Below, in pieces: positions 1 through 64,000 of a DNA stretch of 64,000 nucleotides. The notes below the pieces were generated by a model. It worked only from the letters and a program-made list of their open reading frames with translations, was not told the DNA's origin and did no database searches. The stretch covers positions 48,539-112,538 of the forward strand of contig DATKFW010000136.1 of assembly GCA_035511075.1 (NCBI GenBank), written 5' to 3'. A program made the position numbers and the translations under genes. Position 1 is the first letter of the stretch. The number at the start of each line of letters is the position of its first letter. This DNA comes from Vulcanimicrobiaceae bacterium (GTDB lineage Bacteria > Verrucomicrobiota > Verrucomicrobiia > Limisphaerales > Palsa-1400).

Positions 1-2393
1 GTATTTCGACCATCCAAAGCTACCGCGGCGCGCAGATTTTCGAGGCCATTGGCCTGCATCCTTCGGTGGTCGAGAAATATTTTACCGGGACGGCGTCGCG
101 TGTGGGCGGCGTCGGCATGGACATGCTTGCGCGGGAAGTCCAGATTCGCCACCAGGCGGCCTTTCCGATTCGGCCGGTCAACGGCCATGTGTTGGAAGTG
201 GGAGGTTCGTATCAATGGCGGGCGGACGGCGAGCACCATCTTTTCAACCCGCAGACGGTCCATAAACTTCAGCAGGCCTGCCGGAACGCCGATTATAAGG
301 CGTTCAAGGACTACTCGAGCGCGGTCAACGATCAATCCAGGAAAGCCTGCACGTTGCGCGGCCTGCTCGAACTGAAAGCCAGCGCGGCGCCCATTCCCAT
401 CGAGGAGGTCGAACCGCTGGAAGCGATTCTCAAGCGGTTCAAGTCCGGCGCGATGTCCTACGGCTCCATCAGCCAGGAGGCGCACGAGACTTTGGCCATC
501 GCGATGAACCGCATCGGCGGCAAGAGCAACACCGGCGAAGGCGGCGAAGACCCGGCCCGATACACGCTCGAACCCAATGGCGATTCCAAAAACAGCGCCA
601 TTAAACAGGTCGCTTCCGCGCGATTCGGCGTGACCAGCTTTTACCTCGTCAATGCAAAGGAACTTCAAATAAAAATGGCCCAGGGCGCAAAACCCGGCGA
701 AGGCGGCCAGTTGCCCGGCGGCAAGGTCTATCCGTGGATCGCCAAGGTCCGCCATGCCACTTCGGGTGTGGGGCTGATTTCGCCGCCGCCGCATCACGAT
801 ATTTATTCCATCGAAGACCTTGCGGAGTTAATTCACGATCTCAAGAACGCCAACCATCACGCGCGAATCAGTGTCAAGCTGGTGGCCGAAGTGGGTGTCG
901 GGACCATCGCGGCCGGCGTGGCAAAGGCGCACGCCGACGTGGTCCTGATCAGCGGGCATGACGGCGGGACGGGGGCCTCCCCGCAAACAAGCATCAAACA
1001 CGCGGGCGTTCCGTGGGAATTGGGATTGGCCGAAACGCACCAAACACTGGTCCTGAACAATCTGCGCAGTCGCATCGCCGTGGAAACCGACGGCCAATTG
1101 AAAACAGGCCGGGACGTCGTCATCGCCACTTTGTTGGGCGCCGAGGAATTTGGATTTGCCACGGCGCCATTGGTGGCGCTGGGGTGCATTATGATGCGCG
1201 TGTGCCATCTCAACACGTGTCCGGTCGGCGTGGCCACGCAAAACCCCGAACTGCGGAAAAATTTCAAGGGCGACCCCGCGCACGCGGTCAACTTCATGCG
1301 CTTTATCGGGCAGGAAGTTCGCGAACTCATGGCCCAACTTGGTTTCAAGACCATCAACAGCATGATCGGGCGCACGGACCTCTTGGAACCAAGGGAGGCC
1401 ATTGACCATTGGAAGGCGCGCGGTCTGGATTTCACCAATATTCTCTATCAACCCAGAGTGCCCGACGATGTTGGCCGCTATTGCCAGATTGCGCAGGACC
1501 ACGGCCTGGAGAAGGCGCTTGATAACACGCGCCTGCTGCAACTTTGCGAGCCGGCATTAATGCGGAAGGAGAAAGTCACCGCCGCGCTCGAAATCAAGAA
1601 CGTCAACCGCGTCGTGGGAACCATTCTCGGCAGCGAAATCACCCGGCGCCACGGCGTTGAGGGCCTGCCGGAGGACACGATTGAAATTCATTTTCGAGGC
1701 TCGGCGGGACAGAGTTTTGGCGCGTTCATGCCTCCGGGACTTACCTGGACATTGGAAGGCGACGCCAACGATTACCTGGGCAAAGGCCTCTCTGGTGGAA
1801 AAATCATCCTCTATCCGCCCGAAGGCTCGACCTTTGTGGCGGAGGAAAACATCATCACAGGCAACGTCGCTCTTTATGGCGCGACTGCCGGGCAAGCCTA
1901 CATTCGCGGCATGGCGGGCGAACGGTTCTGCGTCCGCAACAGCGGCGTCACCGCGGTGGTGGAATCGGTTGGCGATCATGGTTGCGAATACATGACCGGG
2001 GGCCGGGTGGTGATCCTGGGCCAGACGGGCCGCAATTTCGCCGCCGGAATGTCTGGCGGCGTGGCCTATGTCCTGGATGAAACGGGGGATTTTCCCGTTC
2101 GTTGCAACCAGCAAATGGTGCAGCTTGAGAAGTTGGAGGAGGCGGAGGAAGCGGAGGAAATCCGGCAGATGATTCATCGCCACGCCCAATACACGCGCAG
2201 CCAGCGGGCATTCAAGATTCTCGCGTTGTGGGAGCAGATGCTGCCCAAATTCGTCAAGGTCATGCCCAAGGATTACAAGCGCGCGCTGCAGTCCCTTCGC
2301 CGGGCCAAGGAGGCGGGACTGGACGGCGACCAGGCCATCATGGCCGCCTTTGAGACCAACGCCAAAGATGTCGCGCGAGTCGGCGGCAGTTGA
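1..2393 (+). CDS. gltB: Glutamate synthase large subunit, C-terminal part (5' end outside window)
   Basis: The frame is open from nt 3 ([18 protein letters not shown]...), upstream of the tracked Met at 66. FMN-domain motifs are [19 protein letters not shown] and [16 protein letters not shown]-terminal GXGXG-type repeats are [19 protein letters not shown] and GMSGGVAYV. gltD follows 50 nt downstream. Confidence 0.95.
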
Positions 2394-2443
2394 CAACGAT
2401 GCGGCATCCAACCCCCTGAAACTGAAACCAAACCGGAACGTCA

Positions 2444-3925
2444 ATGGGCAAACCCGAAGGATTCAACGAATATTTGCGCCAGTTGCCGCTGGACCGCCCC
2501 GCGATGGAGAGGATCAGCGATTGGAACGAATTTCATCTTCATCTGGATGAGAAAAGCCTTCGCGAGCAAGGCGCACGCTGCATGGATTGCGGCGTTCCAT
2601 TTTGTCATACGGGCAACCTGCTCAGTGGGATGGCTTCCGGGTGCCCGATTCATAATTTGATTCCCGAATGGAATGACCTGGTCTATCGCGGCCTTTGGCG
2701 CGAAGCCCTGGATCGCCTCCATAAAACCAACAATTTCCCCGATTTCACCGGGCGCGTCTGCCCCGCTCCGTGCGAAGGGTCCTGCGTTCTTGGCATCATT
2801 TCTCCACCGGTGACCATCAAGAACATCGAGTGCGCCATTGTCGATCGCGGCTGGGAGGAAGGATGGATCACGGCCGAAGCGCCGCGATTTCGCACTGACA
2901 AAAAGGTCGCAGTCGTCGGGTCCGGCCCGGCGGGCCTGTGCGCCGCGGCCCAGCTCAACCGCGCCGGACATTCGGTGACTGTGTTTGAACGCTCCGACCG
3001 GATCGGCGGTTTGCTCATGTATGGCATCCCCAATATGAAGTTGGACAAGGGCCTGGTGCAACGGCGGGTCGATCAGATGGCGCAGGAAGGCGTCACTTTT
3101 CGGACCAACGCGGAAGTTGGCAAGGATTATCCGGCGGGGGATCTTCTGCGCGAGTTCGATGCCGTGGTTCTTTGCACCGGGGCGACCAAACCGCGCGATC
3201 TGCCGGTGGAGGGCCGTCATCTAAAGGGCATTCATTACGCGATGGAATTCCTCCACGCCAACACCAAGAGCCTCCTGGACGGCCACAAGAACGGTTCCTA
3301 CATCTCCGCTGCCGGCAAGGACGTCGCCGTCATTGGCGGGGGCGACACGGGGACAGACTGCGTCGGCACCGCGATGCGGCACAATTGCAGGAGCCTGGTG
3401 CAATTGGAAATCCTGCCGCAGCCGCCGGAGGCGCGGGCGCGGGACAATCCGTGGCCGGAATGGCCGAAGATTTATAGGCTTGACTACGGCCAGGAGGAGG
3501 CGGCGGCGAAATTTGGCGCCGATCCGCGCACCTACCTGACGACGGCGAAAAGATTCGTCGGCGACGAAACGGGGAGCGTCAAGGAGTTTCACACCGTCCA
3601 GATCGAATGGAAGCGAAATGAAAAAGGGCAGTTCGTGGCGGCCGAAGTGTCAGGCACTGAGCAGGTGCGCCCGGTCCAACTGGTGCTGCTGGCGATGGGA
3701 TTTTTGGGGCCGGAACAGGGGTTGCTGGAGCAACTGGCGGTTGAACGCGACGCCCGCGGGAACGTCAAGGCGGAGTTTGAAAATTACACGACCAATATCC
3801 GAGGGGTCTTTGCCGCCGGGGATGCACGGCGCGGCCAGAGTCTTGTGGTGTGGGCCTTCAACGAGGGCCGCGGGGCCGCGCGCGAGTGCGACCGCTACTT
3901 GATGGGTTCGACGAATCTGCCGTAG
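2444..3925 (+). CDS. gltD: Glutamate synthase small subunit (NADPH-dependent)
   Basis: 493 aa. Fe-S cysteine motifs [10 protein letters not shown] and CPAPCEGSC, dinucleotide-binding motifs [11 protein letters not shown] and [13 protein letters not shown], and a position directly after gltB. Confidence 0.95.
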
Positions 3926-3968
3926 ATCCTGTGTGAGGCTATTCCATCCGTGTAATCCGTAACCCTTG

Positions 3969-4046
3969 GTAAAATATCTTCTCGAAAACGAGTCAATCTT
4001 ACAGACACTGCCATCGCCCCCTGAGAATGAGAGCCCCTGTTCGCGT
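3969..4046. repeat. 78-bp intergenic repeat, copy 1 (direct repeat of 4769..4846)
   Basis: Aligns without gaps to 4769..4846 at an offset of exactly 800 nt, with about 9 mismatches in 78 nt. Contains the hairpin CTCGaaaaCGAG. It is preceded by CCGTGTAATCCGT (3949..3961), which is related to the CACGGAT motifs right of copy 2. Confidence 0.8.
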
Positions 4047-4099
4047 CAACTCGCGCCGTTTAGGAATTGTTCGCGGACGCATCGGCGCCGGCCGATCCC

Positions 4100-4297
4100 T
4101 TATGCCCCAACTTTTTCAGCGCTAGTCAGGGCTGCGTTGAAGACATGCAGAAGGCGCTGCTTTTGCCGAACCACCGGATCGGTTGAATTAAGTTTCTTTT
4201 CCAAACAAAGGCCGGATTGCCGATCAGTCAGGCGAAGAATTCGCTCGCCGTTCAACAATTTCACCAGGTCGAACTGAATTTGATCGTGGCCAGCCAT
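4100..4297 (-). CDS. Hypothetical small protein (65 aa), downstream gene of a two-gene cassette
   Basis: ORF starts 4 nt after the stop of the 122-aa ORF on the same strand. I recognise no motif. Coding status is inferred only from the tight pairing and the absence of a competing ORF. Confidence 0.35.
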   Translation of the reverse strand: MAGHDQIQFDLVKLLNGERILRLTDRQSGLCLEKKLNSTDPVVRQKQRLLHVFNAALTSAEKVGA

Positions 4298-4301
4298 CTC
4301 C

Positions 4302-4670
4302 CTATTCTTCGCTAAATCCGTGGAATTGCAACATTCGATTTAAGTTCTCCACCGACGCTGCACCCCACGTATTCTGTGCCCGCCAGGCTGCAGCCTCGAA
4401 GCCCGCCTCGTTCAAGTCGCAAACGGACTCCGGGGGATGAGAACTTGCGACAGTAGCACCCTCCAGAATCTCGTGATATAAAGTCACGGACAGTTCCTCA
4501 TCCGACAGCCCTGCGCGAATGCTCAAACGAAACTCGCGCCCAACAATGCGTGTCTGCGCAACGGCTTCACGGCCGAGGGGATCTGCCAGCGATTGATGCG
4601 TCAAATCAATTTCCGCGATGACAAACCCACTATCCAGCCGCTGATGCAAAAATGCCTCGACGTTAATCAC
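4302..4670 (-). CDS. Hypothetical protein (122 aa), upstream gene of a two-gene cassette
   Basis: Clean ORF with ordinary amino-acid composition. It contains LYHEILEG, a degenerate HExxH-like string. No family is recognised. Confidence 0.45.
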   Translation of the reverse strand: MINVEAFLHQRLDSGFVIAEIDLTHQSLADPLGREAVAQTRIVGREFRLSIRAGLSDEELSVTLYHEILEGATVASSHPPESVCDLNEAGFEAAAWRAQNTWGAASVENLNRMLQFHGFSEE

Positions 4671-4768
4671 ACTTCTCGAACCACTTTGGATTCAAGGAGA
4701 ATCCAAGTCAAAAAGCAATTCCAACGCGCCGGGTTTTTGTCTCCGGCCTGGGCTGTCAGATATCCGTG

Positions 4769-4846
4769 TTAAAATATTCTCTCGAAAACGAGTCAATCTC
4801 ACAGACACTGATAGCGCCCCCTGAGAATAAGGACCCCTGTTCGCGC
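4769..4846. repeat. 78-bp intergenic repeat, copy 2, followed by CACGGAT-type motifs
   Basis: See copy 1. It is flanked by ATCCGTGTT (4762..4770) on the left and CACGGATAACACGGATTT (4909..4926) plus GGTAATCCGTGG (4951..4962) on the right. These are inverted copies of the same short motif. Confidence 0.8.
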
Positions 4847-4990
4847 GATCCCACGTCAGAAACGCAATCAACCGTCTCCGAGCGAAAAGACGAATTGACC
4901 ATGGATCGCACGGATAACACGGATTTAAAAACAGATCCTCCGCTCCATACCGGTAATCCGTGGTTCACTCCCTGTGTATGAACATGAGCT

Positions 4991-7603
4991 TTATTTTTGG
5001 CGGTGGAATATTATTTCGCCGCCTTCAACGGTCGCCGCGATCCGGTCGCCCGGTTTGAAGTCCCCCTTCAAAAGTTTCATCGCCAGCGGGTCGAGCACGT
5101 GGCTCTGAATGGCCCGCTTGAGCGGACGCGCGCCAAAAAGCGGGTCATACCCTTCCTCGGCCAAAAACCGCGTCGCCGCCGCGTCCACCTCCAGCGTCAA
5201 CTGCTGCGCCTTGAGGCGTTCGCGCAGGCGCTGCAACTGGATTTCGACGATGGTCGCGAGCTGTTTCTCGTCGAGGCTGTGGAAAATGATGATGTCGTCG
5301 ATCCGGTTGAGAAATTCGGGACGGAAATGCTGCTTGAGCTCCGCGCGCACAAGCTCCTCGATGCGCGCCTCGTCCTTGTCCGATTTGCCGCCGCCGTGTG
5401 TCGAGAAGAATTCCTGGATGATCGGCGAGCCGATGTTGCTGGTCATGATGATCAGCGTGTTTGTGAAGTCGATCGTCCGCCCCTGTCCGTCGGTGAGGCG
5501 CCCGTCATCCAGGACTTGCAGCAGCACGTTGAAGACATCGTGGTGGGCCTTTTCGATTTCATCGAAGAGCACAACGCTGTAAGGCCGTCTGCGGACAGCT
5601 TCGCTCAACTGGCCCCCCTCCTCGAAGCCGACATATCCCGGCGGAGCGCCCACAAGGCGGGCCACGCTGTGCCGTTCCATGTATTCGCTCATGTCGATGC
5701 GGATCATGGCGTTTTCATCGTCAAATAAAAATTCCGCCAGGGCCCGGGCCAGCTCCGTCTTGCCGACTCCTGTCGGCCCCAGGAAAATGAAGGAGCCGAC
5801 GGGGCGGTTGGGGTCCTGCAACCCGCCGCGGGCGCGGCGCACAGCGTTGGCGACGGCGGCGATGGCTTCGTCCTGGCCGACCACGCGCAGGCGAAGGCGA
5901 TCCTCCATTTTGACCAGTTTCTCGCGCTCGCCCTCCAACATGCGGCTGACGGGAATTCCGGTCCAGGAGGCCACAATGCGGGCGATGTCCTCCTCGGTGA
6001 CTTCCTCGTTGAGAAGGCGTTTGCCCTGGCGCTGGGCGAATTGTTTCTCGGCGGCGGCGAGCTTTCTCTGCAAATCTGGAATGCGACCATACTGGATCTG
6101 GGCGGCGGCGCTGAGATCGCCGGAACGTTGAGCGGCTTCCTGTTGTTGACGGGCTTCCTCAAGCTGGCCGTTGAGAATGGAGATGGCGTTGATGGCGGCC
6201 TTTTCGTTTTGCCACTGCGCCTTGAGCTGGGAGGCTTGTTCGCGCAGGTTGGCGAGGTCGCGCTCGATGCCTTTGAGGCGCTGGCGGGACGCCTCGTCCT
6301 TTTCCTTGCGCAAGGCGGTCTGCTCGATTTCCAACTGCATGAGCTGGCGCTCCAACTGGTCGATTTCCGCCGGCATCGAGTCCAGTTCCATCCGCAGACG
6401 CGACGCGGCTTCGTCCATCAAATCGACCGCTTTGTCCGGCAGGAAACGCTCGGTGATATAGCGATGAGAGAGAGTCGCGGCGGCGACCAGGGCCGCGTCC
6501 TGGATGCGGATGCCGTGATGGACTTCGTAACGCTCCTTGAGGCCGCGCAAAATGGCGATGGTCTCCTGGACAGAAGGTTCATCGACGCGGACGGGCTGGA
6601 AGCGGCGTTCCAGCGCGGGGTCCTTCTCGATGTATTTGCGATATTCATCCAGGGTGGTGGCGCCGATGCAGCGCAATTCGCCGCGGGCCAGCGGGGGCTT
6701 GAGCATGTTGGAGGCGTCGTTGGCGCCCTCGGCCGCGCCGGCGCCGACAATTGTGTGCAATTCATCGATGAACAACAGCACGCGGCCTTCGCTGGCCGTG
6801 ACTTCCTTCAGGAACGCCTTGAGTCGCTCCTCGAATTCACCGCGGTACTTGGCCCCGGCGATCATGGCCCCAAGGTCCAGGGCCACCACGCGTTTGTCTT
6901 TGAGCGATTCGGGCACATCGCCGCTGACAATCCGCCGGGCCAGTCCTTCGACAATGGCGGTTTTGCCGGTGCCCGGCTCGCCGATGAGGACGGGATTGTT
7001 CTTGGTGCGCCGGGTGAGGACCTGCATCACGCGTCGAATTTCATCGTTGCGGCCAATGACCGGGTCGATCTTGCCGGAACGGGCCAGCGCCGTGAGGTCG
7101 CGGCCATACTTGTCGAGGGCCTGGAATTTGTCCTCCGGATTGGGATCGGTGACGCGCTGATTGCCGCGCAATTCCACCATGGCTTTGAGGACGGAGTCGC
7201 GTTTGAGGCCGTGGCTTTGAAAGATCTTCTTTAGAGCCGGACCGCCGTGCTCCAGGACGCCGAGCAGCAAATGCTCCGCGCTGATATATTCGTCGCGCAG
7301 TTTGCCGGCTTCGGACTCGGCGGCGTCGAGGGATTTTTTGAGGGCCGGACCCGTATATAATTCGGAGGAGGAAGCGCCCTGGACTTTGACCTTGCGGTCG
7401 ATTTCCTGCTGAACGGCGTCGGCCAGGGCCGCCGGCTGCGCGCCCAACTTCTGAACCAGCGAGGGGACGAGGCTGTCGGATTGTTCGAGGAGCGCGGCCA
7501 CCAGGTGCTCGGCGTCAACTTCCTGGTTGGAATTGCGCCGGGCGATTTCCTGGGCCTCTTTGAGGGCCTCCTGGGCTTTGATCGTCAGTTTTTCGAGTTG
7601 CAT
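4991..7603 (-). CDS. clpB: ATP-dependent chaperone / disaggregase ClpB
   Basis: 870 aa with two AAA+ modules ([15 protein letters not shown] and [15 protein letters not shown]), a long middle coiled coil, and a full-length Clp N-domain. Confidence 0.97.
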
Positions 7604-7731
7604 ACCGGAAAACTTCTGCCTTCAAAGTGAAGCTGTCAACCCGGCTTCATGCTTTCGCCTTGACGGGAAGAATCCGGGCAAACCCGCCACGTTGCCGCCC
7701 CGCGCAGTCGCGATCCCCAACGCCTCTCCTC

Positions 7732-8370
7732 TCAATGTGTGAGGGAGCCGTCGGTGCTGGGGAGGCTGGCGGCGGCATTGGTGTCCAGGGCGCCCGGAGG
7801 AGCGGTGGAATTAAGCTCCTTAATCAGGGAGTCGGTCAAGTCGTTCTGGCCGTTGGTGTAAAGGACAACGGGAACCATGTTTTGGCTTTCCCCCGAGGGA
7901 TCGAGGACCAGGGTGTAACCGGCCGCTTTGGCGTCGGCATCGAGAATCTGGCGGATTTCCTTGACGATGTCGTCCCGGCGCTGGAGCTCCTTCTCGCGAA
8001 GGCGCGAGGAGGCGACGCGGTCAAACTCCGTGATGGACTGTTTGTCGTTTTCCAGTTCGACGTATTTTTGTTCGGCCTCTTTCTTGCTTTTATCGCGCTC
8101 CTCGGAGGAGACGGCTTGATCGTTGGCCTTGTCGATGAGCTTCTGCCATTCGTCCTTGTGCTTTTCGGCATTGTCCATCATTTGCTTTCGCTCCTTCTCC
8201 ATGTCCGCCGCCTCCAGTTTCAGGGTGGCGGTGGATTGGATGGTCTTATAATATTTGTCGAACACCTTGCGAAGATCGACGATGCCGATTTTCTGTTCCG
8301 CGCCGGAGGCGACACCGGCCCAGGCGATCCAGCCGGCGGCTATGACAACGAGAGGAATAAATTTTTTCAT
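7732..8370 (-). CDS. skp: OmpH/Skp-family periplasmic chaperone
   Basis: 212 aa with a signal peptide (MKKFIPLVVIAAGWIAWAGVASG), the IGIVDLRKVF start typical of Skp, and a Lys/Glu-rich coiled-coil body. It lies immediately downstream of bamA. Confidence 0.85.
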   Translation of the reverse strand: MKKFIPLVVIAAGWIAWAGVASGAEQKIGIVDLRKVFDKYYKTIQSTATLKLEAADMEKERKQMMDNAEKHKDEWQKLIDKANDQAVSSEERDKSKKEAEQKYVELENDKQSITEFDRVASSRLREKELQRRDDIVKEIRQILDADAKAAGYTLVLDPSGESQNMVPVVLYTNGQNDLTDSLIKELNSTAPPGALDTNAAASLPSTDGSLTH

Positions 8371-8375
8371 GGCAA

Positions 8376-10829
8376 TTAAAACGGGTGCGTGAAACCAAAT
8401 CCGAATTGGAACCGGCCGCTGCTACCCACTGTGGAATCATGCGTGATCGGGACGCCATAGTCCAGCCGAAGTGGTGTGCCTCCGCCGATCGGCAGGATGA
8501 TGCGCAGGCCCAGTCCGGCGTCATCGCTGTATAACTCGCGATTGGGTCCCGGATTAAAGCTGAACGGGTCGGGGAAGACATTGCCGATATCGTAAAATGC
8601 GGCCACGCGGAGCATTTTGATGATCGGGATGCTGTACTCGGCGCTGCCGAAGAAGACGGTGTCGCCGCCAAGGGGCTCGCCGTACGGGTCCATGGGGCCG
8701 ACGGTCTGATACTTGTAACCGCGCAAGTTGTAAAGGCCGCCCAGGAACCAACGCTCGAAAATCGGCACCTGGGTGGTGCCGTCCCACGTTGAAACCACGC
8801 CGAGGTGGCCGTCGAGTTCCAGGATGTGGCCGGGGGCAAAGCCGGGGAAAAACCAACTGGTGCGCAATTCCAACTTGTAGAATTCCGTGTCGCCAGGGGG
8901 CGCTGCCACGCTTGCCAGCACTTCTGTCATCTGGCCTTTGTCGGGAAGCTGGAAGTTATTGCGGGTGTCATAGGTCAGGCTGACACCGACCTGGGAAATA
9001 ATAAAAGTCCCGCGCGAGTCCAAAATGTTTGTCGAAATATTGCCGCCCTCAAGGGTGCCGGTGTGCCCAAGGCCATTGACGGTGGAGGTATAGTTGGTCG
9101 AGAAATTGGTGGTAAAGCCGGGGACGATGGCCACGTGGGCGTCCTCAATAGTATAATTGACTCCACCCTTGAGGCCGGGAAAGCCCAGCGCCTTGGTCAG
9201 GCTCAAGGTTGCGCCGTCAAAGGACTCGTCGTACATGTTGTTAAGGCTGTTGTAGTCCACTTCCCGGTGAAACAAATCCACGCCCAGGGCCAATTGTTTT
9301 CCCAGGAACCACGGCTCGACGAAGGACACTTCGTAATCCTGGAGCAGGGTTCCGATGGAAGCCTTCATCTCGAATTTTTGCCCGGCCCCGGTAAACGTCG
9401 GCGGGTTGAACAAATCGAAGTTGCCCTGTTTGAGCTCGACAAAACCGACGATGCTCTCGACGGAACTGAAGCCCGCGCCAACGCTGACGTTGCCGGTGTT
9501 TTTTTCCTCGACGCCGATGACCAGGTCTTTGCGGTTGGGGACGTCGGTTTCCTGCGCCTCCGTGTCGACTTTCTCGAAATACTGCATCTGCTCGAGCTTG
9601 GACTTGCTGATCTTGACGCGCACCATGTCGTAAACCTCGCCGGGATAGACGGCCAGCTCGCGGCGCAGGACCTTGTCCTTGGTCTTGACGTTGCCTTTGA
9701 TGATGATCTTTTCAATGTAGCACTTTTCTCCCTCTTCGATCCCGTAGGAAACGTCGATCTTCCCCGTCGACGGGTTGGCGATATGGTTGGCGGAAAAGAC
9801 GGTGCTGCCGCCCTGGTTTTGTTCAAGATAACCCTTGGCGCCGTACAAATCGCGGATGGTGTCAACGTCATCGTTAAAATCCGCCGGCGTGAAGGTCGCC
9901 CCCGGGGTCAATTTCAATTTCATCAACTTGCGATCCATCTTGACGCCGTTGATGAATTCATTGGTCGAGTAGACATGGTTGCCCCTGATATCGAGAGTGC
10001 CCACCTTGTAAAGCTTGCCTTCGGAAACGATGATCCGGATGATCATCCATTTGGGAGTAGGATGGTCGTACTGGATGTCCTTGATGGCAAAATCGATGTA
10101 TCCCTTGTTCTGAAAATATTCCACCAGCTTGTCCTGGTCATCATCGAAATCATCGTCCTTCAACACTCCCGAACCGGTCAGCCACGAAAACATCCAGTGC
10201 CGGCGCGTTTTCAGGACCTTGCGCAGTTGCTTTTGTGGGAGGGTGGCGTTGACAAAAACGATGTCCCTGATCCTGATCCGCGGCGTTTCGTGAATCATGA
10301 ATGTCACCGTCCCGCGGCCCGCGGCCTCGTCGATGACCGGCGGTTCGGCGGTCACGGTGGTCTTTTGATAACCGGACTTCTCGTAAAGTTCCCTCATGGC
10401 CTGCGCGTCGTCGAAGATCTTCCGTTCGTCCAGCGGCTGGCCGGTCTTGGAGGTGATCTTTTTCTTGAGCTTTTTCAGGCTCATCTTCTTATTGCCGACG
10501 ATCTTGATGTCCGTGAGAATCGGCTTGCCCTGGACGACGAAAGTCAAATCGATGCCGTCGGCCGTGGTCTCCTCGCCGGCCTGGATTTTGAAAAAATAGC
10601 CGGTGGTGTAGAGGCTCTTGATGTCCTCATCGACAACCGCGCGGGAAAAAGTCTCTCCCGCCTTGGAACGGATGTTGGCGCGGATGAAATCGTCGCTGAC
10701 GGCGGGGGGGCCGACGTGGCGGATCAGAATACTGTGGATACGAGGGCCGGTGAGTTGTGCCCGGGCAGCCGGCAACAAAGCGAGGAACACAGCCCCGATG
10801 AAAAGCGCCAGGCGCATGCGGGTTTTCAT
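8376..10829 (-). CDS. bamA: Outer membrane protein assembly factor BamA
   Basis: 817 aa with a signal peptide, repeated POTRA-like modules in the N-terminal half, and a C-terminal beta-barrel ending in the aromatic terminus ...FGFGFTHPF. Confidence 0.93.
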   Translation of the reverse strand: MKTRMRLALFIGAVFLALLPAARAQLTGPRIHSILIRHVGPPAVSDDFIRANIRSKAGETFSRAVVDEDIKSLYTTGYFFKIQAGEETTADGIDLTFVVQGKPILTDIKIVGNKKMSLKKLKKKITSKTGQPLDERKIFDDAQAMRELYEKSGYQKTTVTAEPPVIDEAAGRGTVTFMIHETPRIRIRDIVFVNATLPQKQLRKVLKTRRHWMFSWLTGSGVLKDDDFDDDQDKLVEYFQNKGYIDFAIKDIQYDHPTPKWMIIRIIVSEGKLYKVGTLDIRGNHVYSTNEFINGVKMDRKLMKLKLTPGATFTPADFNDDVDTIRDLYGAKGYLEQNQGGSTVFSANHIANPSTGKIDVSYGIEEGEKCYIEKIIIKGNVKTKDKVLRRELAVYPGEVYDMVRVKISKSKLEQMQYFEKVDTEAQETDVPNRKDLVIGVEEKNTGNVSVGAGFSSVESIVGFVELKQGNFDLFNPPTFTGAGQKFEMKASIGTLLQDYEVSFVEPWFLGKQLALGVDLFHREVDYNSLNNMYDESFDGATLSLTKALGFPGLKGGVNYTIEDAHVAIVPGFTTNFSTNYTSTVNGLGHTGTLEGGNISTNILDSRGTFIISQVGVSLTYDTRNNFQLPDKGQMTEVLASVAAPPGDTEFYKLELRTSWFFPGFAPGHILELDGHLGVVSTWDGTTQVPIFERWFLGGLYNLRGYKYQTVGPMDPYGEPLGGDTVFFGSAEYSIPIIKMLRVAAFYDIGNVFPDPFSFNPGPNRELYSDDAGLGLRIILPIGGGTPLRLDYGVPITHDSTVGSSGRFQFGFGFTHPF

Positions 10830-10832
10830 CTC

Positions 10833-12305
10833 TCAGGCATCGGGCGGAACGTCCTCCGGGCCGACCTTGGCCGCGCTCTCGAATCGAGTATAACTCTTCA
10901 GGAACGTCAAATCGACGTCCCCGGTGGGACCGTTGCGTTGTTTGGCGATGAATAGCTTGACAGGAATGGCGTCCTGTTCCGATTCCCCGGGGTCTTCCTC
11001 CCCCTCTTTATTCTTGGACTCACGGTAAAGCAGACCAACCAGGTCGGCATCCTGCTCAATGGCCCCGGACTCGCGCAAATCCGAGAGGCGCGGGCGTTCA
11101 CCTGGGCCGCGTTTTTCCAATTCGCGGTTCAGTTGGCTGAGGACTATGATGGGCACATTTAATTCTTTGGCCAGAGCTTTGATGCCGCCGGAAATCTCCG
11201 AGATTTCCTGCTGGCGATTTTCCGCCCGGCGCGAAGTAGAATGGAGGAGTTGCAAGTAGTCAATGACAAACAATTTGATCCCGTACTGCTGCCACATCCG
11301 CCGCGCCTTGGCACGCAACTGCAAAATCGACAACCCCGCCGTGTCGTCGATGAACAGCGGCGCCGCGGCCATTTTGCCGGCGGCCCCGGTCAATTTCGGG
11401 AAATCCCTCTCCGCCAGAAACCCGTCGCGAATGTTGCGCAAATTGACCCGCGAACGGGAACACAACATGCGCAGAATCAACTGATCGGCCGTCATTTCCA
11501 GGCTGAATACCCCCACCGGCACCTTCAAATCCAGCGCCACGTGCTCGGCAATGTTCATGGCGAGGGATGTCTTTCCCACGGAAGGCCGCGCCGCCACCAC
11601 GATCATTTCCCCCTCGTGCATGCCGGTGGTCATTTTGTCGAAATCCACGAAGCCCGTGGCCACCCCGGTGAGCATCCCCTGGTTTTGATGAAATTCCTCG
11701 ATCTTGCTGATGGCACGGTTGACCAATTCCTTGATGCCCAAACTGGCGCCGGTGACACGGTCCTGGCTGATTTGGAGGATGTCCCGCTCCACCTCATCCA
11801 GCAGCGCATCCACCTCCCCTTCGTAGTCGAACACACGACCGACGATTTCCGTGCAGGTTTGGACCATTTTGCGCAGCAGGTATTTTTCCAGGACGATGTC
11901 CAGGTAATACTGCAAATTGGCCGCCGACGGCACGGCGTCCGAAAGGCTGGAGATATAACCCAGGCCGCCCACGCCGTCGATTTGCTGTTTGTTCTTAAGG
12001 CGCTGCTGGAGGGTGATCAGGTCGATGCCCTGTTTTTCGTCATACATCTCGCTCAACGTCTGAAAAAGCGTTTGGTGGCGCAGGTCGTAAAAGACCAGGC
12101 GGCCCGGCTTGAGCTTTTCGATGCATTCGCCCATGCAATCGTGGGGTGAGAGAAGCACGCACCCCAGCACCCCCTGTTCCGCCTCGATGGAGTTGGGGGG
12201 CAGGCGGTCGAGTTTGGGCATGTCGGCGGTGGCGGAAGTTTTCCGGCGGGATTTCTTTAAATCGGCCGGTGTTGTCCCTGTTTCGGGATTAACGGAATCA
12301 ATCAT
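10833..12305 (-). CDS. dnaB: Replicative DNA helicase DnaB
   Basis: 490 aa. N-terminal PPNSIEAEQGVLGCVLL motif, Walker A ARPSVGKTSLAMNIA, Walker B LFVIDYLQLL, and the C-terminal IAKQRNGPTG motif. Confidence 0.95.
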   Translation of the reverse strand: MIDSVNPETGTTPADLKKSRRKTSATADMPKLDRLPPNSIEAEQGVLGCVLLSPHDCMGECIEKLKPGRLVFYDLRHQTLFQTLSEMYDEKQGIDLITLQQRLKNKQQIDGVGGLGYISSLSDAVPSAANLQYYLDIVLEKYLLRKMVQTCTEIVGRVFDYEGEVDALLDEVERDILQISQDRVTGASLGIKELVNRAISKIEEFHQNQGMLTGVATGFVDFDKMTTGMHEGEMIVVAARPSVGKTSLAMNIAEHVALDLKVPVGVFSLEMTADQLILRMLCSRSRVNLRNIRDGFLAERDFPKLTGAAGKMAAAPLFIDDTAGLSILQLRAKARRMWQQYGIKLFVIDYLQLLHSTSRRAENRQQEISEISGGIKALAKELNVPIIVLSQLNRELEKRGPGERPRLSDLRESGAIEQDADLVGLLYRESKNKEGEEDPGESEQDAIPVKLFIAKQRNGPTGDVDLTFLKSYTRFESAAKVGPEDVPPDA

Positions 12306-12409
12306 GGTCGCACTAGGAGACTATCTTCCGCGCGGCTTGTCAGCATTTACTTGCGGACAATCAATTCGCACGTTAGTAACAATTAGAGCGTTGCTTCCCT
12401 GGGCGGGGT

Positions 12410-13243
12410 TTGAGAACCTGCGGGTCTAATTCATCTAATTTGAAAACGCCGATACTCCGATTTCTTCTCCTCGCGCTGCTGATCGCCGCCCGGCCGCCGG
12501 CGGCGCGCGCGGTCGAGCCGATTCATGCTCTCCTCATCATCGGCGGCTGCTGCCACGATTACGACGCGCAGAAAAAAATACTCACCGAGGGCATCAGCGC
12601 CCGCGCCAATGTCACCTGGGACATTCTTTACGAGGGTGGCAGCGTCAAGACCGGCGCCGGCAGGAACCATCGGATGAGCATTTATGAAAAGCCCGATTGG
12701 GCCAAAGGCTTCGATGTCGTCGTCCATGACGAATGTTTTGGCGACGTTTCCAACGCGGTATTCGTCGATCACATCGCGAAGGCGCATTTTGATGGCGTCC
12801 CTGCGGTCGTGATTCATTGTGCGATTCACAGCTACCGCCATTCCACCACGGACGAGTGGCGCAAACTGCTGGGCGTAAGCTCGTTTTACCACGATCCGGC
12901 GCGCGCCTTCGAGGTTCGCAACATCATGCCGGACCATCCTGTGATGAAGGGATTCCCCGAACTCTGGCAGGACCCCGCGCCGGATGAGTTGTATCGGATG
13001 GCCAAATTGTGGCCCAATTGCGTCCCGCTCGCCAAGACAATCGCCACCAACGCCACCCCAGACACCACTTGCATTTGGGTCAACACGTACGGCAAGGCCC
13101 GTGTGTTTGGCACAACGCTTGGCCACGCCAATAAGACCGTCAGCAGCGATACCTACCTGGATTTGGTCACGCGCGGCCTGCTCTGGGCATGCGACAAATT
13201 GGACGACGACGGGAAACCCAAGGCCGGATACGGGACGCAATGA
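12410..13243 (+). CDS. ThuA-like (trehalose-utilisation domain) protein, secreted
   Basis: 277 aa with an N-terminal signal-like hydrophobic segment. ThuA-type pattern: LIIGGCCHDY, FDVVVHDECF, VPAVVIHCAIHSY, KARVFGTTLGH and RGLLWA. Confidence 0.75.
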   Translation: MRTCGSNSSNLKTPILRFLLLALLIAARPPAARAVEPIHALLIIGGCCHDYDAQKKILTEGISARANVTWDILYEGGSVKTGAGRNHRMSIYEKPDWAKGFDVVVHDECFGDVSNAVFVDHIAKAHFDGVPAVVIHCAIHSYRHSTTDEWRKLLGVSSFYHDPARAFEVRNIMPDHPVMKGFPELWQDPAPDELYRMAKLWPNCVPLAKTIATNATPDTTCIWVNTYGKARVFGTTLGHANKTVSSDTYLDLVTRGLLWACDKLDDDGKPKAGYGTQ

Positions 13244-13253
13244 AGCGGTTACG

Positions 13254-14477
13254 CTACGTCATGATTCCCACGATGGCCGCGGAAACGAGGTTGGCCATAG
13301 TCCCCGCAAGCATGGCGCGGAATCCCAGTTTGGCCAAATCCCCCCTTCGGCCCGGCGCCAGCGCGCCGATGCCGCCAATCTGAATGCCGATCGAACTCAG
13401 ATTGGCAAAACCGCACAGTGCGTAAGTGGCAATCGTGAAGGATCGCGGGTCCAGTTGCGGCTTTATCGCGCCCAATTGCCCGTAGGCGATCAGTTCGTTG
13501 CCCACCATCCGAATGCCCAGCAGCGAGCCGATTTGGCTGGCGTCTTTCCACGGAATCCCGATCAGCCATGCCACGGGCGCAAAGAGCCAGCCCAGCACGC
13601 TCTCCAAACTTTTCGGAAACCAGCCCACATATCCATGCACCCAGCCCATGATGCCGTTGGTCAGGGCGATGAGCGCCAGAAACGCAATCAGCATGGCGGC
13701 CACGTTGATGGCCAGGTTCAAGCCGTCGCCGGTGCCCCGGGAAATGGCGCCCAGGAGATTGCCGCCTTTGGCTTCATCGACATGGGCCATTTCAACCCTC
13801 GTCCCGCTTGCCGGCACCTCCGTTTCCGGCACGAGCGTCTTGGCAATTAGCAGCGTTCCCGGCGCCGTCATGATGACCGCGCCCAAAAGATGCTTGGCCT
13901 CGACGCCTTTGCTGATGTAGGCGGCCATGATCCCGCCGCTGACATGCGCCATCCCCGCCGTCATCACAGTCATCAACTCCGAACGCGTCAAATCCGGGAG
14001 GAACGGACGGATTGTCAATGGCGCCTCCGTTTGTCCCATGAAAATGCTTGCCGCCACGTCGAGCGATTCCGCGCCGCTGACCCCCATCAAACGCGTCATC
14101 AACCAGGCCGCACCCTTGATGATGACCTGCATGATGCCGAAGTGATAGAGAACGGCAAAAAACGCCGCCATAAAGATAATGGTCGGCAGAACGTAGAAGG
14201 CGAACACCAATCCGGACGGGCCGCCTGGGTCGGCCAGCGTTCCGAAGACAAACGACGCCCCGACCTGGGCGTAGCTGAGCAATCGATTGACCGCCGCGCC
14301 GGCCGTTTCCATGATATTTTGCCCCCATTGAAATTTTAACACGACCAACGCAAACAGCAATTGGAGGGAGATTCCCCAGGCCACGATCTTCCACTTGACA
14401 GCGTTGCGGTTTGTCGAGAATGCCCAGCACGCGCCGAGGATGGCAAGAATTCCCAGGATGCCTGTGAACTGTTTCAT
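13254..14477 (-). CDS. nupC: NupC/CNT-family nucleoside transporter
   Basis: I moved the start to the ATG at 14477 (MKQFTGILGILAILGA...). The 154 upstream codons of the tracked ORF are Arg/Pro-rich and overlap deoA. The rest is a polytopic membrane protein with CNT-type motifs (GTLADPGGPSGLVFAF, IFMGQTEAPL). The ATGA start/stop overlap with deoA implies translational coupling. Confidence 0.9.
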   Translation of the reverse strand: MKQFTGILGILAILGACWAFSTNRNAVKWKIVAWGISLQLLFALVVLKFQWGQNIMETAGAAVNRLLSYAQVGASFVFGTLADPGGPSGLVFAFYVLPTIIFMAAFFAVLYHFGIMQVIIKGAAWLMTRLMGVSGAESLDVAASIFMGQTEAPLTIRPFLPDLTRSELMTVMTAGMAHVSGGIMAAYISKGVEAKHLLGAVIMTAPGTLLIAKTLVPETEVPASGTRVEMAHVDEAKGGNLLGAISRGTGDGLNLAINVAAMLIAFLALIALTNGIMGWVHGYVGWFPKSLESVLGWLFAPVAWLIGIPWKDASQIGSLLGIRMVGNELIAYGQLGAIKPQLDPRSFTIATYALCGFANLSSIGIQIGGIGALAPGRRGDLAKLGFRAMLAGTMANLVSAAIVGIMT

Positions 14478-15787
14478 GGGCAGATTACTTTTTTTACCAG
14501 AACGCGCTGGCCGGCTGGCGGTTTGGGGCCGATCACGTAGGCTTCCGTCAACCGGCGCCAGGCATCGGGCAGGCGTGCGGGATCGTTGTAATGAACCGTG
14601 GCGATCGGCTCGCCGACTTGCACCGCGTCGCCGGCCTTTTTGTGCAGTTCCAGCCCGGCGCTGTGATCGATCACGTCGTCGTGTTTGTTGCGGCCGCCGC
14701 CCAGAACCAGGCTGGCCAGGCCCACTTGCTCGCAATGGATGCGCTCGATGAAACCGTCCAACTGCGCAGGGAACGGGGCGGTGAACTTCGCCGCCGGCAA
14801 TCGCGGCGGGTCTTCGGCGCCCTGTCGCCGGCAGATGTCCCGGAATTTGGCCAGCGCGTGGCCGTCTGCAAGAAGTTCCCCGGCAAGCTTTCTTCCGTTT
14901 TCCACGCCGGCAACGCGGCCGCCCAGGTGAAACATCCACGCCGAAAGTTCAATCGAAAGTTCGCGAAGGTCCTCGCTCATGGGATGCCGCTGGCCGCCAA
15001 GAATCTCCAGGCATTCGAGCACCTCAAGGCTGTTGCCCACCGCGCGTCCCAAAGGTTGGTCCATGTCCGTGATCAGCGCCGCCATTTTCTTGCCCATGCG
15101 CTGGCCGGTCTGGACCATCATTTCGGCAAGATGTTCGGCGTCCGTCTGCTGTTTCATAAAAGCGCCGGAGCCGGTTTTGACATCGAGCACCAGCGCCTCG
15201 ATGCCCTCGGCGAGTTTCTTGCTCATAATGCTGGCGCAAATCAGCGCGGGGCTTTCCACTGTGCCGGTGACGTCGCGCAGGGCGTACATCTTCTTGTCAG
15301 CCGGAACGATTTCCGCCGTCTGGCCGATGAGCGCGCACCCGGCCTGCTGAAGAAGTTCCACGAATTGGTGCAGTGAAAGATTGACGTTGAAACCGGCCAG
15401 GGCCTCCAATTTGTCGAGCGTTCCGCCCGTGTGGCCCAGGCCGCGCCCGCTGATCATCGGCACCTTCAATCCCCCGGCCGCCACGACGGGCGCCAGTATG
15501 AGCGAGGTCTTGTCGCCCACTCCGCCTGTCGAGTGTTTGTCCACCTTGACGCCCGGAACCTCTGTCAAGTCCAGGACGCGCCCGGAGCGCATCATCGCGT
15601 CGGTCAATGCGGCCGTTTCCGCGTCGGACATCCCGCGCAGGAACACTGCCATCAGCCAGGCCGACATTTGGTAATCGGGCATGTCGCCGCCCGTGAATGC
15701 CTCGACCAGGAACGAAATCTCGGCCGGCGAATGTTCGCCGCCGTCGCGCTTCTTGCGGACCAAATCAAGCGGTCGCATCCGGGTCAT
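14474..15787 (-). CDS. deoA: Thymidine / pyrimidine-nucleoside phosphorylase
   Basis: I moved the start to MTRMRPLDLVRKKRDGGEHSPAEI (ATG at 15787). Motifs seen: KHSTGGVGDKTSL, SGRGLGHTGGTLDKLE and DVKTGSGAFM. Confidence 0.9.
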   Translation of the reverse strand: MTRMRPLDLVRKKRDGGEHSPAEISFLVEAFTGGDMPDYQMSAWLMAVFLRGMSDAETAALTDAMMRSGRVLDLTEVPGVKVDKHSTGGVGDKTSLILAPVVAAGGLKVPMISGRGLGHTGGTLDKLEALAGFNVNLSLHQFVELLQQAGCALIGQTAEIVPADKKMYALRDVTGTVESPALICASIMSKKLAEGIEALVLDVKTGSGAFMKQQTDAEHLAEMMVQTGQRMGKKMAALITDMDQPLGRAVGNSLEVLECLEILGGQRHPMSEDLRELSIELSAWMFHLGGRVAGVENGRKLAGELLADGHALAKFRDICRRQGAEDPPRLPAAKFTAPFPAQLDGFIERIHCEQVGLASLVLGGGRNKHDDVIDHSAGLELHKKAGDAVQVGEPIATVHYNDPARLPDAWRRLTEAYVIGPKPPAGQRVLVKKVICP

Positions 15788-16190
15788 TTGGACACAAAGT
15801 GAAGCCGTCCACCAGCAATTCCTGCATGGTTCTTTGCGCGAATCCGCCGGCGGCCGGATACCACACAACGGCGCGCGGACCGAATTCCGCCAGGACCTGC
15901 CGGCACGCGCCGCAGGGCGAACAAGGCATGCCGCGATGATTGACAACGGCCGCGGCAACGATCTCCGGCTTTTTGGAACTGTTGGCGACCGCGCAAAAGA
16001 TCGCGTTGCGCTCCGCGCAGATGGTCAGGCCGTAGGAGGCGTTTTCGACGTTGCAACCGGAGAAAACCCGGCCGTCACCCAGCAGGACGGCGGCCCCGAC
16101 GCGGAACTTGGAATAGGGCGCGTAGGCATGTTTCATCGCCGCGCGAGCCAGGCGGATGAGTCGTTGGCGGTCTTGGGCCGAAACCTTCAT
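15765..16190 (-). CDS. cdd: Cytidine deaminase
   Basis: 141 aa with zinc-binding motifs CAERNAI and PCSPCGACRQVL and an N-terminal AYAPYSKFRVGAA. It is the first gene of cdd-deoA-nupC. Confidence 0.9.
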   Translation of the reverse strand: MKVSAQDRQRLIRLARAAMKHAYAPYSKFRVGAAVLLGDGRVFSGCNVENASYGLTICAERNAIFCAVANSSKKPEIVAAAVVNHRGMPCSPCGACRQVLAEFGPRAVVWYPAAGGFAQRTMQELLVDGFTLCPNDPDATA

Positions 16191-16271
16191 TTCCCGGCCA
16201 GCATAACAGACGGCTGTCGATAAAAAAGGACTTTACAATCGCGCCCGGCAGGACAGACTAATGATGTCTTT

Positions 16272-16391
16272 ATGACCGATACCGATTTGAATTTTTGGGG
16301 ATTGATTGCAGTGCCGGTTGGCGTGTCGATTTGTTTTGGCGTGGCGCTTTTGGTCTGGCTGCGCGACGAAATCCGCGCCCCGAAGGAATAG
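16272..16391 (+). CDS. Possible 39-aa single-pass membrane peptide
   Basis: My own translation, below the ORF-track cutoff: MTDTDLNFWGLIAVPVGVSICFGVALLVWLRDEIRAPKE. It has one clear hydrophobic helix. There is no other support. Confidence 0.2.
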   Translation: MTDTDLNFWGLIAVPVGVSICFGVALLVWLRDEIRAPKE

Positions 16392-16611
16392 TCTGAATAA
16401 GACTCGGCAAGCCCGGCGCAACCCTGCGACGGCGCCAGCCGCCCCGCCGCAAGTGTCAGTGTCCATCGTTTCTATCGCGCCCAATTTTCACCCTAAAGCC
16501 TGACGTTGGATCCGGGCGTAGGTCATAACTCTCATCCGTGGGATGGCATCGACGGCGGTCTGCGGCGTGCCGACAGAAATTGACAGGCCCCGCTTTTCCG
16601 CTGGACATGGC

Positions 16612-16628
16612 GTTCCCAAAATGGGAAC
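16612..16628. promoter_or_regulatory. Candidate HigA operator palindrome upstream of higB
   Basis: Perfect inverted repeat GTTCCC-aaaat-GGGAAC, 36 nt upstream of the higB ATG. A TTGACA hexamer lies at 16580..16585. Confidence 0.35.
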
Positions 16629-16663
16629 ATATCAGTGAAGCTGGGGCGTTCCTCGGCCGGAAT

Positions 16664-16957
16664 ATGCGAGTCATATCGAGAAGGCCTATCACTGAATTGG
16701 CCAGGCGATATCCCGAGGCAAAAACGGAGTTGGATGCCTGGTTTCATGAGGCCGAGGCCGCGCGTTGGGCGAATCCGGCCCAAGTCAAAGAGAAATACGG
16801 GAACGCCAGCATTTTGAAAGGCAGCCGCGTGGTGTTTAACATTTGTGGCAACAAATATCGGCTGGTGGCTAAAATAAACTACTTCTACGCGGTGGTGTAT
16901 GTGAGGTTTGCCGGGACCCACAAGGAATACGATCGCGTGAACGCGGAGGAAATCTGA
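16664..16957 (+). CDS. higB: Type II toxin HigB (mRNA interferase family)
   Basis: I moved the start to MRVISRRPITELARRYPEAK (ATG at 16664), giving 97 aa. It shows the typical HigB-toxin pattern (W..NPAQVKEKYGNASILKGSRVVFNICGNKYRLVAKINY...VYVRFAGTHKEYD). Its stop overlaps the higA start. Confidence 0.85.
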   Translation: MRVISRRPITELARRYPEAKTELDAWFHEAEAARWANPAQVKEKYGNASILKGSRVVFNICGNKYRLVAKINYFYAVVYVRFAGTHKEYDRVNAEEI

Positions 16958-17322
16958 TGAAAACGAAAGTGATCAAAACGAAGTCTGAATATGCCGCGGC
17001 GCTGGCGCGGGCTGAAAAGCTCATGGATGGCAGGCCGAATTCCCCGGAAGGAGACGAGTTGGAGCTTCTGGCCTTGTTGATTCACGATTATGAGGAAAGA
17101 GTATTCCCCATCGCCAAGCCGGATCCAGTGGCGGCAATCCGTTTCCGAATGGCGCAGCAGGGCCTTACGAACAAGGATTTGGCGCCGTTTCTGGGAAGTC
17201 GGAGCCGCGTTTCAGAGGTTCTCTCCGGGCGTCGAAATCTCAGCCTTAAGATGATTCGCGCCCTGGTCAGTGGTTTGCGCATTCCAGCCGACGTCCTGCT
17301 GGGCGAAATACAAAATGTTTGA
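16957..17322 (+). CDS. higA: Type II antitoxin HigA (XRE-type HTH)
   Basis: 121 aa with an N-terminal IKTKSEYAAALARAEKLMD segment and a C-terminal HTH (LTNKDLAPFLGSRSRVSEVLSGRRNLSLKMIRAL). Confidence 0.85.
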   Translation: MKTKVIKTKSEYAAALARAEKLMDGRPNSPEGDELELLALLIHDYEERVFPIAKPDPVAAIRFRMAQQGLTNKDLAPFLGSRSRVSEVLSGRRNLSLKMIRALVSGLRIPADVLLGEIQNV

Positions 17323-17503
17323 CACGCTCCGGTTTTACGCTTAACCTTAATTGTGAAAACCCTCCGTGCGCTCTGGCCATGTCCGGCTTTTATATTCCTG
17401 ACAGTGGCAGCGCAACCTCAACCAAGGCCGCCGGTAAACTCCTTCCGTTGGTCTATGAGGAGTTGCGCAAGCCACATGGTATTAGCGCCGCGAAAAATAT
17501 CCG

Positions 17504-17534
17504 TTGACCCTCACGTTACGTGATACCCGAGAGT
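17504..17534 (+). promoter_or_regulatory. Candidate MerR-type promoter/operator
   Basis: TTGACC (17504..17509) is followed directly by the perfect dyad TCACGT-t-ACGTGA (17511..17523). With a 19-nt spacer the -10 position reads GAGAGT. This lies 47 nt upstream of the MerR-family gene. A dyad between -35 and -10 with a long spacer is the classic MerR layout. Confidence 0.3.
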
Positions 17535-17580
17535 GCAAAGCAGCCGCGGTGGCCATGGTGGCTTCCGCGGCGAAAAAGCG

Positions 17581-18573
17581 ATGGCTTATACAGTCAAACA
17601 AGTGGCCGCGATGTCGGGCGTCAGTGTGCGCACGCTTCATTTCTACCATGAAACGGGCCTGCTGAAGCCCGCCCGTTTCGGGGCGAATGGCTATAGGTTC
17701 TATGAAGAACCACAGCTCTTGACTCTCCAGCAAATCCTGTTTTACCGGGAGCTGGGGTTCGAGCTGAAGCAAATCAAACAAATCCTGGGCCGGGCCGATT
17801 TCGAAAAAGTCGCCGCCCTCCAATCGCATCGGAAGGTTTTGCAAAAGAACCTCTCCCGGACGCGCAAGTTGATTGAAACCATCGACAAAACTATCCAGCA
17901 CTTGAAAGGAAACAGGAAAATGAAAAGTAAAGAGATGTTTGTGGGTTTCAGCGTGGCCGCCGGGGACGACCGTTTTGGCGAGCAGACCAAACTCGGCGAC
18001 GGACCAATTGATTGCAAAGTGTCTGCACAGGACACAGACGGCGCGATGTGTGTTTTCGAGTCCACTGGCCGAAGCGGCTGGCCGCGCGATCTCCACTACG
18101 AACAGGATGAGTGGATCTATGTCATTGACGGTGAGTTTGATTTTCAGATTGGAGACAGTGTCGAGGCCATCGATAAAACCGCGATCCAGGGTGAGCAACA
18201 CCAAGCAGGACGACTGGCGCCAACTCCTTCCTTTCCCCCACTGCCTGAATTGCAGAGGAGATGGAAAACATGGAACGAAACGCACAAGCCATTTCGCGTG
18301 CGCCCCGGCGAGTCCGTTTTCCTGCCGCGCAAGGTTGCCCATGTGTGGGCCCGCGTGAGCGAGCAGCCCGGCAAAATCATTAATGTGTATCAACCTGCAG
18401 GCCAGATGGAGGAATTCTTCCGCCAGGCGCCTAAGTGGAAGGGCCTGCCATCGCGTGAGGATGTGGTCAACAGCACTTACACGGCGGAACAGATTGACGC
18501 CCTTCGCCGGTTATTTAGCACCCACGGGATGCGTGTTCTAGGCCCGCCGCTCATTGTTGGAATGAATATCTAG
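17581..18573 (+). CDS. MerR-family transcriptional regulator fused to a C-terminal cupin domain
   Basis: I moved the start to MAYTVKQVAAMSGVSVRTLHFYHETGLLKP, the MerR HTH. A coiled-coil dimerisation helix follows, then a cupin-like part (EWIYVIDGEFDFQIGD ... FRVRPGESVFLPRKVAHVW). Confidence 0.75.
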   Translation: MAYTVKQVAAMSGVSVRTLHFYHETGLLKPARFGANGYRFYEEPQLLTLQQILFYRELGFELKQIKQILGRADFEKVAALQSHRKVLQKNLSRTRKLIETIDKTIQHLKGNRKMKSKEMFVGFSVAAGDDRFGEQTKLGDGPIDCKVSAQDTDGAMCVFESTGRSGWPRDLHYEQDEWIYVIDGEFDFQIGDSVEAIDKTAIQGEQHQAGRLAPTPSFPPLPELQRRWKTWNETHKPFRVRPGESVFLPRKVAHVWARVSEQPGKIINVYQPAGQMEEFFRQAPKWKGLPSREDVVNSTYTAEQIDALRRLFSTHGMRVLGPPLIVGMNI

Positions 18574-18734
18574 CCCGCCAAGCCCGCGCGGTCTGACAAG
18601 CCATTGCACGGAAAGGGAGACACAAAATATTAAGTGATCGAAAAGCGCTGGATTTTTATGTTGAATAAACGAACCGGCGGTCGCATATCAGCAACTAACT
18701 GCCAACATTCACAGCAGATGCACAGGTCACTTGT

Positions 18735-19501
18735 ATGAACTCCCTTGCCCGTAAAGTCGCTCTGGTTACTGGCGTCACCCGCCGCCAGGGGATTGGTGCC
18801 GCTGTCGCATTGGCACGGCGCAGGGGGGTACGGATGTCTTTACGTCGTACTATCGTCCCTATGACCGGAGCATGCCATGGGGTGTGGAGGACACAGAACC
18901 CGAACATATCCTGGACGCGTTGCGCCAGACAGGAGTACGCGCCGATGGCGTCGAAATCGACCTGGCGCACCCGGAGGGACCACGCACCCTCTTCACCCAG
19001 GCGCAGGAGCGGTTTGGTCGCATCGACATTCTCGTAAATAACGCAGCCTACTCGACGGCAACACGGGTGGAGCAGATGACCGCGGCCGATCTCGATCACC
19101 ATTATGCCGTCAACCTGCGCGCCGTCCTGCTCTTGAGCCTGGAGTTCATCAAGGGCTTTACCCACGGCGGTGCTGGGCGTATCATCAACCTCACCTCTGG
19201 GCAAGGGCTGGCGGCACTGCCCGACGAACTGGCCTACGCTGCGACGAAGGGCGGCGTCGATGCGTTGACGCTGAGCTTGAGCGCTGCCGTGGCAGGGCGC
19301 GGGATGACCGTGAACGCACTGGATCCCGGCCCAACAGAGACGGGATGGATGCGGGCGGAGGAGCGGTCGGCGCTGCTCGCGACAGCGCCCATGGGTCGCC
19401 TGGGGACACCGCAGGATGCCGCACGTGTGGTGGCCTTCCTGGCATCAGAGGCGGCAGGGTGGGTCACCGGCCAAGTGATTCGGGCGCGGGGGAGCAGTTG
19501 A
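18735..19501 (+). pseudogene. Short-chain dehydrogenase/reductase (SDR) interrupted by a frameshift in a G6 tract
   Basis: The N-terminal Rossmann motif KVALVTGVTRRQGIGAAVALA is in frame 3 (ORF 18735..). The rest (GTDVFTSYYRPYDRSMPWG..., NNAAYS, YAATKGGVDALT, PGPTETGWM) is in frame 2 (ORF ..19501). The frames join at GGGGGG, 18823..18828, and one extra G would restore a continuous SDR. Confidence 0.8.
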
Positions 19502-19723
19502 CCCGCAAGGTGGAGCGAACGGGAGGCTGCCGATTTTCCGACCTTTGCTTCCGCTTCTCCTTCGTTGGTGAGCAGATATGAAGAAAATGAAAAGCCACTT
19601 GCTCGGATCAAGAAATTTGGTATGAATAAGGCACCTCAGAGTGGCCGGTTTTGATTCGACCCCTGGCGGCTGGTTTCCATATATGAATCAGCCATTGTGT
19701 AAAAGCTTAGGCGCCAACACACT

Positions 19724-20092
19724 ATGGATACAATCAGATTGATAGCCATTGGAGACCTTCAGGTTGGAATCATCATGTTTTTCATCAGCATGCCGCTGGT
19801 TTTTCGCCGGGTGCCGATGAACAGAACGTATGGCATCCGCATCCGAGCGGCCTTTGAGTCGGAACAACGCTGGTATGATATTAACGCCTATGGCGGGCGA
19901 CAGTTTGCGATATGCTCATGGCTTCTTATTGCTGCGGGGGTGATAGGCTTTTTTGTTTCTCCCGCGCATTTTGATGCCTACGCTTATGGCAGCCTCGGGG
20001 TTGCGATACTAGTAGTCACGATACCGGTTGTTCTGATTTTAAGATGTAGCCGAAGGCCGGCATCGCTCAACAAGCCGGATGCACCGCGATGA
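19724..20092 (+). CDS. SdpI-like small membrane protein
   Basis: 122 aa with three hydrophobic helices. The motif VPMNRTYGIRIRAAFESEQRWYDINAYGGRQF resembles the SdpI/YhfL pattern PN..GIRT......W. Confidence 0.5.
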   Translation: MDTIRLIAIGDLQVGIIMFFISMPLVFRRVPMNRTYGIRIRAAFESEQRWYDINAYGGRQFAICSWLLIAAGVIGFFVSPAHFDAYAYGSLGVAILVVTIPVVLILRCSRRPASLNKPDAPR

Positions 20093-20484
20093 AATTCTAT
20101 TGGCTCACGCTGGGAACACTGGCGGTGTGGCGAATCACCCACTTGCTCCAAGCTGAGGATGGCCCGTGGGACGTGGTGGTTCGCCTGCGTGTCGCGGTGG
20201 GAAATGGTTTTTGGGGCAGGCTGCTGGATTGCTTTTATTGCTTGAGCGTCTGGATTTCGGCGCCCCTTGCCCTATGGATTGGGGAAACCTGGCGGGAGCG
20301 CATTTTGTTGTGGCTTTCGTTTTCCGCGGGGGCAATACTTTTGCAAAGAGCAACGAAATCAGAACCGAAAGCTCCGCCCGCATTTTTTGTGGAGGAGCCA
20401 CCGGAGAAGGACCAGGATGGCGTGCTGCGGACAGAAGAGAAACCAGGCGGCCCGGCCGGCGACGCCGGTCCGGCAAAACATTAG
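20089..20484 (+). CDS. DUF1360-like membrane protein
   Basis: 131 aa. WRITHLLQAEDGPWDVVVRLR followed by LDCFYCLSVWISAPLAL matches the DUF1360 pattern as I remember it. ATGA overlap with the upstream gene. Confidence 0.55.
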   Translation: MKFYWLTLGTLAVWRITHLLQAEDGPWDVVVRLRVAVGNGFWGRLLDCFYCLSVWISAPLALWIGETWRERILLWLSFSAGAILLQRATKSEPKAPPAFFVEEPPEKDQDGVLRTEEKPGGPAGDAGPAKH

Positions 20485-20692
20485 ACCACCTGCGCCTGCC
20501 CCAATGGCCATGAGCCCGCCGTTGGTCGGGCCGGAAATCACCGCTTTTCAATACACTGGCTCAACCGCCCTGACTGCAGTTGGTCCGCTTTCGGGACGGC
20601 GGTACGAATTCACGCGGCCTGGGGCTGTAATTGCGGTGGATCCCCGAGATCGCGCTTCCCTGGCGAATGTGCCGCACTTGCGACAGGTTTGA
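20417..20692 (+). CDS. Small conserved-looking protein with MACCGQKR N-terminus (91 aa)
   Basis: The ATG at 20417 is preceded by GGAGAAGG 7 nt upstream. C-terminal pattern: FQYTGSTALTAVGPLSGRRYEFTRPGAVIAVDPRDRASLANVPHLRQV. A diverged copy of its last 36 codons is kept in frame at 22875..22982. The start is uncertain (alternative Met at 20504). Confidence 0.4.
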   Translation: MACCGQKRNQAARPATPVRQNIRPPAPAPMAMSPPLVGPEITAFQYTGSTALTAVGPLSGRRYEFTRPGAVIAVDPRDRASLANVPHLRQV

Positions 20693-20694
20693 GA

Positions 20695-22821
20695 TCAGGT
20701 CATCAAACCGGCCAGAGCGGCTGCCCAAACCGGAATCAGAATGAAGCCGAGAATTTTATAAAGGTAACCGAGCCACAACACCTTTTCTCGACCGGGTTTC
20801 GGCTCCCATAGGTCGTAGGTCTGTAGATCAATAACTGGCAGGAAAAGATCAATCGTGTACCAAAAGCCGCCTACTATCTGATATAGTGCTCTCTGCCGAG
20901 GGTGGCCCTTCCGCTGCATACACGGCACGAAAACAATGACGCCGATGAAAATAATGAGCGCGCTCCAGCCGGCAGCCCAGAGCGGGCGCCGCCCGAATCC
21001 AACCGAGTAGTAGAGAAAACTATTCAAACACCGTTCTCCGGAATAGAGTGGGAACGTTTGACGCTCCTGGGTTTTTGCCTCAAGGAAAACGTCATCCGCC
21101 AGTTCAGAGTGACCTTCCCGCGCGAGATAGGCCTCGAACTCGGAGTAAACGTCAACGGCGTATGCCGAGCGGTTGGTAAGCACCCAATTGATATTGGTCC
21201 AGGACTCGACAAAATTAGTATCGCTGGGGGCGCTGCTCACTTGCCATGTGGCCTGAATGCGTTTGTAGTTCAAACCCTCGAAACGCACCAGGTTGGTGGC
21301 GTGGTCAATATTGGTTTGCCACTCGGTTTTGATCAAATACAAGTTCTGAATGTTCGCATTTTGGAACGAGACAATGTTGTCAAAGCGGGCATTGCTGAAG
21401 AAGGCGGAGCCATCCACATTCATCGACCCAAAATCCGCGTTGGCAGTGAAGGACCAGCGGGCATTGGCCACCTTACGTATATCCACCGGGCTCCTTGCGT
21501 CGGTAAAGCGGGCGGAGGAGAAATCCATGTTCCCGCCGATTTGGACCAGCATAAATCTGGCGGGTCCCGCGAAGGTCGCTTCTGAAAGGTCGGCTGTACC
21601 CTTCACCTTCATCGCCAGAAAATCGGCCACCCCGTTTGAGCCGAAGGCGCAGCCAGACGACCTCAGATCTCCGGCAATGCTCGCATTCCCGAAATCAACC
21701 CCCCCCGCGAAATCGGCCCCTTCTAGGACGGCTTCCCCGCAACGCAGGCTGTAAAAGTTAACGCCGGAATTGGTGGAATTAAATTGAACGTTCGCGATGG
21801 AGAACTGGTTGTTGATGACTGCGAAACCCCACGAGACATCGCCATCAAAAATGGCGCAACCCAGGTCGGCGGAGTCCTCCACTGTCAGGGTGTCGAACAA
21901 CGCGCCCCCGTGAAAGTCGGCGCCCCACGCCGTAAATTTTTTTGCGACGCTGGCCCCGGAGATGTCCACATTGGTTGCGAAGTAGGTATCCCGGAAAACC
22001 GTGACCTTGATGGAGTTGGTCCCCGTCGCGGAACCCGACCAGAGGGAATAGGCGCGATTCTGTTTCCCAGCCAGGAGTTGCAGGCGCCCTGCCTGCAAAT
22101 TCTCGGATCGAAGTTCAAAGTCATCCGACAGCGTTTCGCCGTTGGTCAGGAATTGCGCTGCCACCGTCGCTCTCGAATTCGTGGTAAGCCCGTTGGTCGC
22201 AGGAAAAGAGAATTCGGCGACGCTGTCGAGGGAAACCGAATGGCCGACTTTAAATCCGGTGAAGGCGGCGCCATTGGCAAACCAGGCTCCCCCGCATGTC
22301 AAATCAGCAGCGATCTGGACATGAGTGAATTGCGCGTTCGTGCAAAAAACCGCCCTTGAAAGATCAAGGTCTCCATCGATTCTGGTATCGTCAACAACTG
22401 CGGGTTTATGGAAGACAGTTCGCGCGAACGAGACGCTCTTGAGGAAATGAGTGCTTGAGAAATCTGCTCCTTCGCTAAGGTCGCAACCCTCCAACGCGAA
22501 GCTGGGGGCAATCTCCATATTCTTCAGGTCCAGGAGACCCACCACGATGGCGTTAGTGATATTGATTCCCTGGTGGGGCATCGCAGAATTCGTCAGCAAG
22601 TACATGAGGAAACCGGCTCTAATATTTCGGTTCGTATCGGACGGCCCCGCCGGCTTGCCCTGAAGGAGCAAGTCATTGATGTTGGTTTCCGCCGGAAAAT
22701 CAAGTGAGGGTTGCCAAGAGATATGCTCCGGATCAAGCGTCCCCGCCGCCGCATCCTGGCCGGAAACGCATTTTCCCGCCACGACCAGACACACGCACAA
22801 AACTAATCGAAACCTCCTCAT
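20695..22821 (-). CDS. Pentapeptide-like repeat protein with C-terminal membrane domain
   Basis: 708 aa with a signal peptide and a long run of degenerate 5-residue repeats (ADFSSTHFLKSVSFARTVF, DLSRAVFCTNAQFTHVQI, etc). The C-terminus has two or three TM helices and the motif FGRRPLWAAGW...YTIDLFLPVIDLQTYDLW, as seen in pentapeptide membrane proteins. Confidence 0.7.
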   Translation of the reverse strand: MRRFRLVLCVCLVVAGKCVSGQDAAAGTLDPEHISWQPSLDFPAETNINDLLLQGKPAGPSDTNRNIRAGFLMYLLTNSAMPHQGINITNAIVVGLLDLKNMEIAPSFALEGCDLSEGADFSSTHFLKSVSFARTVFHKPAVVDDTRIDGDLDLSRAVFCTNAQFTHVQIAADLTCGGAWFANGAAFTGFKVGHSVSLDSVAEFSFPATNGLTTNSRATVAAQFLTNGETLSDDFELRSENLQAGRLQLLAGKQNRAYSLWSGSATGTNSIKVTVFRDTYFATNVDISGASVAKKFTAWGADFHGGALFDTLTVEDSADLGCAIFDGDVSWGFAVINNQFSIANVQFNSTNSGVNFYSLRCGEAVLEGADFAGGVDFGNASIAGDLRSSGCAFGSNGVADFLAMKVKGTADLSEATFAGPARFMLVQIGGNMDFSSARFTDARSPVDIRKVANARWSFTANADFGSMNVDGSAFFSNARFDNIVSFQNANIQNLYLIKTEWQTNIDHATNLVRFEGLNYKRIQATWQVSSAPSDTNFVESWTNINWVLTNRSAYAVDVYSEFEAYLAREGHSELADDVFLEAKTQERQTFPLYSGERCLNSFLYYSVGFGRRPLWAAGWSALIIFIGVIVFVPCMQRKGHPRQRALYQIVGGFWYTIDLFLPVIDLQTYDLWEPKPGREKVLWLGYLYKILGFILIPVWAAALAGLMT

Positions 22822-22874
22822 TGGAATTGGGTTTCTTTCCAGTACGCCGGCTCATCCGCCTTGATCCCATCGCC

Positions 22875-22982
22875 CCGCTTCCAGAATGGCGTTATCAATT
22901 CCCGCGCCTCGGGGCTGTCATTGCAGTGGATCCCCTGCATCGAGCTTCCCTGGCGGCTGCGCCGCACTTGCGACAGGTCTGA
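22875..22982 (+). pseudogene. 3' fragment (last 36 codons) of a paralogue of the 20417..20692 gene
   Basis: Aligns without gaps to 20585..20692 at an offset of 2290 nt, with 21 mismatches in 108 nt by my count. It keeps the frame and the stop codon (EWRYQFPRLGAVIAVDPLHRASLAAAPHLRQV*). Everything upstream is antisense to the 708-aa gene. Confidence 0.6.
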
Positions 22983-23137
22983 ACCTCTGTCTCCGTCTTC
23001 AGCCTTGCGAACCTGGCTTGAACAAGTTTTCTTGAAGACCACTTACGAGTGAAACAGAGTTCTCAGCGTCGGGTAAACTTGCTTGGCATGTTTGTTGTTG
23101 GCGGTGAGTTGGAATTGCTTGGAACTGAAGCAGATGG

Positions 23138-26100
23138 TCACGGCTTGCTTGTCGCAGGAGGCCGAGTCTTGGCTATCTCCAGGTCCAGGTGGAAATGAAG
23201 GATGAGTGGGTCTGGTCCGTGCCAGTTAAGCTTGGAACTGCCGCTGTCACCCGTGAACACCACGTTTCGACTGCCGGTTTTCTGGTTGACCTCCTGGGCC
23301 ACACCAAAATCGTTATAGAGCACGCGCCAGCGGGCCCCAAGTAATTTGGCTGTCGAATCCAAAGCAAGGAGGAAGCGCACAGCAAGCTGGTGCGGCCAGA
23401 AACCGCGTTGATCGAGCGAGCTGCTAAGAAACAGGTCCGTCGAGAATCCCCTGCCAGCCCAGGAACCCCCGCCGTGACCGGCATAATTGCCCGCTTTGAA
23501 CGCTGGGGCAGCGGGGTCGGCTGCCAGGCGGCTGAGAAAATCAGCCAGTTCCGGCGCGACGCCCGGCATATTCTTCTGTGGCTGTAGGCTAGCTGGGATT
23601 TCGACAAGCTCGTTGGGATCGACTTCGTAGGTCGGCTCAAAGTCTTTAAGATAAGCTGCCTTCTGGTCAATAGTGAGGAAGTCAACCTGCTCGCGGCGCC
23701 CCACCGCCCAAGCGCGATTAATGCCTTCCATTTGGTTTAAAGCCCATTCCTGCTGGTCACAGCGCACAGATACCATATCCGCTTCGACTTCGGCCGCGAT
23801 GGCTTCAGGTGACTTGGCCGGCGGTTGGGCTTCCGTTTTTGCGACCTTCGGTTTGGCGCTTTTTTCCTTGGTGAGGCGTTTACGTTGGTTGTCCAGTTTG
23901 GATTGCATGATCCGCAACCATCCGGGACCGAAACGCGCCAACGCACCCGCAACGGTGTTGCCATAATCGGTGAGAAGTTCATCTTCAAATTTGGCGCCAA
24001 GTTCAGTCGTCACAGTGGCGGCGTCCTGATGCAAGACAGCCGCTTGCGCATCAGCGATTTTCTTTGCCGCCGCTTTCTTGGCAGCAGCAGCGGCTTGGGT
24101 TCTGGCGCGGCTTGTTGCTCCCTTATCTTTGGGGTCAAGACCTTCTGTCGCTGCTTTGACGGCTGCGTCAGTGTCTGCCTTTGCTTCCTCCGTTGCGCGT
24201 TTCTTGGCAGCGGCGATATCAGTTTGATAGCGCTTGTTGATTTCCTCAGTAACGACCCTGGCGGCATGACACTGCGCAAGATCTTTGGCGAACTTGGCGC
24301 GCTCAGCGTCGCCGCCGAAAGCCCCTGAGTTCGGGGCGGGCAGCACAGCCTTTTCGGCGGGAGGAAGCGTAGGAGCAGGTGCTTTGGTGCATCCCACGAC
24401 TACGATGTTACGCGAAGGCGCATCCGGGCATGCGGCCATTCCGGATGGATTGGGGGTATGTCCGCCGGGAGTTTCTGCAGGAAGAGTTGTCGCGGAGGGA
24501 ATCGTGGCCGGAACGGCGTCCGGCTGGGGGGTGCTGGCCTGTGGCCCCTCGGCCAAGCTCGGCATTGCCGCTGCACCGGAAGTCGGAGATTGTGTCTCGG
24601 CAGATTGGGATGACCCGTCGGTGACCGCCGGAGATTTAGACGCGCCCGCGTCTGGAGCATTTACCACCTGGTGCGCCGCCGACTCCGCCTCACGCTCCTC
24701 TCGGTTGTTCTTACTTTCGCTATCATTCGGATTCTCTGGCGATTTCTGGAGGCGCTGGGGGTTGGTTTGGGCGTTCGCGTGAGCGGGCTGGGACGACGGT
24801 CTGCCGACGGCGCTTTCAAGCAGCGCAAGATTCTCCTTGACCCAACTGCTCATTGGGTTCGGGTCGGTGTCGAACGCACTTCCGGGGGGCTTTGCCTTAA
24901 TTAGCGCCCGCCACCCATTGAGATCCTTAGTGTTATAAAACCAGGTCAGCACCAACGGATCCTGGTAAATCTCGAATCCGCGTTCCATGTAGGCAATGTC
25001 CGCGCCTGCCTTCATGATGGCGGCGATGTAGTTGATGGCGCCTTGCGAGGTCGAGAGAATCGCCTTTCGATTTGCCAGTGACTGCTTTGGCAGGTAGCCT
25101 GCATCCTCCGTTTGCTTTGCGGCCGTATCTTCGTCGAAGAAGTCGTCATACGGGTGTTTGTAAATCTTATTCAAATCCTTATAAACGTGTACTTTACCAG
25201 GTCCCATGGAACTGGGTGTCCAAGCAGAACGCACGTTTTCAATTGCCTCCCACGCGATCGCCCCGGCAATCGCACGGCGGTCGACTCCGAACCTGGTTTC
25301 GGCAGCTTCGATCTCGGTCTGGTGAATTCTAAGCCAACGCTCGACGCGCATTTTTGGATCGCTGGAGATGGGCGCATCACCCAATTCGTAGGAAAGAGGG
25401 GCGTTGCTATGCTCTACCGCCGATTTGCATTCTTCGTCCGTCGGGGTGACATCTTCGGCGTAACCAGTCTGCTTCCGGCACTCTTCGTTGTAGGCCTTTA
25501 TATTCTCGGCGGTAGGCACCCCGCCAGGTAGCGAGCACCCTCCCAATCGCCTCACGCATGCGGCCTGCCATTCCCGATCCGGATCCATTTTCCGTGCCAA
25601 CGATGGTAAAGAAGAGGAGATTGGGAAACGTGGCGGTTCGTTTCCCTTGGCTTCTCGTGTGGCAGAATCGCCTTCGCGCCTGGCGGTGGCCTCGTCCGCC
25701 GCGTTCAATCCGCCTGGTTCCTTCTCCACGGCGGGCCGCGGTCCTCTCTGTTGAAGTGTGTGAGTCAGTTCGTGGGCCAACAACATTTGACCTTCATTCG
25801 TGGCGGGGGCGAACCGTCCGTCACCGAATACCACATGCTGCCCAACGGTGTACGCCAGCGCGTTGACGGCCCGCGCTGATTCCGCCGCTTTGAGGTCCGT
25901 ATGCACTCGGACCTGGCTGAAATCGCGCCCGAAACGCGGCTCCATAAACGTGCGTGTGGCGACGTCAAGTGGTTGGCCAGGGGAGTGCAACACCTCGCCC
26001 ACGACGCCCGGCTCGACCGCAGGCCCCGCAACTCCCGCCGTTTGCCGATGAATGGTCGCTTGCCTTTGTTTGCACTCTTCGCACATCTCCCCACCCGATG

Positions 26101-27265
26101 CCATGCAGGGGCAGGGCGCTCCGAAGGCATGACCTTCACCGGCCCGCACAACATGCTCAGCGACGCGGTCCGCCTCCTCTTCCGCGGGGTCGCCCGGATT
26201 GCTGATGGCCAGCTTCGCCTGGAGGGCACCGGCGGTTCGAGTATTGGAAGCCGTGGGTCCAGCGGTGGGCTGATCTTTTACGCCTGCCGCGCGGAGAAAG
26301 AAGCCGACTGCAGCAGCAGTCGCAAAACCAAGTCCGGCGAGGATTGCTCCTATTTCGCAAGCCCCGCTGGCAAAACACGCCACAATTGCCGCCCCGATCA
26401 CGTACGCGCCGGCGGCAATGAGCACGACGACGAGGGCTTTCGGCAGATATTTGCGCAAGCTGTCCCAAACGCTTTCATTTTCAACCTGTGAATCGCGCAT
26501 CGATTCCGCCGGTTTCGGCGGATATTCCTTTTGGCCGAATTCAACGGCCTCGTCCAGGGCAGTTTGCTGCTCCGGAGTCAAAGAGTATCCTCTGCAGTCA
26601 TCGTCAATGTCCCATTCGGTTCGTTTCTGGCGGAGTCGGTCGCGGTCGTAATAATACCGGTCACGATGCCCCTCCCAGGAGCCGTAATCAGGGTCGGCGT
26701 CTTCGACGCGGCGGTGGTACTTGTACAATTCGTGAATATCGTCCTGCGCGTCTCTGAATCGCTTTGCAACTTCGTCGAGCAGGGCAATGATTTGCTGGAG
26801 CAAATCCAGGCAGGGATCGGGACCGCCGGGCGTGCCAGCGACTTGCCGAAATACTGAGGCGGCGCCTGGAGTTGGCGATATCTCTTGCACGGGCGCGGGC
26901 GGCTCTGACTCGGTGGCCTTCCGTTGAACGCCAGCCTGTTTCTTTTTGCAATCGTCGCAGAGTTCACCACCGGAAAGCTGGCACGGGCACGGTGAGCCGA
27001 AGGGATCATGGTTCTCTTCCATGCGCATGACCTGGTCGGCCATTTGGTCGGCCTCGCGCTCCTCGGGGTCGCCCGGACTGCTGATGGCCAGCTTGGCTTG
27101 GATGGCGCCGGAGCGGAGCAATTCTTGCACGGCCTGATTCCCTGCCTGTTGCTGAAGTTGCAGCATAGGATGCAATGCAGGGTCCGCGGGCGACGCTTCC
27201 GGCATGCGCCGATTCGGAAGGGCTAGGTGTCCGTTCTGTTTCTTGTTGTCCAGCAGGTGTTCCAT
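23138..27265 (-). CDS. Large DUF4157-domain protein (1375 aa), putative CIS cargo/effector; two leader modules, TM segment, long unknown C-terminal region
   Basis: Last gene of the CIS operon. Leader 1 (residues ~30-115) is LQQQAGNQAVQELLRSGAIQAKLAISSPGDPEEREADQMADQVMR...CPCQLSGGELCDDCKKKQ. A hydrophobic block follows (LVVVLIAAGAYVIGAAIVACFASGACEIGAILAGLGFATAAAVGFFL). A second leader (LQAKLAISNPGDPAEEEADRVAEHVVR...CPCMASGGEMCEECKQRQ) then runs into the DUF4157 core (RFGRDFSQVRVHTD...AYTVGQHVVFG...LLAHELTHTLQ). Confidence 0.8.
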   Translation of the reverse strand: MEHLLDNKKQNGHLALPNRRMPEASPADPALHPMLQLQQQAGNQAVQELLRSGAIQAKLAISSPGDPEEREADQMADQVMRMEENHDPFGSPCPCQLSGGELCDDCKKKQAGVQRKATESEPPAPVQEISPTPGAASVFRQVAGTPGGPDPCLDLLQQIIALLDEVAKRFRDAQDDIHELYKYHRRVEDADPDYGSWEGHRDRYYYDRDRLRQKRTEWDIDDDCRGYSLTPEQQTALDEAVEFGQKEYPPKPAESMRDSQVENESVWDSLRKYLPKALVVVLIAAGAYVIGAAIVACFASGACEIGAILAGLGFATAAAVGFFLRAAGVKDQPTAGPTASNTRTAGALQAKLAISNPGDPAEEEADRVAEHVVRAGEGHAFGAPCPCMASGGEMCEECKQRQATIHRQTAGVAGPAVEPGVVGEVLHSPGQPLDVATRTFMEPRFGRDFSQVRVHTDLKAAESARAVNALAYTVGQHVVFGDGRFAPATNEGQMLLAHELTHTLQQRGPRPAVEKEPGGLNAADEATARREGDSATREAKGNEPPRFPISSSLPSLARKMDPDREWQAACVRRLGGCSLPGGVPTAENIKAYNEECRKQTGYAEDVTPTDEECKSAVEHSNAPLSYELGDAPISSDPKMRVERWLRIHQTEIEAAETRFGVDRRAIAGAIAWEAIENVRSAWTPSSMGPGKVHVYKDLNKIYKHPYDDFFDEDTAAKQTEDAGYLPKQSLANRKAILSTSQGAINYIAAIMKAGADIAYMERGFEIYQDPLVLTWFYNTKDLNGWRALIKAKPPGSAFDTDPNPMSSWVKENLALLESAVGRPSSQPAHANAQTNPQRLQKSPENPNDSESKNNREEREAESAAHQVVNAPDAGASKSPAVTDGSSQSAETQSPTSGAAAMPSLAEGPQASTPQPDAVPATIPSATTLPAETPGGHTPNPSGMAACPDAPSRNIVVVGCTKAPAPTLPPAEKAVLPAPNSGAFGGDAERAKFAKDLAQCHAARVVTEEINKRYQTDIAAAKKRATEEAKADTDAAVKAATEGLDPKDKGATSRARTQAAAAAKKAAAKKIADAQAAVLHQDAATVTTELGAKFEDELLTDYGNTVAGALARFGPGWLRIMQSKLDNQRKRLTKEKSAKPKVAKTEAQPPAKSPEAIAAEVEADMVSVRCDQQEWALNQMEGINRAWAVGRREQVDFLTIDQKAAYLKDFEPTYEVDPNELVEIPASLQPQKNMPGVAPELADFLSRLAADPAAPAFKAGNYAGHGGGSWAGRGFSTDLFLSSSLDQRGFWPHQLAVRFLLALDSTAKLLGARWRVLYNDFGVAQEVNQKTGSRNVVFTGDSGSSKLNWHGPDPLILHFHLDLEIAKTRPPATSKP

Positions 27266-27280
27266 AACAGAATGCCTATG

Positions 27281-36119: not shown

Positions 36120-37961
36120 TCAGTTAGTCGTGGGGACGGCCCCGCCAGGCGGTTGGGCCGCGGCACCTTGCTTTTGCATTTGGCTCAATTGCGAACCCAG
36201 GGCGGTCACCTGTCGCTGCAAGTTAATTACTTGGTTGTTGAGGACATCCGTCGGATTGGTGACATCGAAACCAACGGCCACATCGCCTTTGAAGTAAACT
36301 GTCAGCGGCTGTGTAATGTTGAACGCCGCCGGCGCGTATTGTTTGCTCGAGGCCACGGCGGAGTCCGTCCACGCGGGGTCGGCGCTTATGTCTTTCACGA
36401 TGATATTGGAATTTGCGTTGTTGTCCCCATCTCTTTTTAGCTGCAACGGAGCGGTGGCAATCTGGTAAGACATCAAGGCCGTCGACACGTCCGCCGAGTT
36501 CTTGCCCACAAGCCCGCGCAAATCCACGGTTGTCGCGGTCGGCACTGCCGCGTTTGTCAGCGCCGCGCCAATTTTCTGGGTGACGTACGAGGTGACGTAG
36601 TGGTTCATCATCGCCGCGTTGCTGAACCCGGTCGAAGTGAAGGCCTCTCTGTAGACATAGGTTGTGTCAAGAAACCTTTCCCTCATTTTCTCTTCCCCGC
36701 AGCAAAGGTCGCTCAAGCCGGGGCCGAGGCCGCTTAACGACAACCAATAGAATAACGCCGGGAAGGTGACCACTTGCCTGCGGCCTCCGCCAAAGTGGCA
36801 AATGTTGGTGATTTTCCCGTTTTTCACCGTTACGCACGCCAGGATCAACCGGCTGTCGCAAGGGTCCGGCGGACACGGCGGAAGCAAAGACGTGCAAAAG
36901 CAATCCAGGGCCGCGGCGATCAGGGTTTCCCCAATCTTGGCGCTGACCTGCTGCAGTTTGGCGATATAGGCGGGGTCGGGATCAGGTTGGGGGTCCTTTG
37001 GGGGAGTGGGAACCGTAATGTCCGCCAGTTTGGACTCCAACTTGCAATGGGTGACAAACGAATCGGACAGTGCGTTTTGGACTGTCGAAAGATAGTTGCA
37101 CACGGCTTGGTATGCCTGCTGATCTGTGGGCGAATAACCGACTGGAAGCGGGTTCTGCGCGTAAAGCGTTTTCAGCCCGTCAACGCACTGACAGATCTGG
37201 TATTCCAATGTGCCCGGCTGGGGTCCGTCCGTTTGGCTCGTTGCCGGCGCCTCGCAAACCACACCGACCTGGAACCCCTCGATGACGCGGGTCGGTTCGC
37301 ACGCCCCGGTCGTCGCCGTCGAGCTGGTCTGGCTCGCCGAAGACGAGCATCCGCAAGTCGAGGAAGATGACGATGACGAAGAGGAAGAAGCACGGGTGCC
37401 ACCGCTCATAGTAGTCTGCCCCTGGGTTCCGCAACTCCCATTGCTCGAGGTCTGCTGCAGCGGCGTCACCATCCGTGATTGTTGTTCCTGATATTGAATC
37501 GTGATGCACCACGTCTGGCTCACGTCCTGACATGTCGGAGGCGGGGGCGTGTACCGCAGGGGCGAGCAATTACTCGTGGTCTGGGCCGGCTTGCAACAGG
37601 CCTGGATGGCTTTGAGGACGTTGAAGGGATAGTCCTGGCAGACAATGATGTCATTGCCGCACGGATCGATGGCGTAACCGGTCTTGACGGTGACCCAGCC
37701 ATCGCACTCGCTGCACACCACCTGCATCCCGCACACCACGCCCCAGCCGTGCAGAAAGCGATTGTGCAGGCGGTTCTTGGCGAGCAAGTACGATTGTTCG
37801 TGGTTCAGGTCTCCGTCGGTGAGCAACTGCCCGGCGAAGTAACGTGTGCGGTCGAGACACTTCAGTCCGGTGCAAGCCGGGCAGGTGCAAGCCGCCGCAG
37901 TAGTCGGCGCCGTTGTGGTCGTGACGGGTAGTTTAGGATTAGGTGCAGAGATATACGCCAT
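36120..37961 (-). CDS. CIS fibre-like protein 2 (613 aa), cysteine-rich with poly-Ser tract
   Basis: I moved the start to MAYISAPNPK (ATG at 37961). The tracked 67-codon extension overlaps the upstream gene. Shared N-terminal module: CTCPACTGLKC...RYFAGQLLTDGDLNHEQSYLLAKNRLHNRFLHGWGVVCGM...GYAIDPCGNDIIV. I count 31 Cys, all in the first ~440 residues, and there is a run of 10 consecutive Ser. Confidence 0.7.
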   Translation of the reverse strand: MAYISAPNPKLPVTTTTAPTTAAACTCPACTGLKCLDRTRYFAGQLLTDGDLNHEQSYLLAKNRLHNRFLHGWGVVCGMQVVCSECDGWVTVKTGYAIDPCGNDIIVCQDYPFNVLKAIQACCKPAQTTSNCSPLRYTPPPPTCQDVSQTWCITIQYQEQQSRMVTPLQQTSSNGSCGTQGQTTMSGGTRASSSSSSSSSSTCGCSSSASQTSSTATTGACEPTRVIEGFQVGVVCEAPATSQTDGPQPGTLEYQICQCVDGLKTLYAQNPLPVGYSPTDQQAYQAVCNYLSTVQNALSDSFVTHCKLESKLADITVPTPPKDPQPDPDPAYIAKLQQVSAKIGETLIAAALDCFCTSLLPPCPPDPCDSRLILACVTVKNGKITNICHFGGGRRQVVTFPALFYWLSLSGLGPGLSDLCCGEEKMRERFLDTTYVYREAFTSTGFSNAAMMNHYVTSYVTQKIGAALTNAAVPTATTVDLRGLVGKNSADVSTALMSYQIATAPLQLKRDGDNNANSNIIVKDISADPAWTDSAVASSKQYAPAAFNITQPLTVYFKGDVAVGFDVTNPTDVLNNQVINLQRQVTALGSQLSQMQKQGAAAQPPGGAVPTTN

Positions 37962-38010
37962 GTGATTTCTCCAGTTTGTTTTTTCTGCCGGATCGGTCTG
38001 AATTTCTCGC

Positions 38011-40557
38011 CTATGTGCCCGGTGCGGGCAGTGTGAACCAACTGAAAAACAACCCGCCTTCGAGACCGAGGCCACTGCCCGCTGGGATCTCTCCGGTGGG
38101 GAACTGTGCTCGGACGAATTCAGAGCAAACCGCCAGGCCTGTCGCGTCCAGGACAAAGTCACCTCTCAACCGCACTCGAATTTCCGCACCATTCAGCGCA
38201 GGGGGGATTTTGCTGGCGGGAAATAAGAACGCGAGGCCGTTTGCAGGCAACGTTGTGACTTTAGATACGTTTGCGGCCGGAATTGGATTAGGAATCGGGT
38301 TTCCGGCAATCGTCACCGGAAAAACTGCACCACGAATCAGATATTCGTTCGCAGCCGCCACGCCAATCAAGCTCTTAGTCGTTGGTACCAAGGCCGACAC
38401 TTGGAAGGAATTGAAATCCACTGGTGTTTGGGTTGAAATTGGACCGGAGAAAGCTACGACCAAACCCAAAAAATCAGTGTCTTTGATTTGAATTAGCTGC
38501 TGAGAATTCGAGGCGTGAACCCAACTGAGGGCAGTAATCCGGGTCAGGTTTGGTTCCAATCCCGGTCCTGCCGGCCCCGTTTGGCCCGTTTGCCCCGTTT
38601 GGCCCGTTTGCCCCGTTTGCCCGGTGGTCCCCGTTGGCCCCGTGGCGCCCTGCGCGCCAGTACTTCCTGCCACTCCCTGTGGACCGGCTGGCCCCGCCGG
38701 TCCCGTCAGGCCTTGCGGTCCGGCCGGGCCGGTGCCAGGTCCTTGTTCCAGCAGACACCGAACGACTTCCGTCAGCAAGTCCGTGCTGACCAAAAGACGG
38801 CGATCCTTCAGATTGTCAATCTGATCGGTCCCAGGGGGATGGGAAGTCGGATTCGTGATTGAATCGCCATAGATGTAACCATCGACGGTGGCCAGGACGA
38901 TGCAGTTGCCATCCGCGCAATCCGGACAGGGCTCAAGCGCTTCCTCAAACAGGCACCCACAATCTGTTTGAGACACATTAATAATTGCCACTCCGCCAGC
39001 CGTGCTGTCAGCCGGGTTGATCCAGGGAACGTAGAGATTCGTGCCGTCCTGAGAGAGCGTCTCGTCCACCGGTCCGATTCCAACAGCAACCGGCGCTCCG
39101 AGGTAGTTCGGTTGGCTTGCTTCGATGGCGTGCCTGTTCACGGCCTGCACGTAGGCGGTGTTCGCCGCGTCTTGTTCCAAAACGTACGCCCAGTGCCCGC
39201 CCGGTGACATCAACACTTCGATCGGCGCATATTGGAAGCCGGTCGCTGTTTGGGTCTCAACATTCGCCGAACCGGGTCCGGTCGCCGGTATCTTGACGAA
39301 ATACAGCGTTGAAGCCGCCGGGGTCGTGTCGAGCGCTGCCAGGACATCGCCCGCAGTGGTGGTCGCAATCGCCAGAGAGGACGGTTTCGTATTCGCGGGC
39401 AGCGCGATTGAAATCGCGGTTGTTGGGAGTGGCGCAAGCTGAATCGCGCTGACAATATTGCTCCCACTGGCCGCATAGGCATACAGCCCGCCCGGACTGA
39501 CGGCGACGGAAATGGGTGCGGCTGGCAACGTGACTGCCGTGGAAGTCGCGGCGGGGGCGGCCGCGTTTACTCCGCTCCAAACTGCCATACCCGCCGTCGG
39601 GCCAAACGAAATGAGCATCCCTTCCTGTCCCGGAACGGCGACCAGACGAAGTTTCGAATCGCTAACTGTGCCCACGTTGATTTGCTGCACCGTCGCGGTC
39701 AGGTTTGTCGCCGCGAACACGCTGATCTGTGGCAGTGCCGCTGCCCCCGCGGGCTGCGTCGCCACGTAGATGAAATCTCCCTCCGGCGCGATGGCCAGGT
39801 CCAGGCCCGTGGCGTTCGAGAATACGAATGGCGGGGGTATCTGCGTGTATTTGTCGTCGAAAACGTACAACGTCGCCGTCGAGGCGCCGCCCGACGTGAC
39901 CGAAGTCAACACGTAGAGGCTATTGCTGTCCGGATTTTCCGCCACCGCTGCGACGCCCGTCAGATTGAGCGTATTGGCCCACTTCAACTTCACGTCTCGC
40001 GCGTCGGCCGCGACGGGCTTCGGATCAATGTTCACGTCGAACTCATGGCCCTCCAGGATGCGATTGGGCTGGCACGATGCGCCGTTGCAACTGCAATCGT
40101 CGAAGAGGACCGGCATGTCTTCGGTGGGGCACTCCTTGTAGCGGAGGCAGATTTGAATCGTGTGTTTGGTCGTCGTATCCGGCTGCGAATTTTGCCCGTT
40201 TTGCTGCTGCCAATTGGCCAGAAACCGCGCTTTGAAATCGAAATATTCCTCGCATGTCACAAGTATCTCGCGGCCGCAACAATCAATGGCCGTTCCGGGC
40301 TTAATCACGACATACTGTTTCTGGCAGGCTGGATTGGGGTGCTGCTCGACCTTCAACCCGCACACCGCGCCCCATCCGTGCAGGCGCTGGTTATGCCGCC
40401 GGAGTTTGCCCATGGTGTATCGCTGTTCATCGGTGAAATCGCGCTCGACCAGCAGCTTGCCTGTGAAATAATTGTTGCGCGCCAATTGCGTGATGTCGCA
40501 CTCCACGCAGCCACTCCTGGCGCCAGACGGGATGTTTTTGCAATTGCAGTTACCCAT
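38011..40557 (-). CDS. CIS fibre-like protein 1 (848 aa): Cys-rich N-module, beta-propeller-like repeats, collagen-like Gly-X-Y tract
   Basis: Shared N-terminal module: [17 protein letters not shown]...[41 protein letters not shown]...[13 protein letters not shown]. The central part has repeats of the LYV/YVA type ([37 protein letters not shown]). Then 19 uninterrupted G-X-Y triplets ([57 protein letters not shown]). Confidence 0.75.
38576..38620. repeat. Five tandem 9-bp units (CCCGTTTGS) encoding (GQT)5 inside the collagen-like tract
   Basis: Read directly from the sequence: cccgtttgg cccgtttgc cccgtttgg cccgtttgc cccgtttgc. It is coding (minus strand), not a CRISPR array. Confidence 0.9.
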
Positions 40558-40574
40558 GATTCAAGGTCTTTCTT

Positions 40575-42815
40575 TCAGTTCAAAACAGTGTTGCTGCCCA
40601 GTCGCGAGTCGCCGCCAATCTGCAACGGACGCGCCGTCTGCTTCTCTCCCGGTGTGCCAAGCACGGTATCGTAACCGAGCTGGCCCTGGCCCGCGATCAC
40701 ACCCTGCGGATACCTGGCAATGACCGTGTCCACGCCGATAAACCCCTGAATTCCCACGCGCATCCGCGGCTCGGCCCATTCCAAAGTCCCAAGCGTGTGC
40801 GCGGGCTTGGCCATATCGATGATTTGCAGCAGAGCCTGCCGATCGCTTTCGCCGGCCCCCGGCCATCGAGGCACCACCACCAGGAATTGGTGGGCGTAGG
40901 CGTTGAAAAGATCCAGGCTGGGGTTGCCGTAATCGATCAACTGAAACGATCCGACCCGCGAATTGACGCCCACCTGCAAGCGCTTCGTGACCGCGTCGCC
41001 GAACACGGCCGAGCAATCCCCCAGTTTCGAGCCGTTCACAAACAGCCAGCGTCGCAGGCGGAATTGTTCGAGAATCCGCGGGCGCACCCCGGCGTAGAGT
41101 TCAATCTGCAGCCGCATTCCTTTGGGCGTTCCCCGCAACGCGAACAGCCGATGCGCCTGCCTCACCAGCTCCCGGCGTTTTTCCACCGGCCAGTTGTTCT
41201 GCAAACTCATTCCCAGCCAGGAGGCCAGCCAGGAAAGAAAATCCGTCCCTCCGGTGTTTTTTCGGTTGGCGGGCGTCGCCATGGGATCAAAATAGCGCGC
41301 AATGTCGGTGACCTGATCGGAAGTCTTCCCCCAAATCGTGTCAAATATAGACAGGAACCGGTCCAGAAAATCACTGCTGACCGGGTCTTCACGGTAAACG
41401 GCGGGCAAGTATTGCAGCGAGGAAGCGCGCGGATAATATACCTTCACTTTTCGGATTTCAGGCGTCGCCGCGCCGTCGCCGGTCAGGGTCAGCCGCAACC
41501 ACAAGTAACGCCCTGGCTGACTTCGAATCAGGCAATCCCATTTGCCGGTGGTGGTGTCCGTATCGGTTTGGTTTGTGGCCCAGCGGCTTTCCCCCAGACT
41601 GAGGATCTCTTCGATGGTTTTCGCCGACTCCGCGGTGAACGTATCCACGGTCACTCCCGTTCCAAGCGGAACTGAGCCTTCCAGCCAGACTCGATGCCAG
41701 ACGCACCGATAAGTCTTGCTGTCGAGCGCATCGGAATAGTAAGTGCCCTCGGTTTGGTAAGCAGCCGGCGTCGTGAGCTGGCAAACGCGCTGGGCGCCGT
41801 CCGCGTACAACGGATTGCCGCACCGGTCATACATCAGCGAGGCGGCAAATGCTTTCGTCGATCCGCAGCACTTGAAGGAGCACCAGTTTCCATCGCCGTC
41901 CGGTTGGTAAAAGTAAATCCGCCGCGTGACGCAATCGCTCAAGCAGAGGTTGCCATTGACATCCACGGCCACGGCCGTCGGGCAAAAGCGGCCCTTGATC
42001 TCATCGGGTTGCCCTACTTTGCCGGCGAACTCGCCGTTGGGATTCAAAACGACCACGCAATTTTGGTTTTCCTGAACCACGTAAATCCTTCCAGCCTGGT
42101 CCAGCGCCACGCGCGTCGGCTTGACCAATGCCGGTGAGGTCGCCCCAGCGCCCGTGTAGGCCGCGCGCCAGCAGCCCTGCGCGTCAAAGACGTGAATCAA
42201 CCCATTCGAATAGTCGGAGACGTAGGCCCAGTTTCGCGGGGAAATGGCAACATCCCACGGCTGCCAGGTCCCCGGCGGCAGAGCGCGCTGCGCTTTGCAG
42301 TTGGGTCCGGATTGCGGCATCACCACGGTCGGGACGGCCTGATCCACGCTGATTCCAGCGGCTGACGAGGTCACCTTTAAGGGCCCCCAAATGCCGCGCA
42401 ACGCGAGGCCCTTTGCGGAAAAAATTTGCACGCGGCTGTTGCCCGTATCCGCGACATAGATATTGTCCAATCCGGAAACCGCCAGGCCGCGTGGGTTACA
42501 GAACTGGCGCGGATCGCTGCCGGACCCGCCCGTGCATGGCAGCACAACGAACTGTTGCAGGCAAGGGTCAAAGCGCTTAAGGAGGCAGGCTTTGCAGTCA
42601 AGTATATACACCCGGTCCCGGCTGTCAATGGCCACGCCGATCGCCGCCAGCAGGCCGCCGAGGCTCCCGGCGGCATCCGTCAACGGCCGCTCGGACCCCG
42701 GCACTGCCTGGAGGCTCAAGACCTTGCCGCCCTGCGTGAGTGTCGCGTTGACCAGCGACGCTTCGCGCCAGCCAGCCAGCCCGTTGAGCAGGTAATGAGG
42801 TGTTTGGGGAGGCAT
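40575..42815 (-). CDS. Baseplate wedge protein: N-terminal NHL-repeat beta-propeller fused to a P2 gpI-type tail protein domain (Cis12-like)
   Basis: 746 aa. NHL-type repeats: PRGLAVSGLDNIYVADTGNSRVQIFSAKG, PWDVAISPRNWAYVSDYSNGLIHVFDAQG, PTRVALDQAGRIYVVQENQNCVVVLNPNG and PTAVAVDVNGNLCLSDCVTRRIYFYQPDG. C-terminal Tail_P2_I pattern: LQYLPAVYREDPVSSDFLDRFLSIFD...FLSWLASWLGMSL...ALRGTPKGMRLQIELYAG. Confidence 0.85.
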   Translation of the reverse strand: MPPQTPHYLLNGLAGWREASLVNATLTQGGKVLSLQAVPGSERPLTDAAGSLGGLLAAIGVAIDSRDRVYILDCKACLLKRFDPCLQQFVVLPCTGGSGSDPRQFCNPRGLAVSGLDNIYVADTGNSRVQIFSAKGLALRGIWGPLKVTSSAAGISVDQAVPTVVMPQSGPNCKAQRALPPGTWQPWDVAISPRNWAYVSDYSNGLIHVFDAQGCWRAAYTGAGATSPALVKPTRVALDQAGRIYVVQENQNCVVVLNPNGEFAGKVGQPDEIKGRFCPTAVAVDVNGNLCLSDCVTRRIYFYQPDGDGNWCSFKCCGSTKAFAASLMYDRCGNPLYADGAQRVCQLTTPAAYQTEGTYYSDALDSKTYRCVWHRVWLEGSVPLGTGVTVDTFTAESAKTIEEILSLGESRWATNQTDTDTTTGKWDCLIRSQPGRYLWLRLTLTGDGAATPEIRKVKVYYPRASSLQYLPAVYREDPVSSDFLDRFLSIFDTIWGKTSDQVTDIARYFDPMATPANRKNTGGTDFLSWLASWLGMSLQNNWPVEKRRELVRQAHRLFALRGTPKGMRLQIELYAGVRPRILEQFRLRRWLFVNGSKLGDCSAVFGDAVTKRLQVGVNSRVGSFQLIDYGNPSLDLFNAYAHQFLVVVPRWPGAGESDRQALLQIIDMAKPAHTLGTLEWAEPRMRVGIQGFIGVDTVIARYPQGVIAGQGQLGYDTVLGTPGEKQTARPLQIGGDSRLGSNTVLN

Positions 42816-42827
42816 TTTGCCGATCTC

Positions 42828-44840
42828 CTAGGATGAAGTGTCGTACGACACCGAAACATCGTGGCCCAAAGGATCGTTGGTGAGCAGTTCTCCGGGATTA
42901 ATTGGCACGTCCCGGCAAAATGTCTGCATTTGGTCGTCCAGAAATATCAACAACTGGTTGTCCTGGATTATATCGACGCCCGGAGTATCCAGGATAACTC
43001 GATAGACATCCGAATAATAAATTTCCCCGCCAAATGGCCAGCCGGTCCCGTCGTCACCGCCCTGCAGCGGACTGAAGAAGGTGGTAAGCGCGTCCTGGAC
43101 CGCAGTTTGCACCGTCGCAAGATCGAACCCCGCGTCAACAATGATCTGCACCTGGACCTTGATCTTCCGGTAAACCGGTCCCACCACGTACACTTCGCAA
43201 GTCAGCAGACGGTGGGAGTCCAGGTACGTGCATACCGCCTGCAACGTGGTCTGGTTTGGCGTCGGGTTGGCCGCGGGCGAATTGGGAACAACAACAACGG
43301 TCACCACGCCTGGAATTTGACCGTTCGGATAATCCGGGTGAAAGAGCGGCAGCGCCAGTGCGCGCGCAACGTTGCCGCCCGGCGCTTGCGTGGCCAGGTA
43401 CACAAAATCGTCATCGGTCACCGCGCGCCCCTTGCTTTGCAACGCCTGTGGCGCGCGCAGTTGCGCGTCCGCCACAGTCTCCTCGTCGGTGCCGCCGCTG
43501 GCGGCTTGATTGTTGGTCGCCGCGTTGATCGATTGGACGGTCGTGAGGATTTGCGTGATGGTATTGGCGCCGACGTTGCCCTGACTCCCGCCGCCGGCTC
43601 GGTACATTTGCGCCATGATGTTCCCCGTCGGATTGTTCAGGTTTGCCGCCGGGATGCGTCCGTTATCTCCTGAACCCATCGTCACCACACCGGTGTCCCG
43701 GTCAAACGTAAAGACGGCGTCGTCGGGCCCTGAACTGTAGAAATCGTCCACTTCCTGCCAAACGATGAATCCCTGCCCTTCATCAACGGCGAGCTGTATG
43801 TCCGTCACTGTCACTGTGTTCGTCGCTGCCGTTTGCGTGCCACCGGATGCGCTTACCTGCAGAGGCGTGCTCAAGGCGACCACCGGCGTGTTGGCCACCT
43901 GGAAAGTTTGGTTTGGCGTGCCGTCGCTCCCGCCCAGCACTTCGTCGGTGAACGTGATTGCCTGAGTCGCGTTGGTGGTGTTGGTCAGAATGGAGGCCAC
44001 TTGCGGCGGCGTCTCGTAACTGGCGGCCGTCACTCGCGCGCGAAACCAGTAATAGTTGCCGGTCACACTGCCGATCTGCGCCATGACCACGTTGCTGCCT
44101 GGACCGAAAAAGAGGATGCTGCCGTCCTGGGAAAACGCCCGGGTTCCGTCGCTGGAAAATTCGAGCGATACCCACTGGGTGCCGTTCCAATACTCCCAGG
44201 CCAGCGTGGCGGGCGGGGGAATCGCCGCCCCGCATTGCATGATCGGTTGCGTCAAGCCATCATTGAAGAGGCTCACCGCCAGGTTGATTTGAACGTCGGG
44301 AAAAGCCACGGGCGAGGTGAAGCCCAATAGCAGCGCGCTCCCGACCTGCGAGTCCTCGCCAAAGGGATAAAACCACTGGCCGGCATTGGCGTTGGACGCG
44401 GTTTGCACCGTGTAGCCGGTTCCGTCGAATGTCTGGACAGCTCCCAGCACGGCGCCGATGACGATCAACGACTCGTCGGTCTCGAAAATAATGGGCGTCC
44501 CGGTTGCTCCCGTCGCGGCGATCTGCGTTCCCTGCGGCACGGTGACGCTCGTCAAATCGGGACGGGATACGGTGAAGGTAATTGCCGCAGTGGCCGGCTG
44601 GGCCGCCTCCAGTTCGATGCCCAGCAATTGAAGAAACTTGATGTAGTTCAGATCCGGCACCTGGTTGAGCCGGTAGACCATGATCTCCGTCATCCACGCG
44701 AATAATTCGACCAGCGTTATGCCAGGATCGCTTTCATTGAAATTGGTCCACTCCGGCACGTAGCGCGTGATGAGTGTCTTGGCTTGGGCCACTATGTCGG
44801 CGAATTGCCGATCGTCCAGATTGGGTGCGGTTAGGGGCAT
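42828..44840 (-). CDS. Baseplate J-like protein (gp6/gpJ; Cis11-like)
   Basis: 670 aa with the hallmark N-terminus LDDRQFADIVAQAKTLITRYVPEWTNFNESDPGITLVELFAWMTEIMVYRLNQVPDLNYIKFLQLLGIEL. Confidence 0.9.
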   Translation of the reverse strand: MPLTAPNLDDRQFADIVAQAKTLITRYVPEWTNFNESDPGITLVELFAWMTEIMVYRLNQVPDLNYIKFLQLLGIELEAAQPATAAITFTVSRPDLTSVTVPQGTQIAATGATGTPIIFETDESLIVIGAVLGAVQTFDGTGYTVQTASNANAGQWFYPFGEDSQVGSALLLGFTSPVAFPDVQINLAVSLFNDGLTQPIMQCGAAIPPPATLAWEYWNGTQWVSLEFSSDGTRAFSQDGSILFFGPGSNVVMAQIGSVTGNYYWFRARVTAASYETPPQVASILTNTTNATQAITFTDEVLGGSDGTPNQTFQVANTPVVALSTPLQVSASGGTQTAATNTVTVTDIQLAVDEGQGFIVWQEVDDFYSSGPDDAVFTFDRDTGVVTMGSGDNGRIPAANLNNPTGNIMAQMYRAGGGSQGNVGANTITQILTTVQSINAATNNQAASGGTDEETVADAQLRAPQALQSKGRAVTDDDFVYLATQAPGGNVARALALPLFHPDYPNGQIPGVVTVVVVPNSPAANPTPNQTTLQAVCTYLDSHRLLTCEVYVVGPVYRKIKVQVQIIVDAGFDLATVQTAVQDALTTFFSPLQGGDDGTGWPFGGEIYYSDVYRVILDTPGVDIIQDNQLLIFLDDQMQTFCRDVPINPGELLTNDPLGHDVSVSYDTSS

Positions 44841-44842
44841 TG

Positions 44843-45271
44843 TTAATCTCCCGATCCTTCGGTTATGTAGAACGGATACACCAGGTTGCCGAAGGCGTTG
44901 TTTGAGCGGATGCGGTAATCGACGCGGATCAGCATCGTATTCGCCTCGTCTGGCGCCGAAGTCACGTTGACATCCAGCACATCAATCCGCGGCTCCCATT
45001 GTGTCAGCGCATCCTTGACCAGATGCTGGATGTTTCCCTGTGTCGCGGGGCTGTTGGGCGCGAACACCAGGTCATGAATCCCGCACCCAAAGGTGGGGAG
45101 CATTTGCCGCTCCCCGCGCGCGGTTCCCAGAATAATCCAGATTGCTTCCTGAACACTCTGTTCTCCAACCGAGTAGCAAAATCCACCGGCCGGAGTGGTC
45201 CGCACCGGGAATTTCCAGCCGGTCCCCAAAAAGGGGCGCGACAGATTGGCGTTGGCAGTGTTACCGGCCAT
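44843..45271 (-). CDS. GPW/gp25-family baseplate wedge protein (Cis9-like)
   Basis: 142 aa. FLGTGWKFPV...SVQEAIWIILGTARGERQMLPTFGCGIHDLVFAPN...ALTQWEPRI is the gp25 pattern. Confidence 0.9.
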   Translation of the reverse strand: MAGNTANANLSRPFLGTGWKFPVRTTPAGGFCYSVGEQSVQEAIWIILGTARGERQMLPTFGCGIHDLVFAPNSPATQGNIQHLVKDALTQWEPRIDVLDVNVTSAPDEANTMLIRVDYRIRSNNAFGNLVYPFYITEGSGD

Positions 45272-45274
45272 AGT

Positions 45275-46027
45275 TCAACCTGCGAGACTAGCCAGAATCC
45301 CTTGTAACTCGGTAAGTGTGTTTTGCACTTCTTGCAGAGTTTCCAGCGGGCTTGTTCCGGCGGAGACGCTGGCCGAGGCAGAACCGCCCCCGGAAAGCAC
45401 GGAGCCGATGGTGGCGATGGCTTGGGGGATGGCGGTTATGGCCTGGCCAACCGGACCGGGGACCGTGGGGGCCATATTCAAAATGGGCTGAATGATGCCC
45501 AGAATGGGCGCGATCAGGCCGAGCGACAACTGAAGTTGGGCGCTGGTGGTCGCAAGGTTGTTCTGGGCGCAGGTCAATGACGCCTGAAGCGCCGGGTTGC
45601 CGGCGGCCGCGTCAAGATTGATGCTGAGTTGGGCATTGAGCAAACCTTCAACTTCTTCGATGATGCCCAGCAGAAATGTAATGATTGTGAGTAGGATGTC
45701 CACGATCATTACCACGATTTCAGTCGGGAAGGAGAAGCACTCCGAAAGGGCTAGCGCAGCTTCTGCAATCTTTGGGACGGTTGATAGGAAATTAGTGGGG
45801 CCAAGATTCTGGAATACCATGATGAAATTGAGCATCTTAAAGATGCAGCTCATCCCTGCCAGCGCGGGGGAGAGTTGCACGAAAAGGCTCTGGACGATGG
45901 CCAAATTGGTGGGCGGACCCTTTGAGTAATCAGGCATCGCATTCAAGGTGATGCCGAACGGGAGCGAAATGCTGAGCTGCGGCGGGTTGGGCAGTTGGAC
46001 GCAAGCAATGGTTTGGGTGTCAGACAT
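45275..46027 (-). CDS. Hypothetical hydrophobic protein (250 aa) in the slot between spike and gp25
   Basis: The ORF is tightly coupled to gp25, 3 nt away. It has a hydrophobic run (EIVVMIVDILLTIITFLLGIIEEV), a Gln/Leu/Ala-rich helical part and a Gly/Ser/Ala tail. No PAAR motif and no family recognised. Confidence 0.6.
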   Translation of the reverse strand: MSDTQTIACVQLPNPPQLSISLPFGITLNAMPDYSKGPPTNLAIVQSLFVQLSPALAGMSCIFKMLNFIMVFQNLGPTNFLSTVPKIAEAALALSECFSFPTEIVVMIVDILLTIITFLLGIIEEVEGLLNAQLSINLDAAAGNPALQASLTCAQNNLATTSAQLQLSLGLIAPILGIIQPILNMAPTVPGPVGQAITAIPQAIATIGSVLSGGGSASASVSAGTSPLETLQEVQNTLTELQGILASLAG

Positions 46028-55021: not shown

Positions 55022-56101
55022 TTAAAGTTGAAAATCCACCACGTTGACTGCCTGGTCGTACTCCACAAACCACTCTTGAACCTGCGTTGACGCTCCCTGA
55101 CTCGCTTGCAAATAGATCTCCTTTACACGTCCCATTCCGTCCAATCCGTAGTACCCTTCACTGTCGGTGAGCGCCCCTATTTCATGGTATTCCACGTCAG
55201 CCGCTCCGGGATCCACCGCGACTGTTGCGACCGAGAGCAGTGCGGAAGCGAGCAGAACACCGTCGCCTGCGTCGGCGTCCGCCGTGAGCGGAACGGCCGC
55301 CCCAACAGCCGTGGGATTGACGAACTGTACCGTCGTAGCCGCTCCCGCCAAATAACTTCGATTGAGCGCGTTACGCAGAAATACCTGGCCGGCTGCGCCG
55401 GCGGCTCCGGGTCCCAAATGATCGACCACGCCGTATTCCACCAACGTCAGGGAAACATTCGCAACCTGCACGATGGAACCAGCGGCCAGGCCGGTGCGTG
55501 TTGATAGATTCAAAACCGACGCGCCTCCGTTTGCGTCAGAAGTGAGCGTGGCCGATCCGGTGGAAGTCATCGTGACCTTCTGGACGGAAACCGGGAGAGC
55601 GTGGGGCGAATACAACGGCGAACGCAATGTCAGGACAAACGAGTTCGGCGGCGGAGTAGGATTGTTCACGCTCAAGACCGACGCCCCCTGGATCGGGGCG
55701 CCGGTAGTGTCGCTGACGACCCGCCCCTGAATGCGAACTGGCAGCCGGCGCATGACTACGGGCGGCACGACCACCGGAAATGTGGCGCTAGGAAGAATCG
55801 TCACTTGCACTGGAAGGTCTTGGAAACCGGGCGCGCTCAACACCAGATTGACCTCGTAAGTTGTCGGAGTGACTTGGGGAAACGACTGACCCCGATAACC
55901 GGTCACCGCGTACAGCCCGTTCTCGGTCGCGACGGCGCCCAAATCGTTCCGCGAAGTTTGAACCGCAAAACCCGGTGTATTGAAGTCCCCGAAAATCTCA
56001 TCGACGACGGTTCCAGTAATCAGCGCGCCAAACCACGTTCGGCCCGCCTCCACGACCGTGTAGGTTAGGCCATTCGCCTGGGTTTGAAATGGGGTCGTCA
56101 A
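55022..56101 (-). CDS. Hypothetical protein (359 aa) between cap and sheath genes
   Basis: Tightly spaced in the operon (21 and 33 nt). Thr/Val/Ala-rich and probably all-beta. The segment RRLPVRIQGRVVSDTTGAPIQGASV resembles carboxypeptidase-regulatory-like folds. No family recognised. Confidence 0.6.
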   Translation of the reverse strand: MTTPFQTQANGLTYTVVEAGRTWFGALITGTVVDEIFGDFNTPGFAVQTSRNDLGAVATENGLYAVTGYRGQSFPQVTPTTYEVNLVLSAPGFQDLPVQVTILPSATFPVVVPPVVMRRLPVRIQGRVVSDTTGAPIQGASVLSVNNPTPPPNSFVLTLRSPLYSPHALPVSVQKVTMTSTGSATLTSDANGGASVLNLSTRTGLAAGSIVQVANVSLTLVEYGVVDHLGPGAAGAAGQVFLRNALNRSYLAGAATTVQFVNPTAVGAAVPLTADADAGDGVLLASALLSVATVAVDPGAADVEYHEIGALTDSEGYYGLDGMGRVKEIYLQASQGASTQVQEWFVEYDQAVNVVDFQL

Positions 56102-56122
56102 GAGTTACTCCGCTTATTCCGA

Positions 56123-56713
56123 TCAGTTCACCGCCAGAATCTGCTCGTAGGCCATTTCTTTTTTTAAGACCGGGCTCGAATGGATGGGTTCGAGTTCGGA
56201 GTCGATCTTCACCACCTGGATGAGGTATGTCACCGACAATTGGTAGGGTTCACCCAACGCGTACCAAACCAGACTCAACTCTTCAAGCGTCAGCGCTTCC
56301 AGATTGACTCGAAGTTGATCCGTCTTACCTGTCAGGGACCCTTTGAGATCGGCCCCGCGCAAGATGGCGTGATCATTAAACACCTGGAGCACCTTGCCGA
56401 GCAGGACATGCCTGGTTTCCGGATGGGTGGTCATCGGCGTGATGAGATAATAGAGCAGAACCGGTAGAGGGAACCAGGCCACCTGGTCGGGCTTCTTGCG
56501 TTGCGGCGGGTCATTTAACATCTCCGCCATGCGGCTGACTTTGTATAACCAGACTGATACTCCAATCGTTTCCCCGGCTGCCTGCATTTCCTTGGGCGAG
56601 AGCAAATGGATCGCAACACCCTTGATGTGGGGGTCCGTGCTATTGGTGATGTTGTCTTGCAAGAGATCACGCAAGGTTTTGCTGACGGCGCCAATGACGG
56701 TGTAATCGCCCAT
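56123..56713 (-). CDS. DUF4255 / Pvc16_N-type protein (Cis16-like tail terminator/cap)
   Basis: I moved the start to MGDYTVIGAVSKTLRDLLQDNI (ATG at 56713). Pattern seen: VSVWLYKVSRMAEMLN...LPVLLYYLITPM...LGKVLQVFNDHAILRG...QLSVTYLIQVV. Confidence 0.85.
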   Translation of the reverse strand: MGDYTVIGAVSKTLRDLLQDNITNSTDPHIKGVAIHLLSPKEMQAAGETIGVSVWLYKVSRMAEMLNDPPQRKKPDQVAWFPLPVLLYYLITPMTTHPETRHVLLGKVLQVFNDHAILRGADLKGSLTGKTDQLRVNLEALTLEELSLVWYALGEPYQLSVTYLIQVVKIDSELEPIHSSPVLKKEMAYEQILAVN

Positions 56714-56809
56714 GTGAATTTCCTCATCAGGCTGCGTTTTTGAGCAGGCTCCGCACGACGGCTTCCAAGCCGTGTCTCTCACTGATTCCTATGTGGCAGA
56801 CGGGGCCGG

Positions 56810-57343
56810 CTACGCTGCCGCCTGAACCCAGCGCTTTTCAATCAGCACTCGCGGGCAGGACAAAGTCTCCAAAAGAATCGCCACGCGCTTATCGTCATCC
56901 AACTCTCGCTCCACCCTGGCCATCATTCCTTCGAACGGACCATCGAGGATTGAAATCAGGTCGCCTGGCTTTAATCCCGGACGGCGGATTCTGATCAGGC
57001 CGTCTTCTTCCACTCGCTCCTGAATTTCCCGGATGACCTGATCGTCCACGGGGATCGGATACCGCCCGGACCTGACCACTTGCAACACACCGTGTGAACA
57101 CTCCACCGATGTCAATACCAATTCCGGGCAGAACCGCGCGAAGAAATAACCCGAAAATAACGGCTCGCTGTTTTCGCCCACGCCTTGAGCCGCATCGTCG
57201 TCGACCTTGAGTTTGGGGAAAAAAACTTCCAGTCCCAGCGATCTAACATTGGTTGCGGCAAAACTTTCGCGCCGGGTCTTCGCCCGAATCGCAAACCAAC
57301 TACTCGTCTGCCAGAAATTCAAATGCCTGTTGGCACAATGCAT
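56810..57343 (-). CDS. NusG-family paralogue (RfaH/UpxY/LoaP-like operon-specific antiterminator candidate)
   Basis: 177 aa. NGN-like N-terminus: WFAIRAKTRRESFAATNVRSLGLEVFFPKL...PLFSGYFFARF. C-terminal KOW: KPGDLISILDGPFEGMMARVE. It is the first gene of the CIS operon. Confidence 0.8.
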   Translation of the reverse strand: MHCANRHLNFWQTSSWFAIRAKTRRESFAATNVRSLGLEVFFPKLKVDDDAAQGVGENSEPLFSGYFFARFCPELVLTSVECSHGVLQVVRSGRYPIPVDDQVIREIQERVEEDGLIRIRRPGLKPGDLISILDGPFEGMMARVERELDDDKRVAILLETLSCPRVLIEKRWVQAAA

Positions 57344-57439
57344 AAGTTATCCAATAATCCATCCACTCGAGAACCGCGGGTTGGCGAACCAGACCTCCCC
57401 CGCCTGCTGCTGTAAGTTGTCATGAGCCGGCTCGCCTAG

Positions 57440-57456
57440 AGCAGTCCAAGTGCCAA
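57440..57456 (-). promoter_or_regulatory. Candidate sigma-54 (-24/-12) promoter of the CIS operon
   Basis: The minus strand reads TTGGCACttggaCTGCT, with exact GG-N10-GC spacing. The -12 element is CTGC rather than TTGC. It lies about 97 nt upstream of the NusG-like start codon, and an enhancer-binding protein gene lies upstream. Confidence 0.5.
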
Positions 57457-57658
57457 GATGCTAATGCGCGATTTTCCAGCAATCTCACGCATCACCCGGA
57501 CAATTTTATCCTGGCATTTCAGGCGGCGCTGAATCGGAGGCATAATTGGCGGCGCTACTTGCGCTACGAAAAAAGTCACGGTGTTGCGAGAATTTATCAT
57601 GGCCGTAGGGAGATTTTTGAACTGAATGCCCGCGGCGAGAATTGGAGCTGCGGTTGCG

Positions 57659-57970
57659 CTATTGATCCCGCCGTTTGCGCGCGTTCCGGGCCTTTGCCAG
57701 ACCGGCGCGAATCGCCTGTTTCTGCTCCGGATTCAAGCGGTAATGAGTACGCCCATCCTTACTCGACCGGGCGATCACGAAATTCTTCCTGACTAGTTCA
57801 TCCAGCGCGGCCTCGACTTCCGCGAACCTGCGATGGCTGTTGCGAGCGCCCGCCACCCACCATTCGGCTATGCCTCGCGCGGTGTCCTGCGCGTCAGGAT
57901 TTCGAATGAGATACTTGAGAACTTCGTCACCCAAGGGGTGATCGGTAAGTCCATCGCCGCTAGTATTCAT
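57659..57970 (-). CDS. Small protein (103 aa), possibly winged-helix; candidate regulatory partner
   Basis: ORF preceded by GGAGG. DELVRKNFVIARSSKDGRTHYRLNP resembles a winged-helix wing, and the C-terminal tail is basic. It sits between the EBP gene and the operon. Confidence 0.5.
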   Translation of the reverse strand: MNTSGDGLTDHPLGDEVLKYLIRNPDAQDTARGIAEWWVAGARNSHRRFAEVEAALDELVRKNFVIARSSKDGRTHYRLNPEQKQAIRAGLAKARNARKRRDQ

Positions 57971-57987
57971 GCATAAGAACCTCCTTC

Positions 57988-58003
57988 AGCAACCTGTGTG
58001 CCG
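57988..58003 (-). promoter_or_regulatory. Second candidate sigma-54 (-24/-12) promoter
   Basis: The minus strand reads cGGCACacaggTTGCT, with exact spacing and a perfect -12. Caveat: the GC of the -12 element is only 19 nt from the ATG of the 103-aa ORF, so the predicted transcript would start downstream of the GGAGG Shine-Dalgarno sequence. Confidence 0.35.
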
Positions 58004-58124
58004 ACGCATCACCGCATTTTTTCGCCACAGCGCAAGCCGACGTGAACGGCAGACTCGGTTTGCTAAAGCCTGTGATCTAACCAACCAAATTTGTCCAGGT
58101 GATGCGAGGATTTGTCCCAGTGGT

Positions 58125-59153
58125 TCACGCGCGAGTAGGCGTAACCTGGCGCGCCGATATATGGTGCTTGCGCATAAGTTCCCAGAAAGCTCGCCGGTCC
58201 TTTCCCGCGGATCGCGCGGCTTTCGTTATGTTACCCTCGTGGACCAGGAGCAACCGTTGGACATAAGTTCGCTCAAACTGGTTAATGGCGCGTGCCTTCA
58301 GCCCTCGGAAGCTTTGGTCTTCCGGTTTGCCTTCGACCTCTTGCTGGCCGATGTCGCAGATGCGAATGACCGGCTCTCCGGCAAGGACAATGGTTCGCTG
58401 AATCACGTTCTCCAGTTCCCGCACATTGCCGGGCCAGGGGTGGAAGATCAATTGACGGAGAGCCTCGGGCGACAACTCGCGCGATTTGGCCCCGAACTTC
58501 TCCTGATATTTAACCAGAAAATGCTTGGCCAGCAGCACAATGTCGTCTTCCCGCTGGCGGAGGGGCGGCAGTCTTAAGATTACCACGTTGAGCCGATAGT
58601 AGAGATCCCTGCGGAATCGACCCGACTCAACGGCCAGACTCAGATCGGCGTTTGAGGCGGCAATGATACGAACATCGGCGGTGCAGAACCGTTCGGAACC
58701 CAGCGGACGGAATTGGCCGTCTTGAATGAAGCGAAGCAGTTTCACCTGGGCTAGGGCCGGAAGACAATCCACCTCATCCAGGAAGAGTGTGCCGCCATCC
58801 GCCTCCTTGAGCAGGCCCCGCCGGCAGGATGTGGCGCTGGTGTAGGCGCCGGACTCATGGCCAAAGAACTCATTTTCCAGGAGATCAACCGGGATGGCGC
58901 CGCAGTTCACGGGAACGAACGGCTTGGATGCCCGCGCGCTTGAATAATGAATTGCCCGGGCAAACACCTCCTTGCCCGTGCCGGTTTCCCCGAGAATCAA
59001 AACACAAACATCGTAGCGGGCGATCGCGGGTATTTGAGCGGTCAATGCTACAATGGCCGGGCTCTCACCGATGACCTGCCCCAACCCCGCCGCGGCGCGG
59101 ACCGGGGTGCCCGTCGAGCCTCTCTCATCGAATGGAATCCTGAGATGATCCAC
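58125..59153 (-). CDS. Sigma-54-dependent enhancer-binding protein without sensory domain (AAA+ core plus Fis-type HTH)
   Basis: 342 aa. Walker A ILGETGTGKE, GAFTGA-loop variant ESGAYTSA, Walker B GGTLFLDEVD, RFRRDLYYRL, WPGNVRELEN, and C-terminal HTH GNITKAARSAGKDRRAFWELMRKH. The AAA+ core begins about residue 27. Confidence 0.9.
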   Translation of the reverse strand: MDHLRIPFDERGSTGTPVRAAAGLGQVIGESPAIVALTAQIPAIARYDVCVLILGETGTGKEVFARAIHYSSARASKPFVPVNCGAIPVDLLENEFFGHESGAYTSATSCRRGLLKEADGGTLFLDEVDCLPALAQVKLLRFIQDGQFRPLGSERFCTADVRIIAASNADLSLAVESGRFRRDLYYRLNVVILRLPPLRQREDDIVLLAKHFLVKYQEKFGAKSRELSPEALRQLIFHPWPGNVRELENVIQRTIVLAGEPVIRICDIGQQEVEGKPEDQSFRGLKARAINQFERTYVQRLLLVHEGNITKAARSAGKDRRAFWELMRKHHISARQVTPTRA

Positions 59154-59272
59154 GTCGTTTTTTGTCCATCTTCCCGATTTTCCAAATCACTGCAAGCACT
59201 TTTGTTGGCGCTCTTGCCGGTGGCACAGTGCACGGTTCCGGGTCTTGAGAATTGACTCGCGGGCCGATAGGC

Positions 59273-59335
59273 AACGGGCGACATATCAGCCGGGTATTGC
59301 AAGTTTAGGTCAGTGGTAGAGCAACGGTTTTGTAA
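59273..59335 (+). repeat. Duplicated copy of the tRNA-Thr leader plus 5' half (ends in the anticodon loop)
   Basis: Matches 60338..60400 at 60 of 63 nt. It covers 26 nt of upstream leader and tRNA positions 1-37 (gcaagtttaggtcagtggtagagcaacggttttgtaa). The mismatches hit the acceptor and D stems. Similarity stops right after the anticodon-loop TTTGTAA. Confidence 0.85.
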
Positions 59336-59390
59336 TTCTCGGGGAATTGAATTCTTGGCGAAGACCCGCAAATAGTGGAGGTTCCATGGC

Positions 59391-59666
59391 ATGAAGACAT
59401 TGACTGTGGAAGAAGCCACCCCGGGCTTGGGCCGATTGGTGGAATTGGCGCTGGCGGGCGAGCAAATCCAAATCCGGAAAGGAAGCGGAATCGTGGAATT
59501 GCGGCCCACCCAAGCGCCCAAACACGCGGTCGATGAGACTTTGGCGACGCGAGACGCACTGCGGCTGCTGCAAGAGGACGCCCGGATGACCCGACAGCAA
59601 GCGGAACGCTACCTGAGCGAACTGCGAGAGGAACGATTGGCGGCCCAGTACCGGCGTCCGGCATGA
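59391..59666 (+). CDS. Phd/YefM-like type II antitoxin
   Basis: 91 aa. MKTLTVEEATPGLGRLVELALAGEQIQIRKGSGIVELRP is a typical antitoxin N-terminus. ATGA overlap with a PIN-like ORF start. Confidence 0.65.
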   Translation: MKTLTVEEATPGLGRLVELALAGEQIQIRKGSGIVELRPTQAPKHAVDETLATRDALRLLQEDARMTRQQAERYLSELREERLAAQYRRPA

Positions 59667-59745
59667 TCCACCTCGATGCGAATTACTTAATTGGATTGCT
59701 TGTTAAGGGTTCGCAAGAATCGGGCGATGTGGATGCCTGCAGCCT
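59663..59745 (+). pseudogene. Truncated PIN-domain (VapC-like) toxin remnant
   Basis: MIHLDANYLIGLLVKGSQESGDVDA resembles the first strand and helix of a PIN domain, including the conserved Asp. The rest of the tracked 98-aa ORF is a read-through antisense to the cupin gene, with no PIN motifs. Confidence 0.45.
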
Positions 59746-59753
59746 AATCCGCG

Positions 59754-60113
59754 TCACAAAGACTTCGCATAATCAATCATGCCTTGAAAATCAACCACGA
59801 CAGCCGCTTCGTTGCCCACGACCCAGGCATCGTGTCCGGACGGTAACAGCGAAACGTCGCCCGCCTTGCAGTCGAACTCCGTGCCGTCGTCCATGCGAAC
59901 CCGCAACACGCCGGAAACGTGATACTGAAAATGGGGCGCGTCGCAACTCCTGGTCTTGACAATTGGCTTAATCGAATTGGCCCAACGCCAGCCCGGTTCG
60001 AAGATCGCGCGACCCACCGTCGCGCCGCCAACCTTGATCAACTCCAACCTGCCATTGGGAAACTCCCGGATTTCGTCCGGTTTTTGAAAGCTCTTTAACT
60101 CTGCTTTTTTCAT
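59754..60113 (-). CDS. Cupin-domain protein (119 aa)
   Basis: GGATVGRAIFEPGWRW...HFQYHVSGVLRVRMDDGTEFDCKAGDVSLLPSGHDAWVVG is a two-motif cupin pattern. Confidence 0.75.
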   Translation of the reverse strand: MKKAELKSFQKPDEIREFPNGRLELIKVGGATVGRAIFEPGWRWANSIKPIVKTRSCDAPHFQYHVSGVLRVRMDDGTEFDCKAGDVSLLPSGHDAWVVGNEAAVVVDFQGMIDYAKSL

Positions 60114-60363
60114 AGATTTCCTTTCGCTGTTTTGTAGCGCGCCTGCAAGAAAGTCTCGCAGTCTGGCTCTCGCGCCAGATTATCCAAACCGCAAAACTCT
60201 GTCCAGCATTTGGGCTGACGTGGTCTTGCGAATCCGCTTATTATTGAAAACGACTCGCCGATCCCTCGTCCAAGCCCCGATTCAACTCGGATAGCCTGTT
60301 TGTCGGGGCCTGAAAATTGCCTTGCGGCTGGGCCAGGAACGGGCGACATATTAGCCGGGTATT

Positions 60364-60438
60364 GCCAGTTTAGCTCAGTGGTAGAGCAACGGTTTTGTAA
60401 ACCGTCGGTCGCCGGTTCGAGCCCGGCAACTGGCTCCA
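60364..60438 (+). tRNA. tRNA-Thr (anticodon UGU), CCA encoded
   Basis: Folded by hand. Acceptor GCCAGTT/AACTGGC, D stem GCTC/GAGC, anticodon stem ACGGT/ACCGT with loop TTTGTAA (anticodon TGT), variable loop CGGTC, T stem GCCGG/CCGGC with loop TTCGAGC, discriminator T, then CCA. Confidence 0.93.
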
Positions 60439-60802
60439 GCCTCCGTAAAATGCTTGCGAATGGTTTAATCGCAGACATGAAGAGCGGAGGCTGCGCGCCA
60501 TAGCTCCGCCTTGTGAAGCGACGGCGGGCTTCAATCATGAACCACTTCCATTCCGTTTATGTCCTGCAATCGCCTCCGCGCTCCGCACTGCGAAATTGCT
60601 TGCAAATCCGGGCGGTGGGAAGACACTCACGAGAACCGACAATAAACAGTTCATTTACACCGTGAACAACAAATTGAATGGGAAATCCCGGTGGATATGG
60701 TCGCGCCATGCTGGGTGAGACTAAAAGCCGCTTCGCCCTCACCGGCGAAGCGCTGAGTGGGTGCGGGGCGCAAGAGTAAATTCCTACCAATCACTTCCAT
60801 CC

Positions 60803-61279
60803 ATGCCAGCCTTCGGGCCACGTCTGATTGCCTATGGCTTAATAGCTCTGTTCTGTATTCCGGGTCCGCTCGGCTTGCTCATCGCTCTCGACTTGACCCT
60901 GCATCGCGCGGCGTTCATTCACGCTGCCCTTCGCGCGGATGGCACAGTGATCGAGATGCGGCCGGTGCGAACCACCCGAACCGGGGCCGGCACTTATATT
61001 CCTGTGTTTCGCTTTACGGCGAACGACAGCCGACTGCATATCATCGTCTCAGACGTTTCTGTGCGACCCTCCGCGTTCAAACGAGGCGAGCAAGTTCCCG
61101 TCCTTTACCTGCAGAGCAATCCCGAAATCGCGCACATCGATTCGTTCTCAACGCTCTGGCAAGGCCCACTGGTCGTCGGCATCTGGGGGGTCGTCTGGCT
61201 TGGCGTTCCCGCGCTTATCTTAGTGAGTCGCATGCGGCAACGAGCGTCCAACGGCCTCGCGTTACGTGTCGAATCGTGA
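60803..61279 (+). CDS. DUF3592-like membrane protein
   Basis: I moved the start to MPAFGPRLIAYGLIALF. N- and C-terminal TM helices flank a beta-rich core (DGTVIEMRPV...YIPVFRFTANDSRLHIIVSDVSVRPSAFKRGEQVPVLYLQSNPEIAHI). Confidence 0.6.
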   Translation: MPAFGPRLIAYGLIALFCIPGPLGLLIALDLTLHRAAFIHAALRADGTVIEMRPVRTTRTGAGTYIPVFRFTANDSRLHIIVSDVSVRPSAFKRGEQVPVLYLQSNPEIAHIDSFSTLWQGPLVVGIWGVVWLGVPALILVSRMRQRASNGLALRVES

Positions 61280-61446
61280 TGTTGTAGCTGGAGTGTTCGG
61301 TGAGCGGGCCGAGATTTCGCTGAATCGGCCGTGGACGCTGTTAGTGAAAATACCGGGCGGGGAGATGTTTTGATGTAACGAAAGAGCGGACCGGCCCGTA
61401 TTCTCTAGTGAAGCGGGCAGAGAGACGGCCTGCAAAATGAGATGAT

Positions 61447-62427
61447 TTGAAAGGCAACCTTATGATGAAACGAATTCTTCTGATTCCGGCCGTGACGTTC
61501 TGCGTGTGGACCGCGAACGCGGCGCCGCTCAAACGCGCGGATGTGGCCGCCGATCCGGCGCTGGTCCTCCATGTCGATTTTGATGGATTGCGAGCCACGA
61601 GCATCGGGAAGGCCATCCTGGCCCAGATGAATCAGCCTGATATCGATACGAAACTGACGGCGCTCCAGGCCATTTTCAGCTTCGACCCGCGAACGCAGTT
61701 GCACGGCGCCACAGTGTATGCGACGGCGGAAACGCCGCCGGAGGGGGTGCTTATCGTTTATGCGGAGTTCGATTCAAATCGAGTGCTGAGCCTGGGGAAG
61801 CTGGCGCCCGGGTTTGAGACAATTACGAATGGCTCGCATCTTATCCACACCTGGCTCAATGGGAAGGAAAAGGGGACAAACGGCGAGTCTTCCCACGTTT
61901 ACGCGGCGATCGCGGACAATCGCCTCATCCTTGGGAAGGCGGAGGCTCCGGTGGCCGCGGCGCTGGATGTGCTGGACGGCGCCGCGCCGAGCCTGGCGGC
62001 GGACAAGTCGTTGCCGGAGTTGGGGGCGGGGGCCCGGGGCAACGTGATCCAGGCGGTGGTGCGCAAGTTCGATTTCGGCAGCAGGGACCCGAATGCGGCG
62101 ATTTTTAAGATGTCCAAGATCGTTCGGTTCGAGGCGGGCGAAACAGCGGACAACCTGATGGCCACGCTAAGTTTCGAGGCCAAGGATGAGGACACCGCGA
62201 CGCAGATTTCGGCCATTGCGCAGGGACTTGTGGCGCTGCTGAAACTGCAGCAGGGGAATCCGGATATTTTGAAGATTGCCAATGCGGTGGCCCTTCACCA
62301 GGATGGGGCCACTGTGACCGCGACGGCTTCAATCGCCAGCAAGGAAGTGGTGGAAGTGATCAACACCAAAGTAGAGGAAGCGGAACAGAAACATTCCCGC
62401 GAGACCAATTCGGCCTCGGCCCAATAA
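61447..62427 (+). CDS. Secreted hypothetical protein (signal peptide)
   Basis: 326 aa with N-terminus MMKRILLIPAVTFCVWTANAAP. No family recognised. Its stop is 1 nt before the ECF sigma start. The true start may be one of the Met codons at 61462-61465. Confidence 0.6.
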   Translation: MKGNLMMKRILLIPAVTFCVWTANAAPLKRADVAADPALVLHVDFDGLRATSIGKAILAQMNQPDIDTKLTALQAIFSFDPRTQLHGATVYATAETPPEGVLIVYAEFDSNRVLSLGKLAPGFETITNGSHLIHTWLNGKEKGTNGESSHVYAAIADNRLILGKAEAPVAAALDVLDGAAPSLAADKSLPELGAGARGNVIQAVVRKFDFGSRDPNAAIFKMSKIVRFEAGETADNLMATLSFEAKDEDTATQISAIAQGLVALLKLQQGNPDILKIANAVALHQDGATVTATASIASKEVVEVINTKVEEAEQKHSRETNSASAQ

Positions 62428-62428
62428 G

Positions 62429-63040
62429 ATGGATGCGGACGACGAACTGAAAACGGAGACCGACGAGGAGTTGGCGCGGCAAACGCAGGGCGGATCGCTG
62501 GCCGCATTCGAGAAGCTGGTGGTGCGTTACGAGCAGCGGGTGTTCGCCTTCGCGATGCAATGGAGGCGCAATCCGACCGATGCCCGGGAAGTAACGCAGG
62601 ACACTTTCGTGCGGGCTTTCCAGGCGATTTCACAATTGAATTGCCGGCTGGCGTTTGCGCCGTGGCTCTTCGCGATTGCGCGACGCAAGTGCATCGATTC
62701 GTTTCGCGCCCAACGCCCGATGAACGATGAGCCGCCCCCGGAACAACCGGACTTCAACGACCCGGCGGAATTGCTGGCCAGGGAGGAGGACCGCCAGGAC
62801 ACGTGGCGGATCGCGCGGCGGCATCTTCCGGACACGCAATTTCAGGCCATCTGGCTGCGATACGTGGAGGAGATGAACGTGCCGGACATCGCGCGGGCGA
62901 TGGGAAAAACACAAATCGCCGTCCGGGTGATCCTGTTTCGCGCGCGCCAGGCGCTGGCCACAAAACTGGACCGGGCGGGCCGGGAAGCGCGGCGGGAACC
63001 GGCGCCATTGCCATCGCTTGCACGCGGAGGAAATCCATGA
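62429..63040 (+). CDS. ECF (sigma-70 family group 4) sigma factor
   Basis: 203 aa. Region 2: FEKLVVRYEQRVFAFAMQWRRNPTDAREVTQDTFVRAF. Region 4: FQAIWLRYVEEMNVPDIARAMGKTQIAVRVILFRARQAL. Confidence 0.9.
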   Translation: MDADDELKTETDEELARQTQGGSLAAFEKLVVRYEQRVFAFAMQWRRNPTDAREVTQDTFVRAFQAISQLNCRLAFAPWLFAIARRKCIDSFRAQRPMNDEPPPEQPDFNDPAELLAREEDRQDTWRIARRHLPDTQFQAIWLRYVEEMNVPDIARAMGKTQIAVRVILFRARQALATKLDRAGREARREPAPLPSLARGGNP

Positions 63041-63552
63041 AAAAGTTATTGACGAAATTCAAGTTGTCCAACGCTCTCGATCGGGAAGGCGGGGGACCGG
63101 TCCCGGATTCGGCACAGGAGAACGTCGGGGCCTGCGCGGAATTGCGCGATTTTGCGGAACGAACGGCGGCGGTGCACCGCGCCTTGCGGCGGCGGCCCGA
63201 CGTCGCCGCCGCCGATGGGACGCTGCACGATTCGATCATGCGCGTTGTCCGCGCCAGCGCGGCGGAATCCGCTCCGAGGCGCGCGCCGGCGAGACTGGGC
63301 TTTGCGATGGGGGCGGCGGCGGCGGTGGCGGCCATTGGCATCTGGCTGGCAGAGCGTCCGGCGGCGCCAAGCGCGCCCGCGGCGGTTTCCCACGCGCAGA
63401 CGTTCGCGGCGGCCCAAGCGGTTCTTGACATGGGCGGGGAACTGTCGCGCACGGTTCCGTCGGCGGTAGTCGCGCCCCTGTCGAACGAATGGGCCTGCGT
63501 CGATCACGACATCCGGGACACGACGCGATTTGTGCTGGCAGTGCTGCCGTAG
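63037..63552 (+). CDS. Putative anti-sigma factor (single-pass membrane protein)
   Basis: I moved the start to MKKLLTKFKLSNALD (ATG at 63037), which forms an ATGA overlap with the sigma gene stop. One TM helix (LGFAMGAAAAVAAIGIWLA). The call rests on position. Confidence 0.55.
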   Translation: MKKLLTKFKLSNALDREGGGPVPDSAQENVGACAELRDFAERTAAVHRALRRRPDVAAADGTLHDSIMRVVRASAAESAPRRAPARLGFAMGAAAAVAAIGIWLAERPAAPSAPAAVSHAQTFAAAQAVLDMGGELSRTVPSAVVAPLSNEWACVDHDIRDTTRFVLAVLP

Positions 63553-63898
63553 TTCTTATCCGACAAAATTCATATACAACCGATACGTAAACGGATCGGC
63601 CACCTGTCTGAACGGGGATTTCCCAAAGGGAGGTCTGAGGTAGCAGCTCCCAGGCCGAATGCCAGTGTTATTTCCAAGATTTTTTGGCACCCTTGTCTGA
63701 CTGCGTATAAAGTGAGTCGGTTTCGCCAGTCAATTCGGGGAATGCTGAACGAGTCAAACATGCGCCAAATGCAGAAAGGATCGCCCGCGACCCCAAGACT
63801 TAGTCTTCTCCAACTGCTCGCGCACAATTTGCCACTTGGCCACTCCCGATTTGCTGGCCGGCTTTTTGTTTAGCATTGCGATGTCCCGAGTTTTCAAG

Positions 63899-64000
63899 TC
63901 ATTTCGATTTGGCCTGGGCCAATTGCGATACCATCGCTTTGAGTTCGTCAACGCTTTGCTTGAGTTTTTGAATCTCAGCGTCCTTTTCTTCCAGTTTTTC
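63899..64000 (-). CDS. 3' end of a coiled-coil protein gene running out of the window
   Basis: My own translation of the minus strand from the window edge: EKLEEKDAEIQKLKQSVDELKAMVSQLAQAKSK*. It is only 33 codons, so identity is unknown. Confidence 0.25.
   Translation of the reverse strand, partial: EKLEEKDAEIQKLKQSVDELKAMVSQLAQAKSK

Follow-up and report, generated by a model that had tools for sequence, protein, structure and literature searches.

What a NusG-like gene is doing directly upstream of a cluster of contractile-injection-system (CIS) genes, and through what signal its product could act on them, is the question raised by the open reading frame at 56810..57343 (minus strand) of the window, the 64-kb stretch of DNA analysed here as a whole. 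The frame has an ATG start and encodes 177 aa, in which the NGN and KOW peptides quoted in an earlier note are found. As that note had proposed, the product is a genuine NGN and KOW protein of the NusG/Spt5 superfamily: Pfam NusG/NGN (PF02357) matches residues 15-107 at 43.5 bits (cut-off 22.2), the C-terminal part can be aligned to the KOW of RfaH and of NusG, and the AF2 model (pLDDT 84) has an N-terminal helix, an NGN domain and a KOW in the form of a five-strand beta-barrel. Foldseek with this model matched RfaH and NusG (E about 1e-10), the nearest solved structures (6c6s_D and 8phk_P) being of active-state RfaH on the elongation complex. Of 108 family sequences, 90% or more have W11, part of a conserved N-terminal extension of 14 residues that makes the ATG at 57343 a credible start. 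The CTD is a beta-barrel in all five AF2 models, with no sign of the autoinhibited alpha-helical CTD of RfaH type; AF2 often misses alternative folds and may have overlooked one here.

Sequence comparisons support the earlier view of a specialised paralogue, distinct from housekeeping NusG. The highest-scoring NCBIfam model was RfaH (TIGR01955, 65.8 bits; cut-off 144.5), followed by UpxY (NF033644, 59.9; cut-off 100), LoaP (NF033641, 39.1; cut-off 125) and housekeeping NusG (TIGR00922, 26.8; cut-off 135.7); a further RfaH model (NF006534) gave 60.4 bits (cut-off 124), and the protein lies below the cut-off of every named subfamily. Its relatives likewise fall below those for RfaH. The neighbouring genes encode a sigma-54 activator, a winged-helix protein and eCIS components, not the secE-nusG-rplK order present in the E. 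coli comparison locus, and no housekeeping nusG was found within the 64-kb window. The separation also holds in a neighbour-joining tree, built with few references (UpxY, LoaP, TaA and ActX not among them) and without support values, where the clade lies apart from E. coli NusG, RfaH and AnfA1. RfaH is the best match by both HMM and structure and has the same NGN plus KOW architecture, yet identity to it is only 24%. Among the RfaH residues that we take to be ops-reading (K10, H20, R23, Q24 and R73), alignments indicate that the clade keeps only the equivalents of K10 and R73, and that in the window protein R73 is replaced by H and H20/R23/Q24 by N/A/L, so that most differ from RfaH.

CIS cluster and upstream regulatory genes

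The genes directly downstream form an Afp/PVC-type eCIS cluster, so that the paralogue does stand at the head of CIS genes. Those between 28885 and 56782 (minus strand) encode sheath, tube, gp25, Baseplate_J, VgrG-like spike, Pvc16/DUF4255 and AAA+ ATPase proteins, a content of Afp/PVC type. The first structural gene (56123..56713, minus strand) is Pvc16_N/Afp16-like (Pfam Pvc16_N, 126.4 bits, from residue 32 of a long ORF), and its start is likely the ATG at 56713, preceded by a GAGGAA ribosome-binding site, and not the GTG at 56782, which overlaps the hairpin-box element described below. Sheaths, tubes, baseplate, fibre, AAA+ ATPase and DUF4157 effector-type proteins follow (23138..56101, minus strand); the cluster as a whole comprises Pvc16_N, two sheaths, two gp19 tubes, LysM-tube, gpD, VgrG-like, gp25, Baseplate_J and Tail_P2_I proteins, a collagen-like fibre, an AAA+ ATPase and two DUF4157/eCIS_core proteins, with its lower end at about 23138.

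The hairpin-bearing insertion that the earlier note had placed within the operon is real. A long imperfect hairpin (46071..46209, minus strand; arms 46209..46190 and 46090..46071), followed by CUCUUUUCUG, lies between the VgrG-like gene and the next ORF in a 215-nt gap (folding MFE -69.9 kcal/mol), and is predicted to be a terminator-like obstacle inside the operon; the corresponding gap in related locus L008 is only about 105 nt. Consensus scans for intrinsic terminators gave no clear excess either at 40-59.5 kb (15 vs 22.7 expected) or at 20-40 kb (34 vs 24.8 +/- 4.9 expected), and a terminator excess was dropped as a rationale for antitermination. Since the paralogue and the CIS genes share a strand, with short gaps and no predicted terminator, they are probably co-transcribed.

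The tie between the paralogue and contractile-tail clusters is conserved across many loci. A CIS gene lies directly downstream on the same strand in 53 of the 59 related loci, mostly from Verrucomicrobiota, that have enough downstream DNA, and three of the other six have another contractile-tail cluster. The link is kept in Pvc16-first as well as sheath-first gene orders. The closest homologue (73% identity), by contrast, is a stand-alone gene without the hairpin-box element, which counts against the control scheme proposed below.

Upstream, a gene for a 342-aa sigma-54 enhancer-binding protein (58125..59153, minus strand) has matches to Pfam Sigma54_activat (213.7 bits) and AAA_lid_14 and a C-terminal HTH. 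NCBIfam bEBP matches begin at residues 23-28 and the AAA+ domain at residue 27; the activator therefore has no N-terminal sensor domain (PspF/HrpS-like). Of 37 related loci with room for an activator gene upstream of the paralogue, 34 have a homologue there. Between the two genes in the window lies sm103 (57659..57970, minus strand), encoding 103 aa without a Pfam family but with a predicted PadR/MarR-like winged-helix fold (AF2 pLDDT 78, topology H-H-H-b-b-H; Foldseek matches to PadR/MarR/Fur-type regulators, TM 0.6-0.68); homologues occupy the same position in about 40 loci.

The pattern YGGCACN6TGCW has only two matches in the whole window, both strands included, each a candidate sigma-54 promoter of -24/-12 type on the minus strand. 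P1 (CGGCACACAGGTTGCT; 57988..58003) is just upstream of the winged-helix gene, where class A relatives also have their sigma-54 sites, while P2 (TGGCACTTGGACTGCT; 57440..57455) lies 96 nt before the paralogue ATG; the closest homologue (L020/L100) has a site similar to P2 at a comparable distance. The 16-nt TTGTCCRGGTGATGCG is present about 88 nt upstream of P1 (58091..58106, plus strand) and, as an exact copy, about 33 nt upstream of the P2 -24 element (57488..57503, minus strand). Two exact copies per 64 kb compare with 0.12 expected by chance, and the related GGACAAA/TTTGTCC and TTTTCCGGAAAA are enriched upstream of sigma-54 sites in other loci, suggesting that these repeats are candidate activator-binding sites (UAS) or operators.

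The paralogue had been called the first gene of the operon, which holds only in part. P2 would give it a promoter of its own. However, sm103 is co-oriented with it, 315 nt upstream of its ATG and served by P1, with no terminator predicted between the two, and in most relatives a small HTH gene and the paralogue lie under one sigma-54 promoter, the paralogue being the second gene. Class C loci (L002, L009, L031, L036, L037, L071 and L084) have no small HTH gene and, their sigma-54 site being only about 20-35 nt before candidate start codons, essentially no leader.

Hairpin and box downstream of the paralogue gene

The earlier note had also proposed an ops-like recruitment element in the roughly 90-nt leader. 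A conserved element does exist, in 79 of 81 loci, but after the gene, at 56773..56739 in the window and 42-58 nt past the paralogue stop codon. The leader itself (57344..57430, minus strand; about 87 nt) yielded no conserved element: aligned with the leader of the closest relative, it showed conservation confined to the vicinity of the start codon, 67 upstream regions compared by k-mers and by eye gave coding or ribosome-binding-site signals and no shared motif, and no Rfam family matched within 56500..58200. Two candidate leader motifs were rejected, CGGCGATGAA as start codon context and TTGAACC as lying inside the small gene.

The element comprises a candidate pause hairpin (ACGGCTT-GG-AAGCCGT; 56758..56773, minus strand), with the family consensus AACGGC-N6-GCCGTT, and an ops-like box, GTGCGGAGCCTGCTCAAA (56739..56756, minus strand), in which the core TGCGGAGC is followed by N-T-G. 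The box GTGCGGAGCYTGCCCAAA is invariant, as is GTGCGGAGC across all aligned elements. The hairpin was set by hand and then tested with pair counts: 92% of cells are paired, nine cells show double changes (2.9 in shuffles, with none of 500 shuffles reaching nine), and sliding the partner columns destroyed the pairing. A relative of 40% identity has a wholly different stem (CCCGG/CCGGG). RNAalifold gave no consensus structure on a wider alignment of 94 columns. The element has no U-tract and is thus not a classical terminator.

In the window the covariance model picked out one copy (54.9 bits, the next best match reaching 12.9), and over 692 kb all 85 matches were on the strand of the paralogue and just 3′ of it. 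The stop codon precedes the box at a narrowly constrained distance (median 51 nt), whereas the next gene follows the box at anything from 22 to over 1000 nt. The element is kept in every promoter class and with every type of downstream cluster, and is absent after an orphan paralogue without a downstream operon. No ops-type motifs were found within -400 to +300 nt at L100 or at the distant homologues L012-L019.

A literature search for the box sequence returned only unrelated primer matches. A first scan of viral contigs gave 11 matches (five distinct sequences) without hairpin, NusG or CIS genes, about the level expected by chance, and these were discarded. A second, with a hairpin-anchored pattern, returned one clade member (L119), two antisense chance matches and L122, where the same box comes after a gene whose NGN product is 25% identical, with an intrinsic terminator and then a canonical TGCGGTAGC site beyond it. 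No CIS gene was found in L122 by tblastn with the CIS proteins of the window, and the neighbouring ORFs had no Pfam match.

The box resembles sites used by known NusG paralogues. Removal of one T from the E. coli ops core GCGGTAGC gives the box core TGCGGAGC, T6 being the base absent here, and alignment of ops (GGCGGTAGCGTG) with GTGCGG-AGCCTG shows in each a core GCGG(T)AGC followed by N-T-G, both in the sense orientation on the non-template strand. The exact 12-nt ops GGCGGTAGNNTG is absent; what the transcribed region has, immediately ahead of the structural genes, is the invariant variant GTGCGGAGCYTG (core minus T6). Bacteroides opsX is bipartite and roughly 40 bp long, with a region encoding a pause hairpin followed by YGCGNAGCR, which forms a hairpin on the non-template strand (PMC11685472). 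The bipartite layout is shared: here the hairpin is followed by one nucleotide and TGCGGAGC(C/T), agreeing with YGCGNAGC but with Y in place of the final R of opsX. In PSE opsX (ttggctgaga...tctcacccaaCTGCGAAGCATA; PMC11685472) hairpin, single nucleotide and Y-GCGNAGC have the same spacing. The calculated chance of GCGNAGC in a 9-mer is about 7e-4, assuming uniform base composition.

Proposed control of the CIS operon

The preferred reading, to which we give a probability of about 0.7, is that activator, winged-helix gene, NusG paralogue and ops-like site make up a sigma-54-driven cassette licensing read-through of the roughly 34-kb CIS operon, the paralogue being dedicated to that operon and acting in the manner of RfaH or UpxY. 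A sigma-54 promoter, turned on by the adjacent enhancer-binding protein, would drive the winged-helix gene and/or the paralogue. About 50 nt past the paralogue stop, RNA polymerase would reach the nascent-RNA hairpin and then the box GTGCGGAGCcTG, whose core GCGGAGC could fold into a small hairpin in the non-template strand of the DNA. Polymerase may pause at this bipartite site, where the NGN domain would bind both exposed box and polymerase; the box probably loads the paralogue, and the modified enzyme could then withstand pausing and termination over the structural and effector genes, including the internal terminator-like hairpin insertion.

A wider interpretation is put forward tentatively. 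The cassette may be portable and 'self-loading', its stop codon fixed 42-58 nt before its own pause and recruitment site so that fresh protein is captured in cis by the polymerase paused there, giving a per-transcript licence to contractile-tail clusters after sigma-54 activation. In the same interpretation, NusG paralogues of Pseudomonadota, Bacteroidota and Verrucomicrobiota would have an ancient recognition code in common, a GCG-N(1-2)-AGC hairpin of the non-template strand, which would then not be a lineage-specific invention.

Hairpin and box could instead act as DNA, serving the CIS structural genes as operator or promoter and being the target of the activator, of the winged-helix protein or of an alternative sigma factor, with the paralogue a mere neighbour or acting elsewhere. 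The stem is an inverted repeat, as is common in operators, a gene for a DNA-binding protein lies within the cassette, and the box always precedes structural genes. This is nevertheless improbable, given that class C loci retain the box without a small HTH gene, that the stem covaries instead of keeping its sequence, and that the element is strictly strand-specific and tied to the paralogue stop, not to the start of the next gene. As a sigma-54 or sigma-70 promoter the box was rejected, its consensus having neither GG-N10-GC nor a -35/-10 pattern or conserved -10. L122, with the box next to a distant NGN gene and no CIS gene detected by the tblastn search, also speaks against an operator for CIS genes. 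No more credence is given to an RNA processing, stability or translation signal, for example a site of RNase cleavage with a hairpin protecting the 5′ or 3′ end, that separates low-abundance regulatory from abundant structural mRNA independently of the paralogue. The position right where regulatory genes give way to structural ones, the hairpin with a single-stranded conserved tail and the missing U-tract would fit such a signal, but an invariant 9-nt core matching the ops/opsX hairpin core is unexpected for an RNase site, and the element accompanies NGN genes at 25-73% identity and, in L122, stands beside a canonical ops site.

It is likewise unlikely that the paralogue binds the box in a capacity other than antitermination, as a pause or attenuation brake or mainly as a coupler of ribosomes to CIS mRNAs poor in ribosome-binding sites. 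The KOW of RfaH recruits ribosomes, and this, like the operon's lack of a clear terminator excess, is in keeping with such a role. Some UpxY proteins, moreover, strengthen rather than suppress the ops pause (PMC11685472). On the other side, the first CIS gene has a good ribosome-binding site, and the characterised operon-linked paralogues RfaH, UpxY, LoaP and AnfA1 are all net activators of long operons (PMC6748792, PMC11685472).

Control of this kind is known; what is new about the proposed antitermination cassette is its lineage and its arrangement. With it, the pairing of a NusG paralogue with a GCG..AGC-type site extends to a further lineage, recruitment at such sites having been shown only for RfaH and UpxY and being proposed here. 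It is also the first case found of such a site right after the factor's own gene, with a bearing on the evolution of ops recognition and on the way in which paralogues escape competition with housekeeping NusG. Little is understood of how eCIS are regulated outside a small number of insect pathogens, and their engineering for protein delivery is under way. For many CIS clusters of soil Verrucomicrobiota the locus offers a testable control module of sensor-less sigma-54 activator, winged-helix protein, NusG paralogue and a 35-nt hairpin-plus-box site open to mutation or transplantation. Should full-length transcription depend on the module, 30-40-kb CIS operons of this type would have to be expressed heterologously together with both paralogue and site.

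Comparison with related systems

Type VI secretion clusters are controlled by VasH-type activators with sigma-54, under a dedicated enhancer-binding protein. They share with this locus a contractile-machine cluster under such a protein and sigma-54 promoters, but are not known to have a NusG paralogue or ops-like site, whereas the sigma-54 promoter here would drive regulatory genes first. RpoN regulation of the Vibrio cholerae T6SS is the subject of a published paper.

RfaH also controls long horizontally acquired operons, PVC-type CIS among them, through one invariant short site for all targets, as here. In contrast to rfaH, which acts in trans, the paralogue is encoded in cis directly 5′ of its own site; it has no predicted alpha-helical autoinhibited CTD, an upstream hairpin forms part of the element, and, judged by motif matches, the promoter is sigma-54 dependent. 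UpxY proteins, like the paralogue, are operon-resident, but belong to a different phylum and serve capsule instead of CIS operons, with opsX before upxY in the leader and not after the gene. Further, opsX sequences diverge per operon and are accompanied by UpxZ anti-factors, whereas the box here is invariant and no UpxZ-like gene was recognised; the gene after the paralogue is Pvc16_N or sheath, with no obvious UpxZ candidate there. LoaP of Firmicutes polyketide operons is similarly encoded beside its long target operon. Its recruitment needs a small hairpin in the transcribed leader, and the KOW is proposed to read the RNA hairpin (summarised in PMC11685472); the present locus has an ops-type DNA core in addition, and the LoaP model score is low.

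The suggestion that a CIS-dedicated NusG paralogue had yet to be described does not stand. CIS-linked paralogues were already known (AnfA1 of Serratia Afp; Geller 2021), and AnfA1, upstream of Serratia afp, is a reported activator of Afp, with PVC leaders carrying ops boxes (PMC6748792). As here, the AnfA1 gene of Serratia entomophila plasmid pADAP, located by walking the plasmid, is upstream of and co-oriented with an eCIS cluster, but it lies 4 kb away (gene at 8419-8865, afp1 from 12896; locus L107) with a lysis cassette between, and the hairpin-GTGCGGAGC element was not found in that locus. Only the NGN domains can be aligned, at 20-23% identity (BLASTP 23%, E 1e-6), which does not indicate orthology. 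AnfA1 grouped with RfaH and plasmid paralogues in the neighbour-joining tree, so that the CIS link arose independently. A tblastn search with RfaH also located other plasmid NusG paralogues, beside RHS and pilus genes.

The NusG paralogue and the operon that it heads

The 177-aa product of the gene at 56810..57343 (−; ATG start), which contains the peptides quoted in the earlier note, carries an NGN domain at residues 15–107 (Pfam; 43.5 bits, cut-off 22.2). RfaH is its top match in a PDB sequence search (E 1e-9, residues 15–161), with housekeeping NusGs far behind (E. coli NusG, E ~2e-3). Among NCBIfam models the RfaH and UpxY scores are the best (65.8 and 59.9 bits), followed by LoaP (39.1) and NusG (26.8), and all four fall below the curated cut-offs (144.5, 100, 125 and 135.7, respectively). 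An AlphaFold2 model generated from 108 family members (pLDDT 84) consists of a short N-terminal helix, the NGN domain and a beta-barrel KOW domain, and the structures closest to it are 6c6s_D and 8phk_P, both active-state RfaH on the elongation complex. The NGN domain, RfaH-best scores below all cut-offs and RfaH-like model therefore identify a specialised NusG paralogue, as claimed in the earlier note, that lies outside every named subfamily.

Genes 3′ of the paralogue on the same strand (−) encode a Pvc16_N (Afp16-like) protein and a 359-aa protein, two sheath and two gp19 tube proteins, a LysM-tube protein, gpD, a VgrG-like spike, gp25, Baseplate_J and Tail_P2_I and, to ~23138, a collagen-like fibre, an AAA+ ATPase and two DUF4157/eCIS_core proteins. 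This cluster is an extracellular contractile injection system (eCIS) of the Afp/PVC type, bearing out the ~34-kb CIS operon proposed previously, and the ORF, its NGN domain and the co-stranded eCIS genes confirm that a NusG paralogue heads it. The 215-nt gap that separates the VgrG-like gene from the next ORF (46028..46242, −) contains a long imperfect hairpin/inverted repeat (arms 46209..46190 and 46090..46071, then CUCUUUUCUG; minimum free energy of the gap, −69.9 kcal/mol). In the related locus L008 the equivalent gap has about half this length, and 46071..46209 therefore looks like an insertion creating a terminator-like hairpin within the operon, and is probably the ‘hairpin-bearing repeat insertion’ referred to earlier.

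Conservation of the CIS link and the sigma-54 cassette

A word-indexed search identified 331 homologues (54–73% identity among the matches listed), and exhaustive searching of 50%-identity cluster representatives showed the clade to be narrow, with 15 clusters at E ≤ 1e-30 as against 4802 at E ≤ 1e-3. Nineteen genome and 80 metagenome loci were compared. Of the 59 loci in which the homologue is ≥44% identical and ≥700 nt of sequence is available 3′ of it, 53 have a CIS gene directly downstream on the same strand (tblastn with the window proteins), with both Pvc16-first and sheath-first orders present; a sigma-54 activator is found upstream in 34 of the 37 loci with room for one. The six exceptions to the CIS link are L035, L051 and L052 (another contractile-tail cluster, with a 488-aa sheath, tube and tail chaperone), L091 (a Linocin_M18/HK97-like gene), L057 (a short locus) and L020, which with L100–L103 carries the closest homologue of the window protein (P0002, 73% identity). 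The P0002 gene stands alone, convergent with a glycosyltransferase-rich polysaccharide operon, and neither nearby CIS genes nor the hairpin-box element described below were found in L100–L103; the gene has its own sigma-54-like site. More distant homologues (35–37% identity; Acidobacteriota, Nitrospirota) are located in sugar or exopolysaccharide clusters.

All genome loci with a close homologue are from Verrucomicrobiota (Chthoniobacterales/Terrimicrobiaceae), whereas proteins identical to those of the window are labelled Candidatus Baltobacteraceae (Eremiobacterota) by NCBI, which leaves the taxonomic assignment of the window uncertain and suggests a mis-binned source contig or horizontal transfer.

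The activator gene in the window (58125..59153, −) encodes a sigma-54 enhancer-binding protein with AAA+ from residue 27 and no N-terminal receiver/sensor domain. In L052 and L091 it has 501-aa homologues that carry an additional N-terminal part, so the cassette seems to receive different input signals in different loci. A 103-aa gene (57659..57970, −), predicted to encode a PadR/MarR-type winged helix (no Pfam family match; conserved DAQDT and WW motifs), follows, and in ~40 related loci a winged-helix gene likewise lies between activator and paralogue, heading the sigma-54 unit. Scanning both strands of the 64-kb window for the −24/−12 pattern YGGCACN6TGCW gave two matches: P1 (CGGCACACAGGTTGCT; 58003..57988, −), directly 5′ of the winged-helix gene, and P2 (TGGCACTTGGACTGCT; 57455..57440, −), 96 nt 5′ of the paralogue ATG. 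Two exact copies of TTGTCCRGGTGATGCG (chance expectation 0.12) lie in opposite orientations upstream of P2 (57488..57503, −) and P1 (58091..58106, +) and are candidate sites for binding of the activator or winged-helix protein. Other loci show enrichment of TTTTCCGGAAAA (17/48) and GGACAAA/TTTGTCC (8–10 of 48) at the equivalent position.

In most relatives the sigma-54 element is placed 340–480 nt 5′ of the conserved WFA codon of the paralogue, before a small gene encoding a winged-helix protein (~40 loci) or another small HTH-like ORF, which gives promoter, small regulator, paralogue and CIS as the usual order. In seven loci the promoter immediately precedes the paralogue with almost no leader, and both promoters are present in the window. 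The earlier description of the paralogue as first gene thus holds insofar as it heads the CIS genes and has P2 directly upstream, but it is usually second, after a small regulator. A second promoter class with AAAGCT in the −12 region (e.g. TGGCACGCGCAAAGCT), ~340–480 nt 5′ of the paralogue, was seen in L003, L005, L008, L022, L024, L029, L035, L051, L060 and others, followed by a small ORF (possibly HTH) with a conserved MCxxxLG..F.I motif that replaces the winged-helix gene.

A hairpin and ops-like box 3′ of the paralogue gene

The ~90-nt leader had been suggested earlier as a place to look for an ops-like recruitment element, and nothing conserved was found there by locus comparison, alignment with the closest relative or Rfam; an element of this type does exist, but 3′ of the gene, where it came to light on aligning DNA beyond the paralogue stop codon. 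Of the 81 loci that have an intact homologue and ≥120 nt of sequence 3′ of it, 79 contain the 9-mer GTGCGGAGC in this region, starting 42–58 nt past the stop in 76 and 91–156 nt past it in three. The full box is GTGCGGAGC(C/T)TGCCCAAA, directly preceded by a hairpin of 6–8 bp (consensus AACGGC-N6-GCCGTT). In the window the hairpin lies at 56773..56758 (−) and the box at 56756..56739 (−); the Pvc16 gene most likely starts at ATG 56713, so the element is non-coding.

Stem columns covary, with 92% of cells paired and 9 double-change cells vs 2.9 in shuffles (0/500 shuffles), and pairing collapses once partner columns are slid. A 40%-identity relative has a wholly different stem (CCCGG/CCGGG) followed by the same box. 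A covariance model matched the window once (54.9 bits; next best 12.9) and gave 85 hits across the 692 kb of loci, always on the paralogue strand just 3′ of the paralogue and never near the orphan or the distant homologues. The distance from stop codon to box varies little (median 51 nt) while that from box to next gene runs from 22 to >1000 nt, which assigns the element to the paralogue gene and not to the cargo. Some loci have two copies each (L054, 362..2319; L059; L093), and in L054 there appear to be two tandem paralogue genes with an element after each.

The opsX element of Bacteroides UpxY comprises ~40 bp, a pause-hairpin-encoding region and then a non-template-strand hairpin 5′-YGCGNAGCR, and has been compared with the E. 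coli ops core 5′-GCGGTAGC (2024 study, PMC11685472). The box core, T-GCG-G-AGC, fits YGCGNAGC and is identical to the ops core minus T6, and the spacing of hairpin end, one nucleotide and Y-GCG is identical to that in PSE opsX (...tctcacccaaCTGCGAAGCATA). Two bases on, an invariant T and the near-invariant G after it mirror T11/G12 of ops, the pause position of that site. At 8930..9800 of L122, a high-GC viral-collection contig (IMGVR_UViG_2824350403_000001), a gene for a divergent NGN protein (25% identity; Pfam 45.9 bits) is followed 47 nt past its stop by a hairpin and TGTGCGGAGCCTGC, then a strong intrinsic terminator, and 202 nt past the stop by ggttgTGCGGTAGCgcgg, the canonical ops core, so that the two core variants would be in use together 3′ of a NusG paralogue gene. 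The canonical core here (TGCGGTAGC) is 155 nt beyond the hairpin and TGTGCGGAGCCTGC; downstream ORFs had no Pfam match. Exact GTGCGGAGCCTGCCCAAA also occurs right after a strong TTGACT-N17-TATAAT promoter in four AT-rich viral contigs (L108, L114, L116, L117), with neither a preceding hairpin nor a NusG or CIS gene found; this is probably chance, although it is odd to see 18 identical nt where a transcript starts.

Proposed mechanism and precedents

A mechanism can be proposed that is consistent with the observed family, fold and synteny of the paralogue and the presence, conservation, strand, position and covariation of the element. The sigma-54 promoter(s) would be opened by the activator, followed by transcription and translation of the small regulator and paralogue; RNA polymerase would pause at the hairpin-box site, ~50 nt past the paralogue stop codon, where the exposed GCGGAGC hairpin would be read by the NGN domain of the paralogue, which would bind polymerase; and the modified complex would then run through the 34-kb operon and its internal hairpin insertion without premature termination. 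We infer co-transcription, pausing, binding and antitermination from knowledge of RfaH and UpxY, and give this scheme as a whole, from cassette to antitermination, a probability of about 0.7. Counting against it, consensus scans of the operon found no clear overall excess of intrinsic terminators, an autoinhibited state was not seen in the AlphaFold2 model, and the closest homologue is an orphan. Also against it, of the RfaH residues that read ops the clade keeps only the equivalents of K10 and R73, and the R73 position is H in the window protein.

The interpretation in the earlier note is thus borne out in part. It knew of no CIS-dedicated NusG paralogue, but the general idea has precedents and CIS-linked NusG paralogues are not new: RfaH-like AnfA1 adjoins the Serratia afp cluster and activates Afp, ops is present in PVC leaders (both PMC6748792), and RfaH is listed among adjacent eCIS regulators (Geller et al. 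2021; repeated in a 2026 review). In the literature, of which coverage was incomplete, neither this paralogue clade nor the box sequence was found to be described, and nor was a sigma-54/activator/winged-helix cassette for eCIS. The value of the present locus lies in a sharply defined, testable cis element and in what this may say about a possible, widely shared ops code. AnfA1 on pADAP (70418..70864, 4 kb upstream of afp1) aligns with the window protein over the NGN domain alone, at 23% identity. In a small neighbour-joining tree (few references, no support values) it groups with RfaH and plasmid paralogues, and the CIS clade, well away from E. coli NusG, with paralogues of Acidobacteriota/Nitrospirota; NusG paralogues therefore seem to have become linked to CIS on at least two occasions. 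pADAP-type Serratia plasmids carry further NusG-family genes besides AnfA1 (L106, 19667..20149; L104/L105), one adjoining a type IV pilus/conjugation cluster and one an RHS toxin gene, and thus one plasmid hosts several operon-specific paralogues.
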